A stretch of 64,000 nucleotides of DNA from positions 62,001 through 126,000 of the IMG/VR virus record IMGVR_UViG_3300042519_004024; one strand, 5' to 3'. The number at the start of each line of letters is the position of its first letter. Positions within the stretch are counted from its first letter, which is position 1. Positions 1 to 64,000 of the stretch are shown here, one piece after another. A program made the position numbers and the translations under genes. Below the pieces are notes generated by a model. It had not been told where the DNA came from, did not search any database, and was given only the letters and a program-made list of their open reading frames with translations.

Positions 1-252
1 ATCACCAGATCCCCTAACAGAAAACGGATCTTCCATTTTTTTATCTTCTATAAAATAACAAAAGAAATCAAAATTAGCATATTCATCACCTTTTTCAAAA
101 TGAATATTCTGTAATTCAAAATCTTTTTTATTTTTAAACTGATTAATAACAAATCTAGATAAAGCCAATGATAGTTCATCTGTTTTTCTTTCTGTAATAA
201 TTTTTTTTGAGATTTTTTTTACAATCCCCTCTAATAGTGTTTTTTTGTACAT
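1..252 (-). CDS. Hypothetical late protein with [ILV]xE-type leader; partial, runs off the left edge
   Basis: Hand translation from ATG 252: MYKKTLLEGIVKKISKKIITERKTDEL..., open to position 1; TATTTAT motif at 257-263. Not in ORF track. Confidence 0.7.
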   Translation of the reverse strand, partial: MYKKTLLEGIVKKISKKIITERKTDELSLALSRFVINQFKNKKDFELQNIHFEKGDEYANFDFFCYFIEDKKMEDPFSVRGSGD

Positions 253-308
253 ACTAATAAATATCATTTAAAAAAAAAGTATTATATTTGTATCTAAATA
301 AAATAGAT

Positions 309-878
309 ATGAGATTTTTTGTTGTACTTTTTTTCTTGATTATTAATAATTTTTTACTTTCTCAACAAATTAATAATCAAAATTTTAACTCTTCGGAGAT
401 GAACCGTGTTTTGTTAAAAACTTTTAACGAATTTCGTAAATCTAAAGGTTTGGATACCCTTATTTATTCTGAAACAGTGTTTGATAGTCTTTCTTACCCA
501 AACTGTGTTGAGGTTTCTTCTTCTTGTAAATTTTACCATCCGTCGCTTACTAATAGATGGAAAAACAAAACTTTAAGAGAGTTAATTGTAAACGAATCTT
601 ATAATAAAATTGGTGGTAACGTAATGAGACATTCTTCAGGACTTCCTTGGATGGATACTTGGGAAAATGCCTTTAGATCTTATGGAATCTTTACTAGTTA
701 TGAAGAAATTGCAAAAATAGCAATTGAAAGTTGGGAAAATTCTCTTGGACATAGTAGAGTTCAAAATATGTCTTTTGAGTCTGGTGGGTTACCGGGGTTA
801 TTTTCTTGTCATTCGGCTTATGGTAAGAACGGTTACATTTACATATATATAAATTTTGTTACCGTACACAGAAATTAA
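309..878 (+). CDS. CAP/SCP-domain secreted protein
   Basis: Signal-peptide-like start MRFFVVLFFLII (ATG 309); CAP motifs LLKTFNEFRKSKGL and AIESWENSLGH. Confidence 0.7.
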   Translation: MRFFVVLFFLIINNFLLSQQINNQNFNSSEMNRVLLKTFNEFRKSKGLDTLIYSETVFDSLSYPNCVEVSSSCKFYHPSLTNRWKNKTLRELIVNESYNKIGGNVMRHSSGLPWMDTWENAFRSYGIFTSYEEIAKIAIESWENSLGHSRVQNMSFESGGLPGLFSCHSAYGKNGYIYIYINFVTVHRN

Positions 879-881
879 TTT

Positions 882-1490
882 TTACTGTTGTAGATGTGTC
901 ATAAGAACACCACCTAACGCAGTTGCATGTACTTGTAAATGGTTAATCGATTCCATATCAAGTCTTGTTTTTCTTTTTGTATAATCTAAACCTAAAGTTC
1001 CAATAAACTTATCATCAATTGTTTTAATTGCAAATAAGTAACCAGACTTACAGTTAGTATCTTCTGCAATATATTTTAAACCATATGTAGCAATTGATTC
1101 ATCCTTGTAATCAGGAATTTCAATAACGTCGTTACTTAGTAATTGATTTATAGATTTTGAAAATAGGTTTACTGGTATGTTATGAAAATTTGTTTGGACT
1201 GATGTGACTCCAGGATGTACCGTTTCATACATTATAGAAAACTTAGCCATTGATTTTCCTGTTGGGTAAAAGTTACCCCCATTGTGGAATTGTGTTATCC
1301 AAACCCTATCAGCATTAAACTCTTCTTTTATGTGTTCTATTTTGTTTGTTACAAGCTCTGAAACCCTTAAAGTTTCTTTAACCATATCAGGTTTTTCCTT
1401 CTTCTCAAGCTTACTCTTTATATAAAGAACTAAGATTGGTCCGATAACTCCCGTTATAAATGCAATAATAATCCCCACGTATTCACTCAT
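882..1490 (-). CDS. Single-TM protein with GAF-like domain; holin/antiholin candidate
   Basis: Hydrophobic aa 5-24, basic KSKLEKKEK, then GAF-like segment (ADRVWITQFHNG...IKTIDDKFIGTLGLDY); next to lysis genes. Confidence 0.6.
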   Translation of the reverse strand: MSEYVGIIIAFITGVIGPILVLYIKSKLEKKEKPDMVKETLRVSELVTNKIEHIKEEFNADRVWITQFHNGGNFYPTGKSMAKFSIMYETVHPGVTSVQTNFHNIPVNLFSKSINQLLSNDVIEIPDYKDESIATYGLKYIAEDTNCKSGYLFAIKTIDDKFIGTLGLDYTKRKTRLDMESINHLQVHATALGGVLMTHLQQ

Positions 1491-1499
1491 AATATTTTT

Positions 1500-1748
1500 T
1501 TAATTTGATCCAGAATAATTTCTTTTATTTTCCATTTTTTCATAATAACCTTCTTTAGAACCTTTCCAATCCCAAGGCAAATTATTTTTCATATTGTATT
1601 CCAACTTATCTTTAGAAATTCCTTTTAATTTCATCATAAGTTTTTTATAAAAAGATTCATCATTATTATCCTCCTTATCTTTTTCTAATATAACTTTTTT
1701 GACAATTCTTGTCAAATCAGTTTCGGTTAATCTTGTAAATCTTTTCAT
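1500..1748 (-). CDS. LTESDL-leader family protein
   Basis: MKRFTRLTETDLTRIVKKVILEK from ATG 1748; TATTTAT at 1757-1763. Confidence 0.8.
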   Translation of the reverse strand: MKRFTRLTETDLTRIVKKVILEKDKEDNNDESFYKKLMMKLKGISKDKLEYNMKNNLPWDWKGSKEGYYEKMENKRNYSGSN

Positions 1749-1774
1749 ACTAATTAATAAATATACCGTTAATC

Positions 1775-1800
1775 TAAAAACCCCCACTTTTGGTGGGGGT
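1775..1800 (-). terminator. Intrinsic terminator after small holin
   Basis: ACCCCCAC-CAAAA-GTGGGGGT followed by T-run on minus strand. Confidence 0.8.
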
Positions 1801-1823
1801 TAGTTACTAATTTTAATAAAAAT

Positions 1824-1991
1824 TTATTTCTTGTCAACAATAGACCAAATAGCCCCTGTTAATGTCATAGCACCACCAACTATTTCAGTAACAGTTGTTT
1901 CATCCACTAAACCTTTCATTACTAAGATACCACCAACAAATGTCAATGCATGTCTGATGATTCCCATAATTTGTTCTTTAGTTAATTTCAT
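1824..1991 (-). CDS. Small two-TM putative holin (Pam3-gp28-like), 55 aa
   Basis: Hand translation MKLTKEQIMGIIRHALTFVGGILVMKGLVDETTVTEIVGGAMTLTGAIWSIVDKK; directly after endolysin; IRHALTFVGG motif. Below ORF-track cutoff. Confidence 0.75.
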   Translation of the reverse strand: MKLTKEQIMGIIRHALTFVGGILVMKGLVDETTVTEIVGGAMTLTGAIWSIVDKK

Positions 1992-2026
1992 AATATAAAT
2001 TTTAAAAGTTTATTTTATAATAAATA

Positions 2027-2851
2027 TCACTTAAGTAAGTTATAGTATTCTTTAAAGTGTTTTATTCTATCGGCAAGTCCTATTGTACCACCATTTACTC
2101 GTTTTGTCACCGCAGTAACTGTAGCATCATCAGCCCCCTTATCACAAATGGACCACAATTTATTTGAGTCGAAAAAGAATGCAGCAGAAGCTAATGGGTA
2201 TTTTGTTGCTACCAAGTCAGGATTTGCAATACAATCTTCACCAATGAACTTAGTAAAACTTGTGTAGTTTGCCTTCCCTGTTAATTGGATATAGCCTCTT
2301 CCTCTGAATTTAAAACCTTCTTTAGACAATTCATCACCATTACCCATTCTTCCACCATAAACTCTTGAAGCAATTTTTTCGGGTTGTCTTGCATATGATT
2401 CAGCAAGGGTTCCTGGAAAGTATTTACCAAATATTTTCTTTAGACCGTCCGCAGAATAGTTTAAATTTTCTGAAACCGCTTTAAATCCGCCTGATTCGTG
2501 TCCACATTGTGAAAGGAAATGTGCAAGTCTAAGGTTATTCGTAATATTGAATTTTTTTGCAGTTTCAGGTATTTGTGCAATAACAACATCAGGAATATGT
2601 CCTTTTAATCTTTCAATATTTAATCCTGTCACTGGTGTAATTACAACGTCTTCTTTAACTACTTGGGTTGTTCCAAACATTTTCGACCAAGTGCCGTCAC
2701 CAACAATACCATCGGCAGTTAATCCGTTTGCTGATTGCCATTCTTTAACTTTTTTTTCAGTGTTAGGACCAAATGAACCGTCTGCAGTTAAACCTAATTT
2801 TGTTTGGAGTTTTTTTACATCGTCTCCTTTCGATCCTACTTTTAATAACAT
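2027..2851 (-). CDS. Endolysin: peptidoglycan-binding domain plus glycoside hydrolase family 19
   Basis: LKVGSKGDDVKKLQ...DGIVGDGTW binding domain; HFLSQCGHESGGF, FRGRGYIQLTGKANY, VTKRVNGG GH19 motifs. Confidence 0.92.
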   Translation of the reverse strand: MLLKVGSKGDDVKKLQTKLGLTADGSFGPNTEKKVKEWQSANGLTADGIVGDGTWSKMFGTTQVVKEDVVITPVTGLNIERLKGHIPDVVIAQIPETAKKFNITNNLRLAHFLSQCGHESGGFKAVSENLNYSADGLKKIFGKYFPGTLAESYARQPEKIASRVYGGRMGNGDELSKEGFKFRGRGYIQLTGKANYTSFTKFIGEDCIANPDLVATKYPLASAAFFFDSNKLWSICDKGADDATVTAVTKRVNGGTIGLADRIKHFKEYYNLLK

Positions 2852-2862
2852 AGTTTTTTGTT

Positions 2863-3540
2863 TTATTGTTTATTTTCTGTTGCGTATTTAATACCCATAA
2901 TGGTTCCTACAATTGAGAATGCGTTTGTTAAAAGAATACCAAAAATGTTAGACCAAGCAGCACTAATAACTTGTGTGTCTTTACCCATAACAAGTGTGAA
3001 CACATAAACACCGGTAGTAATAATACCAACACCAACAATAATATAAAGTGCGACTCTTACTATTGTTGATATTAATTCTGTTTGATTTTTCTTTTGTAGT
3101 AAGTCTAAATCATTTTCGGCGTTTTGTTTGGCGGTTTCAGCCACGATCCTTGCTTGTTCGACTTTAACCATTTCATTTTTTAACTCTTCGGTAAGTCTTA
3201 AATTATCTTGTTTCCACTCATTTAATTCTCTATTTTGAACTTCAAAGGTTAATCTCGATTCTTCAACATTACTTAAACTTTGTTGTAGCTCCTGTAGTAT
3301 TCTTTCATTTTCTTGATTTGCAACCACTAAGTCTTCATTTTGTTTTTGTATTTTTTTTGTCATCTCAAGACGTTTCTTTCTTTTATCTTCGTCTTTTGAT
3401 AAACAATTTTTTAAATACTCTTTAAACTCTTCGTCACCCTCATTGTCAATAAGTTTAGTAATATTACCTTCAAGACCTATACCTTTTTTTTGATACAAAT
3501 CTATTAAAGTTTTTTTAGTATTACTATCTATTTTTATCAT
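2863..3540 (-). CDS. Coiled-coil protein with two C-terminal TM helices
   Basis: Heptad-rich aa 50-150, two hydrophobic helices near C-terminus; 4-nt overlap with response regulator. Confidence 0.8.
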   Translation of the reverse strand: MIKIDSNTKKTLIDLYQKKGIGLEGNITKLIDNEGDEEFKEYLKNCLSKDEDKRKKRLEMTKKIQKQNEDLVVANQENERILQELQQSLSNVEESRLTFEVQNRELNEWKQDNLRLTEELKNEMVKVEQARIVAETAKQNAENDLDLLQKKNQTELISTIVRVALYIIVGVGIITTGVYVFTLVMGKDTQVISAAWSNIFGILLTNAFSIVGTIMGIKYATENKQ

Positions 3541-3974
3541 TTGTAAACTTTAAATGGTAATGTTCTGTTTTTATAACCCTCATAGTCTTTTCTGAATTCT
3601 TCTAAACGAGGTTCAATATCATCTGATTTAATAATCCAGAATTGAGCACCAGCCTGGAGCGCTTTTGCTTGTTCTTCAGATTCATTTGATGATGATATAA
3701 TACCAATAACTACATGATTACCATACTCAAAATTAATTTTTCTAATTAATTCTATACCATCAAAAGAACTTCCTATTATATTTAAATCAACAAACACACA
3801 TTCAGGTTTATCATTATCGTCCCCATTTTGGAACCATTTTTGAAATAGTTTTGCCGCTTCATCAGAACTGCTTAACGCATTTAAAGACAAACTTATGTCA
3901 AGTAACGAACAAGCGTCTTCAAATACCAAATGGAATAAATCCTCGTCATCCACTAATAAAATTGAATCAATCAT
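3537..3974 (-). CDS. Single-domain CheY-like response regulator
   Basis: LLVDDED acidic pocket, VFVDLN phospho-Asp, ISSS switch residue, FWIIKS conserved Lys; no output domain. Confidence 0.92.
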   Translation of the reverse strand: MIDSILLVDDEDLFHLVFEDACSLLDISLSLNALSSSDEAAKLFQKWFQNGDDNDKPECVFVDLNIIGSSFDGIELIRKINFEYGNHVVIGIISSSNESEEQAKALQAGAQFWIIKSDDIEPRLEEFRKDYEGYKNRTLPFKVYK

Positions 3975-3992
3975 TTTTTCTTTTTTTGTTTT

Positions 3993-6116
3993 TTATTTTA
4001 TTTTTATTTTCATTTTTGTTCCTATCTCATTTTTCTCACAAGTAATATTAAACTTGTGTTCCTCTAAAATTGCAACGCAAATATTTAACCCCAAACCTGT
4101 GCCTGATTCTGTTTGTCCTTCTTTTCTTATGTATGGTTTACGTAGGTGATCAAAATCTTGTTGTGTAATCCCTCTACCATTATCTTGAATGTATATATTA
4201 TTCTCATCAGAATAAATTTTAACGAACTTAGTGTCTGAATCATTATATTTTAAACCATTCCTAATAAGGTTATCTACCGCAGTACAGAATAACGCTTCGT
4301 TTACTTCTATTGTTGGTAAGTCCTCAATAATAACCTGACTACTATAAGCCGTAGATGATAGGTAATCAGATAGAATTGATTTTAAATTACATTCCGTTTT
4401 ATTTAAAACCACGTCTTTTTTAACTAAGTTGGTGAACTCATAAACGCCTTTATAAACTTTTTGTGAATGTTTAAGTCCTTCCTTAATCATTCTAATTGGT
4501 GCTTCTATTTTTAATGATGTAATATCTTCAGAACTTAATCTTCTTTCTAAAGAACTTAATCCTCTTGGCATGTAAGTATTTATACCTGAATGCATATCGT
4601 GTCTTAATATCTTTGCTGCGTGTTCTAAGTAAGTGTTTTTCTTTTCAATTTCTTTTCTTTGTTCATATGAATTGGTCACATCTGTTGCGATTTTCATAAC
4701 ACGATAAATTTTACCGTCTAAACCAACAATTGGGTTGTATGTTGCTTGTAGATGAACTAAAGTACCGTCTTTTTTAACTCTAGTGATTTCACCCGTAAAT
4801 AATACTCCTTCATTTAATTTTTTCCAAAAAAGTAAATATTCTTTACTTTTTGCATGATCCTCGTCTATAAAAATTCTGTGGTGTTTTCCAATTATTTCAT
4901 CCGGTGAAGAATAACCCATAGTATTTAAAAACAATTCATTAGCAAAAATAATGTTCCCTTGTAAATCAAACTCAATAACCGCATTAGATTTATTTATCGC
5001 ATTCATTCTATTACGGATCTCAACTTCTTTTCTTTTAAGTTCTGTGACATCTTGTCTAATTGATGAAAACCCTTCTAATTTACCATACTTATCAAAATTC
5101 GCTTTGATGTATGTATCAACATAGTATAACTCTCCTGACTTTCCTTTATTGGTTACAACGTCATTCCATATCTCACCTTTCATTACGGTTTCATACATCT
5201 TACCCCAATATCCATCAGGTTGTAATCCAGAGTTAACAACAATATGGTCCTTACCTTTAACCTCCTCTAAAGACCATCCTGAAACTTCTTCAAACTTATG
5301 GTTTACATAAGTTATTTTACCTTTGTTATCAGTAACTGAAACAATTGACGACTCGTTTAAAAACTTTTCAGTTTCTTTATTTCTTCTATTTAAATCGTTT
5401 CCTTCTTTAACAGAATAGGCAAACGTATATAAAGATGAAAGAAGTTGTGCAAAATCAACCTCAACTTTATCCCATTCACGAAGAGTTAAACTTTCAATAC
5501 ATATGACACCAATAGTTTCTCCTTTATATGTTATTGGAACATCCAACATTGATTTTACACCGAGTGGTTTTAAATACCCCTCAGTAAAACAAGAAGTCGC
5601 ACTATGTGTTTCAGCATCATTAGCAATAATGATTGGGTTAATTAATAGGGATAGGAAATATGGTTGGAAGTCTTTTTTATGTAGTTCAATGTTTTGGTAC
5701 CAAGTATCTTCTGATTTAATATATAATTGCTCACATATGATTGAACTTTTATCTTTATTATATAACCATATTGAACATCTATCAGCATTAATAGATTCTA
5801 TCACTTCTTTGGTTAAAACCTTAGCGCCTTCCGAAGTATTACCCTCATAAAATAAAGGATTGTGTGATTGAGATATAAGAGTTTCATTTAGTTTTTTAAC
5901 ATACTTACTCTGTTCTTTACCTTTTTTATTTCTTTTTATGTATTCAATAACAACGAAAGCAAAGAATGGTAAAAACGCCAAAAAACAAGTATAACCAAAA
6001 TACCCAATTTCGTCTATGTAATTTATAAAATGAAACACAAGTAGTGATTGGGTGGTAAAGAATGTTCCCATAATTATTACGGAAATAATCAAAGAAATTT
6101 TAGATAATTTTGTCAT
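3993..6116 (-). CDS. Sensor histidine kinase (2TM-GAF-PAS-PAS-HisKA-HATPase)
   Basis: Two N-terminal TMs; GAF; two PAS/PAC domains; H-box ILRHDMHSG; N-box DNLIRNGLKYN; G1 DNGRGI; G2 GTGLGL. Confidence 0.93.
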   Translation of the reverse strand: MTKLSKISLIISVIIMGTFFTTQSLLVFHFINYIDEIGYFGYTCFLAFLPFFAFVVIEYIKRNKKGKEQSKYVKKLNETLISQSHNPLFYEGNTSEGAKVLTKEVIESINADRCSIWLYNKDKSSIICEQLYIKSEDTWYQNIELHKKDFQPYFLSLLINPIIIANDAETHSATSCFTEGYLKPLGVKSMLDVPITYKGETIGVICIESLTLREWDKVEVDFAQLLSSLYTFAYSVKEGNDLNRRNKETEKFLNESSIVSVTDNKGKITYVNHKFEEVSGWSLEEVKGKDHIVVNSGLQPDGYWGKMYETVMKGEIWNDVVTNKGKSGELYYVDTYIKANFDKYGKLEGFSSIRQDVTELKRKEVEIRNRMNAINKSNAVIEFDLQGNIIFANELFLNTMGYSSPDEIIGKHHRIFIDEDHAKSKEYLLFWKKLNEGVLFTGEITRVKKDGTLVHLQATYNPIVGLDGKIYRVMKIATDVTNSYEQRKEIEKKNTYLEHAAKILRHDMHSGINTYMPRGLSSLERRLSSEDITSLKIEAPIRMIKEGLKHSQKVYKGVYEFTNLVKKDVVLNKTECNLKSILSDYLSSTAYSSQVIIEDLPTIEVNEALFCTAVDNLIRNGLKYNDSDTKFVKIYSDENNIYIQDNGRGITQQDFDHLRKPYIRKEGQTESGTGLGLNICVAILEEHKFNITCEKNEIGTKMKIKIK

Positions 6117-6120
6117 ATTA

Positions 6121-6175
6121 ATAAATATAACAAAATCTTAAAAACTATTTACTTTTCAAACTAAGACATATTTAT
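6121..6175. promoter_or_regulatory. Divergent pair of TATTTAT putative late promoters
   Basis: Minus copy 6121-6127 before the kinase and plus copy 6169-6175 before the YkuD-like gene; motif precedes more than 20 genes in sense orientation. Confidence 0.7.
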
Positions 6176-6191
6176 AAATAAAATTAATATT

Positions 6192-6800
6192 ATGAGTTAC
6201 ACAAGAGAACAAATTGAGACAGCCGTAAAGGCTAAAGGGTACAAATGGTTTGAGGATTCTTCAAACAAAAGTTATGACGTAAACATAGTTGGGGTTAGGA
6301 ATACTTCTCCAGCCGTTTATAGAAAGGTTACAAATGTTTTTGATGATCACTTAACCATTTCTTTTAAAGATGAAAAAGGTAGTTGGCAGTTCTACTGTTG
6401 GATGGGTACTTGTGATCCAGGTAAAAAAGGTGTACAACAATTCCATAACAGTAAAGGTGTTGCAAGACTTGTTCCGGGACAATACAGAGGTGTATGGAAA
6501 GTGGATAAACATCAAGGTAAGTATGATGCTCTTTGTCAAAGAAATGGTAACGTTACTGTATGGAGAGATGCTAACAAAGATTTAGTCTTTGAAGAAAAAG
6601 TAACTGATACAGGAATGTTTGGTATTAACATTCACAAAGCAGGTCAGGATTCACAATGGGTTGAAAATTGGTCTGAGGGTTGTCAGGTATTCAAAAGAGT
6701 TAAGGACTTTGATGAATTTATGTCAATATGTAAAAAAGCCGCAAAAATTCACGGAAACAAATTTTCTTACACTCTTTTAGAGTCGACAGATATTAAATAA
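6192..6800 (+). CDS. L,D-transpeptidase (YkuD)-like protein
   Basis: GINIHKAG-x8-WSEGCQVF resembles the His...S-x-G-C catalytic motif. Confidence 0.6.
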   Translation: MSYTREQIETAVKAKGYKWFEDSSNKSYDVNIVGVRNTSPAVYRKVTNVFDDHLTISFKDEKGSWQFYCWMGTCDPGKKGVQQFHNSKGVARLVPGQYRGVWKVDKHQGKYDALCQRNGNVTVWRDANKDLVFEEKVTDTGMFGINIHKAGQDSQWVENWSEGCQVFKRVKDFDEFMSICKKAAKIHGNKFSYTLLESTDIK

Positions 6801-6802
6801 AT

Positions 6803-6827
6803 AAAGGCTCTTAGGAGCCTTTTTTAT
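6803..6827 (+). terminator. Intrinsic terminator
   Basis: AAAGGCTC-TTAG-GAGCCTTT plus T-run after TAA 6800. Confidence 0.8.
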
Positions 6828-6903
6828 TATGTGTCAAATAGTAATATAAAAAAACACCCATAATCACAATGGGGGTTAAAACTGCAGCAATATACTCACT
6901 CAT
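6811..6903 (-). CDS. Putative 30-aa single-TM micropeptide
   Basis: Hand translation MSEYIAAVLTPIVIMGVFLYYYLTHNKKGS; short, so could be chance. Confidence 0.35.
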   Translation of the reverse strand: MSEYIAAVLTPIVIMGVFLYYYLTHNKKGS

Positions 6904-7003
6904 AACATTAATTTTAATATAATTATCCAAACAAAAAACAATCCAATCTATCAAATGAACAAGGTGGTTGTTTAAATTAACAACCACCCCATTTAGATTA
7001 TTA

Positions 7004-7738
7004 TTACACCATCTTCAACAAGATGTCAGCCGTTCCCTCCCAAGTTTTGATTTGAGATTTTGGAACCCAAAACTCCATCTCACCGATTTCGTCAACACGT
7101 TTCATGTACTCCAAACGGAAAGCTTCTGCTTGTGACTTGTCAGTGATGTAAGGAACCCCTACGTGACTTGCACAAATCTTACCAAGTCCTGTCAACATTG
7201 AAAACTCATCAGTAAGAGTTTTCATACAACAAGTACAAACAGAACCTCTTTTGATTGTAAGTTTAGCTGCGAATTTCACGGCTTTAGGTGAGATTGCAAG
7301 AACCTTAGTCACATCCAAAAGGATTGGGTTGAACTTCAATCCGTAAGTCTCTTTAAGAGATTGTCCCGCCTTACGTCCGATTTTGATTGTATCACCGATA
7401 GCCGGTACATTCAAATGAACAGTCTTTGCCTTGTCCTCTTCTTTTTGGATTTGGTTCAAAGCCGCTGAGATTTGTTTGTCAGACAACTTTCCGTACTTCT
7501 CAAGTTTACCTTTCAACTCGTTAACGAAAGAGTTCTCACCCTCGTATGCTGCGATTTTTTTCATATCGTCAGTCATCTCAACAGCTTTCGCCTCTACAGG
7601 GTTGTTGAAGATTTTTTCAACTGCGGCTCTTTGGTTAGCCGTCAATGATCCGTATTTAGTCATTGCGTCTTTCATTTTCAAGATGAAAGAATTTTTACCG
7701 TTGTAGTTTCTTACTTGTGTTGCGATGTCTGTTGTCAT
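7004..7738 (-). CDS. Early protein with duplicated ~30-aa module and C-terminal DUF6011-like Cys motif
   Basis: YNGKNSF...KYGSLTANQRAA and YEGENSF...KYGKLSDKQISAA; CTCCMKTLTDEFSMLTGLGKICA; host-type promoter upstream. Confidence 0.75.
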   Translation of the reverse strand: MTTDIATQVRNYNGKNSFILKMKDAMTKYGSLTANQRAAVEKIFNNPVEAKAVEMTDDMKKIAAYEGENSFVNELKGKLEKYGKLSDKQISAALNQIQKEEDKAKTVHLNVPAIGDTIKIGRKAGQSLKETYGLKFNPILLDVTKVLAISPKAVKFAAKLTIKRGSVCTCCMKTLTDEFSMLTGLGKICASHVGVPYITDKSQAEAFRLEYMKRVDEIGEMEFWVPKSQIKTWEGTADILLKMV

Positions 7739-7760
7739 ATCTTTTCCGTTTTGATTTATA

Positions 7761-7790
7761 CAAAGATATGAAAATTTTATTAATTACAAA
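7761..7790 (-). promoter_or_regulatory. Bacteroidota-type housekeeping promoter
   Basis: TTTG-N18-TATCTTTG on minus strand. Confidence 0.7.
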
Positions 7791-7803
7791 ATTTATTTCT
7801 GAT

Positions 7804-8310
7804 TTATTTATTTTTTAATTCAAGTAAATATTGATAAAGTTCGTCTTCTTGTCCCGGTGAGTATCCAACATATGATTTAACAATATTACCATATACATCT
7901 AAAATGAAAGTGTGTGGTATATTATTTACCCCTAAAGCTCTTTTTAAATCACCATTTACATCCAACCAAACTTCATAATCCCAAGAACTTCCTTTAACGT
8001 ATGTCTCTACAGAATTTTTAGTTTTCTCATCATCTACTGAAACAGCAATTAGTGTTACACCGGTACTATCAACCCACTGAGAGTAAACATCATTAATTGA
8101 ATTTAATTCTTTTTTACACGGAGCACACCAAGTAGCCCAAAAACTAATAACAACCGGCCCTTCATACTTTAATTTAGCAGTATTTACCCCTTCCCCATCT
8201 AAAGTTTTTATATAAACTGTTGGTAGTTTTCTTAATGTGGTATCAATTTGTGTTGATTGCCCAAAAAATAAGAATGGAATTAAAAATAGTGTTATCAAAA
8301 AAGACTTCAT
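7804..8310 (-). CDS. TlpA/ResA-family thioredoxin-like disulfide reductase
   Basis: Signal peptide; SFWATWCAPCKKEL; NNIPHTFILD. Confidence 0.9.
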   Translation of the reverse strand: MKSFLITLFLIPFLFFGQSTQIDTTLRKLPTVYIKTLDGEGVNTAKLKYEGPVVISFWATWCAPCKKELNSINDVYSQWVDSTGVTLIAVSVDDEKTKNSVETYVKGSSWDYEVWLDVNGDLKRALGVNNIPHTFILDVYGNIVKSYVGYSPGQEDELYQYLLELKNK

Positions 8311-8388
8311 AATTTTGTTTTTTTATTATAATAAATACTCTTGAGGTTACAGAGTTAATTAAATATTGAGCACCTCTATCTCATTTTG

Positions 8389-8461
8389 TTGTCAGTAAAG
8401 GATTCGAACCAATGACACGTCCCTAAAAAGGGATTGCTCTAACCAACTGAGCTAACTGACA
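8389..8461 (-). ncRNA. Aberrant tRNA-Lys-like RNA (6-nt anticodon loop)
   Basis: Perfect acceptor TGTCAGT/ACTGACA, canonical D arm, loop TTTTTA, two T-T mismatches in T stem. Confidence 0.7.
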
Positions 8462-8499
8462 TACCTAATAATAAAACTTTAGTTTTACATTGTCAAGTG

Positions 8500-8573
8500 T
8501 GGTCCTTGTTGGGATCGAACCAACCACCCACAGATTATGAGTCTGTTGCTCTAACCGAATGAGCTAAAGGACC
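8500..8573 (-). tRNA. tRNA-Ile2(CAT), lysidine type (elongator Met less likely)
   Basis: ACAGA-CTCATAA-TCTGT; C4:G69 and C5:G68 match TilS determinants. Confidence 0.85.
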
Positions 8574-8579
8574 TATTTG

Positions 8580-8662
8580 ATGTCAGGGAGGGATTCGAAC
8601 CCACAATGAGCAACCATCTTTAACAGATGGATTCAGTACCACACTTCTTTACACTCCTGACA
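8580..8662 (-). ncRNA. tRNA-like RNA with disrupted D arm
   Basis: Acceptor TGTCAGG/CCTGACA; T arm GTGGG-TTCGAAT-CCCTC; central hairpin CCATC-TGTTAAA-GATGG. Confidence 0.65.
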
Positions 8663-8664
8663 AA

Positions 8665-8769
8665 CAACGACTCTTCAGCATTCTACTCCCCGCAAATACA
8701 TAAATGTAACACGAAATTGTATCTAATTTAACCCTACGTTGGCGGTACGGGTACTGAAGTTCATCGTTG
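8665..8769 (-). ncRNA. Structured ncRNA candidate between tRNA-Leu and a tRNA-like element
   Basis: Nested helices CAACGAT/GTCGTTG, CTTCAGTA/TGCTGAAG, CCCGTA/TGCGGG. Confidence 0.65.
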
Positions 8770-8854
8770 GTACTCGAAGAGGGACTCGAACCCTCACAAC
8801 CCACTGGTCAACAGAGCTTAAACCTGTCGTGTCTACCAATTCCACCATCCGAGC
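8768..8854 (-). tRNA. tRNA-Leu(TAA)
   Basis: Class II cloverleaf, ACAGG-TTTAAGC-TCTGT, encoded CCA. Confidence 0.93.
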
Positions 8855-8944
8855 ATTTTAAAGAGTTATTTTCTCTTTCTTACCATAAAGATAAACAAAA
8901 CAAATAATACAAATAATATTGGTGTCATAATTTTTTAATTTTTG

Positions 8945-9029
8945 TAGTCAGGACAGGAATCGAACCTGTACTAAACCTGGTATACACCATATTAAATTAG
9001 GAACGTGTTACCAATTACACCACCTGACT
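8945..9029 (-). ncRNA. tRNA-like RNA lacking a canonical anticodon arm
   Basis: Acceptor AGTCAGG/CCTGACT, D arm GTGT-AATTGGTA-ACAC, T arm ACAGG-TTCGATT-CCTGT; centre has TGGT-GTAT-ACCA hairpin. Confidence 0.75.
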
Positions 9030-9041
9030 ATTTTTATTGTG

Positions 9042-9113
9042 CGGTCCATCCGGGAATCGAACCCGAAGCATATCCGTGACAGGGATATATGTTAGCCGTT
9101 ACACCAATGGACC
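9042..9113 (-). tRNA. tRNA-Asp(GTC)
   Basis: TATCC-CTGTCAC-GGATA, G73. Confidence 0.95.
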
Positions 9114-9175
9114 AAAAAACCACATTACAAAACCATAAAGGTACAACTCCTGCGGTTGCGTTGTTCATCATATTG

Positions 9176-9247
9176 TAGTCCGTACGGGAATCGAACCCGT
9201 GACTCTGCCGTGAAAGGGCAGCGACTTAACCCCTTGTCGAACGGACC
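9176..9247 (-). tRNA. tRNA-Glu(TTC)
   Basis: CTGCC-CTTTCAC-GGCAG. Confidence 0.95.
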
Positions 9248-9263
9248 ATCTTATTTGGTATTA

Positions 9264-9295
9264 CAAAGATATGTAAACTGTTTCAATCTACCAAA
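9264..9295 (-). promoter_or_regulatory. Bacteroidota-type promoter for tRNA-Glu onward
   Basis: TTTG-N20-TATCTTTG. Confidence 0.8.
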
Positions 9296-9301
9296 TTTTT
9301 T

Positions 9302-9457
9302 TTACTTTTTTTTGTGGGACCCGCTCCCCACTCTAAACTTGTACTTCGTTCTATTAAGCGTTTTTTTCAGTTTTTTTAACCAATCAGTATTCGTGTTAGT
9401 TTTAACAAATTTAAATCTTCCTGATTCGCAAGTTCCTGATAAAACTTCTCTCATCAT
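9302..9457 (-). CDS. Putative 51-aa basic protein in tRNA array
   Basis: Hand translation MMREVLSGTCESGRFKFVKTNTNTDWLKKLKKTLNRTKYKFRVGSGSHKKK; fills a gap between tRNAs. Confidence 0.45.
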   Translation of the reverse strand: MMREVLSGTCESGRFKFVKTNTNTDWLKKLKKTLNRTKYKFRVGSGSHKKK

Positions 9458-9479
9458 TCATTTGTATTAATTGTTTATT

Positions 9480-9552
9480 TGGTGGACACTGTGGGAATCG
9501 AACCCATACGATCTGATTGCAAATCAGTCGACCTGCCGTCGGCATCAGGCCC
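9480..9552 (-). tRNA. tRNA-Ala(TGC), slightly atypical
   Basis: Loop TTTGCAA centred on TGC; G3:U70 and A73; encoded CCA; irregular acceptor/T junction. Confidence 0.8.
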
Positions 9553-9557
9553 ATTTG

Positions 9558-9629
9558 TGCGGGTAGAATGAATCGAACACTCATCTCCACATTGGAAGTG
9601 TGGAGTAATAACCATTATACGATACCCGC
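9558..9629 (-). tRNA. tRNA-Gly(TCC)
   Basis: CCACA-CTTCCAA-TGTGG. Confidence 0.93.
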
Positions 9630-9633
9630 AAAT

Positions 9634-9849
9634 TGTGACTACTCCGTTGGGATTTGTTTCGTCACTTTATCGTGAATGGGGTGATCAAACCCACTAACAT
9701 CACGGGTGTAAGTTTGTATGTCAAACTATCTCCACAAAACATTAGTTTTTATCTCTAAAACTAAAAAAACGACTTGACACCTTGTAACCCCCCTTTTAAG
9801 TGCGTGTTACCATCCTTTCTCAAGTAGAATATACTGCTTACACTCCCGT
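9634..9849 (-). ncRNA. Two-domain structured ncRNA candidate
   Basis: ACGGG(A)GTGTAAG/CTTACACCCGT closes 9702-9849; inner GTAAC/GTTAC and TAGTTTT/AAAACTA; second domain closed by GTGAT/GTCAC. Confidence 0.6.
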
Positions 9850-9929
9850 ACTGACGGTGGGATTCGAACCCACGTTTTAAACTTACCGCTACAGGCATAG
9901 ATGATATAAGCATCCACTGGTACATCAGC
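9849..9929 (-). ncRNA. tRNA-like RNA with rearranged D/anticodon region
   Basis: Acceptor GCTGATG/CGTCAGT; perfect T arm GTGGG-TTCGAAT-CCCAC; no normal D arm. Confidence 0.65.
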
Positions 9930-9935
9930 ATTTAG

Positions 9936-10007
9936 TTGCGGGGGCAGGATTCGAACCTGCGACCTACGGGTTATGAGCCCGCCGAGCTACCACTGCTCTA
10001 CCCCGCG
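9936..10007 (-). tRNA. tRNA-fMet(CAT)
   Basis: C1xA72 mismatch, GGG/CCC anticodon stem, loop CTCATAA. Confidence 0.95.
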
Positions 10008-10014
10008 ATATTTG

Positions 10015-10089
10015 TGGTGAGGGAATGGAATCGAACCATCGGCACAAGAGTTTTCTGTCTCCTTGCTCTACCTACTGAGCTACCGCACC
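10015..10089 (-). ncRNA. Aberrant tRNA-Phe-like RNA (8-nt anticodon loop)
   Basis: Phe-like body; stem AGGAG/CTCTT with loop ACAGAAAA; extra base and mismatch in acceptor stem. Confidence 0.7.
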
Positions 10090-10090
10090 A

Positions 10091-10275
10091 TAATTTGTGA
10101 TTTAGTAGTTGACTCACACTCTCGTTTCACCATCTTGAGCCAACAGGTTAATGTACTTTACGAGTTTCCCGTTTCTTACAACCACAATATTTTAAAATCA
10201 CTTTCGCCCCCTGTATAGACATACGTCAGATGCTTAAGGTCAGCCTTAACTATTAAGGGAGCCACCCGTGATTTT
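10091..10275 (-). ncRNA. Two structured RNA domains in the leader of tRNA array A
   Basis: AATCAC/GTGATT closing with TTAAGG-CTGA-CCTTAA; TTGTGGTT/AATCACAA closing with GTTGGCTCA/TGAGTCAAC. Confidence 0.55.
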
Positions 10276-10360
10276 TATTTTTAATATTTCAATGAACTTC
10301 TTCTTTCTTCACGGGAGTAGGACACCAACCTCTAACTTCCTACCCCCGTTCTCTGTCTTA

Positions 10361-10392
10361 CAAAGATATGTAATCTATTTTAATTTGCCAAA
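10361..10392 (-). promoter_or_regulatory. Bacteroidota-type promoter of tRNA array A
   Basis: TTTG-N20-TATCTTTG, followed by a 12-bp hairpin at about 10311-10349. Confidence 0.8.
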
Positions 10393-10400
10393 TCTTTTTT

Positions 10401-10748
10401 TTATTTTTTTATAAAGTACTCTTCAACTACGAATTTTCTTCCTTCTTTTTTTAGTACTCCAACAAAATCATCTTCGTGATGAATACCACAATAAAAACCT
10501 GAACCATCATGCCACAAACCACGTTTATTGTTTTTGTAAACGTTTTCACCATCAAACGTGATGTAATCAGGTTGGAATTCCTTTGTAAGGTTTGCCGCTC
10601 TAATCATTTCACGATTTTCAGAAGGGGTATAACTCCCACCAAAATCACTTTTGCAAAGAAACGTCGCCTTTCCAACCACAACTTTCTCTCCGTTGAGTGT
10701 TGCGTTTTTATCAAATTTTTTCTTGTAAGTGTAGATATAAACTCCCAT
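10401..10748 (-). CDS. Hypothetical early protein
   Basis: ATG 10748 preferred because promoter TTTG-N19-TATCTTTG (10765-10795) lies inside the longer ORF. Confidence 0.75.
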   Translation of the reverse strand: MGVYIYTYKKKFDKNATLNGEKVVVGKATFLCKSDFGGSYTPSENREMIRAANLTKEFQPDYITFDGENVYKNNKRGLWHDGSGFYCGIHHEDDFVGVLKKEGRKFVVEEYFIKK

Positions 10749-10833
10749 ATGTTTTTTATTTCTACAAAGATATGTAATCACTTTTGATTTGCAAAATCTT
10801 TTTTAAACTTTTTTTACCAATATGTCAAAGAAC

Positions 10834-10863
10834 AAAAAAACCCACCTCTTTTGGAGATGGGTT
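10834..10863 (-). terminator. Intrinsic terminator / possible attenuator 3:4 hairpin
   Basis: ACCCATCTC-CAAAA-GAGGTGGGT plus T-run. Confidence 0.8.
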
Positions 10864-10888
10864 TCAAAATTTATTATGTATTAAATTA

Positions 10889-10963
10889 TCATACCATCTC
10901 CTTATAGGAACGATCCTCAGCTATCACCAATCCGCCTAATAATATGATATGTAAATTTTTCAT
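10889..10963 (-). CDS. Putative 24-aa leader peptide
   Basis: Hand translation MKNLHIILLGGLVIAEDRSYKEMV; late motif at 10986-10992; 3' end complementary to terminator 5' arm. Confidence 0.55.
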   Translation of the reverse strand: MKNLHIILLGGLVIAEDRSYKEMV

Positions 10964-11022
10964 TTGCGTTTTTATTTGTTTTGTTATAAATATATGATAC
11001 TTTTTAAAAGTGTCAAGTTTTT

Positions 11023-11346
11023 TTAATATTTTCTTCTTGAGTATTTAAAATTTCCGTGTCTCTTTTTGTATGCGTCATAAAATGTTCTACCATACTTTTC
11101 GTCACCAAATAATCTTTTTTTAATGTCTTCAGGTATGTCTTCAAAATTTTCTACTTCACTATATGGATCATAATCAAATTCGTAATAACCAGTATCTTCT
11201 AAGTCCTTATCAAAATATGTGTGCTCACCTTCATCATCAACCCAATGATCAGTATCGCCAAACTTTGCTCTATACTTAGATTCTTTAATGACTTTATTAA
11301 CAATTCTAACTAAATCTGATTCTGTTAGTCTTATAATTTTTTTCAT
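11023..11346 (-). CDS. LTESDL-leader family protein
   Basis: MKKIIRLTESDLVRIVNKVIKES. Confidence 0.85.
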   Translation of the reverse strand: MKKIIRLTESDLVRIVNKVIKESKYRAKFGDTDHWVDDEGEHTYFDKDLEDTGYYEFDYDPYSEVENFEDIPEDIKKRLFGDEKYGRTFYDAYKKRHGNFKYSRRKY

Positions 11347-11355
11347 AATAATCTA

Positions 11356-11868
11356 TTAATATCCATGTTTTTTTGGGTACATTATATGTTCTAAATGAGA
11401 AGTATATTCAAAAGTTAAAACATCAAGTACGTCATTAATTCCATTTTTCATTTTTGAATCCTCTTCAAGTGAGTTATATTCATTTTCATAATAACTTATT
11501 AATTCTTCAAAAAGTTTTCCAATCATATTAATATTTGTTTTCCACAACGTCTTCCATTCTTCTTTTTCGTATTGTGAAAGTTCGTCATATTCAATTTCAT
11601 CATTAAATCTTTTTGATGGTCTTCTAGTGAATTTAGACATGTTTCTTTTTCTCCATAAATCATAATCGTGTTGAATGTCTCCATAACGTAAATAATTTCC
11701 TGGGATATTTTTTTCTATAAGGTAATTATTAAACAAATCTATTAACTCCGTTTTAAATTTTTCAATTTCTTCAGGTGTGATTACTTTATAAATTTCAGAT
11801 ATATTATTTTCTTTAATTACTCGTCTAACAATTCTCGCTAGATCGGATTCTGTAAGTCTATTTCTCAT
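11356..11868 (-). CDS. LTESDL-leader family protein
   Basis: MRNRLTESDLARIVRRVIKEN. Confidence 0.85.
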   Translation of the reverse strand: MRNRLTESDLARIVRRVIKENNISEIYKVITPEEIEKFKTELIDLFNNYLIEKNIPGNYLRYGDIQHDYDLWRKRNMSKFTRRPSKRFNDEIEYDELSQYEKEEWKTLWKTNINMIGKLFEELISYYENEYNSLEEDSKMKNGINDVLDVLTFEYTSHLEHIMYPKKHGY

Positions 11869-11882
11869 TTTTATATTTTTTA

Positions 11883-12497
11883 TTATGCATATTCTTCATC
11901 GTCAAAGTCCTCATACTCATCAAATGGGTCCTCACGCCTTTTTGTTATTATCGTCCCTTCACCATCTATTTTACCACCAGTCCCGAATACGTCTTTTGGT
12001 AATTTTCTATACTTTTCAGGTTTATAATCTTCAGGATATCTTTTTTTTTGTATAAAGTCATCCCAACCTTCACCTAATTCTTCATCTCTTCCTTTTGTTT
12101 TTGCAAATGCTTTTTTCAAATCATTAACTGAGTGTCCTCCAATCGCATCGTATGGTTCGTCCTCATCAACTTTATAGAAACCTTCTTTTTCCATTAAGTA
12201 TTCAATATCGTTAGGCAAATCACCATAACCTTCATCACGTAAAGCCATAACAATATCAAATTCACTCATCAAATTAAGGTCGTGTATATCATATTCACAT
12301 TCATTTTCAAGTATATCTCTTGCCTGTTCAATTAAATCTTGAAGTCTTTCCTCACCTCTATCGGTTTGTCCCCACTCTTCATCATCACTATAGTATGGAT
12401 CATACATACTTCTATCTTTATAGTCGTCGTTTTCTTTAATTACCCGTCTAACAATTCTTGCTAAATCTGATTCTGTTAGTCTTATTATTCTTTTCAT
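11883..12497 (-). CDS. LTESDL-leader family protein, acidic
   Basis: MKRIIRLTESDLARIVRRVIKEN. Confidence 0.85.
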   Translation of the reverse strand: MKRIIRLTESDLARIVRRVIKENDDYKDRSMYDPYYSDDEEWGQTDRGEERLQDLIEQARDILENECEYDIHDLNLMSEFDIVMALRDEGYGDLPNDIEYLMEKEGFYKVDEDEPYDAIGGHSVNDLKKAFAKTKGRDEELGEGWDDFIQKKRYPEDYKPEKYRKLPKDVFGTGGKIDGEGTIITKRREDPFDEYEDFDDEEYA

Positions 12498-12499
12498 TA

Positions 12500-13033
12500 T
12501 TATCTGTTGTTTCTACTTTTATCGGACTTTCCGTAATGGTGTCCTGATTGGTATTTATCATAACCTTTTCTTTTAAACCAAGCGGCGTCTCTAAGAGTAT
12601 TACTCGCTAAAGCATAAACGCCTAAAGCAGCAGCAATTCCCCCACTTATAAACATCGCTGCCGGAACAATTGCTAATGCCGCACCAACTGAACTATAGCC
12701 AATAATTTTATCAATAATACTTCTTATTTCATATTCATTATCACCCATTTCATTTTCATCCTCTTCCGTCAATACAGACTCCAAAGAATCTTTAACTATT
12801 GATTGTAAAGATTCAATACCGTTACTTTCTATAAAATCACGTAACATATCTTGCTCTTCAGGACTCAATTGTTCTGTAGCCTCTTTACTACTTTGTTCCA
12901 ATTCCATTTTTGAAAAATCGACATCCGATTCCATATCTTCAGATTGTGAAATCCATTCTTCTTCGTTTTCTTTAATCACTCGTCTAACAATTCTTGCTAG
13001 ATCAGATTCTGTAAGTCTTATAATTTTTTTCAT
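12500..13033 (-). CDS. LTESDL-leader family protein with hydrophobic hairpin
   Basis: MKKIIRLTESDLARIVRRVIKEN; hydrophobic SSVGAALAIVPAAMFISGGIAAALGVYALA. Confidence 0.85.
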   Translation of the reverse strand: MKKIIRLTESDLARIVRRVIKENEEEWISQSEDMESDVDFSKMELEQSSKEATEQLSPEEQDMLRDFIESNGIESLQSIVKDSLESVLTEEDENEMGDNEYEIRSIIDKIIGYSSVGAALAIVPAAMFISGGIAAALGVYALASNTLRDAAWFKRKGYDKYQSGHHYGKSDKSRNNR

Positions 13034-13063
13034 TATTTTTTTATTTATAAATACTTTGTTATT

Positions 13064-14020
13064 TTAAAAACCAAAGTTTAATCTTAAATCGTCTAATTTA
13101 ATTACCTCGGTAACTTCAACAAAATTATCTTCCATACCAACACTATCTCTTCTATCCTCCATTGTCATCTCATCATCTTCAATATATCTTACATGAATTT
13201 CAAGATTAAATGGAACAATTTCTTCATTTGATTCAATTTCATTAAAATCTTCCACTGAAAAATATTTACCTTCGTATTGACTGAACCCATCTCCAATCAT
13301 TATGTTGAAACTTTTTCTTATATTATACCTGTAATCGTCAGTTTCAACTTCTCCATTTCCATCACAATTACTACAAGTACTTGATCCATACCCATCACAC
13401 CATCCACATTCTTCATCTCCAGCACCTTCACATGATGGACATTCAAAATTACCTGTCCCACCACAATCACTACATCTATCTTCACCGGTTCCATCACAAT
13501 GAACACACTCTACCTCCACTTCAACCTCATCACCTTCATCATCTTCTTCAGTATCGGTTTCACTTCCTCTACCATCACAATAACGACATTCTTCATTACC
13601 TGATCCATCACAAGTATCACAATCTATAGTTGTTTCTCCATCACAACTACGACATTCTCGTCTACCTGACCCATCACAGTGTTCACATTGTTCATCACCT
13701 GAACCGTAACAGTAATCACATTCATTTTTAATTACTTCAGTGTCTTCATACAATTCAATAACTGCAACGTATAGGTTCATTATTATTCCTTCCATTGCAA
13801 CAGGATCCATTTTTCTATTTAAAATAAAATATGTCATAACACATACTTTAATTCTTTCTTGTGTGGAATTGACTTTTGATAATAATAATTCGGCTAAATG
13901 ATCACTTTTTATGATATTTATTATTTTTGAAATACCGATAAATACGTTTCCGTATTCGGTTTTCATTAAATTAGCTAAATTATTAGCTATTGAGTATAAT
14001 TTTTTAAATTCAGGTGACAT
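13064..14020 (-). CDS. Protein with ten CxxCxGxG zinc-finger repeats
   Basis: Ten motifs at 11-aa spacing, 5+5 around an acidic loop; no J domain. Confidence 0.85.
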   Translation of the reverse strand: MSPEFKKLYSIANNLANLMKTEYGNVFIGISKIINIIKSDHLAELLLSKVNSTQERIKVCVMTYFILNRKMDPVAMEGIIMNLYVAVIELYEDTEVIKNECDYCYGSGDEQCEHCDGSGRRECRSCDGETTIDCDTCDGSGNEECRYCDGRGSETDTEEDDEGDEVEVEVECVHCDGTGEDRCSDCGGTGNFECPSCEGAGDEECGWCDGYGSSTCSNCDGNGEVETDDYRYNIRKSFNIMIGDGFSQYEGKYFSVEDFNEIESNEEIVPFNLEIHVRYIEDDEMTMEDRRDSVGMEDNFVEVTEVIKLDDLRLNFGF

Positions 14021-14054
14021 ATAGTATAAATATTAAAATACTATAAAATGTACA

Positions 14055-14372
14055 CTATATTAATTTAATAAGGTCCGTTGGGTAAACTTTTTTTAGTTGG
14101 ATGTCGTATGTTTTTATAAACCAATCTAAAAGTAGGCTATCGGTTTCATAATCAAAAAATGACTTTAATTCATTATATAATTTTAAAGGACAATTTAAAT
14201 CGTCTCCGTAACCAATATGATTAAAATAAAAAAACACAAATTGTTTTTTGTTTTTTGTGTCAACTAAATAAAAGGCAATGAAATCTCCATCACATTTGTG
14301 AAGTAGTTTGAGTTTATTTAACTCAGGTAAAAACATATTAATATAATCTGAAAAAGACTTCTCTAAACTCAT
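14055..14372 (-). CDS. Hypothetical protein
   Basis: ATG 14372 overlaps upstream TGA (ATGA). Confidence 0.65.
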   Translation of the reverse strand: MSLEKSFSDYINMFLPELNKLKLLHKCDGDFIAFYLVDTKNKKQFVFFYFNHIGYGDDLNCPLKLYNELKSFFDYETDSLLLDWFIKTYDIQLKKVYPTDLIKLI

Positions 14373-14674
14373 AACTCTTGTACTTGAATCATAATCCAAT
14401 CAACTTCACCTTCAGTTAGGTTACCAAGTACGTCTTCAGTTATATGAGTATTGTATGTAATTTCCCATTCATTTTCATTTCCATGCAGCACGGCAACTTC
14501 CCATTCATTTTCATCTGAAGTATATGACGCATACCTAAACCCTTTTTCAGATATAGGACTTGGTATTTTAAACCTTACAACAGATAATCCATATCCATTA
14601 GGAAAAAATATTAATCCGTGTTGCCCATCAAATGTTGGGTGTGGTTTAAATACAATATCCTTAAATGATTTCAT
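14369..14674 (-). CDS. Hypothetical phage protein
   Basis: ORF track; TAATG coupling to upstream small ORF. Confidence 0.75.
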   Translation of the reverse strand: MKSFKDIVFKPHPTFDGQHGLIFFPNGYGLSVVRFKIPSPISEKGFRYASYTSDENEWEVAVLHGNENEWEITYNTHITEDVLGNLTEGEVDWIMIQVQEL

Positions 14675-14826
14675 TACGCGAAAGTTTTTTTATGTTTTGT
14701 TTTTCTAGTATAAAGGTTTTTTGGTTTTTCAACACGAGCAACAAATCTACCATCAAAAAATCCCGCATCTAATTGATCTTTTCTGATTTGAGTTCTTTTT
14801 ACTTTATGTTGATCGTACGTCTTCAT
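14674..14826 (-). CDS. ArfA-like ribosome-rescue factor candidate, 50 aa
   Basis: Hand translation MKTYDQHKVKRTQIRKDQLDAGFFDGRFVARVEKPKNLYTRKTKHKKTFA; promoter 14842-14872; TAATG coupling. Not in ORF track. Confidence 0.55.
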   Translation of the reverse strand: MKTYDQHKVKRTQIRKDQLDAGFFDGRFVARVEKPKNLYTRKTKHKKTFA

Positions 14827-14841
14827 CTCATTTATTTTTTA

Positions 14842-14872
14842 CAAAGATATAAATATTTTATTATATACCAAA
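14842..14872 (-). promoter_or_regulatory. Bacteroidota-type promoter
   Basis: TTTG-N19-TATCTTTG. Confidence 0.8.
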
Positions 14873-14879
14873 TTTTTTG

Positions 14880-14953
14880 TACCTCCGGCAGGACTCGAAC
14901 CTGCAAAATTCACTTTCTAAGAGTGACGTGTATACCTATTCCACCACGAAGGC
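14880..14953 (-). tRNA. tRNA-Leu(TAG) with short variable loop
   Basis: TCACT-CTTAGAA-AGTGA, A73; variable region only ATTTT. Confidence 0.88.
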
Positions 14954-14964
14954 ATTTATTTATG

Positions 14965-15036
14965 AGCTCAGGGAGGGATTCGAACCCACATACTACGGTT
15001 TTGCAGACCGAGACTTTACCAATCAGACACCTGAGC
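14965..15036 (-). tRNA. tRNA-Cys(GCA)
   Basis: TCGGT-CTGCAAA-ACCGT, U73. Confidence 0.9.
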
Positions 15037-15038
15037 AA

Positions 15039-15494
15039 TTAACGGCAGTGATGGTCTGCCGCTCTTGTTGCAATTTGATTGTCAGGTTTAATATTTGCTT
15101 TATAACCTAACGACGTTGCCCACCCAACAACGGGTTGTACAAGTTTTGAACTAAAGTGTTTTTCTTCACAGTTATAATCCAAATCTATTTCAACCTTAAC
15201 TTTTACTTTTTGAGTTAACCATTCGGCAACCTCGATTGAATAATCAGCTTCATTCCAAAGACGTGTCCATTTGTCTTTTATTTTTTTCACTTTTTGTTTG
15301 TGTAGGATGTAGTGAACACCTCTGTTTCCGTATCTGTATGCTATCACTGTAACATATACGGTACTTCTTCTATGGTTTTGTGAATCCGTTCCAATATGTA
15401 TTTCAGCCCATGGACATTCCTTTAAAACATCTAAGGTGTGTTTTACCACATCAGGGATTGCTTCACCATTAATTGTTCTAAATACTCTGTTCAT
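15039..15494 (-). CDS. RNase H-like YkuK-family protein
   Basis: IHIGTDSQ, RLWNEAD, EIDLDYN, ATRAAD acidic motifs. Confidence 0.85.
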   Translation of the reverse strand: MNRVFRTINGEAIPDVVKHTLDVLKECPWAEIHIGTDSQNHRRSTVYVTVIAYRYGNRGVHYILHKQKVKKIKDKWTRLWNEADYSIEVAEWLTQKVKVKVEIDLDYNCEEKHFSSKLVQPVVGWATSLGYKANIKPDNQIATRAADHHCR

Positions 15495-15505
15495 TATTTC
15501 TACTT

Positions 15506-15643
15506 TTATTTACTTATCAAAAAATAAGTAATAAGAATTTGAGCAATCACGGCAATTATTCTTGCTATTGTTCTTGCTAATGTCATTCGATTTTTCCAAC
15601 CTTCCAACCTTTCTTCAAATGTTGGTTTAACATTTTCATCCAT
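15506..15643 (-). CDS. Small membrane protein, 45 aa
   Basis: MDENVKPTFEERLEGWKNRMTLARTIARIIAVIAQILITYFLISK; start moved to ATG 15643 to avoid tRNA-Phe. Confidence 0.6.
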   Translation of the reverse strand: MDENVKPTFEERLEGWKNRMTLARTIARIIAVIAQILITYFLISK

Positions 15644-15656
15644 ACTATTTTTTTTG

Positions 15657-15732
15657 TGGAACCATAGGGAGTCGAACCCTAACCTCTGGATTTTCAGTCC
15701 AGCGTGACACACCACACTTACACCATAGTTCC
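15657..15732 (-). tRNA. tRNA-Phe(GAA)
   Basis: CTGGA-CTGAAAA-TCCAG. Confidence 0.92.
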
Positions 15733-16227
15733 TTATTTAACTTCAAATGCAAATTTAATCACACGTTTCTTTTTTACCGCATCATCCCAATTACCAATAA
15801 CAACACCATCTTTAATTGTGAATGCGTGTCTTGAAACAAGGATGAAGAATGTCCCAACAGGATTTTGTTTTGCAAAAGTACCAACAGTCATTTCTCGTTT
15901 AGTTACAACACCCTTAGTTTTAACTTCGTACTTTAAACTGTACATCCCCATAGTACTTTTAGTACCCATACATTTAACTTTCTTGTAGTTAATCTGTCTT
16001 CTATCTTCGGCGATTTGTTTCATTTTTAAAACAGTACCATAAGTCCCCTCACGATCTTTACGTCCAAAGTTCTCTTTAACATATTTGTGAGCGTAGTCAT
16101 ATGAAACCCCAAATGAAGATGCAAATGCTCTAACAACACAATCATTCTTCTCTCCTCTTGCGATAGGTGATTCAGCATACCCCTTAATCGCTTCTTTCGT
16201 CGTACAATATGGTAATCCTTCTTTCAT
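15733..16227 (-). CDS. Conserved phage protein, possible Cys-His peptidase-like fold
   Basis: EKNDCVVRAFA and SRHAFTIKDG; ATG 16227. Confidence 0.65.
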   Translation of the reverse strand: MKEGLPYCTTKEAIKGYAESPIARGEKNDCVVRAFASSFGVSYDYAHKYVKENFGRKDREGTYGTVLKMKQIAEDRRQINYKKVKCMGTKSTMGMYSLKYEVKTKGVVTKREMTVGTFAKQNPVGTFFILVSRHAFTIKDGVVIGNWDDAVKKKRVIKFAFEVK

Positions 16228-16274
16228 ACTGTAAAGATACAAAAACTTTTTTAATTGGCAAAATTAAAAATTAG

Positions 16275-16345
16275 CGCGCCCCCAAGGTTTCGAACCCTGA
16301 CCGATGGGTTTGGAATCCATCATGCTACCATTACACCAGAGACGC
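16275..16345 (-). tRNA. tRNA-Trp(CCA)
   Basis: Loop TTCCAAA, G73. Confidence 0.9.
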
Positions 16346-16382
16346 AAGTTGTCCGACCTAGCTCGGAACCGACATCGGATTG

Positions 16383-16455
16383 TACCCCCTCAGAGATTCG
16401 AACTCCGACCTGACACCTTAGAAGAGTGTTGTACTTCCAATTATACGAAAGGGGC
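16383..16455 (-). tRNA. tRNA-Arg(TCT)
   Basis: ACACT-CTTCTAA-GGTGT. Confidence 0.92.
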
Positions 16456-16460
16456 AAATA

Positions 16461-16631
16461 AAAGATGATGAATGACTTTATCAGGAATCCCGCTACTTCT
16501 ATCAAAGCTTCACACACCATTAGAGAGTTGGGTTGTTACATCAATACAATTAAGATTGAATACCTATCCTTAGTTTGTACCCTTGCGACACGTCTCTCCA
16601 CGCTTATCATTCTACGCTTCTTATCATCTTT
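16461..16631 (-). ncRNA. 171-nt rod-like ncRNA candidate (6S-like shape)
   Basis: AAAGATGAT/ATCATCTTT, GAATGAT/GTCATTC, AAGC/GCTT, TGGAGAG/CTCTCTA; bounded by two tRNA-Arg genes. Confidence 0.65.
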
Positions 16632-16633
16632 TG

Positions 16634-16706
16634 TACCTTCGGCGAGATTCAAACTCACATCTTGCGGGTCGTAACCGCAGGTTCTATTCTATTTAACTAC
16701 GAAGGT
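16634..16706 (-). tRNA. tRNA-Arg(ACG), variant D and T loops
   Basis: TGCGG-TTACGAC-CCGCA; D loop lacks GG; T loop TTTGAAT. Confidence 0.85.
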
Positions 16707-16710
16707 ATAA

Positions 16711-16802
16711 ATAGTTCTGGTCAACCACTCGCCACCCACCTCAGGGAATAAAGGGAATACCACCCTATACTTTGAGCCTAAGCCTTGTCCGTTGTGAACT
16801 AT
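16711..16802 (-). ncRNA. 92-nt structured ncRNA candidate
   Basis: ATAGTTC/GAACTAT closing stem, CAAC/GTTG, CTCA/TGAG, AGGG/CCCT; between His and Arg tRNAs. Confidence 0.5.
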
Positions 16803-16805
16803 TTG

Positions 16806-16879
16806 TGTGTATGATGGGGGTCGAACCCATGACCTCTTGAACCACAATCAAGCACTCTACCAACTGAGCTACATACACC
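16806..16879 (-). tRNA. tRNA-His(GTG)
   Basis: CTTGA-TTGTGGT-TCAAG; encoded G-1 opposite A73. Confidence 0.92.
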
Positions 16880-16884
16880 ATATT

Positions 16885-16954
16885 GTCCCGTGTAATGGTA
16901 TCGAACCACTCTAAAGTCGGATATGAGCCAACTTTGATCCCTGATCACACGGGA
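16885..16954 (-). tRNA. Non-canonical CAT tRNA with 8-bp acceptor and 8-bp anticodon stems (elongator Met candidate)
   Basis: TCCCGTGT/ACACGGGA; mini D arm ATC-AGG-GAT; AAAGTTGG-CTCATAT-CCGACTTT; T arm AGTGG-TTCGATA-CCATT. Confidence 0.7.
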
Positions 16955-16958
16955 GTTG

Positions 16959-17047
16959 AGGAAAACAGTGGTAACGATCCACAATCGGTTTCTCACCGAT
17001 CACATTGTTTAGCAAACAAGTCCCGTCGCCTTCAGGGATTACTTTCC
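16959..17047 (-). tRNA. tRNA-Ser(GCT)
   Basis: Loop TTGCTAA; variable arm ATCGGT/ACCGAT; T loop ATCGTTA; U73. Confidence 0.85.
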
Positions 17048-17106
17048 ATAGAGTGTGGTAGGACTGCAGTTCCTTGGGGATCCCACACTATTTATTCCCC
17101 TTTTTG

Positions 17107-17179
17107 TGTTCACGACGGGTTACGATCCCATTACCTCCGACGTATCAGATCGGCGCTCTACCAATTGAGCTACGTGAAC
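17107..17179 (-). tRNA. tRNA-Ile(GAT)
   Basis: CCGAT-CTGATAC-GTCGG; T loop ATCGTAA. Confidence 0.92.
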
Positions 17180-17185
17180 TTATCG

Positions 17186-17258
17186 CGGACAAGGAAGGGT
17201 ACGATCCTACAACCTATCGGTTAACAGCCGATTGCTCTACCAATTGAGCTACTTGTCC
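17186..17258 (-). tRNA. tRNA-Asn(GTT)
   Basis: ATCGG-CTGTTAA-CCGAT, G73; T loop ATCGTAC. Confidence 0.92.
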
Positions 17259-17262
17259 ATTG

Positions 17263-17348
17263 TGGTGGGAGAGGAGGGACTCGAACCCCCAAGGTCTTTC
17301 GACGACAGATTTACAGTCTGCTGAGCCAACCAATTGCTCAACTCTCCC
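17263..17348 (-). tRNA. tRNA-Tyr(GTA)
   Basis: GCAGA-CTGTAAA-TCTGT, variable arm, encoded CCA. Confidence 0.95.
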
Positions 17349-17354
17349 AGTTTA

Positions 17355-17477
17355 GGAAAGGGGAAGATGGTTCTGTGGACATCCCCTTTTATGATTGGCG
17401 TTACTATGACAGTTAAAACTCCGACATAACCACGACTACTGACACGTTAACGTTATATCATTCCCCAATCAACCTTT
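17355..17477 (-). ncRNA. Structured ncRNA candidate between tRNA-Val and tRNA-Tyr
   Basis: TGATTGG/CCAATCA domain then AAAGGGGATG/CATCTTCCCCTTT hairpin. Confidence 0.5.
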
Positions 17478-17478
17478 G

Positions 17479-17552
17479 TACACCCTACAGGGATCGAACC
17501 TGTGACCTGTTGTATGTAAAACAACCGCTACTACCAGCTGAGCTAAAGGTGC
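17479..17552 (-). tRNA. tRNA-Val(TAC)
   Basis: GTTGT-TTTACAT-ACAAC. Confidence 0.92.
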
Positions 17553-17554
17553 GT

Positions 17555-17770
17555 TTATGATGTTATCATTTTAATACTTTCAATTGTGGTAGAGTACATT
17601 CCTTGTTCAATGTAAGGTTTACTATCTTTTAATAGTTTCAAAACAATTTCTGTTGCCTCGTTTTCGGTTTTACCTTGTTTAACCAATCTTACGATTGCTT
17701 TTTCACATTCTTCACCAACCTTAACCATTCCACTTGGAAGTCCTTTTTTAATCTTCTCTACTTTTTTCAT
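17555..17770 (-). CDS. Hypothetical early protein
   Basis: 71 aa directly after promoter TTTG-N19-TATCTTTG (17775-17805). Confidence 0.7.
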   Translation of the reverse strand: MKKVEKIKKGLPSGMVKVGEECEKAIVRLVKQGKTENEATEIVLKLLKDSKPYIEQGMYSTTIESIKMITS

Positions 17771-17813
17771 AGTACAAAGATAATACTTTTTTTTAATCTA
17801 CCAAATTTTTTTG

Positions 17814-17888
17814 TGATCCCGGTGAGGCTCGAACTCACGACCCCTCCATTAAAAGTGGAGTGCTCTAAACCAACTGAGCTACGAGATC
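17814..17888 (-). tRNA. tRNA-Lys(TTT)
   Basis: CTCCA-CTTTTAA-TGGAG. Confidence 0.95.
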
Positions 17889-17948
17889 TTCTGTTTGTCA
17901 TTCTTGTCACTTTCCATGTTACTTGTTTTTAATTGTTTATTTATTTAG

Positions 17949-18022
17949 TCTAAGTGGCAGGGATCGAACCTGCGGCCTGATGCTCCCAAAGCACCCGCTC
18001 TTCCAAACTGAGCTACACCTAG
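17949..18022 (-). tRNA. tRNA-Pro(TGG)
   Basis: GGTGC-TTTGGGA-GCATC; C1:G72. Confidence 0.95.
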
Positions 18023-18028
18023 TTATTG

Positions 18029-18117
18029 TGGAGGAAGAAGTAGGTGTCGATCCCAATACCCGCAAAGGTACCGCCCGTTTTCAAGACGGGGTCACAAGCC
18101 GTTGTGATTCATCTTCC
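18029..18117 (-). tRNA. tRNA-Ser(TGA)
   Basis: CCCGT-CTTGAAA-ACGGG; variable arm; T loop ATCGACA; U73; encoded CCA. Confidence 0.87.
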
Positions 18118-18123
18118 TTATTG

Positions 18124-18195
18124 TTGTTCCCCAAGGGTTCGAACCTCGATTCCATGGACCAAAACCATGTGTCCTGCCGATTAGACGAGGGAACA
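18124..18195 (-). tRNA. tRNA-Gln(TTG)
   Basis: CATGG-TTTTGGT-CCATG. Confidence 0.93.
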
Positions 18196-18238
18196 TTAAT
18201 GAAGCCAATATGTCAAAGAACTTTTTCTTTTTTGTTTG

Positions 18239-18311
18239 AGGTTCCTATCAGGTTCGAACTGATGACTCCGGGTTACAAAGCCGGGATATTACCAAACTAT
18301 ACTAAGGAACC
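18239..18311 (-). tRNA. tRNA-Thr(TGT)
   Basis: Loop TTTGTAA, C31xC39 mismatch, U73. Confidence 0.88.
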
Positions 18312-18324
18312 AAATTTTTGGGTA

Positions 18325-18357
18325 TAAAAAAACCCGAACTTTTTGGGTTCGGGTCTT
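18325..18357 (-). terminator. Intrinsic terminator / possible attenuator before tRNA array B
   Basis: ACCCGAACC-CAAAA-AGTTCGGGT plus T-run. Confidence 0.8.
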
Positions 18358-18388
18358 ATATTTCTTTTATATTTTTAGTTAATCTCTA

Positions 18389-18499
18389 TCAACTCATAAA
18401 TGAAAATGCCCTAACTCGCGACTTAAGCGTACGATACACATTGAACGACCACTGAATGCTCGGGTTACAAATGTTCATATGTCTATTAGTTGTTTTCAT
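18389..18499 (-). CDS. Putative 36-aa leader peptide
   Basis: Hand translation MKTTNRHMNICNPSIQWSFNVYRTLKSRVRAFSFMS; late motif 18506-18512; several GC-rich codons (TCG, CGA, AGG, ACG, CCG). Confidence 0.55.
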   Translation of the reverse strand: MKTTNRHMNICNPSIQWSFNVYRTLKSRVRAFSFMS

Positions 18500-18617
18500 C
18501 TTGTTATAAATATATCGTTATTTCTAAAAGTTTTAATTCTTATACAAATTTAGTTATTTTTTTCTATTTGAAAAGTGTTTTATTGTTTTTTTTATATTTA
18601 TTTAAAAAATATTTCTT

Positions 18618-20003
18618 GTGGTAGAAAAAAAGGCTTTAAATGAAGAATTAAAAAGAATTAAACAATTAATGGTATATGATATGAATTACCATAATTCTAA
18701 AATTTATGAGGATGTTGTCACATCTTCTAAAGTCGGTCAATGTAAAATTACCCCAAATCCAATTCAGGAAAATGAGGTTGCGATTATCTCCTTTGATAAA
18801 AACAAATCACAATTTAGAGTTGGTATGAAATTATTTTTTGGATCCGCTAAAACTGAAACTCAATTAAAAAATGGTTTTGATAAACTCATTAATTTAATTT
18901 TACAATACCCTGATCTTGATGAGGGAATAAAAAATAAAATTAAAAGTGGTGAATTTGCTTTAGGTATACCTACAGTATTAAATGTTATTGGGTCGGCAAG
19001 TAGCGTAAGGGGGGTTCCTGTTATGCCAACAATAACTAATAATAAAGCATCAACAAAAATTACATCAATTAACGTCAATTCTTTTGCGTCAAATATTAAT
19101 AGAACCGCAGATAATTACAAAACACTTAAAGATGATGAAATTAATAACGGATATGCCACAGGACGTATACAAACAATAACTGATTTTATAAAGTCAGGAA
19201 AATTAACAAAAATACAGTCAGGTATGGATGTTGAGGTTAAAAACAATGTTGCGGTTATTACCGATACGGGTGGTTGTGACGATGAGCATAGAAATACCGA
19301 CATATACCCAAATGCTGGACAATTTGCTCTTTTGGATATGTATGTCACTTTATCTAAAAAAATAATTGTCGCCACTAACCCATCAACTTGTATTAATAAG
19401 TTGACAATTAAAATTGGTTATGATAAAGATCTTGCAACTACTGAACTTCAAAAACACGAGTGTGATTTTGGAATTTTTAATGTATATGCAAATGATGTTT
19501 TTGTTAAAACTATTAATTTAAATAATTATGTTTTTGATACCGGTTTAAGAACTAGAGAAACTAATGTTGATGGATTAAAAATAACTGATTTTACTGAAGG
19601 TAGGGAATCTGATGGGTTAACTGGAGGTACTAGATTTTATACCATAACAATAAACCAAAATGATAAGTTATGGAATGATATTATGGCAAACGCACCTAAA
19701 TTTGGTAACCATATTATGTTATCATATAAAGGTTTCCCTAGCGCTTGGTACGCCGGTAAGAAGATTTACGCCCAAGGAGCTAGAAACAGTAAAACACTTG
19801 GACCAGCAAAAAAATGGGATGGTAGTGATGCAGAATCACATGCGTCAGCAGTTTATTTAGATATTACTCTTTATAGAAAAGATAAAACAAAGGACAATAT
19901 TAAAGGTTGGACAACAGCAACTGCAAGAGGTGTTCAAATGATTACAATTGCTGACTTAACACCTTGTTCAAAATCTAGTGATAAGAGAATAGTAATATCT
20001 TAA
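18618..20003 (+). CDS. Hypothetical late protein, probable virion-associated
   Basis: 461 aa; leader ALNEELKRIKQLM; TATTTAT at 18595-18601. Confidence 0.75.
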   Translation: MVEKKALNEELKRIKQLMVYDMNYHNSKIYEDVVTSSKVGQCKITPNPIQENEVAIISFDKNKSQFRVGMKLFFGSAKTETQLKNGFDKLINLILQYPDLDEGIKNKIKSGEFALGIPTVLNVIGSASSVRGVPVMPTITNNKASTKITSINVNSFASNINRTADNYKTLKDDEINNGYATGRIQTITDFIKSGKLTKIQSGMDVEVKNNVAVITDTGGCDDEHRNTDIYPNAGQFALLDMYVTLSKKIIVATNPSTCINKLTIKIGYDKDLATTELQKHECDFGIFNVYANDVFVKTINLNNYVFDTGLRTRETNVDGLKITDFTEGRESDGLTGGTRFYTITINQNDKLWNDIMANAPKFGNHIMLSYKGFPSAWYAGKKIYAQGARNSKTLGPAKKWDGSDAESHASAVYLDITLYRKDKTKDNIKGWTTATARGVQMITIADLTPCSKSSDKRIVIS

Positions 20004-20127
20004 TTTTTTTTATTACTATAATGTATTTGTTCTTCCTCTAATCTACGTAAAAAAACGTAGTATTCTTCCGATTCTATAAATTCATTGTGGATTAATTCTA
20101 ATATTTCTTCCATTACTATTGTGTTAG

Positions 20128-20201
20128 TGATCCGCTCAGGATTCGAACCTGAGACCTACTGCTTAGAAGGCAGTTGCTCTATCCAGCTGAGCTAGCGGAC
20201 C
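20128..20201 (-). tRNA. tRNA-Arg(TCT), second isolated gene
   Basis: ACTGC-CTTCTAA-GCAGT; canonical cloverleaf. Confidence 0.95.
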
Positions 20202-20207
20202 ATATTA

Positions 20208-20393
20208 TTAGATTTTTTTTACCTCGTAAACGTGTCCCGAATCTGAGTTGGTTTGAAAAATATCTTTCATTTCTTCAGCCTCTTCTTTGGTTTCAAACTC
20301 CCACACTTCAGTATCACTGTTTAAAAGAATTACAGGTACTTTCTTACTTCGGTTATTTGAATTCACGCTTACGTGTTTAACTATTACGTACAT
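20208..20393 (-). CDS. Hypothetical protein
   Basis: ATG 20393; TATATTTG at 20408-20415. Confidence 0.7.
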   Translation of the reverse strand: MYVIVKHVSVNSNNRSKKVPVILLNSDTEVWEFETKEEAEEMKDIFQTNSDSGHVYEVKKI

Positions 20394-20474
20394 ATCTTTG
20401 TTTTTAACAAATATAATAAATAAAAATCCCCCAGTCAATAATGAAAGGGGGAATATTTCTTTGATTTTATTTTA

Positions 20475-20777
20475 TTACCTTCCGATAATCAATTCATTAA
20501 AATCAATGTCATTTGCACCTTTTATTTTACCCTCAAGTTCATCGTACATATAAGATTTAACTACCGATGTTACTGACTGTTCCGCTTGTGCAATTTTTGT
20601 TTCCATCCAATCTTCAAGCTCTTCACCATCTTCCATTAATTCCCACATTTTATAGCAAAGTGTTGCCATTGTAAACAATTGTTGTTTAGCCATGTAAGAA
20701 CCATCTTGATCGCTTTCCTTAAGGATTTTAACCATTCGTTCCAATTGTTTTTCTGTTATTATCACTTTTTTACTCAT
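20475..20777 (-). CDS. Leader-family acidic protein
   Basis: MSKKVIITEKQLERMVKILKES from ATG 20777. Confidence 0.8.
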   Translation of the reverse strand: MSKKVIITEKQLERMVKILKESDQDGSYMAKQQLFTMATLCYKMWELMEDGEELEDWMETKIAQAEQSVTSVVKSYMYDELEGKIKGANDIDFNELIIGR

Positions 20778-21577
20778 ACCGCCTTTGTTGTACATCCTAC
20801 TTTAATACACATCTTTATTGCTATTGAATCACAGTACTTGAAATCTTGTCCTGGACCTGGCATACAATTTACAAATTCAGGACACTTAAATACGTCTTTA
20901 CCTCCAACATTCCAATAACATTGGTTAACTTTGCCGTCTTTATTTATATAATTGTTATCAATTTTATCATCACTTTTTTTTGCGTTATTCATAATACATT
21001 CCATAAACCCTGGATAATTAGGAACCGGATTTGCAAATAAGTATTTTTGCATACAGTATTTTACTTCCTCACAATCAAATTGATTGACGTAATCTTGTTT
21101 TGTTTTTTCATCATCAACGTATCTTTCTTGATTATTATCATCATAATCATCACAATTACATTGCGGTAAATCGATACATCCTTCTTCTTCTAACGCCTTT
21201 AATGTGTTGTAACCAACTTTACCATCAACAGTCAATCCATTGTTTTTTTGGAACTCTTTAACCGCATCTCTTGTATGTTGTCTAAATTTTCCGTCACAAC
21301 TATTTTTATCTTTGGCACAACCGGTATTCATTCCTCCACCTTCATACTTAATGTTGTAACCACATTTAGATAATGCGTGTTGGATTTCTTTAACAACGTC
21401 ACCGTTTGATCCGTATGCTGCCATTTTTCGTTTACAAATAATATCACATAACTCATCACCTTCTTGTATTATACCATACTCATAAGCCTCATTAAGGTGT
21501 TGGGTTTTTGTTGCATAGGTATGCATGTTAATTATTCGTTTCTTTTCTTCTTCAGTTATAATAAAACTTTTATTCAT
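20774..21577 (-). CDS. Leader-family protein with peptidoglycan-binding domain and Cys-rich C-terminus
   Basis: MNKSFIITEEEKKRII; GSNGDVVKEIQHAL...AVKEFQKNNGLTVDGKVGYNTLKAL. Confidence 0.85.
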   Translation of the reverse strand: MNKSFIITEEEKKRIINMHTYATKTQHLNEAYEYGIIQEGDELCDIICKRKMAAYGSNGDVVKEIQHALSKCGYNIKYEGGGMNTGCAKDKNSCDGKFRQHTRDAVKEFQKNNGLTVDGKVGYNTLKALEEEGCIDLPQCNCDDYDDNNQERYVDDEKTKQDYVNQFDCEEVKYCMQKYLFANPVPNYPGFMECIMNNAKKSDDKIDNNYINKDGKVNQCYWNVGGKDVFKCPEFVNCMPGPGQDFKYCDSIAIKMCIKVGCTTKAV

Positions 21578-21588
21578 AACGTATTATA

Positions 21589-22071
21589 TTAAGCGGATTT
21601 TACAGTTTCCAAAAATCCTTCATTTATTCCTTTTAGTTGTGCAATTGCTTCAGAGTATGCCTTCATACCTTCATTTAATTTTTCCATTCTATTTTCAATA
21701 TCATCACCTCTTCTTGTCGCCCCTAATTTTTCAACTCTTTTTTCAATTTTTTCTTTATTAGCTTCGTCAAATAACGCCGCTAAATCATTTTCCATTTCTG
21801 TTAATTCATTTTGCATTGATGTTGCTCTACTTCTAACTCTTGCGTATGCCGCTTCAAGTGCCGGATTCAACTGAGTACCACCAGCAAATGTTGATCCAAG
21901 GTTTTGTCCAAATGTTTTAAATCTACTAAAAAACCCAACAGTGTTAGCCTTCAGTCTATCCCACCATCCTTCATTCATTATTTCTATTCTTTTTCTACTT
22001 TCTTGAATAAATCTTTTTTCTGTAATTTTATTCAATTCTTGCATTTGTCTAATTTTTGTGTAACTTTTCAT
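21589..22071 (-). CDS. Leader-family helical protein
   Basis: KITEKRFIQES...IMNEGWWDRLK; coiled-coil pattern. Confidence 0.75.
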   Translation of the reverse strand: MKSYTKIRQMQELNKITEKRFIQESRKRIEIMNEGWWDRLKANTVGFFSRFKTFGQNLGSTFAGGTQLNPALEAAYARVRSRATSMQNELTEMENDLAALFDEANKEKIEKRVEKLGATRRGDDIENRMEKLNEGMKAYSEAIAQLKGINEGFLETVKSA

Positions 22072-22096
22072 TTTTTTATTTTTTATTTTTTATTTA

Positions 22097-22465
22097 TTAC
22101 CATGTTCTGCAAGCCCAATATCTTGGTTTCCATCTTGGTCCAGGATTATCACAATTATGTCTCGCTCTAAATGAACGTCTCCTCTCAGGATTGTTCTTTT
22201 TAATCACCATTCGTTTTCCTTTTGCGGATTTTCCACCAAACCCAAAATTCACTTTAACAACTTTACCTTTATCGTTTTTAACATATACCTTGAACTTTTT
22301 GATGTCTCCTTGCATAATCTTACCAAGTTGAACTTTTCTTCCTTGGTATTCGGCTTCATTTAAAAAATCAATGTTTTCTACTGTTCCGTAAACGTCCTCA
22401 TAAATTACAGTATTTCTTTTAAGTTCTTCGGAAATTACTTTTTTTATAATATCATTAATATTCAT
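22097..22465 (-). CDS. Leader plus basic DUF6321-like domain
   Basis: MNINDIIKKVISEE; KKFKVYVKN...VKVNFG...NPERRRSFRARHNC...RYWACRTW. Confidence 0.7.
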   Translation of the reverse strand: MNINDIIKKVISEELKRNTVIYEDVYGTVENIDFLNEAEYQGRKVQLGKIMQGDIKKFKVYVKNDKGKVVKVNFGFGGKSAKGKRMVIKKNNPERRRSFRARHNCDNPGPRWKPRYWACRTW

Positions 22466-22487
22466 ACAAATAAATATCACATTAATA

Positions 22488-22514
22488 AAAAAAAGGTGAG
22501 TGTTACCTCACCTT
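22488..22514 (-). terminator. Intrinsic terminator
   Basis: AAGGTGAG-GTAACA-CTCACCTT plus T-run. Confidence 0.8.
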
Positions 22515-22579
22515 ATTTTGGGTCGTCCACGGATTGTGAACCAACTACCACCACTTTGTTTTAAAGAGAAACAAAGAAA

Positions 22580-22846
22580 CTACCCCTCTAACTTGGATTT
22601 TGCCACAACTACTTCAGCCATTGAAACTTCTTTTGCTAAGCCAATAACCATACATTCTTTCAACATATTGGATGGTATATGAATTAAAAAATCCTTCCCG
22701 TTGAATGTTGTAAGGTTTTCACCTAATTCAATTGATACGTGTACCATTTTCAAAAATAATTTGAATTGTACTTCGTCCATAAATGTCTCATTCAATACTT
22801 CCCCGTATTTAGGGTGAACAATCGTTACATGTTTTAGTGTTGCCAT
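22580..22846 (-). CDS. Hypothetical early protein
   Basis: Promoter TTTG-N19-TACATTTG at 22861-22891. Confidence 0.75.
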   Translation of the reverse strand: MATLKHVTIVHPKYGEVLNETFMDEVQFKLFLKMVHVSIELGENLTTFNGKDFLIHIPSNMLKECMVIGLAKEVSMAEVVVAKSKLEG

Positions 22847-22886
22847 ATCTTTTATTTATACAAATGTAATACTTTTTTTTTAATTA

Positions 22887-23303
22887 TCAAATTTCTGTGT
22901 ACTGAATTTTTGAAATTACAATACTTGAATTTCTATCCTCAATTCCGAAGTATTTTAGCTCATTTAACATAGCACCTAAAATACCTCTTCTGTACCAACT
23001 GTTATATCTTTTAGCGTATCGTTGACAGTAACGGTTAGATTGGTAAAAATGCCCCACCTCTGTTCTCATATCAACAATAACGTCAATCTCATAAACGTAC
23101 TGATCTTGGTTATCAGACCACTGAGTTCTTCTGTGTTTATATTTTCTAATGGATTTGATTTTGAAAACAGAATTTCTTAAGTCCGAATCCACATGGTAAC
23201 CATCATTTTGTTGTGGTTTGATTTCCATATTTTTAGTTAATTTTTTAACCACCTTGATGTGGTTATCTGATATCGCTCTTCCTGTTTTGTCGTTGTTTTC
23301 CAT
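22887..23303 (-). CDS. Hypothetical early protein
   Basis: Promoter TTTG-N19-TATCTTTG at 23308-23338. Confidence 0.75.
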   Translation of the reverse strand: MENNDKTGRAISDNHIKVVKKLTKNMEIKPQQNDGYHVDSDLRNSVFKIKSIRKYKHRRTQWSDNQDQYVYEIDVIVDMRTEVGHFYQSNRYCQRYAKRYNSWYRRGILGAMLNELKYFGIEDRNSSIVISKIQYTEI

Positions 23304-23399
23304 ACATCAAAGATAAGCAAAAAAAATTAATGCACAAAAAAATGGATACAAATATTATCTGCATCCATCAATTTTTTTACTTATAAGATTTTAAACCTA

Positions 23400-24335
23400 A
23401 AAAAGAACGCTGAGATTACACGTTTATGTGAGAATCTTTTGAAGGATTATTTTTTCCCTTCGTATCCACCATCTTTTGAATGGTACTTCTCAGTGACGAT
23501 TATTTAGGTGAATCACTCCTTGAGGTATCAATTACTCTCTCATTACTCAACTCTCTTCGAGGATGCCTCCCCAACTAATCCTTGCGGGATTAGAGGTTTT
23601 TGGTAAGAATGTAGTTCAACTTGCGGTATCACTACGCAACGAACGGCTCGTTACTATGTAGTCACCTTTCATTGACACCTGACGGACACTTTTGCTTTAT
23701 AGTTCTTAATTTTACTTAATTAGCTGTAAAGTTTTTTGTGTCGTGGATTGATCGAAGTAGTGGTCCGTCTTTCAGCTTCGTTATCTTTTGAACAACGAAA
23801 TACCAAACTACTCCGTGAAATGTCCCCATTTCCATATTTCAAGATTACTTCGAGATTTAACCTTTGGTAAGGTTCAATCAAGGACAATGTCAGCACCACC
23901 TGTTTGTTGTCATACCTTTCGGTTTTAAGTATCCTATCATAATGGAACACGCAATAATAAAATCGGATAATCTTATTTTTTGCACTATTCCTACGGGTTA
24001 TTCCTATTGGTGTTCCCACCTCAAACTGACAACCCACATTGCCAGTTCGTCTAACCACTTTCCCTACAGCGTTGCCCTCGGTACTAAAGGTTATACGGTA
24101 TCCCGCTTGTGTACTCGATCTCGACAAGTCCGAAGACTCACCAAGACGCAAACCCAACACACTTAAGGGTTCACTTTATCCTACTTTCGTAGTTTATTTT
24201 AATGGACCATACACGGCCCAATGACTTAATTTAGTTTCACACTTAAAGAAAGGGAGGTGTTAATTCTCTTCTTTTATTTTGTGACGACTGTTTCAGTCGG
24301 ATTTAGATTTTCAAAGAACGTTTCAGGACTTTTCC
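23400..24335 (-). ncRNA. Large ornate ncRNA candidate, GOLLD-like (~940 nt)
   Basis: GC-elevated, no credible CDS; hairpins GTC-TTCG-GAC, CTAC-GAAA-GTAG, CTAATCCC-GCAA-GGATTAG, ACC-GAAA-GGT; AGTA/GAA motifs; TAACTTTG promoter 24348-24355. Confidence 0.7.
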
Positions 24336-24396
24336 TGATTTGTTTTACAAAGTTAAGTCTTTTTTTTTGATTAGACAAGTACTTTGTGAACTTTTT

Positions 24397-24540
24397 TTAA
24401 AATTTTTCTACGTACACTTTTTCGGTTCCGTATTTAATCGACATTAAATGTGCAAATTCCAAATTTGGTGTTACCACTTTTTGTCCTTTGTCGTTAACGT
24501 AGGAGTAAATTTCATTTTCTTTAATTGTTTCTTCTGACAT
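24397..24540 (-). CDS. Small hypothetical protein, 47 aa
   Basis: Hand translation MSEETIKENEIYSYVNDKGQKVVTPNLEFAHLMSIKYGTEKVYVEKF. Confidence 0.55.
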   Translation of the reverse strand: MSEETIKENEIYSYVNDKGQKVVTPNLEFAHLMSIKYGTEKVYVEKF

Positions 24541-24709
24541 TTTAAAAAACTTTTTATTATTATTAATGACTTTTGATAATCTTAATGATATTAATTTGTT
24601 TTGTCAAATGTTTAAAGAAAAAAAATGAATTTTTTACGGAAGTATATATAAATATATCATTCAATACCAAAAAACACATTTTTTAAATTTTTTTTGAATA
24701 TTTATTAGT

Positions 24710-25063
24710 ATGAAATTATTAATTAATGATAACCTATTTAGATGTAAGGTTTGTAACACACCTGAATCGATTACAAAGGGTATGATGAAAAGGAGATTCG
24801 AAGGTTTTGATTGTATGGTTTTTTTAATGCCGGAAAAAAAGAACCAAGAATTTTGGATGTATGATTGTTTAATACCTTTAGATATTGTTATGGTTAATGA
24901 TAATATTATAGAAACCATTAATTCAAATTGTCCTCCATGTAAAGACACATCATCTTGTGAATATTATAATGGTTTCGGGAATGTTGTTTTAGAATTTGAA
25001 GGTGGTACCTGTAACACTTTAGGTATTAAATCAGGTGACAAGATAAAAATTGGGTTGAGTTAA
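24710..25063 (+). CDS. DUF192-family protein
   Basis: TPESITKGMM, MVFL, FWMYDCLIPLDIV, VLEFEGG. Confidence 0.85.
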   Translation: MKLLINDNLFRCKVCNTPESITKGMMKRRFEGFDCMVFLMPEKKNQEFWMYDCLIPLDIVMVNDNIIETINSNCPPCKDTSSCEYYNGFGNVVLEFEGGTCNTLGIKSGDKIKIGLS

Positions 25064-26571
25064 CCGTTTTTTATTTTACTATTTAATATTTCAACAAACT
25101 TATCTCTTATGTCTTTTGTTAGTTCTGTCGTTCCTCTTCCTTGTTTTGGATTTGCAAGTGATTCAACATCAATACCTTCTCTCTTCATTCCACTAATAGC
25201 CGCTTGAATTTGTTTTTCAGAAAGTTTTCTAAACCTTAAAAGTTTTTGTTTTATATCTTGTATGAATGTATTTGGTCCTTCATAAAATGCAATTGGTATA
25301 GCTTCTGCCGGTAAGTCTTTGGTGTATGGTTTATCGTAACCACTATAAACAAAACCAATACCCGAAATAGTTGTTATACACTTATGTCCACCAGCATTTG
25401 CAACCAAATAGTCATATGCACTTATTGTATTTGTTTCAGGATTATAAGAAGGCATTTCCCCATAAATTGCGTCCATATCTTTTTGTGTAAACCCAACAGA
25501 ATCTTTTGTTGCCTTTTTTTCAGAAACTTTTTTAATTATCTTATAAGGTAAAATTACTTGTTCAAGTTCAGGTTTGAAACTTAAGAGTACCTCGTCTTTT
25601 ATTTTTCCTAAATCAACCCCTTTTAGTTCCCTATCCGCTTTATAAGGATTACAAGATGCTTGAACCAAACCTACAGGTGCTCCAAGCCCTGTCACTAAAA
25701 AGTCAGCATCAGGGTTTAAGTCAAATGGTGTATATCTATCATATGAACCCTTTTTCATTGATCCTAAACCAAATTGGTATAGTACTCCGCCTTCTTTTTG
25801 GATTACCCCTTCTTTTGATCTATCTTCAAGATATTTTTCTTGGTTTTTTTGCATCGTCTCTACTGAAGCATATCCTTGATCTTTTGCAATTTTTGTTATT
25901 GTATTATATAAATTTTCTAATGATGGTTCGCACTTCATTACTAGGTATTCAAGTAAATCTCTACCATCAACCTTATCATTTTTATAAGCCAAAAGTAGTT
26001 TATTTACAACAAGCCCCATCATCATTTTATTTCTTCTAACACTTTGATCCTTATCGTATTTAAAAATAAAATTCATTACCATTTTTGTTGTAATCTGATT
26101 TGTGGCAAAATTTGCAGAATCAATTGTTGATACGACATATAAATCTTCATCTTTAAATAAATCTTTTGGTGAAATTGTTTGAGAAATTGTTTCAACATTT
26201 GATCTTGAGTGTTTGAAACTGGTTTTTGTATCTTTTTCAACACCAACTTGTGAGTCGTGGTGATCAGTATGAATTTCAAACATTGGTTTTCCGTGTGCAA
26301 AATCAACAAGAACAGGCATAATTTCTCCACTTCCATCCGGTTTTTTAACTGCCCATTCTTTTTCACCGTATTGGATTATTTCGCAATCAACAACTTTAAA
26401 CCCTTGGTTTTCAAGGTACTTTTTCATTGCAATTGCAGTTGTAACTCCATCCAAATCTTGATGAAAGTATATTTTTGCTTTCTTGTACCTTTTAAGAAGT
26501 TCATTTATATCTCTAATACCTGACTCTTTAATAAGTTGTTTTAATTGACTTTCAGTTATAATAATTTTCAT
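25060..26571 (-). CDS. DHH-family phosphoesterase with leader peptide
   Basis: MKIIITESQLKQLIKES; YFHQDLDG, VDFAH, TDHH motifs; NAGGHK. Confidence 0.85.
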   Translation of the reverse strand: MKIIITESQLKQLIKESGIRDINELLKRYKKAKIYFHQDLDGVTTAIAMKKYLENQGFKVVDCEIIQYGEKEWAVKKPDGSGEIMPVLVDFAHGKPMFEIHTDHHDSQVGVEKDTKTSFKHSRSNVETISQTISPKDLFKDEDLYVVSTIDSANFATNQITTKMVMNFIFKYDKDQSVRRNKMMMGLVVNKLLLAYKNDKVDGRDLLEYLVMKCEPSLENLYNTITKIAKDQGYASVETMQKNQEKYLEDRSKEGVIQKEGGVLYQFGLGSMKKGSYDRYTPFDLNPDADFLVTGLGAPVGLVQASCNPYKADRELKGVDLGKIKDEVLLSFKPELEQVILPYKIIKKVSEKKATKDSVGFTQKDMDAIYGEMPSYNPETNTISAYDYLVANAGGHKCITTISGIGFVYSGYDKPYTKDLPAEAIPIAFYEGPNTFIQDIKQKLLRFRKLSEKQIQAAISGMKREGIDVESLANPKQGRGTTELTKDIRDKFVEILNSKIKNG

Positions 26572-26594
26572 ATTAATAAATACCCATTAAAATA

Positions 26595-26620
26595 AAAAAC
26601 CCACTATAATGGTGGGTTTT
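26595..26620. terminator. Bidirectional-type terminator
   Basis: A-run, CCCAC-TATAATG-GTGGG, T-run. Confidence 0.7.
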
Positions 26621-26697
26621 GTTTTGTTTGTTTTAAATTTAATTTTAAGTAAAATAATATTTTTTCTTATTTTTTGTTTTTTAAGTTTAAATAAATA

Positions 26698-27072
26698 TTA
26701 ATTACGGTAGGCATAAAAACCAAACCTAAATCCCTGAGCGGTTAAATCTTTAACTTTTTGTACTAAATTGTCAAATCCTACAATATTATATTTACCAACT
26801 AGCATCATTAATTCATTTAAAAATTCAGCATCAGTTTCATTACCTTGTCCAGAGCTCACAAGTTCTGAATTATAACTAGGTGCTCCTTTTCTTATTTCAC
26901 CATATGTTTTTCCAACAGAAGCCATTTCATCATCACTATTTGGTGTAAAATCAGATGACGAATCTTTTGGTCTACCATATCCGGTATTGTTACCCTCTTC
27001 CTCAGTTTCTTTAATGATTTGTCTAACAATATGTGATAAATCTCTTTCTGTTAATTTTACAATTCTTTTCAT
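26698..27072 (-). CDS. LTESDL-leader family protein
   Basis: MKRIVKLTERDLSHIVRQIIKET. Confidence 0.85.
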   Translation of the reverse strand: MKRIVKLTERDLSHIVRQIIKETEEEGNNTGYGRPKDSSSDFTPNSDDEMASVGKTYGEIRKGAPSYNSELVSSGQGNETDAEFLNELMMLVGKYNIVGFDNLVQKVKDLTAQGFRFGFYAYRN

Positions 27073-27114
27073 AATTTGATTTTAATTATAAATATAACTT
27101 AAATTAAAAAAAAA

Positions 27115-27966
27115 CTATAATGGTGGGGTTTTTTGTAGGATTTCTAATGTTTTGAAGTATTCAACTCTTGTTCTTGCAATATTTGTATAATTTTCACTTA
27201 GTTCTATTCCCAACCATCTTCGGTCAAGTATTTGTGCTGCCACTAAACTAGTACCACTACCGGCAAATGGGTCCATAACTATATCGTTCTTGTAGGACAA
27301 TATTTTGATTGCTTTAGTTGGGATGTCCATCGAAAACGTTGCCTTGGTGAGTGACTTAGTGTCTGCAAAGTAATTCCACTGACCAAAAACAAGTTCCATA
27401 AACTCTTTCTTATCTTCTTCTTCATATACCACTTTCTTTTTTATTGTACCGTCCTCCTGTTCAATTTCAGTTGGTACTCCTTTCCATTGTGGTTCTCCCT
27501 TAACCTTTTTGATGTGATGTTTTTTGTAAGCCAAAATTACACACTCCTTTGGATTATAAATATATGGACTTGATGGTGACATCCAAGAACCCCAAGCAGT
27601 TGTCTTACTACGATGAGGTGATTGTTCTTCTAAATCTACGATCCCAAAGAACCCAAACCCAATTTCTTTCATTATTTGATACATTTCAGAAACAAAGAAA
27701 ATTCTTCCACCTTTTTTTTGTCTATTTATTTCGTAAGGTATGTTCAACGCAATGCGTCCGTCATCCTTCAATACGTTATAAGCCTCTGTTAACCAATTTC
27801 TTGCAAACACAACATAATCATCAAACTCAACATCATCGTCGTGTGTATCATACGCAATACCAACCCCATAAGGTGGTGATGTGACAATTAAATCAACACT
27901 ACCTTCAGGTAATGTTTTCATCACATCAACACAATCTCCAGTTATTATTTTTCCTGTTTCTATCAT
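27115..27966 (-). CDS. Beta-class N4/N6 DNA methyltransferase
   Basis: VTSPPY precedes DPFAGSGTS. Confidence 0.92.
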   Translation of the reverse strand: MIETGKIITGDCVDVMKTLPEGSVDLIVTSPPYGVGIAYDTHDDDVEFDDYVVFARNWLTEAYNVLKDDGRIALNIPYEINRQKKGGRIFFVSEMYQIMKEIGFGFFGIVDLEEQSPHRSKTTAWGSWMSPSSPYIYNPKECVILAYKKHHIKKVKGEPQWKGVPTEIEQEDGTIKKKVVYEEEDKKEFMELVFGQWNYFADTKSLTKATFSMDIPTKAIKILSYKNDIVMDPFAGSGTSLVAAQILDRRWLGIELSENYTNIARTRVEYFKTLEILQKTPPL

Positions 27967-28418
27967 TTTTTCTCTAATGTTTTAATGTGGTGTTCTAAAT
28001 ACCACAACGCCTTTTTAAGGTCTTGTAATTCTTTATCTTTTTCTTTTTTGCCTGCTCTTGATATATACTTAACTGTATTTCCAAGTGAGAAACCTAAGTC
28101 CCAAGCATCAATCACTTTAATTGCCTCATATGGGTTGTTTTCCCCCCCGTAATGTTGTGGGTGGTTTACTTGTTCTTTTTGTGGTGGTGGGGGTATATTT
28201 TTATATGACAAATCATTATTTTCTTCTTCTGACATTTTATTATTTTTATCTATATAGTCTAATATTTCTTCCCGTGTTTTTCCTTGACTGAATAACTTAT
28301 AAACTTCTTTTGAAAATTCATCTGTTGTAAATATTGCATCAGCATCGAGATATTCCATTATTCTATCTAAATTTAGAATAATGTGATATTTACTTAGATA
28401 CCTCTTGTTGAATCCCAT
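27963..28418 (-). CDS. DUF3310 (SaV-like) domain protein with N-terminal extension
   Basis: VNHPQHY...EAIKVI...GNTVKYISRAGKK...DLKKALWYL. Confidence 0.8.
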   Translation of the reverse strand: MGFNKRYLSKYHIILNLDRIMEYLDADAIFTTDEFSKEVYKLFSQGKTREEILDYIDKNNKMSEEENNDLSYKNIPPPPQKEQVNHPQHYGGENNPYEAIKVIDAWDLGFSLGNTVKYISRAGKKEKDKELQDLKKALWYLEHHIKTLEKK

Positions 28419-28530
28419 TTTTTTGGTTTTTAATCTCTAATATCATTTTTCTGATTTGTTTACCTAAATCCATATCGTTTGGATTTTCTTTCACTAATTG
28501 TTCTAAAACTGTTAATTTAACATCTTCCAT
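28390..28530 (-). CDS. Small hypothetical protein, 46 aa
   Basis: Hand translation MEDVKLTVLEQLVKENPNDMDLGKQIRKMILEIKNQKNGIQQEVSK. Confidence 0.55.
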   Translation of the reverse strand: MEDVKLTVLEQLVKENPNDMDLGKQIRKMILEIKNQKNGIQQEVSK

Positions 28531-28556
28531 AATTTTTTTATTAAAAAAGTATTAAA

Positions 28557-29306
28557 TTATATTTTACTTGTCAAATTTTTGTGTCTGATAATTTTTGACT
28601 GTATCACATAATTCATAATTTTTCTTTTTACTATAGGTAGTAAGGTTTCTTTCAAGGGGTAGTCGTTACTATGGTTAACGTTAAAAACTATTAATTTACT
28701 ATGAATGTCTTCATTTTGTAAATTTTTAATCAATGTATTTTTAACTTCTTTAAGTTTTTCATTAAAGTCAGATTTTGAGCATTCACATATTTTTTTTATC
28801 TGACATTTTGTTTCTAAGGATCCCCTCTTTATTGGTTTAATAACAAATTCATATAATAATGTTTTATCCTTATAATCTAAAAAAAATAACCCTTGTTTTG
28901 GGTCTATGTTTTTTGGGTTTTGTACAGCACTTATTGACACTGTATCATTAACAATATCCCAAATTGCCTTAGCGTGATTAAAATAATCTTTAAGACTTTC
29001 TGTGGAATATCTACAAATATGGTATATTTCTAATACCTCTTCCTTTGTTAATAAAGGACAGTCTACCGAAACTAAATCTGATATTAAAATTTCGTCATCT
29101 GGATCCTTTAATGTTTTATTAAGAATAAGGTATTGCCCTTTTTCTATTAAAAGATTGATACTCGCAAGATGTAAGGATATTTCTTGAAATTGTGGATATA
29201 ATTTTAAATTATTTAAATTCTTATCTAATTTTTGTAGATAATCTAAAAGAACATATTGTTTATGCTCTAAATCTATGGGTTCTTGAAATAACCAATCCGT
29301 TTTCAT
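28557..29306 (-). CDS. Conserved hypothetical protein
   Basis: WLFQEPIDLEHKQYVLLDYLQ recalls a Bacteroidota hypothetical family (from memory). Confidence 0.75.
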   Translation of the reverse strand: MKTDWLFQEPIDLEHKQYVLLDYLQKLDKNLNNLKLYPQFQEISLHLASINLLIEKGQYLILNKTLKDPDDEILISDLVSVDCPLLTKEEVLEIYHICRYSTESLKDYFNHAKAIWDIVNDTVSISAVQNPKNIDPKQGLFFLDYKDKTLLYEFVIKPIKRGSLETKCQIKKICECSKSDFNEKLKEVKNTLIKNLQNEDIHSKLIVFNVNHSNDYPLKETLLPIVKRKIMNYVIQSKIIRHKNLTSKI

Positions 29307-29355
29307 TGAAATTTTTAAGATAAAAGTAAGTGAAAGATTAAAGAGTGTAAATAAA

Positions 29356-30531
29356 TTAATTATATCTCATGACGTGATACCAAGTATCTCCTATTTTATA
29401 TTCATCGTCATTACCGTCATAACCATTTAGTATGTTTCCGTAACCATCACTTCTAATCACATAATCAATAAGCTCGTCCATGTCAACAAAATCTAATATA
29501 AAGTCTTTGTCATATCCACGATTTTCTATAAAACTAGCAAAATCATCAGCATATTCGTCAACTTGTGATTCTATAGCGTCTTCTATATCATCTTCACTAT
29601 AATCGCCTTCAGGGTTTTCTTTAATATCTTCAATTAATTGTTCAGAATCATATATTTCATCTTCAATTTGAGATATCTGTTCTTCACTTAGACTTTGGGT
29701 GTTTAATTTATTTTTTAAATCAAATATCTTTTTTTCATAAATTTCAACATACTTTTCTTGTTGTGCTGACAACTCTTTACTTATATTCCATCCTTCAGGA
29801 TCATCTCTTATTGCGTCTTCAAAATCATTGTATAACCATCTTCTAACTTCATCGTCATTTAAATGTTGTTCCCAAACGTGTGAATAAAAGGCTTCATAAC
29901 CCATTTGTTCAATATCGGATTCTAATTTTTCGTAAGCAGCGTCACCAATTTCATTATCCGCATATACTAACCATTCTGATTCAAATTTATCTTCACCTAA
30001 CCAAGTATAATACCCTCCTTTACCATAGTGTTGGTATTTTTCTTTATAAAGATTATATTTATCTTCACCTTCCTCTACAATACCACTATTTAATAAATGA
30101 TCGAATATCGCTTCAGTTTCTTCAGAAACTTTTTCACCGTTTTCAACCTTCCAGGCACCTTCTTCTCTTAATTCTTCTTGTATTTCGCGTTTTATTTTTA
30201 AAACTTTTTCCCTTTCTAAACGATACATTTTAGAACGATGATAATAAAAGCTACCCCTAACTTTAGATTTGTCAAAATAAGGAACTTGTGAATTACCTAA
30301 ATCAAGACCACCATTAACATAGTCAATACTATCAATATTTGTTACATCATCGTCAATTACTAAATCACCAGTAATTGCAATTTTTTTACCCCTATATTGT
30401 GGGAACATTTTAATCATTGCTCCATCACCGTTAACGTACTTTAAAAGATCGTTATACTCATCAGGTGAGACTTCAACCCATTCTTCAGATTGTTCACTTA
30501 AAACCTTTCTAATAATATTTCTTACAAACAT
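29356..30531 (-). CDS. Leader-family acidic protein
   Basis: MFVRNIIRKVLSEQ; TATTTAT 30537-30543; D/E-rich. Confidence 0.8.
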   Translation of the reverse strand: MFVRNIIRKVLSEQSEEWVEVSPDEYNDLLKYVNGDGAMIKMFPQYRGKKIAITGDLVIDDDVTNIDSIDYVNGGLDLGNSQVPYFDKSKVRGSFYYHRSKMYRLEREKVLKIKREIQEELREEGAWKVENGEKVSEETEAIFDHLLNSGIVEEGEDKYNLYKEKYQHYGKGGYYTWLGEDKFESEWLVYADNEIGDAAYEKLESDIEQMGYEAFYSHVWEQHLNDDEVRRWLYNDFEDAIRDDPEGWNISKELSAQQEKYVEIYEKKIFDLKNKLNTQSLSEEQISQIEDEIYDSEQLIEDIKENPEGDYSEDDIEDAIESQVDEYADDFASFIENRGYDKDFILDFVDMDELIDYVIRSDGYGNILNGYDGNDDEYKIGDTWYHVMRYN

Positions 30532-30618
30532 ATATTATAAATACTTTCTATTTACAAATGATTATTTTATAATTATCAAATATTTATATAGAACATAAAC
30601 CTATTAAAAAATTTAGTC

Positions 30619-30774
30619 ATGGGATGCGGATGTAAAAACAAAAATAACGGACAGCAACAACAACCTGAACAAGGTGTTAATACTACTGTTGTTAATACAC
30701 AACAACAACAAAACAACGAGTCTGTTAAAACTTCAATCCAAAAAATTGTAGAAAAATATTACAATAAAAAATAA
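30619..30774 (+). CDS. Small MGCGCK protein, 51 aa
   Basis: Hand translation MGCGCKNKNNGQQQQPEQ...IQKIVEKYYNKK; TATTTAT 30581-30587. Confidence 0.7.
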   Translation: MGCGCKNKNNGQQQQPEQGVNTTVVNTQQQQNNESVKTSIQKIVEKYYNKK

Positions 30775-30839
30775 TTACTGTTTAGTGTATTCTTTTTTTT
30801 ATTTAAGATTGTTTTAAAATAAACAACTAAATAAAAATT

Positions 30840-31727
30840 ATGAGTACAATAAATGTTTACAATTTTTTAGATGGTGCTAACCTTTGTAATATTTTTGCAA
30901 ATTTAATAGTATTGAAAATAAAAGAATCCTTTCCTGACGCAAAAACTGAAATTTCAGTAATAAACGTCAGGAATTTTTTTATTATTAAAGGGCAAACAAC
31001 ATCTGAAACACTTATTAATATTGCCGAAATTTTCCAAGATTTTTTAAATAACTATAACGAAGAATTATCTAAAAAAGTTAGAGTATTTGATATGATTCTT
31101 TACGGTAAAGAGTTTGATGATTTACCTTTAAATATATCATATAAAGAAATCAAGAAAGAATCGATTAAAATAAATAATCTACAGAAAATGATTAATAATC
31201 ATTCAAAAAATAAAATCTACTTTAATATTAAACTTGACGAACTTTCAAAGATAGTTTTTTTTGATTGTCAAAATGAACAATATAGTGATGTTAAAAACAT
31301 TTTAGAAAAGGAGTTTGTAGGGTACGAACTTATTAAGCACGATTTTTCAAATGAGACATATATTTCAGAAAAAATTTACGGACAATCGATGCACAATGAA
31401 AAACCTTATTTATTATTATTTAAATTTATATCAGATCACCTTTTTAAATTAGGTATTAGTAAAGAAGTTGATATGTCGATATCAAGTGTATTACATACAA
31501 AAGATATAACAAATGAAAATATTAATTTAATAATTTCAAATGATAACCATATAGTTAAAAGAGAATGGTTGGAATCTTTAGTTATGGATGTTTTTCCTTT
31601 TGAATTAGAAAAATTAAAAATTCGTTTTTCGGATTGTGATGATTTAACAAGTTTTGTTATAGACTCAGATACCGATAACTACTCAGTATCTGATTTATCT
31701 ATAAGACACGAAATGATATTAATCTAA
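30840..31727 (+). CDS. Degenerate S-adenosylmethionine synthetase-fold protein
   Basis: LCNIFANLIV...PDAKTEISV...FIIKGQTTS parallels the MAT N-domain; GHPDK absent. Confidence 0.55.
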   Translation: MSTINVYNFLDGANLCNIFANLIVLKIKESFPDAKTEISVINVRNFFIIKGQTTSETLINIAEIFQDFLNNYNEELSKKVRVFDMILYGKEFDDLPLNISYKEIKKESIKINNLQKMINNHSKNKIYFNIKLDELSKIVFFDCQNEQYSDVKNILEKEFVGYELIKHDFSNETYISEKIYGQSMHNEKPYLLLFKFISDHLFKLGISKEVDMSISSVLHTKDITNENINLIISNDNHIVKREWLESLVMDVFPFELEKLKIRFSDCDDLTSFVIDSDTDNYSVSDLSIRHEMILI

Positions 31728-32006
31728 TAAATACTCTTTAACCATTTTAACGCCCTCGTGGATATCTTCATAATCTCTATCGGGGGCTAATAATTTAACA
31801 TTAAATGGTTCATCGTTTTCATCTAAAGTTAATAACATTAAAGAAGGTACGTATTCGTTATTTGTAACATTTACATACTCATTATACTCTTCCTCAAAAT
31901 CATCAATATCCCTTTCAATGAATAATATGTTATTTTTTGTAAATTCTTCTTTTATTTGGGTACAGAATGGGCACCCTTTCATTGTGTAAACTACCGTAAC
32001 TTTCAT
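31719..32006 (-). CDS. Glutaredoxin-like protein
   Basis: YTMKGCPFC; YVP cis-Pro motif. Confidence 0.85.
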   Translation of the reverse strand: MKVTVVYTMKGCPFCTQIKEEFTKNNILFIERDIDDFEEEYNEYVNVTNNEYVPSLMLLTLDENDEPFNVKLLAPDRDYEDIHEGVKMVKEYLLD

Positions 32007-32008
32007 AA

Positions 32009-32362
32009 CTAATTGAATGTATAATACTTTTTTAATCCATTTATAAGAAGGGTAAACGTTTGATCCTCACTACCTTCATTTAATATATATAATTTATATA
32101 TATTCTCATCTTTATTTCTTTTATAATATATCATTAATTTACCGTACTCTATCACACCCTCTAACTCAATAACCAAATCCAATAAATTAAATCTATCGTA
32201 CCATATTTTTTTATTCTTTTCAAAAAGTGTGTTTAATCCCTCTATTGTTATATTTCTAGTCCTAGTAATACACGGATAGTTTTCATATTTTTTAAGATAT
32301 AAATCTAAAACATGTTGGGGTAAAACCTTTTCTGTATTTTCTTCAATTTTATGGTAATTCAT
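32009..32362 (-). CDS. Hypothetical protein
   Basis: ORF track; ATG 32362 preferred. Confidence 0.7.
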   Translation of the reverse strand: MNYHKIEENTEKVLPQHVLDLYLKKYENYPCITRTRNITIEGLNTLFEKNKKIWYDRFNLLDLVIELEGVIEYGKLMIYYKRNKDENIYKLYILNEGSEDQTFTLLINGLKKYYTFN

Positions 32363-34010
32363 CGAATAAATCATAATCAGCAATATAATCTAGTAAATAG
32401 TTTTTAGGTTCTTGATTATCCCAAGTTGGTAACATGTACTTTATGTCTGGTTTATTTTCAAATACGGCAATTTGTTTAATTACTTTACCATTAGGAAATT
32501 TTTTAGTCATCTCAGGTAATTTAATCATACCCTTACTATAAAGGTAATTTGCAAACCCTTCTAACTCATTAATTGGTGACAACCAATCTTCACTTAAGTG
32601 TTTATTGTATTTACCTAATTTTTGAACCACTTTAACTCCATCGTTCATATATTTTAACTCAATACTTGCTCTTATAACACTATCTTCACTTCCTTTTCTT
32701 AAAGACACAATAAAACAGTATGGTTTTTCACTATAAGTTCTAACACAGTTACTTTGTACCATAGATTCTCCTTCGTATTGTTCTGTCGTCTTTAATAATA
32801 CAGGATAATATGTTTCACCATTGTTATATATTGGTTTTTCAATCAAATAGGCGTCTTCACCATAAAATCTTGTTACTGTACCTGAACGATAAGATTGTAC
32901 AAGTGCTGACCACTCTGAATGTTCTTTTACATAATCATCGTAGTTTGTTGCTGTGATTTTAACGTACTCACCATATTTTTTTAAGGACTCTTTATATTGA
33001 AGGTGATCGTTTAACGAGTTTAACACGGTTTCGGAGTTACTTGTATTTAAAATTTTAACAATATTTTCTTTTTCTTTTTTACTAATATTTGCCATTATGG
33101 AACCGTAGTCACCGTAAAAATCATTAGTTCTTTCACTTAAAAAACATTCACTATTAATTGTATTAAATAAGTCTAACCCAAATAATCTATAAAAAATCAT
33201 AATACCACTCAAATCGATATTGTTGTACTTATTCAATAGTTCTCTGATTTTAGTCCCTTTAAGGTTATGTTTATTCATAAACCAAGTAACTAAATTATTA
33301 TCATATTGTTTGATTTCTTTTTTAGGTGTATAAAATGACTTAAACTTTGAAAAAGCGTCTGGGTATTTAATACCTGAAAATTTAAGGTACAATTGGTAGA
33401 ACTTATCGTTATTGTCTAATTCGGTGTCAAATTTGGTTCCTGTTCTTTCAGCAACTATATTTAAAAACGTAGAAATAACCTCATCTTTAAATTTTATATT
33501 TTCATCATCTTTAGGTGTCATATAAAAATAACATATGTTGTTATATAACGACATATTACGTAAATCCGTTTTATGCATAGACATTTTAGATCCAATCTTA
33601 CTCTTCTTTTTAAGGTTAAGTTCACCAGAATAAAAAGTCTTTCTTTTAATGTTAAAAGTCAGATAACTAATTTGTCTTCTAACTTTAAAATATTTTTTTG
33701 ATACGTCCCTATAATTAATGTATGAATAAAACTTTAATGCAATTTTATTTTCATTCTCTTCAATTACCAAAGTTTTTCTTTTCATATGTACTTCAGCAAA
33801 TGGATTACCATAGTTTTCTAAAAAAACCGTTTCATCTTGTGATTTAAATTTTAATTTGAATGATCCTTGAACTCTATAGGGAACAGGATTAAGGTTATCA
33901 AAAATATCGTCATTATCAACTATTTTTTGTTCAATTTCATTAAAATTTTCAAAAACTTCAGTTATATAATGAACGTCTTGTGCTTTAAACAAGTTTGTCA
34001 TTTCAGACAT
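32349..34010 (-). CDS. PcfJ-domain protein
   Basis: EGESMVQSNCVRTY...IVSLR...RASIE...VVQKLGKYN. Confidence 0.8.
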   Translation of the reverse strand: MSEMTNLFKAQDVHYITEVFENFNEIEQKIVDNDDIFDNLNPVPYRVQGSFKLKFKSQDETVFLENYGNPFAEVHMKRKTLVIEENENKIALKFYSYINYRDVSKKYFKVRRQISYLTFNIKRKTFYSGELNLKKKSKIGSKMSMHKTDLRNMSLYNNICYFYMTPKDDENIKFKDEVISTFLNIVAERTGTKFDTELDNNDKFYQLYLKFSGIKYPDAFSKFKSFYTPKKEIKQYDNNLVTWFMNKHNLKGTKIRELLNKYNNIDLSGIMIFYRLFGLDLFNTINSECFLSERTNDFYGDYGSIMANISKKEKENIVKILNTSNSETVLNSLNDHLQYKESLKKYGEYVKITATNYDDYVKEHSEWSALVQSYRSGTVTRFYGEDAYLIEKPIYNNGETYYPVLLKTTEQYEGESMVQSNCVRTYSEKPYCFIVSLRKGSEDSVIRASIELKYMNDGVKVVQKLGKYNKHLSEDWLSPINELEGFANYLYSKGMIKLPEMTKKFPNGKVIKQIAVFENKPDIKYMLPTWDNQEPKNYLLDYIADYDLFDELP

Positions 34011-34031
34011 AAAAATAATATTATAAGATTA

Positions 34032-34310
34032 CTAATTCAAACAAATTAACCCCATGTGGTGTTGCATATACGGTAAAACCTTTTCTACATTTTTTGTTTC
34101 ACCATTCAAATCTAAAATTAACTTAATTAATTGATTTCTTGTTGGTTCTAATGGTTTTCCGTCTTCTTTGGAGTTTTCCTCAACAATTTCTCTAACACCT
34201 TCAAAAAACTTCTCTGAATCAATTTTACCAATTAATTGTTTTAACTGTTCGGGGTTCTTATCAAAGAATCCTTTAAAATTAACCATATATATTTCCACAT
34301 CAACATTCAT
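34032..34310 (-). CDS. Hypothetical protein
   Basis: ORF track; ATG 34310. Confidence 0.7.
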   Translation of the reverse strand: MNVDVEIYMVNFKGFFDKNPEQLKQLIGKIDSEKFFEGVREIVEENSKEDGKPLEPTRNQLIKLILDLNGETKNVEKVLPYMQHHMGLICLN

Positions 34311-34365
34311 ACTCAATATTTTAATTCAACAAAAATAACAATTATTTTTGGTTATAAAAAGTTTT

Positions 34366-35721
34366 TTAAGAGAATAAATGGAAATTTTCGTCAGTATCTA
34401 TTCTTTCTCTTAAAGCGTCAGGGATTACATTACTTACATTACTATTCTTTAAGTTAATTACTGTTAATCTTGGTAGATTTGCAATACAACTAGGTAATTT
34501 TTCAAGAGTAGGGTTATCAGGTAATGATAAAAATTGTAGTTTATCTAAATTACATATAGCTTCAGGTATTTTTGAGACACACCCAACTAAATGTAATGCT
34601 GATAAATTTTTAAATTTACCGATACTTTCAGGTATAGGTAAACTAAATGGTTCTCCACCTTTTCTAGTAAATTCAAGTCTTTCAATATTTTCAGGTAATG
34701 TTTCAAAAAACTCAGGGAAACCGTAAAGAACGATGAATTTTGATGCCGAATCACCAGGGTAATTTACCGATACTTTCTTACCGTTATTTTGTGATAATCC
34801 TTGCATAAACTGTGGTTTGAAGTACTCCTTCAATTCAGGTTCTTGTTTACGTAAGAAATCAACTAAATCAATTTGTCTATCTGATGGATCCATGTATTGA
34901 TTTGATGGGAAGTGGAATTGGTATCTTAATGCTGGTAGTCCTGATTTTTCACCGACATCCATACTTCCTGTGAATTTTGTAGGTGAATTAGGTATCACAA
35001 CATATAAAGGACCATCTTTAATGTATCTATCAAACCAAGTTAAACCTGGTGATGATGTACACCATCTTGTTTCACCTCTTTGTGGTTCTAAGTAATATCC
35101 ACCATAAAAACATGCGGCGTCTTTACCAAGTTGTCCTGTATCTGAAATTTTTACAACAGTCCAATTACCAAATTTCTTAACTTCTTCGGCACCTGGATGT
35201 TGGTAAGTTGTTGACGCTTCTTTTTTCTCGTCTGCAGTTGCTTTAGTCTTCTCTAATGAAAAGTCTTTAACTTGATCGTAAAGAGTTTCAGGGGTTAACT
35301 TATTAATATCACGGTATTCTTGTTGTAATCTATTTTTATATCTTTCAAACTTCATCAAGTCACCCGTAACTTTGTACAAGTCTTCCATAAATAACTCTTG
35401 GTATTGTTGATACGCACCTTTATATCTTGGTGAGTCAGGTTCAACGTCCAAATTTGTTGGGGTTACAAAATTTTTAAGTATCCATTGGGTGTATTTGCCA
35501 ATTTTTACTTTTTCCATATCTTCGGGTTTAGCGGTTCCTGCATCCATTCCTTCAGGAATTCTTGATGTTGGATCGGCAGCGATGATGTCAAATAAAATAT
35601 TAAAAGGCATCATACCCTTTCTTGTTTCTTTTTTAGGTTTAACATATTTGTCAAATAGCACCTGAAATCTTGAACTCTCAATGATTAAATCTCTTAAAAT
35701 GCTCGTAAATCTAATAGCCAT
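34366..35721 (-). CDS. Leader-family protein with C-terminal leucine-rich repeats
   Basis: MAIRFTSILRDLIIES; ETRWCTS; IPESIGKFKNLSALHL, IPEAICNLDKLQFLSL, LPSCIANLPRLTVINL. Confidence 0.85.
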   Translation of the reverse strand: MAIRFTSILRDLIIESSRFQVLFDKYVKPKKETRKGMMPFNILFDIIAADPTSRIPEGMDAGTAKPEDMEKVKIGKYTQWILKNFVTPTNLDVEPDSPRYKGAYQQYQELFMEDLYKVTGDLMKFERYKNRLQQEYRDINKLTPETLYDQVKDFSLEKTKATADEKKEASTTYQHPGAEEVKKFGNWTVVKISDTGQLGKDAACFYGGYYLEPQRGETRWCTSSPGLTWFDRYIKDGPLYVVIPNSPTKFTGSMDVGEKSGLPALRYQFHFPSNQYMDPSDRQIDLVDFLRKQEPELKEYFKPQFMQGLSQNNGKKVSVNYPGDSASKFIVLYGFPEFFETLPENIERLEFTRKGGEPFSLPIPESIGKFKNLSALHLVGCVSKIPEAICNLDKLQFLSLPDNPTLEKLPSCIANLPRLTVINLKNSNVSNVIPDALRERIDTDENFHLFS

Positions 35722-35765
35722 AATTGTTTTTTATTAATAAATATCACAAATATAAGAAAAATTAT

Positions 35766-36605
35766 TTAATAATTCATTATTAAAAGTTCTTCACCCATGT
35801 TTTGTTTTGTTCCTTTCTTTGCCGCCGCAGCCTTTGCAAATTCTTTTTTAACCCAAGTATATTCATTTTCAGGAAACCATTCATGAAGTAGTTCAAAATC
35901 ATAATAAGATAAACTAAATTTACCTTTTATTTCTTTTAGTGTATTTGCAAGTCTTTCGTGGTCTTGTCTATCAAAATCATGGTTGGAATAGTAATTCTCT
36001 GTTTTCCAATATGGTGGATCTAAATAGATGTATGTCGTTGGTGAGTCGTACTTTTTAATAACGTCAGCAAAATCCATATTCTCAACGTGCGTAATTTTTA
36101 AAAAGTGTTCAATCCAATCAGGTTTAGATAACTTATCTCTAAATGTAAGATATTTTGATTTGTACTTACCCTTCAAGTCAATAAATGAACTCGTTTCAGG
36201 TTTACTACCACTAAATACTTGTGTTAGTACATATACGTATTTAGCGGCAACTTCATAATCACCAGGTTCTAAGCTGAAACCTTCATTAAAAATTTCAGCC
36301 TGAAACCTTACAAACTGTTCTTTATATATTGGTGGTGTTGGTTCCTCACCAAACTTCTGACAATCAATTGCGTTAATTGCCCTCAATAATTCACTTGGGT
36401 TTTGTACACACTTAAATAGATTGTAATTTAGTGGATTAAAGTCGTTGTAAACAACTTTCTTTAGGTTAGGGAACTCTTTTAAATCCATATTAAAGAAACA
36501 CCAAAACATCCCACCAAATGTTTCAACATATGTTTCCATATCTTTATCGTAGAAAGGGACTATCCACTTTCCAATCTTACTTTTACCACCAATATAACTT
36601 AACAT
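35766..36605 (-). CDS. dam: Dam-like (D12 class) DNA adenine methyltransferase
   Basis: YIGGKSKI, ETFGG, YLDPPY; ATG 36605 after promoter 36610-36641. Confidence 0.9.
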   Translation of the reverse strand: MLSYIGGKSKIGKWIVPFYDKDMETYVETFGGMFWCFFNMDLKEFPNLKKVVYNDFNPLNYNLFKCVQNPSELLRAINAIDCQKFGEEPTPPIYKEQFVRFQAEIFNEGFSLEPGDYEVAAKYVYVLTQVFSGSKPETSSFIDLKGKYKSKYLTFRDKLSKPDWIEHFLKITHVENMDFADVIKKYDSPTTYIYLDPPYWKTENYYSNHDFDRQDHERLANTLKEIKGKFSLSYYDFELLHEWFPENEYTWVKKEFAKAAAAKKGTKQNMGEELLIMNY

Positions 36606-36664
36606 AATACAAATATAGTATTTTAAATATTTATTTTCAAATAGAACTTTATTAAAATATAAAC

Positions 36665-36823
36665 ATGGAACAAAAAAAGGCAACACAAGTTACGGGATGT
36701 AAACAGTGTAAAAAAGGATTAAATTTAACTCAGAAGTCATTAATTGTATTATCTATTTATGTTTTTTTTGCTGCTATCTATGGTACAGTACAAATAGTTA
36801 AAGACTTATACAACTTCTTTTAA
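36665..36823 (+). CDS. Small membrane protein with CxxC, 52 aa
   Basis: Hand translation MEQKKATQVTGCKQCKKGLNLTQKSLIVLSIYVFFAAIYGTVQIVKDLYNFF. Confidence 0.55.
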   Translation: MEQKKATQVTGCKQCKKGLNLTQKSLIVLSIYVFFAAIYGTVQIVKDLYNFF

Positions 36824-37798
36824 TATATCCTTTAAATTATTCTTTACCTCATCATTTAATTCATAATCGTTGGTGATTGTTAATTTTACATAAAAGTCTC
36901 CGCTACCGTGAGCATCTTTATAACCTTTTTTAACTAACCTCAATGGTTTGTCTGAATTTAAGTTTTTAGGCATACTAATCATCAAATTACCATCTGGGTG
37001 TGGTAATTTAATTTGTTTTTCAGTTAAAATTTCTAAAACATTTAATTTTAAACTATAAACAAGATCCCTACCTACTTTATCAAAATCATCTTTTTTTATT
37101 AATTCAACCTTCAATATTAAATCTCCACGATTATTAGTCATTCTACCATAGTCACCCTTTGTTGGTATCCTCAAGAAATCACCATTATCTACATTTTTTG
37201 GTATGCTAACTAATAAATTTTCCTTTTCTTTAACCATCCCATGTCCACTACATGTATTACACTTTTTAGTAATCACACTTCCGCTCCCACCACAATAATC
37301 ACATGACATGTTAAAAATTTGTTGAAACATCCCCGTTCCCATTTTTTTCATAACATATCCTTGTCCGTTACACACATTACATACCGATCTATCCCCACCA
37401 TTACCATTACAAGGTTTACAGGAAACTAAATAATCATAACTTAGATTTTTTTGTACACCAAAATAAGATTCAATGGGGGTTATCTCTAGATTTATCACTT
37501 TGTCGGGAACCTTTGCGGTTTGTTTTCTACCACCATTCATCATTTCTTCAAACATAGAATGTACGTCAAACCCTCCACCCATATTACCCATAAATGGGTT
37601 ATTTTTTCTGTGATCGTAATCTCTTCTCTTACTCTCGTCACCTATTATGTCATAAGCTTCAGCAATATCTTTAAATTTTTCCTCACCATCAGGGTTTACA
37701 TCTGGATGATATTGTTTACTTAATTTTCTATATGACTTTTTTATTTCGTCCTGAGAAGCCTTTTCATCAACCTCAAGTATATCATAATAATTTTTCAT
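36806..37798 (-). CDS. dnaJ: DnaJ chaperone
   Basis: J domain with HPD, G/F-rich linker, four CxxCxGxG, C-terminal domain. Confidence 0.93.
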   Translation of the reverse strand: MKNYYDILEVDEKASQDEIKKSYRKLSKQYHPDVNPDGEEKFKDIAEAYDIIGDESKRRDYDHRKNNPFMGNMGGGFDVHSMFEEMMNGGRKQTAKVPDKVINLEITPIESYFGVQKNLSYDYLVSCKPCNGNGGDRSVCNVCNGQGYVMKKMGTGMFQQIFNMSCDYCGGSGSVITKKCNTCSGHGMVKEKENLLVSIPKNVDNGDFLRIPTKGDYGRMTNNRGDLILKVELIKKDDFDKVGRDLVYSLKLNVLEILTEKQIKLPHPDGNLMISMPKNLNSDKPLRLVKKGYKDAHGSGDFYVKLTITNDYELNDEVKNNLKDILKEVV

Positions 37799-38441
37799 GA
37801 AATCAAATTATTTAATTGTTTTATTCAAAAATAAGAAAAAAAGAAAAATTATCAAACATTACGTAAATAAAAGTAGTGCTCTGAAGAAATTCAATGATAT
37901 GGTATTAATTAATAGTGAAATATTATTTGATAAATTAATTGAGAACGCTACCCCCTGTGATTATGAAATAGCGTTATTAACAAACCAAACAAAAGTACAA
38001 CAAAGTCTATTTTTAACAGATAACTTAGGTAGGAATAATCCAGTTAATTTAGAAAATCCGGATTACGTTTTTTTAGATATAAAAAAATATAAAGTAGAAG
38101 AAACTATTTTTGATTGGCAGGAACAAAAAAAAATAAAGTTTTTAGATTTAATTAAAGAATATTGTAGTGATAAAAATTTTAAGAGTATTTTTACACTTAA
38201 CAATAAATTATGTATTCAGATAGATGAGGACGTTTCTTTATTTTCTCTTAAGGATAAAGATGAATCTGAAAGATTATTAGAAGTAATGCAAGATTACTTT
38301 ATATCTAACTCAAGGAGTGATGCGTTCTTTGTTAAAGATGTTTCTAACGCACAAAGAAAATGGTTGTACGATATTATGGAAAAGAAGGGGTTCGATAAAA
38401 GAAGATTATATCGACTAAAGACTACTTTTTCAAAAAGATAA
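37797..38441 (+). CDS. Hypothetical protein
   Basis: 214-aa ORF filling the gap between minus-strand genes. Confidence 0.75.
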   Translation: MKSNYLIVLFKNKKKRKIIKHYVNKSSALKKFNDMVLINSEILFDKLIENATPCDYEIALLTNQTKVQQSLFLTDNLGRNNPVNLENPDYVFLDIKKYKVEETIFDWQEQKKIKFLDLIKEYCSDKNFKSIFTLNNKLCIQIDEDVSLFSLKDKDESERLLEVMQDYFISNSRSDAFFVKDVSNAQRKWLYDIMEKKGFDKRRLYRLKTTFSKR

Positions 38442-38643
38442 ATTCAACATCACCTATAGAAATTATTGCCCTTTCATCTTTGTTGTTTTTATTAAGGTTT
38501 CTACTTATATCGTTGAACTCATATTCATCTAAAACAACATTAATTGTTATTTTTTTTGAGTTCTTAAATACGTCTTCCGATAATTCAACAATCTGAGCCA
38601 TCTTGGTTAATTTATCCCTAAAGTTCTCTTGATTCTCTCCCAT
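38422..38643 (-). CDS. Hypothetical protein
   Basis: ORF track; packed operon. Confidence 0.65.
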   Translation of the reverse strand: MGENQENFRDKLTKMAQIVELSEDVFKNSKKITINVVLDEYEFNDISRNLNKNNKDERAIISIGDVEFIFLKK

Positions 38644-38819
38644 AAAGTGTATTTTTTTTCAACAAATATGGTATTTTTTATATGTTGCGGTTTTGTTTTT
38701 TTAATCTCATCACAAAACCTCATTTTTAAATCCTCGTTTTGTTTTTCAGTTATTGTAAATTCTTCTTTGAGTTTATTCAGTTGGTTCTGTAACTCCGCTA
38801 TCGACTTCTTTTTGCTCAT
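38607..38819 (-). CDS. Hypothetical coiled-coil protein
   Basis: ATG 38819; C-terminal LWERIKRTLG. Confidence 0.65.
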   Translation of the reverse strand: MSKKKSIAELQNQLNKLKEEFTITEKQNEDLKMRFCDEIKKTKPQHIKNTIFVEKKYTLWERIKRTLGIN

Positions 38820-39201
38820 TTTCAATAAATTTATTTAATTCTTCCATGTCAAATTTTAAACCTTTCAAATTTTCTAAGTTTTCTTTTTCAAAAATGTTTT
38901 TTAGTTCCTGTACTTTATTTTTAAAAAGTCTTTCTTTTTCTTCTCTATCAATGTTTGTTTTAATTATATTATCAATTATAGATTCTATTTTATCTATTAA
39001 GACTTTTTTATTTTCACAAACTAAAGAATATATCGGGTTTCCTTCCTTTCCTTCACTTTCTAACACCTCTAAGTCTTGAGGTATATTTTTTAACATCACC
39101 CATGTTGATGGGAATGTCATATCAAAACTGACGTAGTTTTTTAATACTCTTACAGATTTTAAATATTTCGAACACTTCCCGATAAAGTTACTATAAATCA
39201 T
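38773..39201 (-). CDS. Hypothetical protein
   Basis: ORF track; packed operon. Confidence 0.7.
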   Translation of the reverse strand: MIYSNFIGKCSKYLKSVRVLKNYVSFDMTFPSTWVMLKNIPQDLEVLESEGKEGNPIYSLVCENKKVLIDKIESIIDNIIKTNIDREEKERLFKNKVQELKNIFEKENLENLKGLKFDMEELNKFIENEQKEVDSGVTEPTE

Positions 39202-39204
39202 TAT

Positions 39205-39393
39205 TTAATATATTAAGTATGTTATTATATAAGAAACAAATAAACCATAAGTTAATGTTTCCCATTTATTTAATTCAAAGGGTTTTGGTGGATCTGAAAA
39301 AATGGCTCTAACAAAATCAAATGTTAATTTTAAAAGAGCCACTATCGAAAATATAAAAATAAACCCAAAAATCGGTGTAAGGTTATTAAGCAT
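39205..39393 (-). CDS. Small two-TM membrane protein
   Basis: Two hydrophobic segments in 62 aa. Confidence 0.7.
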   Translation of the reverse strand: MLNNLTPIFGFIFIFSIVALLKLTFDFVRAIFSDPPKPFELNKWETLTYGLFVSYIITYLIY

Positions 39394-39571
39394 TTTTTTC
39401 TTCTTTAGAATGGTTTAATACTTCTTTTCTTAAAACTTGCATAAGTTCTCTTAATTCTTGAGCGGTTTTTCTTGCTCTTGTTCCTGCCGACTTATTTCCT
39501 TTTTCATAAAATTTAGTTGTCTCAGCGGATAGTTGTTCTACTAATGTTTTTATTTGTTCAAGTGTTTTCAT
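39386..39571 (-). CDS. Histone H1-like (Hc1-family) protein
   Basis: KFYEKGNKSAGTRARKTAQELRELMQVLRKEV. Confidence 0.85.
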   Translation of the reverse strand: MKTLEQIKTLVEQLSAETTKFYEKGNKSAGTRARKTAQELRELMQVLRKEVLNHSKEEKNA

Positions 39572-39639
39572 TTTTTAAAAAATTATTTTTTTATTTTTTA
39601 TTATAATAGATGTTATAACTTATTTGTAAATAACATATA

Positions 39640-40128
39640 CTAATTTTTAAGTGATCTTTCAAGTACTTTATATATGTCAGTAAAAATTTCAATGTCAGAT
39701 TTTGTTTTTTTATACTTACTATCAAAGATTTGTCTAAAAAAAGTATAAATACTATCTTTTATTTTTAAATCATTCTGGGAGTAAAAAACCTCAAAGAAAA
39801 ACCCTTCAAAAAATTCTAAATCAGTTTCATTAAAGTTGAACTTTATGTTTTCTTTTTTAAAGTTTTCTATTGTTTTGCCCCAACACCATCTAAAGTGGTT
39901 TAATTTTTGCTCTGTTGTCATACCGACTTTAGTCTCTTTATTATCATCAAAATCATCACCCAAATAGGTGTCATTTAATAAATTTAAAAAGGATAAACAA
40001 AAATCTCTAAATAATTCTGTCAATTCAGGTGTAATGTTATTTGCAAGGTACCAAGCGGTTATATCTTCTTGGGACATTGGTTTGGCTAACCAATCAAAAA
40101 AACGACCCATGTTATTATCTGTATTCAT
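39640..40128 (-). CDS. Hypothetical protein
   Basis: 162-aa ORF. Confidence 0.75.
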   Translation of the reverse strand: MNTDNNMGRFFDWLAKPMSQEDITAWYLANNITPELTELFRDFCLSFLNLLNDTYLGDDFDDNKETKVGMTTEQKLNHFRWCWGKTIENFKKENIKFNFNETDLEFFEGFFFEVFYSQNDLKIKDSIYTFFRQIFDSKYKKTKSDIEIFTDIYKVLERSLKN

Positions 40129-40171
40129 ATAACAAATAATAACATGGGTCTAATTAAAAATGAAGTTTAAT

Positions 40172-41575
40172 TTATTGTGTTTTTTTACCGTATGAAATTA
40201 AATCTTTCATTTTTTCAATGTCAGAAATAACTTTTCTTTCATTTTGTGATTCTAATTTCATCATTATTTTAGATACTTTATCTGTTGTTTCACCACTTTT
40301 ATCGGAAACTACGGGTTGAGGTGATTTGTTGTAAGCCTTTCTTTTAATTTTAGCCAACAAGTTATCTTTTCTTATTTTATTTCTTCTTTGGTTTGTAGGT
40401 GTCTCTACCGCATTTGCCCATTCAGGGTTATTTCCCGTTCTTGAAGATCCAACTGTTAAATCATCAACCCATTTTTCGTCAGGGTGAATTTCATCATAAT
40501 CTAAATTTTCTAAAGCCGCTGCTGTAAAATTATCAATATATTCGCCAACAGCGTCTGAAGGAATATAAGCCATTTTTGACATTTTTGCTAATTCTCCATT
40601 TCCTTTTGGAAAATGTCTTGGGTTCATTTCATAACCACCTTTAGAACCATCCTTTAGGTAGTCCTTCATTTTCTTAACTACGCTATCAATGTAATCGTCA
40701 TTTTCTTTTTTAGACTTTTCTTGGTTAGCTCTTGTTAATTTAATAGGATCACTTTTACGTTTTGTTGTTGTTTTTTTCTTTTTCTTCTTTTCTTCTAAAA
40801 CAATATTTTCAATTATATCTATAATTTCGTGTTCACTAAAAATAAATCTTTCTCCTGTTGATTCGTCTAAGTATAACTCATATGTCTCACCACACTCTTT
40901 ACACTCACTCTCTTTACGATTATTAAGTTTAACTCCTCTACCTAATAAAATATCTTTTCTTGTCACTTTTTTGTCACCACTTAAATCAGGAAATCCACTT
41001 TCTTTTGTTTCAGTTTTTTTACCTCTTCTTAAAAGTTTAAAATCTTCAGCATCGATTCTATTATTTTTATTTCTATCGATTCTTTTTTGATTACCTTTTA
41101 ATGATTCTCCAAGTTCACTATCTTTACTTTTCATATGATGTTTCATCATTCTTATATTTGGCATATCATCATCTTCAAATGATGTTTCATCTTCATCGTC
41201 ACCTCTAAGTAATTTTTCAATATCCTCAATAGACATTGGGCTTTTAAATCTTTTTTTACCAAATCTTGGGTGTCCGTCATCCATCCCCCCTAATTCTTGA
41301 ATATCACCTTCATACATTGATCCACCACATTCCGAACATTCTCCTTCATACATTGATCCACCACATTCCGAACACTCATGTCCATTATCACTTCCTTCGT
41401 ACATTGATCCGCATTCCATGCATTCGTTTTCATACATATTTTTAGAACCACATTCTGAGCAAATTTGTTTTTTCATTTTACTATCTTCAAAAATTTTATT
41501 TTTAATAATGCCAATTCTTTTATCAATTTCTTCTGAAATTATTCTATCAACAATATTATTTATTTCTCTATTCAT
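40172..41575 (-). CDS. Leader-family protein with CxECG-SMYE repeats and EF-hand-like motifs
   Basis: MNREINNIVDRIISEE; five CxxC motifs; DRNKNNRIDAED and DLSGDKKVTRKD. Confidence 0.8.
   Translation of the reverse strand: MNREINNIVDRIISEEIDKRIGIIKNKIFEDSKMKKQICSECGSKNMYENECMECGSMYEGSDNGHECSECGGSMYEGECSECGGSMYEGDIQELGGMDDGHPRFGKKRFKSPMSIEDIEKLLRGDDEDETSFEDDDMPNIRMMKHHMKSKDSELGESLKGNQKRIDRNKNNRIDAEDFKLLRRGKKTETKESGFPDLSGDKKVTRKDILLGRGVKLNNRKESECKECGETYELYLDESTGERFIFSEHEIIDIIENIVLEEKKKKKKTTTKRKSDPIKLTRANQEKSKKENDDYIDSVVKKMKDYLKDGSKGGYEMNPRHFPKGNGELAKMSKMAYIPSDAVGEYIDNFTAAALENLDYDEIHPDEKWVDDLTVGSSRTGNNPEWANAVETPTNQRRNKIRKDNLLAKIKRKAYNKSPQPVVSDKSGETTDKVSKIMMKLESQNERKVISDIEKMKDLISYGKKTQ
41307..41374. 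repeat. 32-nt exact direct repeat, 36-nt period
   Basis: CCTTCATACATTGATCCACCACATTCCGAACA at 41307-41338 and 41343-41374. Confidence 0.9.
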
Positions 41576-41595
41576 ATAAATAAATATCAAGTACT

Positions 41596-42087
41596 TTATA
41601 AAGTACCATCTATTTTATTTATTATAATAGCTTTTATTTCTTCAACACTTAACCCTGTTCTTAAAGAAACATTGTATATTGCCTCATTCATTGGTGATAG
41701 TTTCCTTTTGACTTTAACCGGTTTGTCTTTACTATCTCCTTGACTGCAATAAGGAAAAGTTTTACATTTTTTTCTTATCGCCACAAACCCACCTCCTTTA
41801 ATTTGTGGTACCTTAAATGATCTCCCTCTACCAACGGGATTATTTCCTCTCATATTAACGTCTTCAAATCCAGGAGCATCATAACTACCAGCAGATGTTG
41901 ATGATGTTTCCTCTTTAAATTCACCTTCTTCTTTTGGTAATCTTTTATATTCGGATCTAGCCTTGTCGTCATCAGCAAATAAACTTAATTTTGAGTTGAC
42001 TGCACCCGCAGAAACGGCACCTGTACTTTCTTTACCTTCTACTTTCTTTTTTAATGCTTCAAGTATTATTCTATTAATATTCATCAT
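41596..42087 (-). CDS. Leader-family protein
   Basis: MMNINRIILEA; internal KEETSSTSAGSY; KKCKTFPYC. Confidence 0.75.
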   Translation of the reverse strand: MMNINRIILEALKKKVEGKESTGAVSAGAVNSKLSLFADDDKARSEYKRLPKEEGEFKEETSSTSAGSYDAPGFEDVNMRGNNPVGRGRSFKVPQIKGGGFVAIRKKCKTFPYCSQGDSKDKPVKVKRKLSPMNEAIYNVSLRTGLSVEEIKAIIINKIDGTL

Positions 42088-42332
42088 TTTTTATTTTTTA
42101 GTGTTGTTTGCCACTGATTCTTTTTAGACCACATTAAATAATAAAACTCAGACATCATATGAACTATAATTTCATTTATATCACCTCTCAAGTTACCTTT
42201 ACTTAATTCTGATTTAATTTTATCGACAATATTATCTTCAAATTTTTTTAATGTAGTTGCATTTAAAAAATCTTTTATTTCTTTTTTAATAGTCGCCTCA
42301 ATTTCTTTTTTTTCTACGTTAGTTAAAGCCAT
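42084..42332 (-). CDS. Hypothetical protein
   Basis: ORF track; coupled to neighbours. Confidence 0.7.
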   Translation of the reverse strand: MALTNVEKKEIEATIKKEIKDFLNATTLKKFEDNIVDKIKSELSKGNLRGDINEIIVHMMSEFYYLMWSKKNQWQTTLKNKK

Positions 42333-42742
42333 TACTTAAATATTAAAATACTTGATAATATTGTTATGATGGATCCACCGACAATCTGAAATACGGTATT
42401 CTTTACCTTTAATTTTTTGATGTCCTGTCTAAGTTCTTTATTTTGATCATCAACAATTTTAAATTTTTCGTTTTCTTTTTCTATTTGTAATTTGTAGTTT
42501 GTTTCTTTCTGTTCAAAAGTCACAATAATAGAATCTTTTAATTCTACTTTTTTTATTGTTTCAACTAATTCAATATCAGTTAGTTTTGAAACTTTTGTTA
42601 TTGAATCCAATCTATTTAAATCCGATGCTATTTTTTTAGCTACCGTATATGGTATACATATTTGGTTTGTATCATTTACTGTTGTTTGTGAAAAGGAAGT
42701 AAATGATGTTATTAAAGTGATAATAAAAAGTAATTTTTTCAT
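42332..42742 (-). CDS. Signal peptide, coiled coil and C-terminal TM (spanin-like candidate)
   Basis: MKKLLFIITLITSFTSFSQ; heptads; VFQIVGGSIITILSSILIF. Confidence 0.6.
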   Translation of the reverse strand: MKKLLFIITLITSFTSFSQTTVNDTNQICIPYTVAKKIASDLNRLDSITKVSKLTDIELVETIKKVELKDSIIVTFEQKETNYKLQIEKENEKFKIVDDQNKELRQDIKKLKVKNTVFQIVGGSIITILSSILIFK

Positions 42743-42744
42743 GT

Positions 42745-43095
42745 TTAGTAATTATATCTTTTATGTAATAGACTATCGATTTCTGATTTTGTCATTTTAT
42801 CAATCTCTTCACCTTTTTCTTTATAGTATTCTTTTATTGTTATCTTTTGATTTCTAACTTTGGCAATTGTTGAGTCTATTTTCGTTAATTCTTTTTTATA
42901 TGATTCAATTTGTGAGTCTAATTTTTTTTGGCTTTCCACTAACAAATGAATTTCATTATTTAATTGTTCTAATTTATATTTGTCTAATTCTGACATTTCA
43001 GGTTTTGGTGTTGCCAAATAAACAACTAAATATAAAACACCAATGAATAGTATTCCCCCTAAAACGTATTTATAATATTTTTTTACAGTTTCCAT
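42745..43095 (-). CDS. N-terminal TM plus coiled coil (i-spanin-like candidate)
   Basis: VLGGILFIGVLYLVVYLA then heptad repeats. Confidence 0.6.
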   Translation of the reverse strand: METVKKYYKYVLGGILFIGVLYLVVYLATPKPEMSELDKYKLEQLNNEIHLLVESQKKLDSQIESYKKELTKIDSTIAKVRNQKITIKEYYKEKGEEIDKMTKSEIDSLLHKRYNY

Positions 43096-43097
43096 AA

Positions 43098-43646
43098 TTA
43101 TTCAGGTTTTTGTATTGTCTTTTTTCTACTTGAAATAACTTTAGCCCATTTTGATTTAAATTTTTCATAAAAACCTGTCAACTTAGTTATTAGTTCTGTT
43201 AATTTTTCGTCCAGTTTAATCATATCTCCGTTGATATAAACTCCATTATTCTCTCCAATTGAAAAGAAGAATTCTAAATCAAAGTCAATAACTTTACCGC
43301 TCCATTGTACTTCATTTTGATACATATTTAATACACCAAAATCAGATAAGTCTGAAACATCCTCAACGAATTCATCCATTGTTTCTTGGAACGCTGTTTT
43401 TTCCTCTGTCGTTAATTCTAAATCTCTTTTTTCTTTTCCGTGTAGTGATAATAACCCACCAGAGATTCTATACGTCTTACTTTTATCTCTTTTAATTTGA
43501 CTTGAGTCTGTTTCAGATGAGTTTTGTAATTCATCGTCTTCTATGTTATTTTCAATACTTTTACCTAAATTAGTTGCTTCAGGTTGTTCCATAAGCATTC
43601 TAGTTTTTTTAAGTAATGCTTTTATTTCGTCATATTCATTTATCAT
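43098..43646 (-). CDS. Leader-family hypothetical protein
   Basis: MINEYDEIKALLKKTRMLMEQ. Confidence 0.75.
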   Translation of the reverse strand: MINEYDEIKALLKKTRMLMEQPEATNLGKSIENNIEDDELQNSSETDSSQIKRDKSKTYRISGGLLSLHGKEKRDLELTTEEKTAFQETMDEFVEDVSDLSDFGVLNMYQNEVQWSGKVIDFDLEFFFSIGENNGVYINGDMIKLDEKLTELITKLTGFYEKFKSKWAKVISSRKKTIQKPE

Positions 43647-44235
43647 TTTCTAATTGTTGTTTAAAATGTTTAAAATTAAAAGAAGGGTTTACGTCTTTAT
43701 GTGTGAAATCAAAATTACTTCTAGACACTATACCTTTAAAATGTTCAACCCCATCGAATCTAACATTATGTCCTATACAATCTTTTGGTATTTTAAACTT
43801 TTCACAAAGTTGGTTAACCAATATTGTAAGGCTATTCATTTGTTTTTTGGTATATATGTCCCAAAAAAAATAATCTCTCCATTTTTTCTCGTACACCTCT
43901 TTTTTATAAATATCTCCAATCCAATTAACGTACGTTTCATCTAATGGATTTTTTTTTAACCACCCATTATTCTCTATACTTATAATTATTGAGTTTTTAT
44001 CAATATCAACATCTTTCATAAACTCTGAATATTTTTCAGGTTTCATTACTTCATATGTGTCCCCATTTTTAGATATTATATAATTTGGTAAATATGGGTT
44101 TTTTTTATTATATCTATACCTTAAAGAATTGATATAGTTTTTATAATCCCGTCCGGTGTCTGTTAAAATAATTTGTTTTTTATTTTCGTTGACTCCCTTT
44201 TCTTTAAATTCTGTTAATTCGTAAAGATTTCCCAT
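43636..44235 (-). CDS. Amidase_2-fold protein, probably catalytically dead
   Basis: QIILTDTG, PNYIISKNG, ISIENNG, YTKKQMNSL, GIVSRSNF, KDVNPSF; Zn-ligand His positions replaced. Confidence 0.7.
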   Translation of the reverse strand: MGNLYELTEFKEKGVNENKKQIILTDTGRDYKNYINSLRYRYNKKNPYLPNYIISKNGDTYEVMKPEKYSEFMKDVDIDKNSIIISIENNGWLKKNPLDETYVNWIGDIYKKEVYEKKWRDYFFWDIYTKKQMNSLTILVNQLCEKFKIPKDCIGHNVRFDGVEHFKGIVSRSNFDFTHKDVNPSFNFKHFKQQLENDK

Positions 44236-45613
44236 AACCGTCTCTATTAAGGTATGTTAATTTTTTAGATTTAGGTTCTTGTGATGGTAAATTATCTACT
44301 AAAATTTCTTCTTTCTTTTCTTCTTCTACTTCTTTATTTTCTTTTTCAAATAATAAATTCTCTAATTTAATTAATTCCTCTTCGGTTGGTTTTATCGGTT
44401 CATCACTATTATTTTCAGGTATTTTATAATTTTCGTCTAATATTTTTTGTAATTGTTCTAACCACTCCTTAGTAGGTTTTAATTTATATTTTTCTTCATC
44501 TTCTACTTGATCGGTACTTGGTCGGTACTTGGTCGGTACTTGATCGGTTTCTTCCTCATCGTTATAATATGGTGTAAAAGCTAACGACGTAGGTTCATCT
44601 ACTAAATCTTCTTCAGTTGGTTCTGGTAATTTACTTTCTTTTTTTAATTTTTTTACCCTGTCCCATACCCTTTTTATTTGGTCGGTATTTGGTCGGTACC
44701 TATTTGGTACTTGGTCGGTTACTTCAACCTCATCATGTATGGTATCATGTATTGTATCATGTATGGTCTCTTCTTTGTGAGGGACATTGTTGTCCCTCTC
44801 TGAATTTTTGTCTTTTCTTTTACTTTTAAAGGCTTGGTTTGTTGCAATAACTAATGTTATCGCTAACGGATCAAAAACAAAAATTAATATCAATATGAAA
44901 AGATTTGCAGTTCTTTTAATATCCCAATCAAGTAACTCACTTACATATTTTAATGCCCCTAATTCACTTCCTGATATTTCTTCTGATTCCATATTTAAAA
45001 TATCAACATCAAGTTTTGTAATACTATCATTCATATTGTCAATTCTTTTTGCAATTGTATCCCTTCTCACTTGTGCCTGTGATAACTGAGTTTCAAATGA
45101 TTTTCTATTGTCATTATTTGCCCGTGTAACAACTTGTCCTGTTTTTCTATCAACAGATTGTGTTGTTGTATTATTAGACAAACCATCTCTTAATTTTGTA
45201 ATGTCACCATCTAATGTGTTTTTTTCTTTAGTTAACTCGTCTTTAACTTCTTCAAATCTTTTCTTTTTGACTTCAACGTTTTTAACCTGTTTTTCATTTA
45301 TTTCAAGTTTCGTAATATTTCCTTGAAATCCTGTACTTAGTAATCCATAGATACCTAATGAAGTGATTAGTGATAAAGTAATAAGAGCGATTGTTAAATA
45401 TATTTTTAAAACTCCGTAAGTCTCTTTCCACTTATCGTGAAGATATGTTGCGATAGCAATTTTAGATACCTCTAAAAATGAACCCATAATAATTACCGGT
45501 ATCGCAACACCAACAAAAACAATAGACAACCCAACGACACTATAATATGCTGCGGTTCCTGACAACCCTAAGGCACAAACTAACAAAAACCAAGGTAAAA
45601 AATTTTCTTTCAT
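44204..45613 (-). CDS. Multi-TM coiled-coil membrane protein with repetitive tail
   Basis: Three N-terminal TMs, coiled coil, TM ending DPLAITLVIA, acidic tail. Confidence 0.8.
   Translation of the reverse strand: MKENFLPWFLLVCALGLSGTAAYYSVVGLSIVFVGVAIPVIIMGSFLEVSKIAIATYLHDKWKETYGVLKIYLTIALITLSLITSLGIYGLLSTGFQGNITKLEINEKQVKNVEVKKKRFEEVKDELTKEKNTLDGDITKLRDGLSNNTTTQSVDRKTGQVVTRANNDNRKSFETQLSQAQVRRDTIAKRIDNMNDSITKLDVDILNMESEEISGSELGALKYVSELLDWDIKRTANLFILILIFVFDPLAITLVIATNQAFKSKRKDKNSERDNNVPHKEETIHDTIHDTIHDEVEVTDQVPNRYRPNTDQIKRVWDRVKKLKKESKLPEPTEEDLVDEPTSLAFTPYYNDEEETDQVPTKYRPSTDQVEDEEKYKLKPTKEWLEQLQKILDENYKIPENNSDEPIKPTEEELIKLENLLFEKENKEVEEEKKEEILVDNLPSQEPKSKKLTYLNRDGYGKSLRINRI
44504..44767. 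repeat. 11-nt and 12-nt tandem repeats in membrane-protein gene
   Basis: TCGGTACTTGG x3 at 44511-44543; degenerate copies at about 44675-44718; ATCATGTATGGT-like x3 at 44732-44767. Confidence 0.85.
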
Positions 45614-45650
45614 AATATAATATTATAGTAAATAAATATAAAAGATAAAC

Positions 45651-45785
45651 AAAAAACCCTTCACCGGTACCAATGAAGGGGGTAGTTTCATCTTACCATG
45701 TAGATAAAATTGAGGAATTTCACCCTGAGAACCTCGTGTCTCATTCCGCCGAGTTGTATGGGTAATCTCGGTTCAACCCCTTTTT
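45651..45785 (-). ncRNA. Structured 3'-UTR element ending in a terminator
   Basis: CCGAG/CTCGG, GGAAT/ATTCC, GAGA/TCTC; terminator CCCTTCA/TGAAGGG plus T-run. Confidence 0.5.
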
Positions 45786-46323
45786 AAATATATATTACTT
45801 TATATTTAGTTATTAATTTTTGTTCAACAGTAACTCTATTTGTTTTTTTTTCTTCGTCTTTTGTTTTTAAAAAATCACCATCATCAGAAAATGCCGAAGT
45901 AATTATATTAAAAAAGTTACCGTCCTTTTTTAATAAAACCTCCATATAATTAAATTTTTTCTCATCTTCATTATCTGTTCTTTTATGTACAAAAATTATT
46001 TGGTTATTATGTGGTGATTCATCTTTAAATGAATTATAAATTTTTTCCACATTTTTTGAAAATAGTTTTTTAATCATAGAATCAGGTACGGCAAGTCTTG
46101 GTTCAATTTGGTACTTAGATTTTCTTGTTTCCAAATATTCTTTATATTTATCAACAATTTCATTGTAAGTATCTGATCCAAACCTTTCTTTTCTTTGGTG
46201 AAATGTTGATTTTAATTGAATGAGTCTATTATCCACCGCCTTAGAGAATATTACAGTTCCACTTTGTCTTCTGTGTGAAGTTTCATTAATTACTATATTT
46301 TTTAATGAGAATAATAGTTTCAT
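45784..46323 (-). CDS. Leader-family hypothetical protein
   Basis: MKLLFSLKNIVINET; TATTTAT 46329-46335. Confidence 0.75.
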   Translation of the reverse strand: MKLLFSLKNIVINETSHRRQSGTVIFSKAVDNRLIQLKSTFHQRKERFGSDTYNEIVDKYKEYLETRKSKYQIEPRLAVPDSMIKKLFSKNVEKIYNSFKDESPHNNQIIFVHKRTDNEDEKKFNYMEVLLKKDGNFFNIITSAFSDDGDFLKTKDEEKKTNRVTVEQKLITKYKVIYI

Positions 46324-46336
46324 ATAATATAAATAT

Positions 46337-46364
46337 AAAAAGGGTGAGAAAACTCACCCTTTTA
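46337..46364. terminator. Bidirectional intrinsic terminator
   Basis: AAAGGGTGAG-AAAA-CTCACCCTTT. Confidence 0.85.
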
Positions 46365-46480
46365 TTTTTTCCGTACCGATTAGAGGATTTTAAACCCGAC
46401 ACACTAACCGCGGTGTCACGACGACTTACGACCCCAGGAGTAAGCTTCCCGACAAACATTTAGTTAACTATCAACGTTTG
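46365..46480 (-). ncRNA. Stand-alone sRNA candidate downstream of the sigma gene
   Basis: Own promoter 46486-46517 and terminator 46337-46364; hairpins CAAACGTT/AATGTTTG, GCTTAC/GTAAGT, GACAC/GTGTC. Confidence 0.6.
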
Positions 46481-46524
46481 TGATACAAAGATATATTCTT
46501 TTTTTGAATCTGCCAAACATTTTA

Positions 46525-47340
46525 TCATAAATATTCAAATAAATCCGCACATTCATTTCTAAGTTTTCTTAGTGCCTTTTCTTTAATCTGTCTAACACGT
46601 TCTTTTGTTAGTCCAAAATCAGAACCAATATCTTCAAGTGTTCTTGGTGTTCCTGAAATACCGTAGTAATCTTCAACAATCAATCTTTCTCTTTCGTCCA
46701 ATATGGACATTATGTTCATCATCTTTTCTTTTAACGCATCTTTAGTGGAAAAAACTTCATCAGGTGATTCAACATTATCATTTTTAATAATATCGATAAG
46801 TGTGTCACCATCTTCATTGATGTGCATATCTAAATCGATGATTTTAGGTAATGTTGCGAATTTATCGGATAATTCCTTATTAGTCTTCTCGTTTTCTTTT
46901 TTCTCTTTGTACATGTCTTGTACAACATTAACCGGAAGTCTAATAGTTCTTGAATTCTCATTAAGGGATTGTAAAATAGACTGCTTAATCCACCAAACTG
47001 CGTATGAGATAAATCTATTGTTTTTAGTCCAATCAAAGTTTTTGATAGCTTTCATTAATCCGAAGTTACCTTCAGCAATTAAGTCAGCCAAATCTATTCC
47101 TTGATTTTGATATTGTTTTGCAACTGTAATAACAAACCTTAGATTACCTTCAAGTAATTCTTTATAGATATGTTCTCTTTCTCTTTCGCTACAGTCGTTA
47201 GATGTAATACGTTGTGACAACATTTTTTCTCTTTCGGGAGTCATCACTTTATATTTTCTAATTTCTCTTAAATAAATTTGAATCTCATCTTGATTCAAAG
47301 GGTTTGACGACTTAATGTCCTCCATCTTTTCTCTTTCCAT
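46525..47340 (-). CDS. rpoD: RpoD-like sigma-70 factor (Bacteroidota type, no region 1.1)
   Basis: YLREIRK; NLRFVITVAKQYQNQG; RFISYAVWWIKQSI; TLEDIGSDFGLTKERVRQIKEKALRKLR. Confidence 0.92.
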   Translation of the reverse strand: MEREKMEDIKSSNPLNQDEIQIYLREIRKYKVMTPEREKMLSQRITSNDCSEREREHIYKELLEGNLRFVITVAKQYQNQGIDLADLIAEGNFGLMKAIKNFDWTKNNRFISYAVWWIKQSILQSLNENSRTIRLPVNVVQDMYKEKKENEKTNKELSDKFATLPKIIDLDMHINEDGDTLIDIIKNDNVESPDEVFSTKDALKEKMMNIMSILDERERLIVEDYYGISGTPRTLEDIGSDFGLTKERVRQIKEKALRKLRNECADLFEYL

Positions 47341-47890
47341 AATTGTCTAAAATCTCTTTTTCTTTCTCTGTTAATGAATCTATTCCTTTCTCTGATATTT
47401 TGTCCAAAATCTCATCTACCGTTGGTAAGTAATCGGGTTCTGTTTTCATAACCATCTGATTAAAGTCTGCGGGTAGAAGAAACTCAAACGTAAAATTTTT
47501 TAATTCTTCTCTTCTTTCTTTTAATTTTGTTTCTACATTAATTTCACCTGTTCTGTTTTCTTTCTTTTTTTCTCCGTCAATATTCAAAAAATCTTTCTTT
47601 AGTTTTCTTGGCATTTTTATGTCTACGTTCTTAGTTACTTCCATTAAAAAGTATTGTTCCGTTATTTCTGACATAGCCATATCGATATAATCTTTAAGGT
47701 CAGTAAAAACTTCTTTACTTCTAAAATGAAAAACCACACCATACTCACCATAAGTAAATTTTAAAAACGGTGAAGAAACTACGGTTAATAACTGAGACGA
47801 CAAATTTGTTGCCAAGTTTTCTTGTTCGTCAAAATCTCCAAAAATAAATAACATATAACAGGGATCTTGTTTTGGTTGTCTTTTACGCAT
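47312..47890 (-). CDS. Hypothetical protein with DUF6576-like C-terminal motif
   Basis: VDEILDKISEKGIDSLTEKEKEIL; ATG 47890. Confidence 0.7.
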   Translation of the reverse strand: MRKRQPKQDPCYMLFIFGDFDEQENLATNLSSQLLTVVSSPFLKFTYGEYGVVFHFRSKEVFTDLKDYIDMAMSEITEQYFLMEVTKNVDIKMPRKLKKDFLNIDGEKKKENRTGEINVETKLKERREELKNFTFEFLLPADFNQMVMKTEPDYLPTVDEILDKISEKGIDSLTEKEKEILDNYGKRKDGGH

Positions 47891-47965
47891 CAATTTGTTT
47901 TTAATATATACTACAAAGTTATAAATTTTTTCACTAACACCAAACATATTCAACTAATAAATATT

Positions 47966-48865
47966 TTATTTAAGTGTTTTATTATTTTTTCTTTTCAAAA
48001 GGGCATCTTCTTTAGAGAGTATGAATTTAACTTTTGGGTTTGGTTCTTCATGAGTAAATGGTGTTAAATTCTCCACTCTTTTTTTAGATAAATCAACATA
48101 CTCTTCATTTAAATCGATTCCAACAAAATTTCTATTATTAAGTTTTGCCATTTTTAATGTTGTTCCACTACCACACATTGGATCTAAAACTAAATCCCCA
48201 ACATTACTCCAAGATAAGATATGATCCTCTGCTAAAGATTCAGGAAATATTGCTGGATGTTGAAACGCTAAGTCGTCCTTACTTGAAAACCCTTTACCGT
48301 TATTTATGTACCAAACATTATATCTTGTACCAAACTCAGACACAACGAACTTATCTACTTTTTTTAGATTACCATCTTTTTCTCTCTTAGATGGATCTCC
48401 AAAGTTACTATGTCCTGCCCATCGGTTAGGTTTGTCTTTAAGAAGATTAACAGTTTTAGGTTTACCTTTTGAAAGGATTAACATGTATTCAAATACTTGT
48501 GAATATCTACCCGTTTCAGGAAACGGAGCTCCATTCTTATGGTATATCATGGTATCATACAAGGTAAAACCAATCTCCATAAATTTAAGGGCTTGTCTAA
48601 ACGAACTCCCTGTTTCACCACCATTTTTTACCTGATCATTAACAACCCAAACAACCACACCACCTTTTTTAGTTACTCGATATAATTCTTTAGCCATCTC
48701 AACAAATGGGAAACTAAAACCGTCTTCATACACAACCTCATCTTTAATCTTACCATTATAGGTTCTAAGATTATCGTATGGCGGTGATGTTACCGTCAAA
48801 TCAAAAGTATTGTCTTCATAATTCTGTAATACCTCAATAGCATTACCTAGTATAACTTCATTCAT
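47966..48865 (-). CDS. Beta-class N4/N6 DNA methyltransferase
   Basis: VTSPPYDN; HPAIFPESLA; LDPMCGSGTT. Confidence 0.92.
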   Translation of the reverse strand: MNEVILGNAIEVLQNYEDNTFDLTVTSPPYDNLRTYNGKIKDEVVYEDGFSFPFVEMAKELYRVTKKGGVVVWVVNDQVKNGGETGSSFRQALKFMEIGFTLYDTMIYHKNGAPFPETGRYSQVFEYMLILSKGKPKTVNLLKDKPNRWAGHSNFGDPSKREKDGNLKKVDKFVVSEFGTRYNVWYINNGKGFSSKDDLAFQHPAIFPESLAEDHILSWSNVGDLVLDPMCGSGTTLKMAKLNNRNFVGIDLNEEYVDLSKKRVENLTPFTHEEPNPKVKFILSKEDALLKRKNNKTLK

Positions 48866-49551
48866 ATTTTTTCAAAAATTATCTTTTTATATTTTGCATT
48901 TTTTTTAAGACTACCACAAATAATGTTTTCAGTATAATCAACATCAGCAGAAAATTTTAACTGAGTAAAACTACTATTATTTTTGGCTTCTCCTTTCCAA
49001 AAGTTTTTATCTAAATTAACTAACATAATAAAAATACCATTAACATAGTCACCACCAACCTCAACTTTTTTATCTCTGTCTATTGATAATGATATTAAAA
49101 GAAATATATCTGTCTTTGACGTGGTGTGTGTTGCGCCGGTAAACCCTTTATCACTTTGTGTAACTTTTATTTCGATTATTACTATTTCGTCGTTAAACTG
49201 AAATATAGCATCAAAAGATTTGTCTTTTATTTCATCGGTATTAGTAACCTCAGTTATTTTAAGGACTTTTATGTTAGCATCTCTATATAAAGAAAGAACC
49301 GTATTTAGTTTATAAACCAAATACGATTTTACACCATCATAAGATAGTCTAGTTGTTGTCAATACAGTGTGTTGTTTTGTGTCATCTTCAACATCTTTAA
49401 CCCACTGATTTATACTTAAACCTTCTCTATTTGCAATAGGAAATATGGTTAAAGGAATTTCGTTATTGATATAATCGACAAGGTGTTTAGCAAACCCAAG
49501 TTTTTTTAAATGAATAACTAAATCCCTAACCAAAATTTTCTTATCTGTCAT
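48862..49551 (-). CDS. Putative PD-(D/E)XK restriction endonuclease
   Basis: KSFDAIF-x8-IEIKVT; ATGA overlap with methyltransferase; ATG 49551. Confidence 0.6.
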   Translation of the reverse strand: MTDKKILVRDLVIHLKKLGFAKHLVDYINNEIPLTIFPIANREGLSINQWVKDVEDDTKQHTVLTTTRLSYDGVKSYLVYKLNTVLSLYRDANIKVLKITEVTNTDEIKDKSFDAIFQFNDEIVIIEIKVTQSDKGFTGATHTTSKTDIFLLISLSIDRDKKVEVGGDYVNGIFIMLVNLDKNFWKGEAKNNSSFTQLKFSADVDYTENIICGSLKKNAKYKKIIFEKI

Positions 49552-49602
49552 TTTACACTTATTTATACAAATATAAGAATAAAATATCAATTGGTCACTA
49601 GT

Positions 49603-52026
49603 TTATTGAAAAACTTTCGAGATATTATCTTCTTTGACTATTTTTATCGTATTATCCCCCCATGTATTAACAATTGTTGAGTGACTTATTATTAATATTG
49701 TTGGGAAAAAGTCTTTAATCGCCGTAAAGAAATTATGTACCATATCTAAATTTTCATTTGATATTTTTCCGAACACCTCATCAAATACAATAATATTTGG
49801 TCGAGGTAAACTACATATCTTACTTAAAACCGATCTTAAAGCAAGTGATGCAATTGTCCTTTCATAACCACTACCTGAAGACATTAGTTTCTCAACACCA
49901 GTACCATTATCAATCATATTAAACTCAACTTCGTTTTTATCATTGATTTGAATTTGTAGTTTAAAATATGCGCTTTCTTCCATTAGTCTTTGAAGTTCCG
50001 AATTAATAAGTGGAATCATTGTTTTCATTATAATCTTAGAGATTCCGTTTTTACCGTAAACTTCCAAATAAATCTTATAAATTTTTTCCTTTTCTTGTTC
50101 TTCAGCAATTTTTATAATATTATTCAAATTTGTTTTAATTTTTTCTTCTAAAGATTTAATGGAATACTCATCACCATTGATTTGGTTTTGTGTATTAGTT
50201 TTTTGTCTATCTAACTCTTCCAATCTTAGATTAGCCTTCATTATCATTGAATCAGTGTGTTCGTTAGATTTAATTTTATCCAACATCTTATCGTACTCAG
50301 TTAACTTTGACTGTAGTCCTTCTATCTTTAACTGATAATTTTCAATTGTTGCATCATATTTTTCTTTGATGAGTTTGTTTTTTTCGTACTCATCAAACTC
50401 CTTTTTAAGTCTAACAAATGTTAATTCTATGCCTGTTAAAACCTGCATTGTTTGGTAATTTTGATCCTTTTGCAGGATATAACCATCAAGTTCAGATATT
50501 TTTTGTTGGGTGATTGATGCATTCATTAAATCAATTCCACAATGTTCACATTTAATTCCTCCCTTTACTGAAGATTTTAATTTTTCAATTTCAGATATTT
50601 TTGTATCCAATTCAACCTTCACTTTAAACGCATTATTATACTCTTCCTTTAACTTGTCGTGTTCGTCTTCTTTATAGTACTCTTTTGGTTCAACAACATT
50701 AAGTTCATTAAGTTTTATTTTTGTTTGTTCAATTTGATACTCGTGTCCTTCAATTTCTTGTTTAACCTGGCTTGGATTCAATCTACTTAACTCAACATCA
50801 ATATCTGTATGTTTTTTAGATATCATTTCGTCTCGGTAATTACTACCTTTACTGATGTTAGCAACTATATTTATTAGCTCAAGTTTATTAGTTTCAATTT
50901 TACCCTTTAATTCAGATATTTTTATTTCATTATTTTCATTATCTGTTTTTAACTGTTCTGTATTATATATGTTTGATAACATAGACTTAGAAAAGTCAGA
51001 ATATATTGATTTTGCAACCTCTTCTTTTCTTCTTAAAAAATCAAGACCCATAAACCGTGAAAGAACTTGTCCTCTCGCAGTTGGTTTTGAATCAATTAAT
51101 TCTTCAAGGTTTGTTGCTGTTGTAAGAATTGTCATTAAGAAGTCTTCTTTTGTTCCGATAGATTCTTTAATGAATTTTTCAGTTTCTCTTCTTTGTTCAC
51201 CAGTAAAGTTTTGTAATGTCCCATCAGATAATTTTTTAAAAAAGTCCAATTCGGTTTTTACATTCCATTCACCCTTTTTAGATAATTTTCTTTCAATATT
51301 TCTAATGATAATATACTCTTCACCATCAATAATAATCTCACCTTTAACTGTTACTTTATCTTTATCGGTAAACCTGTTAAAGATTTCTTCGGCTTTTGTG
51401 GTTTTTGTTGTTTCATTAAAGAATAAAAATAATAATAAGTCCACTGACAAAACAGTTTTACCTCCAAAATTTGGTGGATTTGATTCAATAACAGTTAATC
51501 CATTTGTTTTTTCAAAATCAACTTTTTGATTTTCACCGTAAGAAAGAAAATTTGAGAACTCGATATTTTTTATAAACCATTTCTTAAAAACTGCGGTTTC
51601 TGTTTCAGTTTCTAACATTTTATTTTCAACCATTTTATTATGATTCAAAATCGCATCCAAATGTTTATCGTAATTTTTACTTGTTATAAACTGTCTAAGT
51701 AACTCAATTTGGTAGTTTGTGTCCATGATATTCACAGACACATCTACTGTTTGCTCACCTTCTTCCTTTTCAATTTTAGCCTTTGTTATTACATTGACAT
51801 TTGTTGTGTTATACTTTTTTTGAAAGTAATGTTTGACACTCTTAATCTTATCTTGGGTAAAATTTTCATTATTGTCTTCCCAAACAACTTGAATTGTTGG
51901 GTTATCAAATTTTGAAAAATCTAAATCTTTTGTCATTATATTATAATTAAACGGTTTACTCTCCTTGAACAGGTTCAGTTGATTCGGATCCTTCTTGTGT
52001 TGTTTCTTCTTGTATGTTTTCCTCAT
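49603..52026 (-). CDS. sbcC: SbcC/Rad50/gp46-like ATPase with N-terminal extension
   Basis: FIKNIEFSNFLSYG; PNFGGKT; Zn hook CEHC; MSSGSGYE; IIVFDEVFG; ISH. Start may be ATG 51936. Confidence 0.9.
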   Translation of the reverse strand: MRKTYKKKQHKKDPNQLNLFKESKPFNYNIMTKDLDFSKFDNPTIQVVWEDNNENFTQDKIKSVKHYFQKKYNTTNVNVITKAKIEKEEGEQTVDVSVNIMDTNYQIELLRQFITSKNYDKHLDAILNHNKMVENKMLETETETAVFKKWFIKNIEFSNFLSYGENQKVDFEKTNGLTVIESNPPNFGGKTVLSVDLLLFLFFNETTKTTKAEEIFNRFTDKDKVTVKGEIIIDGEEYIIIRNIERKLSKKGEWNVKTELDFFKKLSDGTLQNFTGEQRRETEKFIKESIGTKEDFLMTILTTATNLEELIDSKPTARGQVLSRFMGLDFLRRKEEVAKSIYSDFSKSMLSNIYNTEQLKTDNENNEIKISELKGKIETNKLELINIVANISKGSNYRDEMISKKHTDIDVELSRLNPSQVKQEIEGHEYQIEQTKIKLNELNVVEPKEYYKEDEHDKLKEEYNNAFKVKVELDTKISEIEKLKSSVKGGIKCEHCGIDLMNASITQQKISELDGYILQKDQNYQTMQVLTGIELTFVRLKKEFDEYEKNKLIKEKYDATIENYQLKIEGLQSKLTEYDKMLDKIKSNEHTDSMIMKANLRLEELDRQKTNTQNQINGDEYSIKSLEEKIKTNLNNIIKIAEEQEKEKIYKIYLEVYGKNGISKIIMKTMIPLINSELQRLMEESAYFKLQIQINDKNEVEFNMIDNGTGVEKLMSSGSGYERTIASLALRSVLSKICSLPRPNIIVFDEVFGKISNENLDMVHNFFTAIKDFFPTILIISHSTIVNTWGDNTIKIVKEDNISKVFQ

Positions 52027-52210
52027 CTTGTAATAATCCTGTTAATCCTGACATTGTGTCTCCTGACATTGACGCAAATTGTTCTTTCATTTTTTCCATT
52101 TGTTCTTCAAATGCCGCTTGCCAAAGTTTTTGCATTCTTTTTTCTTGTACTTTCAGATTGGCGTTTCTTTTCACCACTTTTGCTCTATGAGCCTTTGCTG
52201 CTTTTCCCAT
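51956..52210 (-). CDS. Hypothetical protein
   Basis: Basic N-terminus, acidic C-terminus. Confidence 0.7.
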   Translation of the reverse strand: MGKAAKAHRAKVVKRNANLKVQEKRMQKLWQAAFEEQMEKMKEQFASMSGDTMSGLTGLLQDEENIQEETTQEGSESTEPVQGE

Positions 52211-52232
52211 TATTAGTTATTATTAGTTATTA

Positions 52233-52583
52233 TTACTTGTTATTACTTGGTCTATTTTCTTCAAACCATTCTATTATTGCATTTATTGCCCATACAAATC
52301 CGGCAGATAACATACCATCAAAAAATACGGATAAAAATTTATTAAGTCCAATAATATCTGCGTTTGGTGAAAAATATACTAAAGATAAAAAGAATCCAAC
52401 CCATGTTGAAGTACAGAGTACACAAGATATTAACCCTGATAAAAACTCACCTAAAAAATTAAATGGTGATAATTTATTATTACCCCAATTATGGATTTTT
52501 TGTCTAAATCCGTTAAAAATCGATCCGTAAACCAAAATGTTTGTCATTCCATAGGCAACTATTGCCCAAATTAATAAATTCAT
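52233..52583 (-). CDS. DUF1360-like membrane protein
   Basis: LISCVLCTSTWVG, three TMs; ATG 52583. Confidence 0.75.
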   Translation of the reverse strand: MNLLIWAIVAYGMTNILVYGSIFNGFRQKIHNWGNNKLSPFNFLGEFLSGLISCVLCTSTWVGFFLSLVYFSPNADIIGLNKFLSVFFDGMLSAGFVWAINAIIEWFEENRPSNNK

Positions 52584-52584
52584 A

Positions 52585-53274
52585 TTATTTGTATAAATCA
52601 TCGTTTAGGTTAGAACTCCCGTGAAAACGAGCCTTTGTAAAGTCACTCTCTTTTGGTTGTTCTAACAGTTTATTTTCTAACTCTTTGTTTTTTATTTTTA
52701 AATCTCTAATCTCAACATTCAAATTTGTTATTGTTTTTTGTAACATTTGAAGTTTGTTATTATCTGTATTTTGGAAATTATTTTCCATTTCTTCTATCTT
52801 AGTGGAAAATATTTTCCGTTCTGACTCAATTTGTTCATTTAAATGGAAAATATTTTGCTCCAACTGTTCGATTTTTCCGAATAGTTCGTTTTCACTACTG
52901 TTGTCGTAAATTGTTACAATTTTTTCTACGGGGACTTCTTTAATAATCTCCTTTTCAACTATTATTTCTTTTATTACTTCAACCGGTACTTCAACTATTT
53001 TTTCAACTTCTTTAATAACCTCAACAGGTATTTCCACCCGTTTTTCAACTATCACCTCTTTAATTACCTGTTTTTCACCAACAATACCCGTTTTTAAGTC
53101 TTTTTCATCTTCATTAAGTGTTTTTCCTAAAAGTCCGTATTTCTCAATATTAAACCCAGTATCAAAACACTTCTTAACAAATCCATCGACATCTTCAATA
53201 CTGTTTAATTTACAATATTCAGATACTAATTTCATTATGTTTTTATTAAACATTTCTGAGTACTTCAGTTCCAT
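52585..53274 (-). CDS. Protein with VEVPVEVIKE repeats and coiled coil
   Basis: EVIVEKRVEIPVEVIKEVEKIVEVPVEVIKEIIVEKEIIKEVPVEKIV. Confidence 0.75.
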   Translation of the reverse strand: MELKYSEMFNKNIMKLVSEYCKLNSIEDVDGFVKKCFDTGFNIEKYGLLGKTLNEDEKDLKTGIVGEKQVIKEVIVEKRVEIPVEVIKEVEKIVEVPVEVIKEIIVEKEIIKEVPVEKIVTIYDNSSENELFGKIEQLEQNIFHLNEQIESERKIFSTKIEEMENNFQNTDNNKLQMLQKTITNLNVEIRDLKIKNKELENKLLEQPKESDFTKARFHGSSNLNDDLYK

Positions 53275-54025
53275 TTTCAATATCTTCAAAAGATTTTATT
53301 GAGAACTTTAAAAAAGGTTTTGGGTTTTCAAGATCCGTATAGACATATTCTTTAGTTCCGAAATCATAAGTTCCGAAACCGTGGTTTCGGATACTCTCAC
53401 CAATGTTCTGTTGTATTGGTGATCCAATCATATATCCTTTACCTGTTTTAAAACTAAATTCTTGTCTTTTATGAATATCTCCACATAAAACAATATCTAA
53501 CCCATCAAACTTTTCAGTATCGTAAGCATGATCACCAAAGTCATAACCTAAATCAGTAGTCATACCTTGTATTGGTCCGTGAAATAAACCAACCTTATTA
53601 CCTTTAGCTTCACTAATATCAGGTGGGATATTCCCTTGGTATTGTGAATAAACGCACCAACTAATGTTCTCATCTTCATAAACACCTCTGTCTTTATAAT
53701 AAACAATGTTTTTATTATTTAATGAGTCTATAATTGGGGATAATGCGTCTAACCTTTCAATATTATTCACCAAAAAGTCGTGGTTACCTGGTATGATGAT
53801 TGTTTTTGCGATATTTGCACATTCAGTTAAAATCCAAGCAACAAACTCAATAAGTTCAGGAGTCATTTGATTTTTAGAATGAACTAAATCTCCTGTAAAA
53901 ACAATTCTATCAGGATTTAATTCTTTCCATTGTTCAATTGCATTCTGCAATATCTTTCGATATTGTTCGTGATCCTTAAATAGTTTTACGTGAAGATCAG
54001 AAAAGTGTATAAGTTTATTAATCAT
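53246..54025 (-). CDS. sbcD: SbcD/Mre11/gp47-like metallophosphoesterase nuclease
   Basis: SDLH, GDLVH, GNHD, FHG, GDIH. Confidence 0.9.
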   Translation of the reverse strand: MINKLIHFSDLHVKLFKDHEQYRKILQNAIEQWKELNPDRIVFTGDLVHSKNQMTPELIEFVAWILTECANIAKTIIIPGNHDFLVNNIERLDALSPIIDSLNNKNIVYYKDRGVYEDENISWCVYSQYQGNIPPDISEAKGNKVGLFHGPIQGMTTDLGYDFGDHAYDTEKFDGLDIVLCGDIHKRQEFSFKTGKGYMIGSPIQQNIGESIRNHGFGTYDFGTKEYVYTDLENPKPFLKFSIKSFEDIENGTEVLRNV

Positions 54026-54269
54026 TTAATTGTGTTTTTGTTCCGCAATATACTTCAAAAGGTGGTTTATATGGATCATCATCTTTTTTCAGAGGCATAA
54101 TTATAGGATTAAAAGGTGATGGTATTGTTGTTCTTGGGTTAGGAAAAAATGAATCAACCTCTTTAACCTCATTCATTTTTTCAACAATTGGTGCTATTAA
54201 AATGTGCTCATCCTCTAACCTACCATGTAGATATCCTTCTAACCAAAAATAAAATTCTTTATGTGTCAT
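54018..54269 (-). CDS. Hypothetical protein
   Basis: MTHKEFYFWLEGYL; coupled to neighbours. Confidence 0.7.
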   Translation of the reverse strand: MTHKEFYFWLEGYLHGRLEDEHILIAPIVEKMNEVKEVDSFFPNPRTTIPSPFNPIIMPLKKDDDPYKPPFEVYCGTKTQLND

Positions 54270-54412
54270 ATTAATTCTCTATTATATAAATTTACTAAAA
54301 TAAGTCTTGCTAATTTAAACTCCTTTACCCTGTTTAATCTTAACCCATATGCTAACGATACTGTTTTAAGATGAGGGTACGCCTCACTAATAGTCATTTT
54401 ACCTATTTCCAT
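54266..54412 (-). CDS. Small hypothetical protein, 48 aa
   Basis: Hand translation MEIGKMTISEAYPHLKTVSLAYGLRLNRVKEFKLARLILVNLYNRELI; overlaps both neighbours at start/stop. Confidence 0.6.
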   Translation of the reverse strand: MEIGKMTISEAYPHLKTVSLAYGLRLNRVKEFKLARLILVNLYNRELI

Positions 54413-54627
54413 CACTTATCAAATAATTTAAAATCTTCGTTAACATTACCACATTCATTACACATGTAAGTTGGAAAAGGTACGATAGTGTCTTCAGAAC
54501 TACCTGTTAATATTTTTGATACTTTTTTTAAAATTGTTACTTCTTTGAAGTAAACTGATTTACATTTTTCACACTCAACAGTTGGTTGATCTTTTAAGTT
54601 GATTTTTGGTTTAATGATGTCTTCCAT
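54412..54627 (-). CDS. Zinc-ribbon protein
   Basis: CEKC...CNECG. Confidence 0.8.
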   Translation of the reverse strand: MEDIIKPKINLKDQPTVECEKCKSVYFKEVTILKKVSKILTGSSEDTIVPFPTYMCNECGNVNEDFKLFDK

Positions 54628-54738
54628 TATTTTATAATATAATTTACGTTTATTTTAATTGTTGAACAGTCCCAACTTGTGTTGGTGTACCATATAGGTG
54701 TTATCGTACTTTCCATGATTTAATATAATTTATTTTAT

Positions 54739-55596
54739 TTATTTAGTCAAATATTCCTTGATGTTCATCTTCATAATTGTGTCCACAACCTCTTTTGAAA
54801 CTCGGTATTCGGTAAAATCTTGCTCATCAGTAAGATGTACTATTACACAACCATAAAAACTGATACCCTCATATTTGGTTCCTTCTAACATTTTTACAAG
54901 TAATTTACCATATAGCGGTAACTGTGTATTATAGTGTCCAAGAGCATTGTTTGGTAAATACTTAAATGGTTCTCTCATTGGTTTTGTGTAGTCGTTGGTT
55001 TCCATGTTTTTCTTTTTGTTGGTTTTCCAATCAGTTATGACAATACCAAACCCCGTTCTTTGTTTATTAAACATTAACCAAGCTTTATCAGGTTGTCCTG
55101 TATACCCTAACTCAGGATGACCTAAAACTATCTCCGTATCTAAAAGTACGGCACCTCTATCTTCCATAAGTTTTAAAAACTTATATCCAGCCTTAATCAT
55201 ACGATCACCTTTCATAATCATTTCCATATCACATTCATAGATTGGTTGTCTGACTTGTTTGTTTAAACCACTTCTTTTTAATGTTTCAATTTCCAATTCA
55301 TAGTGAACCCTACTACCCATATTTGTGGATATTTTTCCCGCTTCTTCCCATTCTGCAAGTAAAGTTTGCATAACATAAGGATCCCCTTTTGCTTTATTTC
55401 TTGCAGCCTCCTCGGTTGGGAAATCGTCATAGAATAACTTCATTACTTTTGACACTGATGGGAAATCGTCTTTGATTTCTCCATCGGTATCTTTCATGGT
55501 GTATCTATGTTTATCTTCTTCAAAAGTTAAACAAAGTTCTTTTTGTCTCTCTGATAAGATATCACGTATTTCTTCTGCTATTTTTTTTAAATTCAT
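54739..55596 (-). CDS. PD-(D/E)XK exonuclease
   Basis: GSRVH, TEIVL, GQPDK, ITDWKT, HYNTQLPLY. Confidence 0.85.
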   Translation of the reverse strand: MNLKKIAEEIRDILSERQKELCLTFEEDKHRYTMKDTDGEIKDDFPSVSKVMKLFYDDFPTEEAARNKAKGDPYVMQTLLAEWEEAGKISTNMGSRVHYELEIETLKRSGLNKQVRQPIYECDMEMIMKGDRMIKAGYKFLKLMEDRGAVLLDTEIVLGHPELGYTGQPDKAWLMFNKQRTGFGIVITDWKTNKKKNMETNDYTKPMREPFKYLPNNALGHYNTQLPLYGKLLVKMLEGTKYEGISFYGCVIVHLTDEQDFTEYRVSKEVVDTIMKMNIKEYLTK

Positions 55597-56513
55597 TGTT
55601 TTTCTTGTATGAAATATTGTGTTATATGCCCTCTTAAATCACAAACATCCTTATCTTTTGGTAGTTTGACGAGTTTTACTCTGTTGTAAAGGGTACCTCC
55701 ATTTAGTTTATCGTATAATTTTTTTGCGTCATCATATGCGTCACCATCTAAACAAATTATAATGTCTTTTTTCGCCTTTTCGTAAAGTTTTTCCCACATA
55801 TTATCATTAATGTACTTTCCAAGAAGTGCAATTGAATTGTCTAAAAAGAATGAGTCAAATACCCCCTCAACAATATATATGTCTTTTTTAAAATCTATTA
55901 AACTTTCATTAAAAATTAAAAAATCTTTTGCCGCTTCAGGATTTTTGTATTTTAGTTTTGATTTTGGGTTCCAAGATCTTGATACAAAAAAGTTTAGTTC
56001 TCCTTTTTTATTATATGATGGTACTATGATTCTTCCGGCATATTCCCCGTCAATACATAACCCAATTTGGTACTTATCTATAATTTCTTGAGTAATTCCT
56101 CTTTTTTTAAGATAGTTAAAAGCCTCTTTTCTTGGTATATGTAATGGGTGTATTTCGTCAAACTTTTTATACTCTTTAGGTAATTCTAATTTTTTAAATA
56201 CCTTTTCTTTTTTTTCAAATTTATCAGGTCTGATTAACTTATAGGTCTTTTTGTCTTTTTTAGAACCATACTTATCAATCAATTTACCTAAATGTCCGTG
56301 AGTTTCGTGAGTTTCCGCACAAGCCCAACATTTATATACATGATTTTGATAATTAATTTCAAGATTACCTTTTCCGTCAGTTTTAGACAATCCTTTAATA
56401 TCATAAGAACAAACAGGACAATCCACCGATATTTGTCCAGAATATTCATTAACATTTTTTGGTTCTCCAAAAATTGTTTGTATTAAATCTATTAAAAGTG
56501 ATTCATCTTCCAT
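55593..56513 (-). CDS. DNA primase (Zn finger plus TOPRIM)
   Basis: CPVC...CWAC; YIVEGVFD; CLDGDA. Confidence 0.88.
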   Translation of the reverse strand: MEDESLLIDLIQTIFGEPKNVNEYSGQISVDCPVCSYDIKGLSKTDGKGNLEINYQNHVYKCWACAETHETHGHLGKLIDKYGSKKDKKTYKLIRPDKFEKKEKVFKKLELPKEYKKFDEIHPLHIPRKEAFNYLKKRGITQEIIDKYQIGLCIDGEYAGRIIVPSYNKKGELNFFVSRSWNPKSKLKYKNPEAAKDFLIFNESLIDFKKDIYIVEGVFDSFFLDNSIALLGKYINDNMWEKLYEKAKKDIIICLDGDAYDDAKKLYDKLNGGTLYNRVKLVKLPKDKDVCDLRGHITQYFIQEKQ

Positions 56514-56588
56514 ATATTAAAAATAGTAATTTTATATGGAATGTCAATTATCGGTTATTTAAACGATAATCTAAAATATCGTATAAAT

Positions 56589-56614
56589 AAAAAACCCACC
56601 TTTTTGGGGTGGGC
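56589..56614 (-). terminator. Intrinsic terminator
   Basis: CCCACC(C)-CAAAA-AGGTGGG plus T-run. Confidence 0.75.
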
Positions 56615-56634
56615 TAATAAAATATTTTATTTTT

Positions 56635-57126
56635 TTATTCGTCAGATGCGTCACAATAATCATAACAAATATCTTCTAATTTTGGACATTCTATTTCAAA
56701 TTGTTGTCTTCCACCAAAGAATTTTTTCTTACCTCTTAGGTATAGTTGATTCTCTTCGCAATCATAAAATAATTCTAATTTACTATCCATTCCTGGTTCC
56801 CAATTTTCTCCTCGTTCAACTAAAAATCTATGTAGTTTTTTGTTACAACCCTCTTCAGGACCATTATCAAAAAATTGAGGATTGTTTGACATGTCTCTAA
56901 CTTCTAATATACTGTTACAACCTAACTCATCTTCTGTTTGTGATTCGCAAGCCGTTCCACCTAAAATTACTTCCATGATTTCTAATCCACAACTTGGGTC
57001 AACTATTGTAAATTGTTTGCCTCTAACTTTCATATCTAATTTAGAAATTCCAGATTCCGATTCTTTAACAATTCGTCTAACCAATCTAGTTAGATCCGAT
57101 TCAGTAAGTCTAATAATTTTTTTCAT
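56635..57126 (-). CDS. LTESDL-leader family protein, Cys-rich cargo
   Basis: MKKIIRLTESDLTRLVRRIVKES; eight Cys. Confidence 0.85.
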   Translation of the reverse strand: MKKIIRLTESDLTRLVRRIVKESESGISKLDMKVRGKQFTIVDPSCGLEIMEVILGGTACESQTEDELGCNSILEVRDMSNNPQFFDNGPEEGCNKKLHRFLVERGENWEPGMDSKLELFYDCEENQLYLRGKKKFFGGRQQFEIECPKLEDICYDYCDASDE

Positions 57127-57183
57127 TATTTTTTTTTTAATTATTTATAATAATAAATATATGTTATTCATAAAAAAATTAAT

Positions 57184-57789
57184 TTACCAAATTTTTTCTT
57201 GGTTCATATAACCTAAAACACAAGTATAAGAATCTGCCATATCAAAACACTCTTTTTTCAAAGTATTGTTTTTTGTATATTGCCATTGTATTTGTGGTTC
57301 TTTGTCTGACACTTTTTTCCAAATAAGTTCTTTCTTATCTATGTCTTTTGGAAGTCCTCCAAATAAAACATGTTTACCCTTATCGTTTTGTTGTACGAAC
57401 TCAGGCCAAGCATATTTTCTTGAATTATAGGTTGATATGAAATTTGGCGCAATTCCTATTATATCATAAATCGATTTAGTAATCATTGAATTATAACGTA
57501 ATAGTGTTCCTACTGTCCAAATATTATTAGAATTAAGTAATGGTTCTTCTATGACTACTTTAGTAATACCTAAGTTTCTATAACCTTCTAATTTTTCTTC
57601 AAAAGCTTTAACCTTTAAGATTAACTCTAAAATTTTATCGTCAACTTTTGGTTTAATTACTGGCGAGAAATGTGTTAACTCTAAAAGTTCTTTTGTTTTT
57701 ATATCAAATAAACTCCACCCAATGGTTTTTGTTGAAATGTCTAACCCTAATACTTTTGGGGTATTTTTAAAATCTAAATTTTCTGACAT
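57184..57789 (-). CDS. RuvC-like Holliday junction resolvase
   Basis: VLGLDIST, VVIEEP, DMADSY. Confidence 0.85.
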   Translation of the reverse strand: MSENLDFKNTPKVLGLDISTKTIGWSLFDIKTKELLELTHFSPVIKPKVDDKILELILKVKAFEEKLEGYRNLGITKVVIEEPLLNSNNIWTVGTLLRYNSMITKSIYDIIGIAPNFISTYNSRKYAWPEFVQQNDKGKHVLFGGLPKDIDKKELIWKKVSDKEPQIQWQYTKNNTLKKECFDMADSYTCVLGYMNQEKIW

Positions 57790-57793
57790 ACTA

Positions 57794-60007
57794 TTAAAAA
57801 TCTAACTTAATCGGATACTGTTGTATTCCCTGTCTTTTTTCAGGGGATTGTATCTTCGATATAACCATAAGTTCTTTATTAGCATTGTAAAGAGCAACTT
57901 CAGTTATGTAAGGAGGTGTAGAACCGTTCCACGTAGGGTTAGACGAATCAAAAAATTGTGTTTGTCCTAAATTACAAAGGAAATTCATAACATATATCGT
58001 TGCCTGTATATCCGTTTCAATATTACCAAAGAAATAGTATTCCCCACCAAAATTCAAAGTTAATCCTGTTTGCCCTATTTGTGGTAGTTGTATGTAATTA
58101 TTTAAATCATAGATAGGTGCGGTGTCATACATATTTTTTGTAATCTGTATTGTGGTGCCTGTCATACCTGTTTGTGTTAAATAATTATTTACAGTTGTTG
58201 CCGATATTTGTGAATATACGTTAATTTCTCTCCATAATGTTGAGGATGGTCTGGTTGTACCACTTGGTACTTTTTGAGCTAATATTTTAATATTATTTGC
58301 GGTAAACCCTGAAGGTATTGTTGCGAGATTTTCTTGTAAAAATGGAAATTCATTACCAAATCTAACTAAAATGTCCGAAGCCCCCGGCAATAAACTTTGA
58401 TTGTTACCTGTAATTGTTGAGTAATAATTACAATGCAGTGAGTTTGTGAATCCTGTATTTTCAAATAGATAAGTTAAAAATAAAGTCTCAGTGTCCCCTG
58501 TTAATAAACCTGCTGTCCCACCTAAAACGCCACTAAAAGTATTTGGTGTGACTAAACCAAGTTTAGGTGCCGGTAATGTCCAACTTCTATTTGATTTATA
58601 ATTTAATGATGCAATTATTTCATCATCATCAAAAACAATCATTTTTAAATCAGGAAACACTTTACCTACTCTATTCGGTACACCATTAGTGTTTGCGTGT
58701 GTATCCCATAAATGATAGTATCTTAAACCAGGTGCGTTAAAATTTAAATCTTTTTTAGATTTCATATAATGTACTTGGAACAAGTTTTGAGTTGTGAACC
58801 CCGATGGGTCAGTATAGAAAACCTCACCTATAGTTGCGTTTGGATTTTTGTGCCACATTAACCAAGGAATCGATAGTTTAAAATTTCTAGCTTGTCCTGT
58901 ATTTCCTGGATTTGTTGGATCATAGTCCTCCATTGCAAATTTTTCACCATAAAAATTATCTATGGATTGATTTGTATAATGTATAATGGCTATTGCCTTT
59001 TGTTCTTCAGGTGTTACTGTTATTTTTTCTAAAAATGAATTATAATAATAAACAGAATCCGTATCTAATTGTCCTTTTTGACTATTGTAACCTAAATATT
59101 CTTTAGTGTTTGTGTAACCTGTAGATTTAAATTTATTATAGTCTTGATAAGTATTACTGAATAATCCTGCCGGTGATTCTGTCCAAGGAATATTCATATT
59201 CCATATGTACACATTTCTTTGTGAAACGTCACAATTTGTTTCAAAATTGAATACGTCATTTGCCCAAAATGGTTGTGGTGTAAACGTATCATACATCACA
59301 GTCATACCGCTTGGATAGAACATTGTACTTGACAAACCACTCAAACCAATAGATGCAAAATTAGGTAAATTCCTATCAACTTGAATATCTATTGTTGTTG
59401 CTGTCGAACTATCCCCTGTAACGGCTACCACTAAATATGTGAACATAGGTGTCGATGCCGATAAAGGTTGTAAACTATCTGTACTAAATAATGTTAAAAA
59501 CATTCCAGGTGTTACTGTACCAGAAACTGAAGGATCTATAGTTGTTGCTGATAGTGTTATTACATTTCCTGATGTTATACCTGAATTTTGTATTACAAAA
59601 TTAGGGTTTATTGTGTACGCTGAAGATGTAAAAGCACTAAAACTAATTGATGACCCCGTAGAACCCGTAAAAAAACCTCTTGGTGCCGCACTATTATATA
59701 CACTATCAATATATGAATTATCAAATGGAACACCAAAAGTACTACCTGAAGTTGAGTCTATAAAAAGTGGGTATTTAACATGCATCCTATTTTTCTGTGG
59801 TACAGGTGATAAATTTTGGGCGTTATACTGAGGCATTAAAACGTTATAATCAACCATATCCATGTTTGATACACAATCATAACAAACTTCACTATCACCC
59901 ACTTGAAAATATGCAATATCAAACTTACCTTGTGATATTTTTTTTCTTGCGGCGTCTGTCATTAACGTGTTTATTAATGCTGCGGTATTTTTAATAATAT
60001 ATGACAT
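57794..60007 (-). CDS. Virion structural protein (tail/baseplate region)
   Basis: 737 aa, S/T/G-rich; ends ITEVALYNANKELMVISKIQSP; late motif 60013-60019. Confidence 0.7.
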   Translation of the reverse strand: MSYIIKNTAALINTLMTDAARKKISQGKFDIAYFQVGDSEVCYDCVSNMDMVDYNVLMPQYNAQNLSPVPQKNRMHVKYPLFIDSTSGSTFGVPFDNSYIDSVYNSAAPRGFFTGSTGSSISFSAFTSSAYTINPNFVIQNSGITSGNVITLSATTIDPSVSGTVTPGMFLTLFSTDSLQPLSASTPMFTYLVVAVTGDSSTATTIDIQVDRNLPNFASIGLSGLSSTMFYPSGMTVMYDTFTPQPFWANDVFNFETNCDVSQRNVYIWNMNIPWTESPAGLFSNTYQDYNKFKSTGYTNTKEYLGYNSQKGQLDTDSVYYYNSFLEKITVTPEEQKAIAIIHYTNQSIDNFYGEKFAMEDYDPTNPGNTGQARNFKLSIPWLMWHKNPNATIGEVFYTDPSGFTTQNLFQVHYMKSKKDLNFNAPGLRYYHLWDTHANTNGVPNRVGKVFPDLKMIVFDDDEIIASLNYKSNRSWTLPAPKLGLVTPNTFSGVLGGTAGLLTGDTETLFLTYLFENTGFTNSLHCNYYSTITGNNQSLLPGASDILVRFGNEFPFLQENLATIPSGFTANNIKILAQKVPSGTTRPSSTLWREINVYSQISATTVNNYLTQTGMTGTTIQITKNMYDTAPIYDLNNYIQLPQIGQTGLTLNFGGEYYFFGNIETDIQATIYVMNFLCNLGQTQFFDSSNPTWNGSTPPYITEVALYNANKELMVISKIQSPEKRQGIQQYPIKLDF

Positions 60008-60037
60008 ATAATATAAATACTAATTTTTTATTTTTAT

Positions 60038-61639
60038 TTAAAACTCCCTTGGTGGTCTTGGACAAATTAAACCTGTTTTTGTAAGAATTACTTGTTGTGG
60101 AACCGTTGAAGAGTTAACTGACTTACATAATATAGGACTTATTGTTATATTTTGTATGTTTACACTATCTTTTATATTAGCAAATAAGTTACAATGATCG
60201 CTTTCAACACAAGGTGTGTTTATGTATTGTACTATAGTTCCCGTTATAGTTCCACTACCAGATAATTGTACGTTATAGGATGTTGTGTAAGAACTTAAAT
60301 TTATATCACCTCCTTCACATATAGGATTAAAAGATGTTGATCCAACTGTTGGTCCTGTTGTTGGTGATGATATTGTAAACGTTCCCGTTTGGTTTGTTGT
60401 AATATTGTTACTGTAGCTGATTGATGGTGTAGTGATTGTATATGCAGTTGTATTGATGTTAAATAATAAATCCATATTAATTACTGTACCTACAGGTAAT
60501 GGATATGGACTAACATTTATTGCCCAAGTCGATGTTTTTGTTGTTGCATTACCTACAGTTACATTTGAACCGGGTGTTAATGTTAGACTTACGTTATAAT
60601 TTTGAAATAATTGTTGTGGTGTTAATGTTACTGTCTGACTTGTAATTGTATTATTAACATCTTTAACGTAAACTGTATATGTTCCTGCGGCTAACCCAAC
60701 AAAACTATTTGATATTTGATAATTTACAGAATCAATTGAATACGTATACGGTGCTAATCCTCCGCTAGGTGTTATTGTTATTGTACCATTACTAGTCGTT
60801 GAACATGTAGGATTTGTACTATTAACTGTCATAGTTAACGGTGGTGTTTGACATATTCCTGAACTAACAAAAACAGAAGAGTTAAAAGCCAACGGTCCTG
60901 TTAATGTCCAAGTACCTGTTGGTGGGATTGTTGGTGATTGTAGATATAAACCTCCGACATAAGTCCATCCACTAACATTCCATTGTGTTGTTCCTGTATT
61001 ATAATATATTGTTTGGGTTGAGCTAGTCCAAGATGGGTAACCATTTATAGTTCCTCCTGAACTAAAATTAAATTGTTGTATATTTGATGGTCTGATAAAT
61101 TCTAAACATAAATCAGTTGGGTATACTGGTGTTGGTGTGGGTGGAGGTAAACATTCTGTACATCCCGTAAAAGGGCCTGCAGAGTATATTGGGAAATTTC
61201 CAATGTATGTTTGTCCCGTATATGTTGTGGTACCATTACTTATCCAACAACCTATTTGTGTTGTTAATTGATATATTGAACCATTATTAAGTGGGTTAGT
61301 TAAATCCGCTAAATAATATATATTATTATTTGGTGTTTCACAATTCTCTAATACTTCAAGATAGAACGTGTCGTAACCTACAGTACATGTTGTTGTTGCA
61401 GTAAAATCTCCGTAATAATCAACTACAGTTGCGGTATAATTACCGGGACTTAGGTTTGTTAATAATGTACCTTGTGAACCATTGTCCCAAGTAACATTAT
61501 ATGGCGATGTACCACCTGTAACAAATAAAGCAATTAACCCATTTGTAGATTCAGGTGTTGATGCGTTAATACTGTCACATTCTAAACCTAAAGGTAAGAT
61601 TGTTATTATATTACAACTATTTCCACTTAATTGCCCCAT
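60038..61639 (-). CDS. Virion protein with SprB-like repeats
   Basis: VTGGTSPYNVTW...NLSPGNYTATVVD and NPTC...GTITITPSGGLAPYTYSID...LAAGTYTVYVKD. Confidence 0.8.
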   Translation of the reverse strand: MGQLSGNSCNIITILPLGLECDSINASTPESTNGLIALFVTGGTSPYNVTWDNGSQGTLLTNLSPGNYTATVVDYYGDFTATTTCTVGYDTFYLEVLENCETPNNNIYYLADLTNPLNNGSIYQLTTQIGCWISNGTTTYTGQTYIGNFPIYSAGPFTGCTECLPPPTPTPVYPTDLCLEFIRPSNIQQFNFSSGGTINGYPSWTSSTQTIYYNTGTTQWNVSGWTYVGGLYLQSPTIPPTGTWTLTGPLAFNSSVFVSSGICQTPPLTMTVNSTNPTCSTTSNGTITITPSGGLAPYTYSIDSVNYQISNSFVGLAAGTYTVYVKDVNNTITSQTVTLTPQQLFQNYNVSLTLTPGSNVTVGNATTKTSTWAINVSPYPLPVGTVINMDLLFNINTTAYTITTPSISYSNNITTNQTGTFTISSPTTGPTVGSTSFNPICEGGDINLSSYTTSYNVQLSGSGTITGTIVQYINTPCVESDHCNLFANIKDSVNIQNITISPILCKSVNSSTVPQQVILTKTGLICPRPPREF

Positions 61640-61640
61640 A

Positions 61641-64000
61641 TTAGAATGTTGATCCGTTTAATCTTTTCCAACCTGTATTTGTTTTATAATAAAGATATGT
61701 ATTATCCCAAGTTATTGAACCTGGCTCACCTGCAGTGTCGGCACTACCTGTTGGTGTATATGATTCTGTTATTATGAAATTAGGTACATATACAGTATCA
61801 CTATTTGTTGCACTTATTGAGTTTCCTCCTAATATAACACTTCTAGATGCACTAACATTATTATTTATACCTCCAATTATTGCTGATTGGAAAGACGTGA
61901 TGGTATTTCCTGAACCGACAAAAATACCTGAATGGTAAACAGGGTCCGATGGGGTAGCCCCTGAAATTACGCTATAAGCACTTCCAATAATTGTTGATCC
62001 TGATGTATCTCCAGAATCTACAGTATTTAATCTACCACCTATAACTACACTCCAATCTCCATCAGCATAATTTAATTCTCCGTGTGAAAATGCTAATTCA
62101 TTTGATCTTGAACCAACACCACCAGCATGTGAACTACTTCCGTAAGCATTTGTACCTTTATTTTGTGCGTGAGAATATTGCCCTGACGCTATTGAGGAGT
62201 CTCCTTCAGCATGTGCAAAAACATTTGTCGCTTGTGAAGAACCTTCAGCGTGTGAGAACATTCCTGACGCTAACGAACCACTACCCTCTGAGTGTGAAAA
62301 ATTACCTGAAGCGGTTGTTGATCCACCTTCAGCGTGGGCTCCAATACCTGTGGCGTTACTTCCTGAACCTTCACTATGTGAATAATCACCTGATGATGTT
62401 GTTAAATTACCTTCAGCGTGACTATAAATACCATAACTATATGATTGCCCTTCAGCAGATGAAAATTGACCAATAGAATATGAACCAGACCCTTTTGAGG
62501 TTGATCCTGTACCTATTGCGTAAGTCCTTATACCACTAGCATTACCATAATGTCCACCAAAAACTTGGTTCCCTCCCCAAAATGATGGTCCGTTAGTGTC
62601 AGACATAATAGCATTGTCTCCTAAAGTATCAACTGACGTGTCATATAAATAAACAATAGTATTTGTACCATCAAATGTTACCGCACTAACACTAAATACG
62701 GATGATGGATATAATGAAGAATATGAAGTATCATCAAAAAATACAAATGAAGATATTCCTGTTGAAAAATTTGAGGATACGTCTCCGTAGGTTGACTCTA
62801 TAGCACAAATACCTGCGGTACACCCCGTTAATAAATAACCGTTATTTGATCCTGTTTCAGTCAGTTCACCATTCGCATGTGAATAATCACCATAAGTTTT
62901 ACTGTTATTACCTAACGAAAAAGATAATGTTCCATAAGCGTTAGAACCATTAGTTTGTGTTTCATCCCAAATTGATATTGGTGAACATCCGTGAACGTTT
63001 CTTACATAAAAGTCTACAAAACAATTTCCTGAAGAAGAACCAGGTAAGTTATAATATGTTGTGGCACTTATTGTGTTTGCCGATAACCCGTTTGTAAAAT
63101 TAGTCGGTCCGTTAACTGTTCCTCCCGTAAATACACTACCACCCCCTGATGGTGCTTGCCAAGTTGCGTTTCCATCATTGTCAGATGTTAAAACCCACCC
63201 ATTCAATTCGTTTCCATCCACATATTTAAAAGTCCCTGTTGTTCCCGTTCCACCAACCTGTAAATTAGCTGTTGGGATTTCTGTTCCGTCAGGATTTAAC
63301 CTCAAACCTAAACTACCATCGGATGGTAGTGGACCACCTTTAAGATACATTACTGAATTACCATTTTGTTCAAACCATAAATTACCAGTATTTCCTGTTT
63401 GTGAGATGTTTATTACCATCCCGTCACTATTATTACCAAGAGATAGTATTCCTTTATTTTTATAAAAATTACTTCCCGTTACAGATACCCCGCTTGGTCT
63501 AACATAATTGTCTCCACCATATTCTAATTTTATATGTTTGTTAGATGCTAACGTTGAGGAAGCCATAATAACTGTATTACCACTTGTATTATTATTTGCC
63601 GATTGTATTGTGTTTGTGTCAGGATTATCAAAATTTACAATAAACCCTTTTCTATTTATTGCGTTATATCCAGCAACTATGGTATATGGATTAATTGAAT
63701 TGTCAGATTGTACATTAACACTTCCAAGATTCATAATGTTACCACCACTTGATATATCTATCGTTACTCCACTTGTGGATCCAAAATAAACATTACCTTC
63801 ATCAAGAGGGTTTATTCGTAAAGGTGAACACGAATGTATGTTAGAGACATATAAGTCACTAATACAATAACCTGTTATTGCATCAAACACTTGTTGTATT
63901 GATGCTTTATATGATGAACCCGCAGGGTCTTGTGATGTATCTCCTGTTATTACGATGTGAAGTAAATCGTTTACGGTTACTCCACTCGCTAAGGTTCTTG
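61641..64000 (-). CDS. Tail-fibre protein with YadA-head-like repeats; N-terminus beyond window
   Basis: Frame open from 63890 to the edge; many SHAEG-x8 repeats, IGG-x2-N repeats, terminal YLYYKTNTGWKR. Confidence 0.8.
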   Translation of the reverse strand, partial: RTLASGVTVNDLLHIVITGDTSQDPAGSSYKASIQQVFDAITGYCISDLYVSNIHSCSPLRINPLDEGNVYFGSTSGVTIDISSGGNIMNLGSVNVQSDNSINPYTIVAGYNAINRKGFIVNFDNPDTNTIQSANNNTSGNTVIMASSTLASNKHIKLEYGGDNYVRPSGVSVTGSNFYKNKGILSLGNNSDGMVINISQTGNTGNLWFEQNGNSVMYLKGGPLPSDGSLGLRLNPDGTEIPTANLQVGGTGTTGTFKYVDGNELNGWVLTSDNDGNATWQAPSGGGSVFTGGTVNGPTNFTNGLSANTISATTYYNLPGSSSGNCFVDFYVRNVHGCSPISIWDETQTNGSNAYGTLSFSLGNNSKTYGDYSHANGELTETGSNNGYLLTGCTAGICAIESTYGDVSSNFSTGISSFVFFDDTSYSSLYPSSVFSVSAVTFDGTNTIVYLYDTSVDTLGDNAIMSDTNGPSFWGGNQVFGGHYGNASGIRTYAIGTGSTSKGSGSYSIGQFSSAEGQSYSYGIYSHAEGNLTTSSGDYSHSEGSGSNATGIGAHAEGGSTTASGNFSHSEGSGSLASGMFSHAEGSSQATNVFAHAEGDSSIASGQYSHAQNKGTNAYGSSSHAGGVGSRSNELAFSHGELNYADGDWSVVIGGRLNTVDSGDTSGSTIIGSAYSVISGATPSDPVYHSGIFVGSGNTITSFQSAIIGGINNNVSASRSVILGGNSISATNSDTVYVPNFIITESYTPTGSADTAGEPGSITWDNTYLYYKTNTGWKRLNGSTF

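Follow-up and report, generated by a model that had tools for sequence, protein, structure and literature searches.

Introduction

Ribosome-mediated (leader-peptide) transcription attenuators control amino-acid operons such as trp, his, leu, thr and pheA in Proteobacteria, and have also been predicted in Bacteroidota, where leader-peptide attenuation has been proposed in Flavobacterium (PMC9723704). In these systems a short ORF lies upstream of an intrinsic terminator, the leader can form the mutually exclusive pairings 1:2, 2:3 (antiterminator) and 3:4 (terminator), and the position of the ribosome on the leader decides the outcome. Other translation-sensing attenuators, such as pyrBI and the leaders of erm, cat and tna, dispense with specific amino-acid codon runs, their outcome depending on how closely or how far the lead ribosome follows RNA polymerase, or on peptide-dependent stalling. 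In T-box riboswitches a similar choice between antiterminator and terminator is linked to tRNA status. On the other hand, the rrn antitermination system uses boxA together with NusB/S10/NusG/NusA/SuhB, and is also exploited by lambdoid phages at nut sites. How phages control the expression of their large tRNA arrays is, in contrast, essentially unknown.

We have analyzed a stretch of 64,000 nucleotides (positions 62,001 to 126,000 of IMG/VR record IMGVR_UViG_3300042519_004024; hereafter "the window") from a 213,924-bp phage genome record. A sequence-only reading of it had described, upstream of a tRNA array (array A), a late motif, a 24-aa ORF and a terminator, with an 8-nt complementarity between the last codons and the terminator 5' arm, and an upstream ATCGTTCCT able to pair with AGGAGAT; from these it had inferred that late read-through into the downstream gene and the tRNA array depends on translation status. 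What had been observed is confirmed on the minus strand, whereas the interpretation is supported only in part. Broadly, the element belongs to a family of giant freshwater phages, apparently of Bacteroidota, which carry just upstream of their tRNA genes a conserved reading frame of 22-25 codons whose last codons can pair with the front arm of the next terminator. This is the layout of a translation-sensing attenuator, a function inferred here from sequence alone, and it is followed directly by a copy of the host ribosomal-RNA boxA signal.

Anatomy of the element

The features of the locus are collected in Table 1. GGAGATGG, in the last codons of the leader ORF, is the exact reverse complement of CCATCTCC in the terminator. 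The 5' UTR is A-rich and has no Shine-Dalgarno sequence. Of the pairing proposed between ATCGTTCCT and AGGAGAT, only UCCU:AGGA (4 bp) forms in the predicted fold, as a local hairpin that is absent in other sequence classes and thus not conserved.

Table 1. Features of the attenuator-like locus and its surroundings (window coordinates).
Feature	Position	Strand	Sequence	Remarks
Upstream promoter element	10999-11016	-	TTGACA (11016-11011) overlapping the inverted repeat ACACTTTT-A-AAAAGT (11013-10999)	May be a -35-like box, an operator, or both (function inferred); conserved in all homologues
Promoter core	10985-10994	-	TATATTTATA; contains the "late motif" TATTTATA (10992-10985)	Promoter-like; resembles the Bacteroidota σA -7 box TAnnTTTG (PMC9723704) but ends in A
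Leader ORF	10889-10963	-	MKNLHIILLGGLVIAEDRSYKEMV	ATG at 10963, TGA at 10891-10889; 24 codons plus TGA; four UUR Leu codons (4, 8, 9 and 12)
Segment 1	10938-10949	-	UAUCAUAUUAUU	Codons 5-9; predicted to pair with segment 2 and the stop codon (10898-10887) in the ribosome-free leader
Proposed 1:2 partner	10914-10906	-	ATCGTTCCT	From the sequence-only reading
Its counterpart	10902-10896	-	AGGAGAT	From the sequence-only reading
Segment 2	10894-10901	-	GGAGAUGG	Ends 2 nt before the stop codon; antiterminator 5' strand
Segment 3	10853-10860	-	CCAUCUCC	Most of the terminator 5' arm plus the first loop base
Intrinsic terminator	10834-10865	-	Stem GAAACCCAUCUC / GAGGUGGGUUUU, loop CAAAA; as DNA GAAACCCATCTC-CAAAA-GAGGTGGGTTTT (10865-10837)	12 pairs; about -16 kcal/mol; 7-U run (10840-10834)
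boxA-like motif	10817-10833	-	GTTCTTTGACATATTGG	Starts directly after the T-run
boxA-like motif, second copy	18216-18205
Host-type (Bacteroidota σA) promoter	10765-10795	-	TTTG-N19-TATCTTTG	For the next gene; consensus from PMC9723704
Repeat of the host-type promoter	10410-10378
Downstream 115-aa gene	10401-10748	-		Unknown function; variable cargo gene, absent in some relatives
tRNA array A	8388-10089	-		Co-oriented with the element; includes tRNA-Leu(UAA) at 8768-8854
σ70-family protein	46525-47340

The motif TATTTATA is a real recurrent one, since it lies upstream of 34 of 243 ORFs (an 11.6-fold enrichment), often 4 nt before the ATG. A scan for the promoter pattern recovered 34 loci already found with the 19-mer of the ORF start, plus 2 new ones. 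TTGACA-N16-TATATT could be read as an ordinary σ70 promoter, but this is unlikely to be the whole story, as the host signals are of Bacteroidota type (TTG-N19-TAnnTTTG, no Shine-Dalgarno) and the TATTTATA core recurs without a -35 box at 34 other genes. The "late" timing suggested for the motif is an inference: a Pfam search for capsid and terminase genes gave no hits in the 71%-complete record.

Sequence searches gave little further identity to the locus. Comparison with public phage genomes (blastn) returned no relatives, only a 57-nt match to an uncultured phage. A search of Rfam at E ≤ 1 over 7000-21000 found no family covering 10834-10992 and no T-box, riboswitch or known leader; a weak hit, Thr_leader (29.5 bits against a gathering score of 55), falls on a paralogous element (type B) upstream of tRNA array B and is probably just its terminator. 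The 24-aa and 36-aa peptides and both flanking proteins matched no Pfam or PHROG family. The downstream 115-aa gene is without a family match.

Conservation of the leader reading frame

At least 101 distinct homologues were found in viral and metagenome contigs, and the ORF is intact at 22, 24 or 25 codons in 100 of the 101, always ending ..V-stop. Its indels are only of 3 nt, while the spacer after the stop has indels of 1-5 nt. A dN/dS of 0.39 was obtained (p = 2e-7), and of 0.36 for the middle codons alone; nonetheless, second codon positions change as often as third positions (27/50/55), so the coding signal is moderate. Three variants of class III differ within the ORF only by GGA/GGT/GGC, all glycine. 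Every variant has 3-4 UUR Leu codons, all within codons 4-14, without any tandem run and with an enrichment of only P = 0.037-0.11.

The frame conservation and the dN/dS below 1, together with the lack of a conserved structure in the ORF body, do not fit a structured small RNA, a riboswitch or a T-box: the leader body is variable and only about 70 nt long, RNAalifold recovered only the terminator as consensus, and no Rfam hit was found. They also bear on the possibility that a phage or host RNA-binding protein, or an RNA, binds the purine-rich segment 2 (AAGGAGAKGG) or the leader and decides between antiterminator and terminator, as in TRAP, PyrR and LicT-type systems, the ORF being incidental or having a separate role. 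In its favor, the 2:3 helix is conserved, segment 2 is always purine-rich and Shine-Dalgarno-like in a host phylum that does not use Shine-Dalgarno sequences, and the phage has its own σ factor and many genes of unknown function. However, the intact frame, the 3-nt indels and the fixed stop position argue against it, there is no repeated protein-binding motif, and the variable middle of the leader is unlikely to be an aptamer or a defined protein site. We regard this alternative as improbable.

Alternative pairings in the leader

Whether the 8-nt complementarity is conserved had been set beforehand as a test of the attenuation reading, and it is. Across 34 aligned homologues, 94.1% of the cells of the 8-bp antiterminator helix are paired, against 47-70% when the 3' partner is slid by 1-3 columns; the covariation score (0.232) was reached by 0 of 500 shuffles (0.145±0.012). 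Three of the eight pairs show double (compensatory) changes, including positions that lie in the terminator loop, for example GAAGAGGG with CCCTCTTC and GAGGAGGG with CCCTCCCC, and G·U intermediates are present in the population. Native combinations of ORF end and terminator arm pair better than permuted ones, as 0 of 5000 permutations, and 0 of 3000 in a larger set, reached the native mean. These figures must be taken together with the shallowness of the family (81% mean column identity): the covariation rests on about three independent compensatory events plus the class I/II split, shuffle tests ignore phylogeny, and discordant recombinants exist, GGAGAGGG with CCCATCTCC occurring 4 times (homologue L089 among them), with homologues L128 and L132 as further cases. 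Segment 2 ends 2 nt before the stop codon in every homologue inspected, and the distance from stop to terminator is 19-25 nt in 93 of 97 elements. The terminator is itself conserved with covariation (A-U changes to C-G in 13 sequences), although one natural variant (L124) lacks it altogether.

Within the genome, 16 hairpin+T6 terminators were compared, and this one has the best complement within about 100 nt upstream (-15.1 kcal/mol with an 8-nt exact match); the next best is -10.9, and no other has more than 5 nt exact. The complementarity is thus more than would be expected by chance. An ordinary insulating terminator, simply stopping transcription from the upstream gene and the TATTTATA promoter before the stable-RNA unit, would make it a by-product of purine-rich and pyrimidine-rich sequence inherited together in a young family. 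Even permuted pairs of segments 2 and 3 pair at about -13 kcal/mol, because all variants are GGAG-like against CTCC-like, and linkage over 33 nt could keep the two together. This reading is nevertheless the least likely of those considered, given the double changes and the rank among the 16 terminators; furthermore, a boxA placed 4 nt after a fully efficient terminator, with no promoter before tRNA-Leu, would be pointless in 30 loci (see below).

In nascent RNA cut before the terminator 3' arm, the MFE structure contains the 2:3 helix in 27 of 34 sequences, a state about 4.5 kcal/mol more stable than any fold without segment 3, while in the full-length RNA the terminator fold wins by about 6 kcal/mol, the energetics expected of a kinetic switch. 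The leader is also predicted to fold on itself (mean z-score -2.17), and this fold would complete the 1:2 / 2:3 / 3:4 logic. Instead of the partner suggested by the sequence-only reading, segment 2 is predicted to pair with the start of the ORF, codons about 5-9 (or about 3-9), with pair probabilities of 0.9-1.0 in classes I and III but only weakly in class II. A single compensatory change, a C-G in place of U-A in L132, was observed in this helix, and RNAalifold did not recover it, because it uses different registers in different classes.

The type B element has the same layout and a weaker equivalent pairing, clear in one sequence class (-13.9 kcal/mol) but weak in the window's own copy (-6 to -7 kcal/mol); it was not used as primary evidence.

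The boxA-like motif and the downstream genes

Four nt after the T-tract lies GTTCTTTGACATATTGG. The exact 17-mer occurs in more than 120 genomes, almost all Bacteroidota, being identical to a sequence in the 16S-23S spacer of many of them, at the position of the spacer boxA; in Pedobacter, Flavihumibacter and Niabella it lies between the spacer tRNA and the 23S rRNA, on the rRNA strand. GGUUCUUUGACA matches the E. coli boxA UGCUCUUUAACA at 9 of 12 positions (PMC13753749) and resembles AUGAUCUUUGAAA of B. subtilis. A reading of the motif as a phage promoter was rejected, since it is often downstream of a σA-type promoter and is identical to a sequence in the rrn spacer of bacteria; no T7-like RNA polymerase gene was found, in a search whose control genomes did not respond either.

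In 59 of 94 homologues the next gene is tRNA-Leu(UAA), and the motif precedes it in 59 of 59 loci, 8-12 nt before the first tRNA in the loci inspected; tRNA-Leu(UAA) is the first gene in all 59 loci that have an adjacent tRNA. In 30 of them only the boxA-like motif, and no recognizable σA-type promoter, lies between terminator and tRNA, so that read-through is biologically needed in these relatives. On the other hand, a host-type promoter follows the boxA in this window and 28 relatives, and in 29 others a promoter lies between terminator and boxA; downstream genes therefore do not depend only on read-through. Contigs from RNA libraries bridge the terminator in two independent runs, but they are assembled, unstranded and of low depth (1-10), carry no information on 3' ends, ratios or conditions, do not exclude DNA carry-over and show no drop in depth across the terminator. 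A joint from 10185 to 10760 in contigs from RNA runs shows relatives that lack the 115-aa gene.

These data also bear on a stand-alone small gene with its own promoter and terminator, making a micro-protein of 22-25 aa or a small RNA of roughly 150 nt that acts in trans and does not regulate what lies downstream, the tRNA array and cargo genes using their own promoters; the complementarity would then serve something else, such as mRNA folding or stability, or merely set a constitutive level of terminator leakage. Promoter, short transcript and strong terminator are typical of such genes, the peptide is under some purifying selection, which a mere spacer peptide would not need, host-type promoters follow the element in many loci, and the element is present in many freshwater metatranscriptomes. 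Bacteriophage T4, for its part, carries small stable RNAs of unknown role in its tRNA cluster. However, this does not explain the covariation of segment 2 with terminator-loop positions, its fixed distance to the stop codon, or the 30 loci where boxA and tRNA-Leu(UAA) can only be reached by read-through; no conserved structure marks the ORF body, and the peptides match no Pfam or PHROG family. We consider it unlikely, though the strongest of the alternatives.

A model for the element

The explanation that we favor, although only about as likely as not on present evidence, is a ribosome-dependent attenuator at the head of a stable-RNA and cargo-gene unit in a giant phage of Bacteroidota. In this view, transcription would start a few nt downstream of the TATATTTATA core, around 10982, run through the ORF and reach the terminator, whose hairpin would be prevented from forming when segment 2 pairs with segment 3. 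If a ribosome has translated the leader promptly and sits on the last codons or the stop codon, segment 2 would be buried, the terminator would form and transcription would stop. If translation is slow or stalled in the first half of the ORF (codons 4-14, holding all 3-4 UUA/UUG codons), the ribosome would also melt the 1:2 helix, leaving segment 2 free to form the antiterminator, and RNA polymerase would read through. The read-through transcript would then carry the boxA, presumably recruiting NusB/S10 and making the polymerase processive through the untranslated tRNA array, which in most relatives begins with tRNA-Leu(UAA). The anatomy, its conservation, the covariation of the alternative helix, the moderate coding signature and the boxA identity come from the analysis itself, whereas the transcription start site, translation of the ORF, the response of termination to it, the direction of the switch, Nus recruitment and its effect on the polymerase, "late" timing and any specific sensing of tRNA-Leu are inferred.

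A bolder and more doubtful possibility is that of a phage-encoded sensor of decoding capacity, in which slow translation of UUA/UUG, or of the leader in general, opens the terminator, and late transcription flows through a stolen rrn boxA into the phage's own tRNA-Leu(UAA) and the rest of the array. This would be a self-regulating tRNA supply, a kind of attenuation that has not been described for tRNA genes or for phages.

A conserved cis-element coupling tRNA gene transcription to the state of translation would give a concrete, testable mechanism for demand-driven tRNA supply during infection. It would also extend leader-peptide attenuation to phages, to stable-RNA genes and to Bacteroidota, a phylum with unusual promoters and Shine-Dalgarno-independent initiation. 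The adjacent boxA suggests that these phages also borrow the host's rRNA antitermination machinery for their tRNA arrays, and points to Bacteroidota as the host of an uncultured clade of roughly 300-kb freshwater phages, with freshwater Chitinophagaceae, Sphingobacteriales and Flavobacteriia as candidate hosts.

Comparison with described systems

T-box riboswitches share with the proposed element the logic of antiterminator against terminator, linked to tRNA status, but no specifier loop or T-box sequence was found here, and the host phylum is not known for T-boxes. With pyrBI and the leaders of erm, cat and tna the inferred dependence on the lead ribosome would be shared, and a conserved leader peptide would fit a stalling peptide, although no ligand or stalling motif is known here and the regulated genes would be tRNAs.

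As in the rrn system, the boxA-like motif lies upstream of untranslated stable-RNA genes; it differs in being placed ahead of phage tRNA arrays rather than rRNA or phage early operons, in the lack of evidence for a boxB or N-like partner, and in sitting downstream of the putatively gated terminator, which it therefore cannot suppress.

The attenuators of amino-acid operons are the closest in layout, with a short ORF upstream of an intrinsic terminator, mutually exclusive pairings (the 1:2 helix being predicted and weak in class II) and the energetics of a kinetic switch. The present element differs from them in being found in a phage, ahead of tRNA/stable-RNA and cargo genes instead of a biosynthetic operon; in having scattered UUR codons rather than a tandem run of regulatory codons; in the moderate conservation of the peptide itself; in matching no Rfam leader family; in a segment 2 that lies inside the ORF rather than after it; and in being followed at once by an rrn-type boxA.

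Organization of the Element and Genomic Context

The region upstream of the tRNA genes has all of its features on the minus strand, and their coordinates are collected in the table below. Read 5' to 3', the stop codon of a 107-aa ORF is followed by a TTGACA box overlapping an inverted repeat, the TATATTTATA promoter-like core, an A-rich stretch with no Shine-Dalgarno sequence, a 24-codon ORF, an AU-rich stretch of 23 nt between the stop codon and the terminator stem, and a strong intrinsic terminator. A sequence-only reading had described a late motif, a 24-aa ORF and a terminator, the last codons of the ORF being exactly complementary to the terminator 5' arm; this observation holds, with coordinates that are right in every detail. 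The inverted repeat (ACACTTTT-N-AAAAGT(G)T) lies between the TTGACA and the TATTTATA core and is conserved in all homologues, and it may be an operator for a dimeric regulator.

Features of the element and its surroundings (window positions unless a sequence handle is given)
Feature	Position	Strand	Sequence or remark
Stop codon of the 107-aa ORF	11025-11023	-	
TTGACA	11016-11011	-	TTGACA
Inverted repeat	11013-10999	-	ACACTTTT-A-AAAAGT
Promoter-like core	10994-10985	-	TATATTTATA
Leader ORF	ATG 10963 to TGA 10891-10889	-	24 codons, MKNLHIILLGGLVIAEDRSYKEMV
Long-range helix, start of the ORF	10949-10938	-	codons about 3-9
Long-range helix, end of the ORF	10898-10887	-	3' half of segment 2 plus stop codon
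Segment 2	10901-10894	-	GGAGATGG
Segment 3	10860-10853	-	CCATCTCC, exact reverse complement of segment 2
Intrinsic terminator	10865-10837, T's to 10834	-	GAAACCCATCTC-CAAAA-GAGGTGGGTTTT, seven T's
boxA-like 17-mer	10833-10817	-	GTTCTTTGACATATTGG
boxA-like 17-mer, second phage copy	18221-18205	-	GTTCTTTGACATATTGG
boxA-like 17-mer in bacterial genomes	L156:2545-2561; L159:2346-2362; L180:3101-3117	rRNA strand	GTTCTTTGACATATTGG
Duplicated host-type promoter	10814-10782 and 10410-10378	-	on both sides of the 115-aa gene
Apparently structured RNA	about 10390-10100, especially 10266-10201	-	also at L004:3640-3850
tRNA found by Rfam	10089-10015	-	39.6 bits
Weak tmRNA 3'-end match	9874-9857	-	16.2 bits, model positions 346-363
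tRNAs called by ARAGORN	8388-8461 and 8944-9029	-	two-base 'tt' anticodons
Element B	18520-18325	-	36-codon ORF, MKTTNRHMNICNPSIQWSFNVYRTLKSRVRAFSFMS
σ70-family protein	46525-47340		
TATTTATA 4 nt before an ATG (examples)	60019, 46335, 30543, 14032	-	long ORFs
Shared N-terminus	11346-11275 (-), 13033, 27072 and others		MK(K/R)IIRLTE..
Variant L124 of the element	L124:465-560		

The window is part of a 213,924-bp IMG/VR virus record of about 30% GC and 71% completeness, with no close relative among public phage genomes. Several lines point to a Bacteroidota host: genes lack Shine-Dalgarno sequences, many intergenic regions carry TTG-N19-TAnnTTTG, the σA promoter type of Bacteroidota (PMC9723704), and one phage protein has SprB repeats. 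The so-called late motif is real as a motif, since TATTTATA is 11.6-fold enriched upstream of ORFs (34 of 243), although no recognisable capsid or terminase genes were found against which its "late" timing could be judged. It often lies exactly 4 nt before the ATG of long ORFs; if the start site sits 5 nt after the box, as for the σA -7 box, these mRNAs would be leaderless, and the σ70-family protein encoded by the phage might read this motif. In addition, many unrelated small phage proteins share an N-terminus that is about 80% identical over the first 22-26 residues and occurs several times per genome in this phage clade (195 matches in viral contigs).

Homologues and Conservation of the Leader ORF

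Syntenic loci carrying the same element were found by a protein search with the upstream ORF, whereas a 19-mer from the ORF start recovered 51 viral loci and at least 120 metagenome loci. A scan with the promoter alone found 34 loci already recovered plus two new ones, both with the ORF intact. In all, 101 distinct elements were gathered from freshwater and lake samples, several of them on contigs of 257-311 kb. The ORF is intact in 100 of these 101 elements, at 22, 24 or 25 codons, always starting MKNLHI and ending V-stop; the exception, L391, has lost the stop codon (TAA to GAA). Another natural variant, L124, has lost the terminator and the following promoter, so that its ORF runs straight into the boxA-like motif.

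Between classes, the ORF differs by 3-nt indels only, while the spacer after the stop has indels of 1-5 nt. Along minimum-spanning trees of 56 distinct ORF sequences, 52 of 132 changes are synonymous against 20% expected, giving a dN/dS of 0.39 (p = 2e-7), and 0.36 for the middle codons alone. The signal is moderate, because second codon positions change as often as third positions (27/50/55), and we conclude that the ORF is probably translated and that its peptide is under some constraint. Every variant has 3-4 UUA/UUG codons, all within codons 4-14, upstream of segment 2. UUR codons make up 5.6% of codons in the genes of the phage, giving P(≥4 of 23) = 0.037 and P(≥3 of 21) = 0.11; the adjacency to tRNA-Leu(UAA) makes this suggestive, but it is not significant on its own.

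The Alternative Helices and Their Energetics

For each of the 16 hairpin+T6 terminators found in this genome, the best duplex between the 5' arm and the roughly 100 nt upstream was computed. The element ranks first, at -15.1 kcal/mol with an 8-nt exact complement, the next being -10.9 and no other having more than 5 nt exact. Lack of conservation of this complementarity had been named beforehand as grounds for rejecting attenuation, and it was examined on an alignment of 34 distinct sequences, in which columns 87-94 with 132-139 correspond to segments 2 and 3. The helix forms standard pairs in 94.1% of cells, shows double (compensatory) changes at three of eight pairs, and has a covariation score reached by none of 500 shuffles, whereas pairing falls to 47-70% when the 3' partner is slid by 1-3 columns. 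The main classes are GGAGATGG with CCCATCTCC..GAGGTGGG, GGAGAGGG with CCCCTCTC(T/C)..AGAGGGG, and GGTGATGG with CCCATTTCC..GAGATGGG.

Two further compensations involve bases that lie in the terminator loop and are constrained only by the alternative helix, namely GAAGAGGG with CCCTCTTC, whose G·U intermediate (GGAGAGGG with CCCTCTTC) is also present in the population, and GAGGAGGG with CCCTCCCC. Permuting the ORF ends and terminator arms among haplotypes never reached the native mean duplex energy (-15.0 against -13.1±0.4, 0 of 5000; -14.85 against -13.27±0.27, 0 of 3000). Nonetheless, the family is shallow, the shuffle tests ignore relatedness, and discordant recombinants exist, such as the homologues L089, L128 and L132, with GGAGAGGG with CCCATCTCC occurring four times. 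A plain insulating terminator with inherited complementarity, which we consider improbable, does not explain the covariation at loop positions or the fixed distance between segment 2 and the stop codon; neither does an autonomous small-protein or small-RNA gene with its own terminator, a somewhat less remote but still unlikely alternative.

When the nascent RNA was folded as cut just before the 3' arm of the terminator, the minimum-energy fold contained the helix between segments 2 and 3 (2:3) in 27 of 34 sequences, a state on average 4.5 kcal/mol more stable than the best fold in which segment 3 is kept unpaired. With the full transcript, the terminator fold is about 6 kcal/mol more stable than the forced 2:3 fold, and in a few variants the two are equal. 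This is what a co-transcriptional switch needs.

On the other hand, the upstream (1:2) pairing proposed from sequence alone, ATCGTTCCT:AGGAGAT, reduces to a 4-bp UCCU:AGGA hairpin in this subclass and is not conserved. What is found in every sequence is a predicted long-range helix between the start of the ORF and its end, with pair probabilities of 0.9-1.0 in classes I and III, and weaker in class II. The leader from ATG to stop+8 folds better than dinucleotide shuffles (mean z-score of -2.17, with 21 of 34 sequences below -2), and L132 carries a C-G where the others have U-A or U·G. RNAalifold does not recover this helix, because the classes use different registers.

The boxA-Like Motif and the Downstream Genes

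Four nt after the T-run comes the 17-mer GTTCTTTGACATATTGG, which precedes the phage tRNAs and whose exact sequence occurs in more than 120 bacterial genomes, almost all Bacteroidota (Pedobacter, Mucilaginibacter, Chitinophaga, Sediminibacterium, Bacteroidales and others), with many hits on contigs of 5-6 kb, the size of an rRNA operon. In three genomes checked with Rfam (L156, L159 and L180), it lies between the spacer tRNA and the 23S rRNA, on the rRNA strand, which is the position of the spacer boxA in E. coli. Its first 12 bases match the E. coli boxA consensus UGCUCUUUAACA at 9 positions and also resemble the B. subtilis boxA-like AUGAUCUUUGAAA (PMC13753749; PMC2724277). We read it as a boxA borrowed from the rRNA operons of the host phylum, to which it also points.

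Of the 94 elements with enough downstream sequence, 59 have tRNA-Leu(UAA) as the next gene within 140 nt, always preceded by this motif. In 30 of those 59, no σA-type promoter lies between the terminator and the tRNA, whereas in the other 29 a promoter lies between the terminator and the boxA. Among the 94, 28 elements, including this window, have the boxA right after the terminator, and in 25 of them, this window among them, a host-type promoter and a variable protein gene follow. A boxA placed after a terminator with no promoter in between can only be transcribed by read-through; read-through must therefore occur and must matter. The promoter-less boxA and tRNA-Leu after the terminator are likewise not explained by the autonomous gene or by the insulating terminator. 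In this window the host-type promoter is duplicated around the 115-aa gene, and some relatives lack that gene, as seen in a joint from 10185 to 10760 in contigs from RNA runs; this suggests that cargo genes are swapped in and out by recombination between promoter repeats.

Further downstream of a host-type promoter lies a conserved, unannotated, apparently structured RNA, which is also present in sequence L004 and matches no Rfam family. A 66-nt piece of it is by far the most abundant stretch in four metatranscriptomes (depth up to 387), with unlike flanks in every run. Rfam also finds a tRNA that ARAGORN misses, while ARAGORN calls two further tRNAs with undetermined, two-base anticodons, so that their anticodon loops look unusual. 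Just after tRNA-Met there is a weak Rfam match to the 3' end of tmRNA, where ARAGORN calls no tmRNA.

Transcript Evidence and a Paralogous Element

Many lake and freshwater metatranscriptome runs contain 27-53% of the sampled 31-mers of the element. Four runs were compared with window positions 9300-11900, using unstranded, assembled contigs only. A 203-nt contig in run X15 covers 10967-10763 and a 151-nt contig in run X25 covers 10925-10795, both crossing the terminator and the boxA, and one contig in run X26 covers 11021-10886. Depth is low (1-10), similar to nearby coding regions, and does not drop across the terminator; this is consistent with read-through, but it does not exclude DNA carry-over and says nothing about regulation.

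A second, paralogous element (element B) lies upstream of tRNA array B. It comprises a host-type promoter, then ACTTTTA-N12-TATATTTATAAC, with the same spacing as in the first element but with only the ACTTTTA half of the inverted repeat, a 36-codon ORF (MKTTNRHMNICNPSIQWSF..), a terminator (ACCCGAAC/GTTCGGGT plus T7), and tRNA-Thr directly after it with no promoter. The peptide is conserved in two classes in other phages. Its ORF codons about 27-30 can pair with the terminator 5' arm, strongly in one sequence class (-13.9 kcal/mol, with a tandem G·A) and weakly in the class of the window itself, with one U-A to C-G double change between the two classes. This supports a common design, but only weakly.

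Proposed Mechanism and Comparison With Known Systems

The mechanism to which we commit is that of a ribosome-dependent attenuator. In this view, prompt translation to the end of the leader would bury segment 2 in the ribosome and the terminator would form; the stop codon is 2 nt after segment 2, and the terminator stem starts 19-25 nt after the stop in 93 of 97 elements, which would be clear of a terminating ribosome. Slow or stalled translation in the first half of the ORF would instead melt the 1:2 helix and leave segment 2 free, so that the antiterminator would form and RNA polymerase would read through into the boxA, presumably becoming there a Nus-modified, processive complex for the untranslated tRNA array. 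The anatomy, its conservation, the covariation, the energetics, the boxA identity and the gene order are shown by the present analysis, whereas the transcription start, translation of the ORF, the direction of the switch, Nus recruitment and the idea that UUA/UUG decoding is what is sensed are inferences. The proposal that late read-through into the downstream gene and tRNA array depends on translation status is partly supported, by comparative evidence, while the dependence on translation itself is inferred. A terminator switched by a protein or RNA factor rather than by the ribosome is a rival that we regard as doubtful.

Our literature searches found nothing on attenuation of phage tRNA arrays. 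The anatomy and comparative support are good and the biological logic is attractive, although the function is inferred from sequence alone. As proposed, the element would work like the leader-peptide attenuators of amino-acid operons, but it matches no Rfam leader family and has no run of regulatory codons; it further differs from them in that segment 2 lies inside the ORF, in its location in a phage ahead of tRNA genes, and in its coupling to an rrn-type boxA.

Follow-up and report, generated by a model that had tools for sequence, protein, structure and literature searches.

The closest described counterparts of the locus reported here are the small rescue proteins ArfA (YhdL) of Gamma- and Betaproteobacteria and BrfA of the Bacillus subtilis group. 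Both factors act in a species-specific way. About 46 to 48 residues of ArfA are ordered on the ribosome, while an ArfA of 40 residues is inactive (PMC8012679). Residue F25 and the segment Q27-E30 make the contact with RF2, and the mRNA entry channel is occupied by the basic tail, which carries a KH motif (PMC8012679). BrfA contributes a strand to RF2 and inserts a KH motif into the mRNA channel (PMC8012679). In both arfA and brfA a terminator precedes the stop codon, and the proteins are produced from non-stop messages (PMC8012679). In a survey of 15,259 genomes (2024), ArfA was confined to the Gammaproteobacteria, some Betaproteobacteria and the B. subtilis group, and not one of 1,956 genomes from the FCB group contained arfA (PMC11633108).

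Gene g10 of Citromicrobium phage RXM has been published under the name ArfA on the strength of its annotation alone (PMC8953757); it scored 29.6 bits against the Pfam ArfA model. A search with E. coli ArfA revealed true homologues in cultured phages, among them Salmonella phage Arash and Pseudomonas phage pf16. The Arash homologue, gp99c (L184:3917-4141), lies among tRNA genes and is annotated as 'ribosomal protein L2'; counted from an internal Met it scored 69.6 bits. In pf16 (L185:3995-4138) an unannotated ArfA ORF of 47 amino acids, which overlaps pf16_199 on the opposite strand, reached 72.5 bits. With RXM, Arash and pf16 as precedents, phage-borne ArfA is not new as an annotation. No functional study of a phage-borne ArfA was found in the literature.

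The window analysed here is a stretch of 64,000 nucleotides, bases 62001-126000 of a 213,924-bp IMG/VR virus record. The initial annotation had described in it a 50-aa ArfA-like rescue peptide beside a tRNA array, with its own promoter and with TAATG coupling to the next gene. The ORF was recovered exactly as quoted, and the features of the region are the following.

14674..14826, minus strand: ORF of the ArfA-like peptide, with ATG start, 50 codons and TAA stop
14728..14745, minus strand: codons F28-V-A-R-V-E33, aligning with ArfA F25 and the RF2-docking strand Q27-E30
14686..14727, minus strand: codons of the Lys/Arg-rich tail, residues 34-47, with K44-H45 at 14692-14697
14842..14872, minus strand: candidate promoter TTTG-N19-TATCTTTG of the Bacteroidota -33/-7 type, proposed from pattern excess and conservation in relatives
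14672..14676, minus strand: TAATG stop/start overlap, TAA at 14676-14674 and ATG at 14674-14672 sharing one base
14369..14674, minus strand: downstream 101-aa ORF, phrog_4074 (function unknown), a syntenic partner in one broad phage lineage
14879..15036, minus strand: tRNA-Leu(UAG) and tRNA-Cys, directly upstream of the ArfA-like gene
14879..20201, minus strand: upstream tRNA cluster of 16 genes with interspersed small ORFs
15039-15494 and 15733-16242: small ORFs within the upstream tRNA cluster, RNaseH_like and a 169-aa ORF, respectively
8388..10007, minus strand: downstream tRNA cluster of 8 genes

The overlap with the start of the 101-aa ORF is real in this genome; in close relatives it was not kept, and a gap of 12 nt separates the two genes. 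The position beside the tRNA array was also borne out. The ArfA-like gene is flanked by two clusters that comprise all 24 tRNA genes of the 214-kb record, and a spacer of 52 nt separates it from tRNA-Leu(UAG) at 14879-14953. Neither a tmRNA nor a release-factor domain nor RtcB was detected in the phage. Lacking both a tmRNA and a release factor, it must rely on host factors. A protein with SprB repeats is encoded in the phage, and this, together with the promoter type, indicates a host from the Bacteroidota. DNA of the phage was present in at least 18 metagenome runs from lake water.

Several further observations were made in the surroundings of the gene. ARAGORN reported two genes of the downstream tRNA cluster, at 8388-8461 and 8944-9029 (minus strand), as 'tRNA-???' and gave the anticodon as two bases (tt), a sign that the anticodon loop may be unusual. 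Calls of this kind were also obtained in L069-L071, which are related viral loci, and at L184:2999-3072 in Salmonella phage Arash, where the gene is annotated as tRNA-Asn. The RNaseH_like ORF (PF04308; 15039-15494, minus strand) lies between tRNA genes, was covered by contigs from three RNA-library runs, and has remained syntenic with the ArfA-like gene throughout the phage lineage. An RNA ligase (PF09414, 55.6 bits) was found outside the window at G000:C1:41792-42379, at a distance of about 20 kb to the tRNA region. The second gene downstream of the ArfA-like one (13064-14020, minus strand) encodes a protein of 318 amino acids with dense repeats of the CxxCxGxG type, resembling the zinc finger of DnaJ. 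This protein had no PHROG match, while precomputed Pfam data listed DnaJ_CXXCXGXG, at faint to weak level, for the equivalent in relatives. The adjacent ORFs 11883-12497 and 12500-13033 (minus strand) share a near-identical N-terminus of about 23 residues (MK[RK]IIRLTESDLARIVRRVIKEN), which is followed by divergent acidic tails. At 3993-6116 (minus strand) a GAF-PAS-HATPase sensor kinase of 707 amino acids is encoded. The record is classed as viral ('provirus'), and the kinase may represent either phage-borne signalling or flanking host DNA.

For the promoter ascribed to the gene, a candidate site was found. A sigma-70 scan detected no promoter in the 52-nt spacer upstream of the ArfA-like gene. 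The candidate site in the spacer follows the pattern TTTG-N19-TATCTTTG, which is the -33/-7 pattern of Bacteroidota promoters. This pattern occurred at 15 sites in the window versus 5.3 expected, and none of 100 shuffles reached 15; 13 of the sites were located on the coding (minus) strand. The -7 box upstream of the ArfA-like gene was conserved in relatives. One sub-lineage carries the gene 24 nt after the tRNA and without a -7 box. An extended consensus, TTTGG-A-ATT ... TATCTTTG, was noticed in promoter-like sites on the minus strand at 7761-7790, 9264-9295 and 10361-10392, and again at 10765-10795, 17775-17805 and 46486-46517. These sites are probably phage promoters read by a host sigma factor. 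Contigs from metatranscriptomes covered the adjoining genes and tRNAs, and the 50-aa ORF lay outside their span.

The similarity to ArfA was evaluated at the level of single sequences and of profiles. The 50-aa protein matched only one Pfam family, ArfA (PF03889). The alignment extended over the full model (1-44 of 44 positions), but the score of 13 bits (E = 0.071) was below the gathering cut-off of 25.5 bits. The best E value for this model among 28 close homologues was 0.01, and two clusters of close homologues carry the label 'ArfA' in IMG. In a six-frame search of the 214-kb record the 50-aa ORF was the only ArfA match. When a profile of the 28 homologues was compared with 177,635 sequences of solved structures, the six best matches were all E. 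coli ArfA (E = 0.003). In the opposite direction, a six-frame search of five arfA-bearing genomes with the profile of the phage clade did not retrieve arfA at E <= 1.

A comparison set was assembled from the E. coli arfA sequence, which was fetched, and 32 diverse true ArfAs from GTDB genomes. Alignment of the phage clade with the 32 ArfAs by hhalign gave a probability of 93.1%, P = 3.3e-7 and a score of 36.3 over 43 columns with 35% identity. For the alignment of 85 family members against ArfA, 84% and P = 7.6e-6 were obtained. Shuffling the ArfA columns 150 times while keeping the composition resulted in a mean score of 9.6 (sd 2.2) and a maximum of 20.2, so that the real score of 36.3 was about 12 sd above these controls; a reversed alignment scored 13.1. 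The N-terminal and middle part alone reached P = 5e-4 and the tail alone P = 4e-5, and each of them surpassed all of 100 shuffles. Since both parts were significant separately, the likeness to ArfA amounts to more than a basic tail. The profile comparison, which the initial annotation had named as a check, thus spoke for a relationship.

The E. coli ArfA sequence given in the initial annotation equals residues 1-45 of the real protein. Among the matches which it had listed, D-x2-F-x2-RVEK-x-K, Y-x-RK-x-KH and QI hold, while 'Y-QH' is obtained only with a shift of one residue. As in ArfA, an N-terminal segment is followed by D-x2-F-x2-R-V-E-K-x-K and then by Y-x-R-K-x-K-H in the basic tail. The active part is of similar size in both proteins, and a length of 50 amino acids is enough to span the ordered 46-48 residues of ribosome-bound ArfA. 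Within the phage clade, conservation falls on D25, F28, R31, E33, K36, Y39, R41, K42, K44 and H45, and E. coli ArfA has the identical residue at each of these positions. In the close homologues F28 and R31 were invariant, E33 was near-invariant and V32 was conserved, and these residues align to ArfA F25, R28, E30 and V29, respectively. In the tail, K42 and K44 were invariant and H45 was near-invariant. Residue A21 of the phage clade aligns with ArfA A18, a position needed for RF2 activation; most members of the wider family have Q there.

Unlike ArfA, the phage peptide lacks the KGKG[SA] loop, a hairpin in the gene and a hydrophobic C-terminal extension. The loop, which is located between the strand and the Y-x-R-K tail and the lack of which had been pointed out correctly in the initial annotation, was present in all 32 true ArfAs and is missing from the 50-aa protein and its family through a deletion of three residues. 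The segment that plugs the mRNA channel is consequently shorter by three residues. The ArfAs of Arash and pf16 resemble the window peptide in being phage-borne and, at 47 amino acids, in ending at a normal stop codon shortly past the basic tail. They and the ArfA of RXM differ from it in scoring above the Pfam cut-off, in having kept the K-G-[KR]-G-S loop and in belonging to phages of Proteobacteria.

Structure prediction with AlphaFold2 (pLDDT 83) resulted in a helix from residue 6 to 20, with the remainder extended. This helix does not coincide with the ArfA helix at residues 15-24. BrfA also has an N-terminal helix, and the BrfA chain 6SZS was absent from the solved-structure matches at E <= 10. 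A Foldseek search of the PDB with the AlphaFold2 model gave no match. A complex predicted for the peptide with RF2 from a Flavobacteriales MAG scored 0.17 versus a mark of 0.32, a result that counts neither for nor against binding.

The description of the peptide as ArfA-like could therefore be upheld as a remote profile similarity, with E. coli ArfA as the top match among solved structures, but not as membership in the Pfam family, given the score of 13 versus 25.5 bits, the missing loop and the empty reciprocal search. Judged by its sequence, the 50-aa peptide is a remote relative of ArfA that probably works in an ArfA-like manner and stands outside the curated ArfA family.

The likeness to ArfA might instead be convergent, and the peptide might be a generic small basic protein that binds nucleic acids, for instance a chaperone of RNA or tRNA or a peptide that binds DNA, or else a functionally unrelated protein of the DUF7230 type (PF23876). 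It is short and rich in Lys and Arg, the position in a tRNA array would also suit tRNA binding, the E values of single sequences against ArfA were just 0.01-0.07, and the reciprocal search did not lead back to arfA. Moreover, DUF7230 was matched more often than ArfA, with matches below its cut-off of 27 bits in 23 of 85 family members (best E = 4.5e-5) as opposed to 4 of 85 for ArfA, likewise below the cut-off, and by language-model features an Atlas cluster of 48-aa DUF7230 proteins was a near neighbour. However, neither the window protein nor any other part of this phage matched DUF7230, and no match above the cut-off occurred in 401 Bacteroidota genomes. The sole DUF7230 member in the Atlas with a phylum on record was from the Actinomycetota, and no mention of DUF7230 was found in the literature. 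The shuffles that preserved composition never came near the real profile score, and the conserved positions are functional residues of ArfA, in the same order and with near-identical spacing. A convergent resemblance is therefore regarded as unlikely.

The 3' end of the gene was inspected with regard to the control by tmRNA that is typical of ArfA. The phage ORF ends at a normal stop codon five residues beyond KH, and no stable structure was found at this end (z = +0.76). Residues beyond K-H-K-K vary freely among the homologues, so that there is no conserved C-terminal extension. With an ordinary stop, no hairpin and no hydrophobic extension, the phage gene would lack the tmRNA-dependent control of ArfA, and the peptide would be produced whether or not tmRNA is active. 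The constitutive production that had been proposed fits the sequence in these respects, and short ArfAs with normal stop codons also occur in cultured phages.

Three chromosomal members of the family possess a strong terminator-like hairpin inside the ORF, right past the basic tail. They are located at L010:1998-2228 (76 amino acids), L040:3977-4228 (83 amino acids) and L180:1403-1615 (70 amino acids), and in each case an in-frame stop codon follows 4-24 codons past the hairpin. In having a terminator before the stop codon, these three members resemble arfA and brfA. Hairpins within the ORF are a small minority, and 34 of 36 examined cellular loci end normally. The hairpins of the three members offer an independent and suggestive clue to function.

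The distribution of the family was determined by an exhaustive profile search, which yielded 93 clusters at 50% identity; nearly all of the proteins were 42-80 amino acids long. The consensus of the family is R-x2-Q-x-E-Q-G-F-F-D-G-R-F-x2-R-x-E-x-S-K-K-x-Y-x-R-K-x-K-H-K. In contrast to ArfA, the family occurs in Bacteroidota and their phages. A motif scan of 185,579 species genomes found 37 loci, of which 35 were in MAGs of Bacteroidota, including Crocinitomicaceae and other Flavobacteriales, Saprospiraceae, Chitinophagaceae and Bacteroidales. The two others were in a bin labelled Chlamydiales and in an unclassified bin ('uncultured bacterium'). The Chlamydiales-labelled member (L030) groups with a viral copy in the tree, and its contig is therefore probably mis-binned or viral. 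One Bacteroidota locus is situated on a chromosome of 4.47 Mb. The neighbours of the cellular loci were ordinary and varied cellular genes, without tRNA arrays. A chromosomal member at L043:2868-7380 is flanked on one side by a WYL/WCX regulator and on the other by a reverse transcriptase, which is followed by a 'HisKin-conflict' protein, and this region has the look of a defence island. The occurrence in Bacteroidota is sporadic, with the family present in 3 of 400 other sampled genomes. ArfB was missing in five of eight carrier genomes versus about 27% expected, which is a weak trend given the incompleteness of MAGs.

In IMG/VR more than 55 viral contigs, the largest of 304 kb, carried the family, and a collection of 50,697 cultured-phage records contained no relatives of the 50-aa family. 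In the tree, the clade of the window protein, which comprises 15 distinct sequences, was exclusively viral and strongly supported, and its long stem emerged among cellular clades. Copies from viruses and from cells were interleaved, and supported branches forced at least three changes of label; with so few alignment columns the tree gives neither the age nor the direction of transfers. None of the cellular genomes searched contained the AGFFDGRF variant of the phage clade. At about 30 of 58 viral loci, including copies merely 50-55% identical to that of the window, tRNA genes were present within 5 kb. Across the tRNA-linked viral loci the RNaseH_like ORF, the 169-aa ORF and the 101-aa ORF were kept as neighbours. 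Much of the link to tRNA genes thus goes back to synteny that is shared within a single broad lineage of phages, and it does not count as evidence obtained several times independently.

We hold it to be somewhat more probable than its opposite that the peptide is a rescue factor that recruits a release factor and, being translated from an ordinary message, is not repressed by tmRNA; this view is derived from sequence comparison. Once a ribosome has run to the 3' end of a truncated mRNA, the entry channel for mRNA in its 30S subunit is empty, and the KH-bearing Lys/Arg-rich tail would insert there. The segment F28-x-x-R-V-E would add a strand to the domain II/IV sheet of a class-I release factor of the host, probably RF2. 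The GGQ loop of the release factor would then hydrolyse the peptidyl-tRNA, and the ribosome would be recycled. During infection the peptide would act as an always-on rescue factor within a phage translation module of 24 tRNA genes. Ribosome binding, the recruitment and identity of the release factor, the timing of expression and the benefit to the phage are points that we infer. Hypothetically, its purpose might be to offset defences that cleave tRNA or mRNA.

A different function would result if the tail plugged the empty mRNA channel without productive activation of a release factor and thereby blocked tmRNA-SmpB or ArfB, which might stop the tagging of phage proteins or modulate host translation. 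The basic KH tail was the best-scoring part of the alignment, and the KGKGS loop and a conserved equivalent of A18 are missing in the wider family, both of which would agree with a plug; the predicted complex with RF2 gave no answer. However, the segment with F and R-V-E that would contact RF2 is conserved like the tail and by itself surpassed all shuffles, and terminators within the ORFs of chromosomal members suit a back-up rescue factor better than an inhibitor. We therefore consider a mere plug quite improbable.

The rescue factor might also employ RF1, or either release factor as ArfT does, and not RF2 specifically. The RF2 specificity of ArfA rests on hydrophobic contacts that are possibly different in Bacteroidota (PMC8012679), and the N-terminal part of the peptide is the least ArfA-like. 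Yet F28, which corresponds to the contact residue F25 by which the specificity for RF2 is explained, was invariant, and neither ArfT nor BrfA similarity surfaced in the Pfam and solved-structure searches. Little weight is accordingly given to the use of RF1 or of both factors.

A chance origin of the ORF within a tRNA-array spacer is practically excluded and was rejected on the pattern of conservation, for in spite of its shortness and of an AT-rich region crowded with RNA genes the ORF showed a median pairwise dN/dS of 0.09 (18 distinct alleles, 80 pairs), indicating strong purifying selection, has 31 clusters of close homologues, with 93 clusters counted for the family, and was found as the exact 50-aa protein on 17 contigs of up to 287 kb.

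It is conceivable, if rather doubtful, that Bacteroidota own an unrecognised rescue system of the ArfA type which phages captured several times, and that one long-lived lineage of large phages keeps it always on in its tRNA array, where it would free ribosomes at times when host shut-off or host defences give rise to non-stop complexes in large numbers. The defences hypothetically concerned would include anticodon nucleases, mRNA interferases and defence transcripts without a stop codon. If the peptide works as proposed, release-factor-dependent rescue by an ArfA-like factor would extend to Bacteroidota and so beyond its known range, and both the KGKGS loop and the non-stop autoregulation would be shown to be dispensable for ArfA-type function. 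True ArfA and the remote family are both found in unrelated large phages, twice beside tRNA genes. This suggests that the need to rescue stalled ribosomes arises again and again in the course of infection, an idea that can be tested in the cultured phages Arash and pf16.

What the first reader, a model, noticed from the sequence alone, without database searches (positions are those of the whole stretch)
16885..16954. New-shape CAU tRNA (8-bp acceptor, 8-bp anticodon stem, 3-nt D loop), the only elongator-Met candidate here
SEEN: 70 nt with acceptor TCCCGTGT/ACACGGGA, 1-nt linker, ATC-AGG-GAT D arm, AAAGTTGG-CTCATAT-CCGACTTT, 2-nt variable loop, normal T arm, C73. All stems pair, including G:U, which argues against decay. 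The other two CAT tRNAs have fMet and Ile2 features. KNOWN: tRNA-Sec has an 8-bp acceptor; tRNA-Pyl has a long anticodon stem and tiny D loop; MetRS reads mainly the anticodon. INFERENCE: a functional tRNA of unusual architecture, possibly nuclease-resistant or TilS-evading.
Basis: partly seen in the sequence, partly recalled or inferred. Interest (0 to 1): 0.8.

Follow-up and report, generated by a model that had tools for sequence, protein, structure and literature searches.

The report
Phage CAU tRNA with miniature D-arm
A freshwater giant-phage tRNA cluster carries a conserved, strangely shaped tRNA gene (tiny D arm, 7-bp anticodon stem, CAU anticodon), probably the phage's internal-methionine tRNA; such a shape has been described only for mitochondrial and pyrrolysine tRNAs, not for bacterial or phage ones.

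Summary
The 70-nt element is real (minus strand, 16954-16885) and folds as described. Comparison with 39 distinct homologues from about 55 uncultured phage contigs corrects its anatomy. The conserved shape is a 7-bp acceptor, no linker, a 4-bp D stem with a 3-5-nt loop that always contains GG, a 7-bp anticodon stem, a 3-nt variable loop, a normal T arm and A73-C74. Covariation is very strong: 96% of cells paired, 18 of 23 pairs changed on both sides, slid controls 31-52%. Invariant are the D-loop GG, U33-CAU-A37-U38, U55-C56, A73 and C74. The gene occupies a fixed slot between tRNA-Ser(GCU) and tRNA-His, 5 nt from each. The Ser gene is itself missed by ARAGORN and Rfam. The window's other two CAU genes are an initiator and an Ile2-like tRNA, so this is the only candidate for elongator Met, and published acceptor-stem rules do not contradict that. 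No aminoacylation or end-processing evidence exists, so an Ile2-type or decoy role remains possible. No member was found in cellular genomes, GenBank phages, Rfam or the searchable literature. Verdict: a real new structural variant of tRNA with unproven function.

The parts
16885..16954 (-). The non-canonical CAU tRNA gene with its flanks: U-1 (16954), mature body C1..A73 (16953-16886), C74 (16885)
   Evidence: Sequence; MFE cloverleaf z = -3.7; model R2 91.4 bits; ARAGORN -ps95 tRNA-Met(cat) 16955-16885
16947..16953 (-). Acceptor stem 5' strand CCCGUGU (pairs with 16887-16893)
   Evidence: 7 pairs, 6 with changes on both sides, 96.5% paired in 33 sequences
16936..16946 (-). Miniature D arm: stem GAUC/GAUC (16946-16943 with 16939-16936), loop AGG (16942-16940). 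No nucleotides 8-9 linker
   Evidence: All 4 pairs covary; GG invariant 33/33
16914..16934 (-). Anticodon arm: 7-bp stem AAGUUGG/CCGACUU, loop CUCAUAU (16927-16921), anticodon CAU 16925-16923
   Evidence: 5 of 7 pairs covary, including the two extra pairs beyond the canonical 5. Third pair from the loop is U.G or G.U in 28 of 33. Loop U33-C-A-U-A37-U38 invariant 33/33
16911..16913 (-). Short variable loop UAG; A26-like base at 16935 can pair with U at 16913 in this copy only
   Evidence: That pair forms in 10 of 18 homologues
16894..16910 (-). T arm AGUGG-UUCGAUA-CCAUU
   Evidence: 3 of 5 pairs covary; U55, C56 invariant 33/33; U54 and A58 32/33; R57
16886..16893 (-). Acceptor 3' strand ACACGGG (16893-16887) plus discriminator A73 (16886)
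   Evidence: A73 and C74 invariant 33/33; same tail on 17 of 24 tRNAs of the window
16958..17047 (-). tRNA-Ser(GCU) gene immediately upstream (5-nt gap counted from its discriminator at 16959), co-transcribed neighbour; missed by ARAGORN default and Rfam
   Evidence: One base different from the ARAGORN-called Ser(gct) of L042; ARAGORN -ps95 calls it 17047-16958; RNA-library contigs span Ser plus this element
16805..16879 (-). tRNA-His(GUG) with encoded G-1, 5 nt downstream
   Evidence: ARAGORN and Rfam 70.4 bits; fixed gene order in relatives

Best explanation
It is a genuine phage-encoded tRNA of non-canonical architecture: 7-bp acceptor, 4-bp D stem with a 3-5-nt GG loop and no 8-9 linker, 7-bp anticodon stem, 3-nt variable loop, normal T arm, A73. 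It belongs to a family carried by large uncultured freshwater phages, probably of Bacteroidota.

Origin (inferred): a canonical CAU tRNA lost about 5 nt from the 5' half of the D arm. From the D-loop GG onward every spacing is still canonical. The former D-stem 3' strand and position 26 re-paired with the variable loop to lengthen the anticodon stem, and a mini hairpin formed from what was left.

How it works (inferred):
- It is transcribed in the polycistronic cluster between tRNA-Ser(GCU) and tRNA-His.
- RNase P cuts after U-1. The 3' end is trimmed to A73-C74 and completed to CCA, as for the neighbouring tRNAs.
- The loop GG contacts U55/C56 at the elbow, and the two extra stem pairs stand in for the lost tertiary layers.
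- Host MetRS charges it through CAU plus A73, and it decodes internal AUG codons. It thereby fills the elongator-Met slot that no canonical gene in the cluster fills.
For: Shown:
- The cloverleaf is the MFE.
- 33 distinct sequences are 96.0% paired, against 31-52% when the partners are slid. 18 of 23 pairs changed on both sides, and 0 of 500 shuffles reach the observed values.
- All four D-stem pairs and both extra anticodon-stem pairs covary.
- Invariant in 33/33: D-loop GG, U33, C34-A35-U36, A37, U38, U55, C56, A73, C74; A58 in 32/33.
- 1:72 is paired in 31 of 33 sequences, so the acceptor end is elongator-like.
- The gene has a fixed syntenic slot and the cluster's usual U-1 / N73-C74 flanks.
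- Subfamilies A and B occur with both versions of the neighbouring Ser gene, so they are interchangeable cassettes.
- ARAGORN calls it tRNA-Met in three relatives at default and here at -ps95.
- Relatives' copies, carrying the compensatory pair, occur in contigs of three metatranscriptomes.
- The other CAU genes are an initiator and an Ile2-like gene.
- C3-G70 is present in 33/33, and the Ile(CAU)-typical C4-G69 and C5-G68 are absent (rules from PMC1635315).
- The distant member L046 has CCA after A73, in a phage where 12 of 13 tRNA calls have CCA at their 3' end.

Against: - There is no direct evidence of mature ends, CCA addition or aminoacylation. The RNA contigs are joined Ser+element(+His) pieces of relatives at low depth, and could be precursors or DNA carry-over.
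- C3-G70 also occurs in some tRNAIle(CAU), for example in E. coli, so the acceptor rule only fails to exclude Met.
- Subfamily B and L086 most resemble the phage tRNA-Ile(UAU): G1.U72, the UGGG/CCCU T stem and U38.
- Subfamily B has a weak T stem (3 G-C pairs plus U.U).
- Some relatives lack the gene cleanly (L020) or carry a truncated copy (L036), so it is dispensable.
- A stem 2 bp longer than normal could misplace the anticodon relative to the acceptor end for MetRS and the ribosome. The argument that geometry is preserved is inference only.
Confidence: 0.5

Rival explanations
1. It is an AUA decoder of the tRNA-Ile2 type. C34 is converted to lysidine by host TilS, IleRS then charges it, and it reads the abundant AUA codon.
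For: - AUA is frequent (30 per 1000 codons, 39% of Ile codons).
- Subfamily B and L086 are most similar to the phage's own tRNA-Ile(UAU): same G1.U72-C2-C3-G4-A5 acceptor start, the same UGGG/CCCU T stem with a U.U, and the same rare U38 loop.
- A second non-canonical gene with a 7-bp anticodon stem in the same phages has anticodon UAU.
Against: - It lacks the C4-G69 and C5-G68 pairs frequent in tRNAIle(CAU), which are TilS determinants in E. coli. It has G4-C69 in 31 of 33 sequences (PMC1635315).
- The cluster already has a canonical Ile2-like CAU gene, and in many relatives a UAU gene as well, whereas no other elongator-Met gene exists.
- TilS contacts both the anticodon and the acceptor stem, so a reshaped body is a poor fit (general knowledge, not tested).
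Confidence: 0.13
2. It is a tRNA-like RNA that does not take part in decoding. It could be a decoy or sponge for a host factor that recognises the CAU anticodon arm (an anticodon nuclease, a toxin acting on Met/fMet tRNA, or TilS), or a processing signal within the polycistronic transcript.
For: - The most conserved part is the anticodon arm: a 17-nt identical stretch is shared even with the distant L046.
- The body departs from what the translation machinery normally sees.
- The cluster contains several other tRNA-like genes with 6- or 8-nt anticodon loops.
- Phage tRNAs are known to counter tRNA-targeting defences through anticodon-loop changes (PMC10264068).
- Rfam's tRNA model gives no hit.
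Against: - Features that a decoy of the anticodon arm would not need are invariant or tightly kept: A73, C74, a fully paired 7-bp acceptor with paired 1:72, D-loop GG and T-loop U55-C56.
- The L046 version has an encoded CCA.
- The gene fills the one empty amino-acid slot of an otherwise almost complete tRNA set.
Confidence: 0.27
3. It is a second initiator-type tRNA used by the phage for start codons.
For: G30-G31/C39-C40 are invariant, and subfamily B fits the R29-G30-G31..Y39-C40-Y41 initiator signature. C3-G70 and A73 are present. Many phage initiator-like tRNAs share the U38 loop.
Against: 1:72 is paired in 31 of 33 sequences, and is a strong C-G in subfamily A including the window. It has C2-G71, not G2-C71. 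29:41 is a wobble, not G-C. The window already has a textbook initiator 7 kb away.
Confidence: 0.05
4. It is a decaying tRNA pseudogene (a deletion derivative) with no function.
For: It looks like a canonical tRNA with a ~5-nt deletion in the D arm. Default tRNA finders miss it. It is lost or truncated in some relatives.
Against: Compensatory changes in all four helices across 39 distinct sequences, invariant loop positions, and conservation across sequences that differ in most stem positions.
Confidence: 0.02

Closest known systems
Mammalian mitochondrial tRNA-Ser(UCN) ('type I' mt-tRNA)
   Same: Reduced acceptor-to-D connector, small D loop, lengthened anticodon stem, 3-nt variable region, and retained G18-G19 and T-loop UUC so that an L shape is kept (PMC7609411). 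This is the closest match in design logic.
   Different: The mitochondrial tRNA has a 6-bp anticodon stem and a 1-nt linker. The phage family has 7 bp and no linker, a still smaller D loop (3-5 nt), a CAU anticodon, and would have to work with unadapted bacterial cytosolic enzymes.
tRNAPyl, especially Methanomethylophilus alvus tRNAPyl
   Same: No nucleotide between acceptor and D stem, a 4-nt D loop, a lengthened anticodon stem that contains a conserved irregularity (an unpaired A there; a conserved U.G/G.U or A.C here), and a tiny variable loop (PMC7609411).
   Different: tRNAPyl has anticodon CUA, lacks G18-G19 and T-Psi-C, has a 6-bp stem and depends on a dedicated PylRS. The phage family keeps GG and UUC, has CAU, and no dedicated synthetase is seen nearby.
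D-armless mitochondrial tRNAs and the synthetic 'mini HisT'
   Same: They show that aaRS, EF-Tu and the bacterial ribosome can use tRNAs without a normal D arm, and that stability against PNPase is the limiting factor (PMC11551756). The window's second odd gene (9848-9929) and L046 are of this D-replacement-loop kind.
   Different: The finding keeps a small, covarying D hairpin with GG, so it probably retains an elbow contact rather than a Y shape. It is natural and phage-borne.
allo-tRNAs and (8/4)/(9/3) tRNAs of bacteria and phages (Mukai et al. 2017)
   Same: Non-canonical cloverleaves found in metagenomes, some inside phage tRNA clusters (PMC5389517).
   Different: Those change the acceptor/T-stem split (8/4, 9/3) and have long variable arms. 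This family has the standard 7/5 acceptor branch and changes the D and anticodon branch instead.
Canonical bacterial elongator tRNA-Met
   Same: CAU anticodon, A37, A73, C3-G70, paired 1:72, standard 7/5 acceptor-T minihelix and T loop.
   Different: No U8/A14, no 4-bp D stem with an 8-10-nt loop, no 26.44 hinge, 7-bp rather than 5-bp anticodon stem, U38 rather than A38, and no score with the Rfam tRNA model.

Membership tests
tRNA (general; Rfam RF00005 / ARAGORN definition) | Detected by the family covariance model at its gathering score | tested here: not met
   No RF00005 hit at E<=10 in a 13-kb or a 186-nt scan. ARAGORN default: no call here, but calls in L003, L011 and L043, and here at -ps95.
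tRNA (general; Rfam RF00005 / ARAGORN definition) | 7-bp acceptor plus 5-bp T stem, T loop U54-U55-C56-R57-A58, 7-nt anticodon loop with U33 and purine 37, single discriminator base | tested here: met
   All present and conserved in 33 sequences.
tRNA (general; Rfam RF00005 / ARAGORN definition) | Canonical core: 2-nt 8-9 connector, D stem with 7-11-nt loop, 5-bp anticodon stem, 4-5-nt or long variable region | tested here: not met
   0-nt connector, 3-5-nt D loop, 7-bp anticodon stem, 3-nt variable loop, all supported by covariation.
tRNA (general; Rfam RF00005 / ARAGORN definition) | Mature CCA end and aminoacylation | not testable with these tools
   Only contigs of RNA libraries were available. 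Encoded CCA occurs in L046 (meaningful context) and in L003 and L213 (chance level).
Elongator tRNA-Met | CAU anticodon, A73, C3-G70, paired 1:72; absence of the Ile(CAU) marks G3/A3/C70/T70, C4-G69 and C5-G68 (PMC1635315) | tested here: met
   CAU and A73 33/33; C3-G70 33/33; 1:72 paired 31/33; G4-C69 31/33; 5:68 is A-U or U-A. These features are compatible with Met but do not prove it.
Elongator tRNA-Met | Charged by MetRS and used at internal AUG | not testable with these tools
   Needs biochemistry.
tRNA-Ile2 (CAU, lysidine) | C4-G69 / C5-G68 or non-C3-G70 acceptor marks; closeness to the Ile(CAU) profile | tested here: not met
   None of the marks is present. The window's other CAU gene (8499-8573) does carry them and matches an E. 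coli CAU gene annotated tRNA-Ile 61/76. Determinants vary between phyla, so this is not decisive.
Initiator tRNA-fMet | 1:72 mismatch or weak pair, G2-C71, three G-C pairs 29-31:39-41, A11-U24 | tested here: not met
   C1-G72 here; C2-G71; 29:41 is U.G. The true initiator is at 9935-10007.
tRNA-Sec (8/5 or 9/4 acceptor branch) | 8-bp (bacterial) acceptor stem, long variable arm, UCA anticodon | tested here: not met
   The 8th pair is not conserved and never covaries. There is no long variable arm, and the anticodon is CAU.
tRNAPyl | CUA anticodon, no G18-G19 / T-Psi-C, 6-bp anticodon stem, PylRS partner | tested here: not met
   CAU anticodon; GG and UUC invariant; 7-bp stem. No aaRS-like gene among the 27 ORFs scanned against Pfam.

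The most novel reading that the evidence does not exclude
Large freshwater phages carry a set of structurally minimised AUN-box tRNAs: this CAU gene with a collapsed D-arm core, and a companion UAU gene with no D arm at all. Both would be fully active in bacterial cytosolic translation, and their altered bodies would make them poor substrates for host enzymes that read tRNA shape (TilS, tRNA-targeting defence nucleases or toxins). They would be the first natural non-organellar tRNAs lacking the canonical core, and a new counter-defence or host-independence strategy.
Probability: 0.2. Interest if true: 0.88.

Novelty: new variant of a known kind. Interest (0 to 1): 0.68.

Why it matters
A 2024 study still states that all known bacterial and cytosolic tRNAs have the canonical cloverleaf, and that arm-reduced tRNAs occur naturally only in mitochondria (PMC11551756). 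A conserved, covariation-supported family of phage tRNA genes with a miniature D arm and a 7-bp anticodon stem would be a natural counter-example operating with ordinary bacterial MetRS, EF-Tu, RNase P and ribosomes.

- It gives tRNA biologists a natural test case for how much of the tertiary core is needed.
- It offers a naturally orthogonal-looking scaffold for genetic-code engineering.
- It shows that standard tRNA finders (Rfam, ARAGORN default) under-count phage tRNAs. Here they miss this gene, the neighbouring tRNA-Ser(GCU) and at least one further tRNA-like gene.
- It may also bear on the arms race around tRNA-targeting defences.

Tried and rejected
1. **8-bp acceptor / C73 and 8-bp anticodon stem:** tested by pair counts and rejected as family features.
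2. **'Conserved upstream spacer' as part of a larger ncRNA:** it is a tRNA-Ser(GCU) gene plus a small hairpin.
3. **TilS-like neighbour:** ORF 6192-6800 has a 28-30-residue match to the edge of the PP-loop/TilS N domain (E 0.005-0.01; 15.9 bits against a cut-off of 93.6). There is no room for the domain and no PDB support. Rejected.
4. **RNA contig ends at 16885 as a mature 3' end:** at least one is an alignment artefact, because the relative's 5-nt spacer differs, and contigs cannot show ends. Not used as evidence.
5. **Encoded CCA in the main family:** 2 of 39 distinct sequences, which is chance level.
6. **Loose pattern scans:** My length filter used loose 6-of-7 acceptor matching and is unreliable apart from L213.
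7. **Parent tRNA:** global alignment against 364 distinct tRNAs of the loci gave only weak scores, so no clear parent was found.
8. **GenBank phages:** five queries (window, subfamily B, L086, L176, L177) gave no member.
9. **Cellular genomes:** one architecture-pattern scan gave no member, best 47.8 bits. L196 was an unrelated tRNA-Pro-derived repeat array.
10. **MITE-like reading (terminal inverted repeats = acceptor stem):** rejected because the internal helices covary and the loops are invariant.
11. **Not done:** RNA 3D modelling (no tool), a metagenome-contig scan, and whole-genome co-occurrence with aaRS or TilS genes (only loci of 20 kb or less were available).

Full report
**What is at the coordinates.** All 24 ARAGORN tRNA calls in the window lie on the minus strand between 8.4 and 20.2 kb. 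Its minimum-free-energy fold is that cloverleaf (-26.8 kcal/mol; z = -3.7; none of 200 shuffles as stable). ARAGORN at default settings and the Rfam tRNA model do not report it, even when only 186 nt are scanned. ARAGORN reports it as tRNA-Met(cat) when its threshold is lowered by 5%.

**Genome context.** The window is about 30% G+C with phage-like gene packing. It carries phage-family hits such as an SbcC-like nuclease, DNA methylases and a virion protein with an SprB repeat. It has no close relative among GenBank phages. It is almost identical to a 214-kb IMG/VR contig (L001/L047). DNA runs that hold it are lake and freshwater metagenomes. The SprB repeat and the nearest clusters of a neighbouring AhpC/TlpA-like protein point to Bacteroidota as host, which is a lead only.

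**Homologues.** I fetched 36 related loci using a 169-aa ORF that lies 650 bp from the element. The exact 17-nt anticodon arm recurs in 14 viral contigs. A covariance model built from close copies (R1) found divergent copies at the same position in the gene order. A second model (R2) separates the family (at least 64.9 bits) from every canonical tRNA (at most 49.1 bits). Two scans with patterns that encode the architecture gave 39 stretches, about 33 of them true members, and 22 stretches, all true. In total there are 39 distinct sequences on roughly 55 viral contigs, several of them 250-300 kb. The same pattern found no member in one genome per 185,579 bacterial and archaeal species. Five BLAST queries found none in GenBank phages.

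**Structure test.** On 33 distinct sequences aligned to the model, 96.0% of cells form a standard pair, against 31-52% when the 3' partners are slid by 1-3 columns. 18 of 23 pairs have changes on both sides, and no shuffle out of 500 reaches the observed values (18-sequence version). Support by helix is as follows:
- acceptor stem: 6 of 7 pairs covary
- D stem: 4 of 4
- anticodon stem: 5 of 7, including both pairs beyond the canonical five
- T stem: 3 of 5

The alignment was fitted to the model, which favours the structure somewhat. However, the compensatory changes are visible in the raw sequences.

- The proposed eighth acceptor pair is U:A in 14 of 18 sequences and unpaired in 4. It never covaries because the A is invariant.
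- U at -1 is the rule in this cluster (15 of 24 tRNAs, against about 30% T on that strand). 22 of 24 tRNAs end N73-C, and 17 of them end exactly A-C.
- In the distant member L046, whose phage has CCA at the 3' end of 12 of 13 tRNA calls, CCA follows that same A.
- Hence the acceptor is 7 bp with A73-C74.
- The proposed eighth anticodon-stem pair forms in only 10 of 18 sequences.

The family architecture is therefore 7 / 4 (loop of 3-5 nt) / 7 / 5, with no 8-9 connector and a 3-nt variable loop.

**Conserved single positions.** Invariant in 33 of 33 are the D-loop GG, U33, C34-A35-U36, A37, U38, U55, C56, A73 and C74. U54 and A58 are 32 of 33, and position 57 is always a purine. The third pair from the anticodon loop is U.G (20) or G.U (8) and is Watson-Crick only three times. 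One clade also has A.C at the next pair. I read this as a conserved weak point in the long stem, comparable to the unpaired base in the 6-bp stem of M. alvus tRNAPyl (PMC7609411). That reading is inference.

**Origin (inference from spacing).** From the D-loop GG to the 3' end every segment has canonical length: 7 nt to the 5-bp stem, the 7-nt loop, the 5-bp stem, 5 nt, then the T arm and acceptor. Only 5 nt, instead of about 10, lie between the acceptor and the GG. The element thus looks like a canonical tRNA that lost about 5 nt of the 5' D-arm region. The former positions 24-26 then paired with 44-46 and a mini hairpin formed. A canonical D stem cannot be drawn.

**Neighbourhood.** The 'conserved spacer' upstream is a tRNA-Ser(GCU) gene (17047-16958), one base different from a copy ARAGORN calls in L042. 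In the window it is missed by ARAGORN default and by Rfam. Five nucleotides separate the Ser discriminator from the element, and five more separate the element from G-1 of tRNA-His. The order ...Tyr-Asn-Ile(GAU)-Ser(GCU)-element-His-Arg(ACG)... is kept in relatives. The two subfamilies of the element (A, as here; B, 72 nt with D loop AGGU) occur with both versions of the Ser gene in all four combinations, so they behave as interchangeable cassettes. L020 and L022 lack the element cleanly, with Ser running into His. L036 lost its 3' half together with tRNA-His. The element is therefore a discrete, dispensable gene, like other phage tRNA genes.

**Expression.** Only Logan contigs were available. 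In three metatranscriptomes and one cDNA library flagged as probably DNA, short contigs of an L042-type relative cover the element together with the Ser gene. They carry the compensatory pair 16892 G>A / 16948 C>T, and in one run the contig extends into His. This shows presence in RNA-derived libraries as unprocessed or DNA-like joined pieces. It says nothing about mature ends or charging. The apparent end at 16885 is at least partly an alignment artefact.

**Identity.**
- The window's CAU gene at 9935-10007 is a textbook initiator (C1.A72, GGG/CCC).
- The one at 8499-8573 matches an E. coli CAU-anticodon gene annotated tRNA-Ile at 61/76, against 57/77 for metT. It has C4-G69 and C5-G68, and its relatives of the GGACC type have A3-T70.
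- Silva et al. list G3/A3/C70/T70 as excluding Met, and C4-G69 / C5-G68 as frequent in tRNAIle(CAU) (PMC1635315).
- The odd family has C3-G70 in 33 of 33, G4-C69 in 31 of 33, and no C4-G69 or C5-G68. It is therefore compatible with Met and lacks the Ile marks.
- Counting the missed Ser gene, the cluster covers every amino acid except Ala and elongator Met. No canonical elongator tRNAMet appears in any related locus.
- Against this, subfamily B and L086 resemble the phages' tRNA-Ile(UAU) in the acceptor (G1.U72, C2, C3, G4, A5), T stem and U38, and determinants differ between phyla. AUA (30 per 1000) and internal AUG (21 per 1000) are both in demand.

I therefore favour elongator Met but cannot exclude an Ile2-type role.

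**Feasibility and comparison.** mt-tRNASer(UCN) and tRNAPyl function with short connectors, small D loops and 6-bp anticodon stems (PMC7609411). [quoted passage not shown] The same paper states that all known bacterial tRNAs are canonical (PMC11551756). Non-canonical 8/4 and 9/3 tRNAs are known in phages, but those alter the other branch of the molecule (PMC5389517). Full-text searches found no description of a miniature-D-arm or long-anticodon-stem tRNA in phages or bacteria. Phage tRNAs with changed anticodon loops that escape anticodon nucleases are known (PMC10264068), but nothing here links this element to a nuclease or to TilS. A TilS-like hit in ORF 6192-6800 was spurious.

**Verdict.** This is a real, selected, tRNA-derived gene family with a new architecture, confined so far to uncultured freshwater phages. 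It is most likely a working elongator tRNAMet (about 0.5). An Ile2-type decoder (about 0.13), a non-decoding tRNA mimic (about 0.27) and a second initiator (about 0.05) are the live alternatives, and a pseudogene reading is effectively excluded.

Noticed in passing
window 9848-9929 (- strand): A second non-canonical AUN-box tRNA-like gene sits in the slot where relatives have a canonical tRNA-Ile(UAU). It reads acceptor GCUGAUG, only a 5-nt connector (UACCA) instead of a D arm, a 7-bp anticodon stem, loop CUUAUAU (anticodon UAU, U38), a 23-nt variable region, a normal T arm, and A73-C74. It is conserved in at least 8 distinct variants with compensatory changes in the acceptor and T stems. ARAGORN misses it, and Rfam sees only a tmRNA-3'-end-like piece.
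   Followed up: partly
window 16958-17047 (- strand): A tRNA-Ser(GCU) gene with T loop AUCGUUA and two G.U pairs in the acceptor is missed by ARAGORN default and by Rfam tRNA even in a 186-nt scan. ARAGORN calls it at -ps95 and in relatives. Two sequence versions of it circulate among related phages.
   Followed up: yes
window 17053-17088 (- strand): A hairpin GUGUGGG...CCACAC lies just upstream of the Ser gene. It is conserved with compensatory changes in L002, L041 and L020. It could be a processing or terminator-like element inside the tRNA cluster.
   Followed up: no
window 8388-8461 and 8944-9029 (- strand): Two tRNA genes score well with Rfam (47.7 and 46.8 bits) but have 6-nt anticodon loops. 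One is Lys(UUU)-like with loop UUUUUA. The other is a long-variable-arm type with loop AUUUAA (Lys or stop-reading?). ARAGORN also reports 6-nt-loop genes in the relatives L002, L014 and L036, and I compared the sequence only for the 8388-8461 type in L002. Other relatives have 8-nt-loop (cuua) or (ac) versions.
   Followed up: partly
window 10015-10089 (- strand): A tRNA found by Rfam (39.6 bits) but not by ARAGORN has an 8-nt anticodon loop, ACAGAAAA, and an encoded CCA.
   Followed up: no
window 9483-9552 (- strand): A weak tRNA-like hit (Rfam 18.6 bits) has a GCA (Cys) anticodon arm, a good T arm, an encoded CCA, and an aberrant D region and acceptor. A canonical tRNA-Cys lies at 14964-15036.
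   Followed up: no
window 3993-6116 (- strand): A phage-encoded 707-aa protein carries GAF, PAS and histidine-kinase ATPase domains, that is, a sensor kinase. This is unusual cargo next to the tRNA cluster.
   Followed up: no
window 36806-37798 and 13064-14020 (- strand): There is a full DnaJ homologue (J domain, zinc-finger domain, C-terminal domain), and a second protein with only the DnaJ CXXCXGXG zinc-finger domain inside the tRNA cluster.
   Followed up: no
window 15039-15494 (- strand): An RNase H-like (PF04308) protein is encoded between tRNA genes. A role in tRNA or RNA processing is conceivable but untested.
   Followed up: no
L046 5513-5581: A distant CAU gene from a 235-kb phage contig has the same 17-nt anticodon arm, a 7-8-bp anticodon stem and an encoded CCA, but no D hairpin at all (a 14-nt replacement loop). 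It lacks both the D-loop GG and T-loop C56, so the elbow contact appears to have been lost on both sides together.
   Followed up: partly
L196 (Lewinellaceae MAG) about 5960-7870: A tandem array of at least 13 near-identical tRNA-Pro-derived repeats, about 124 nt apart, with irregular anticodon loops. It was fetched by chance through a T-loop match and is unrelated to the finding.
   Followed up: no
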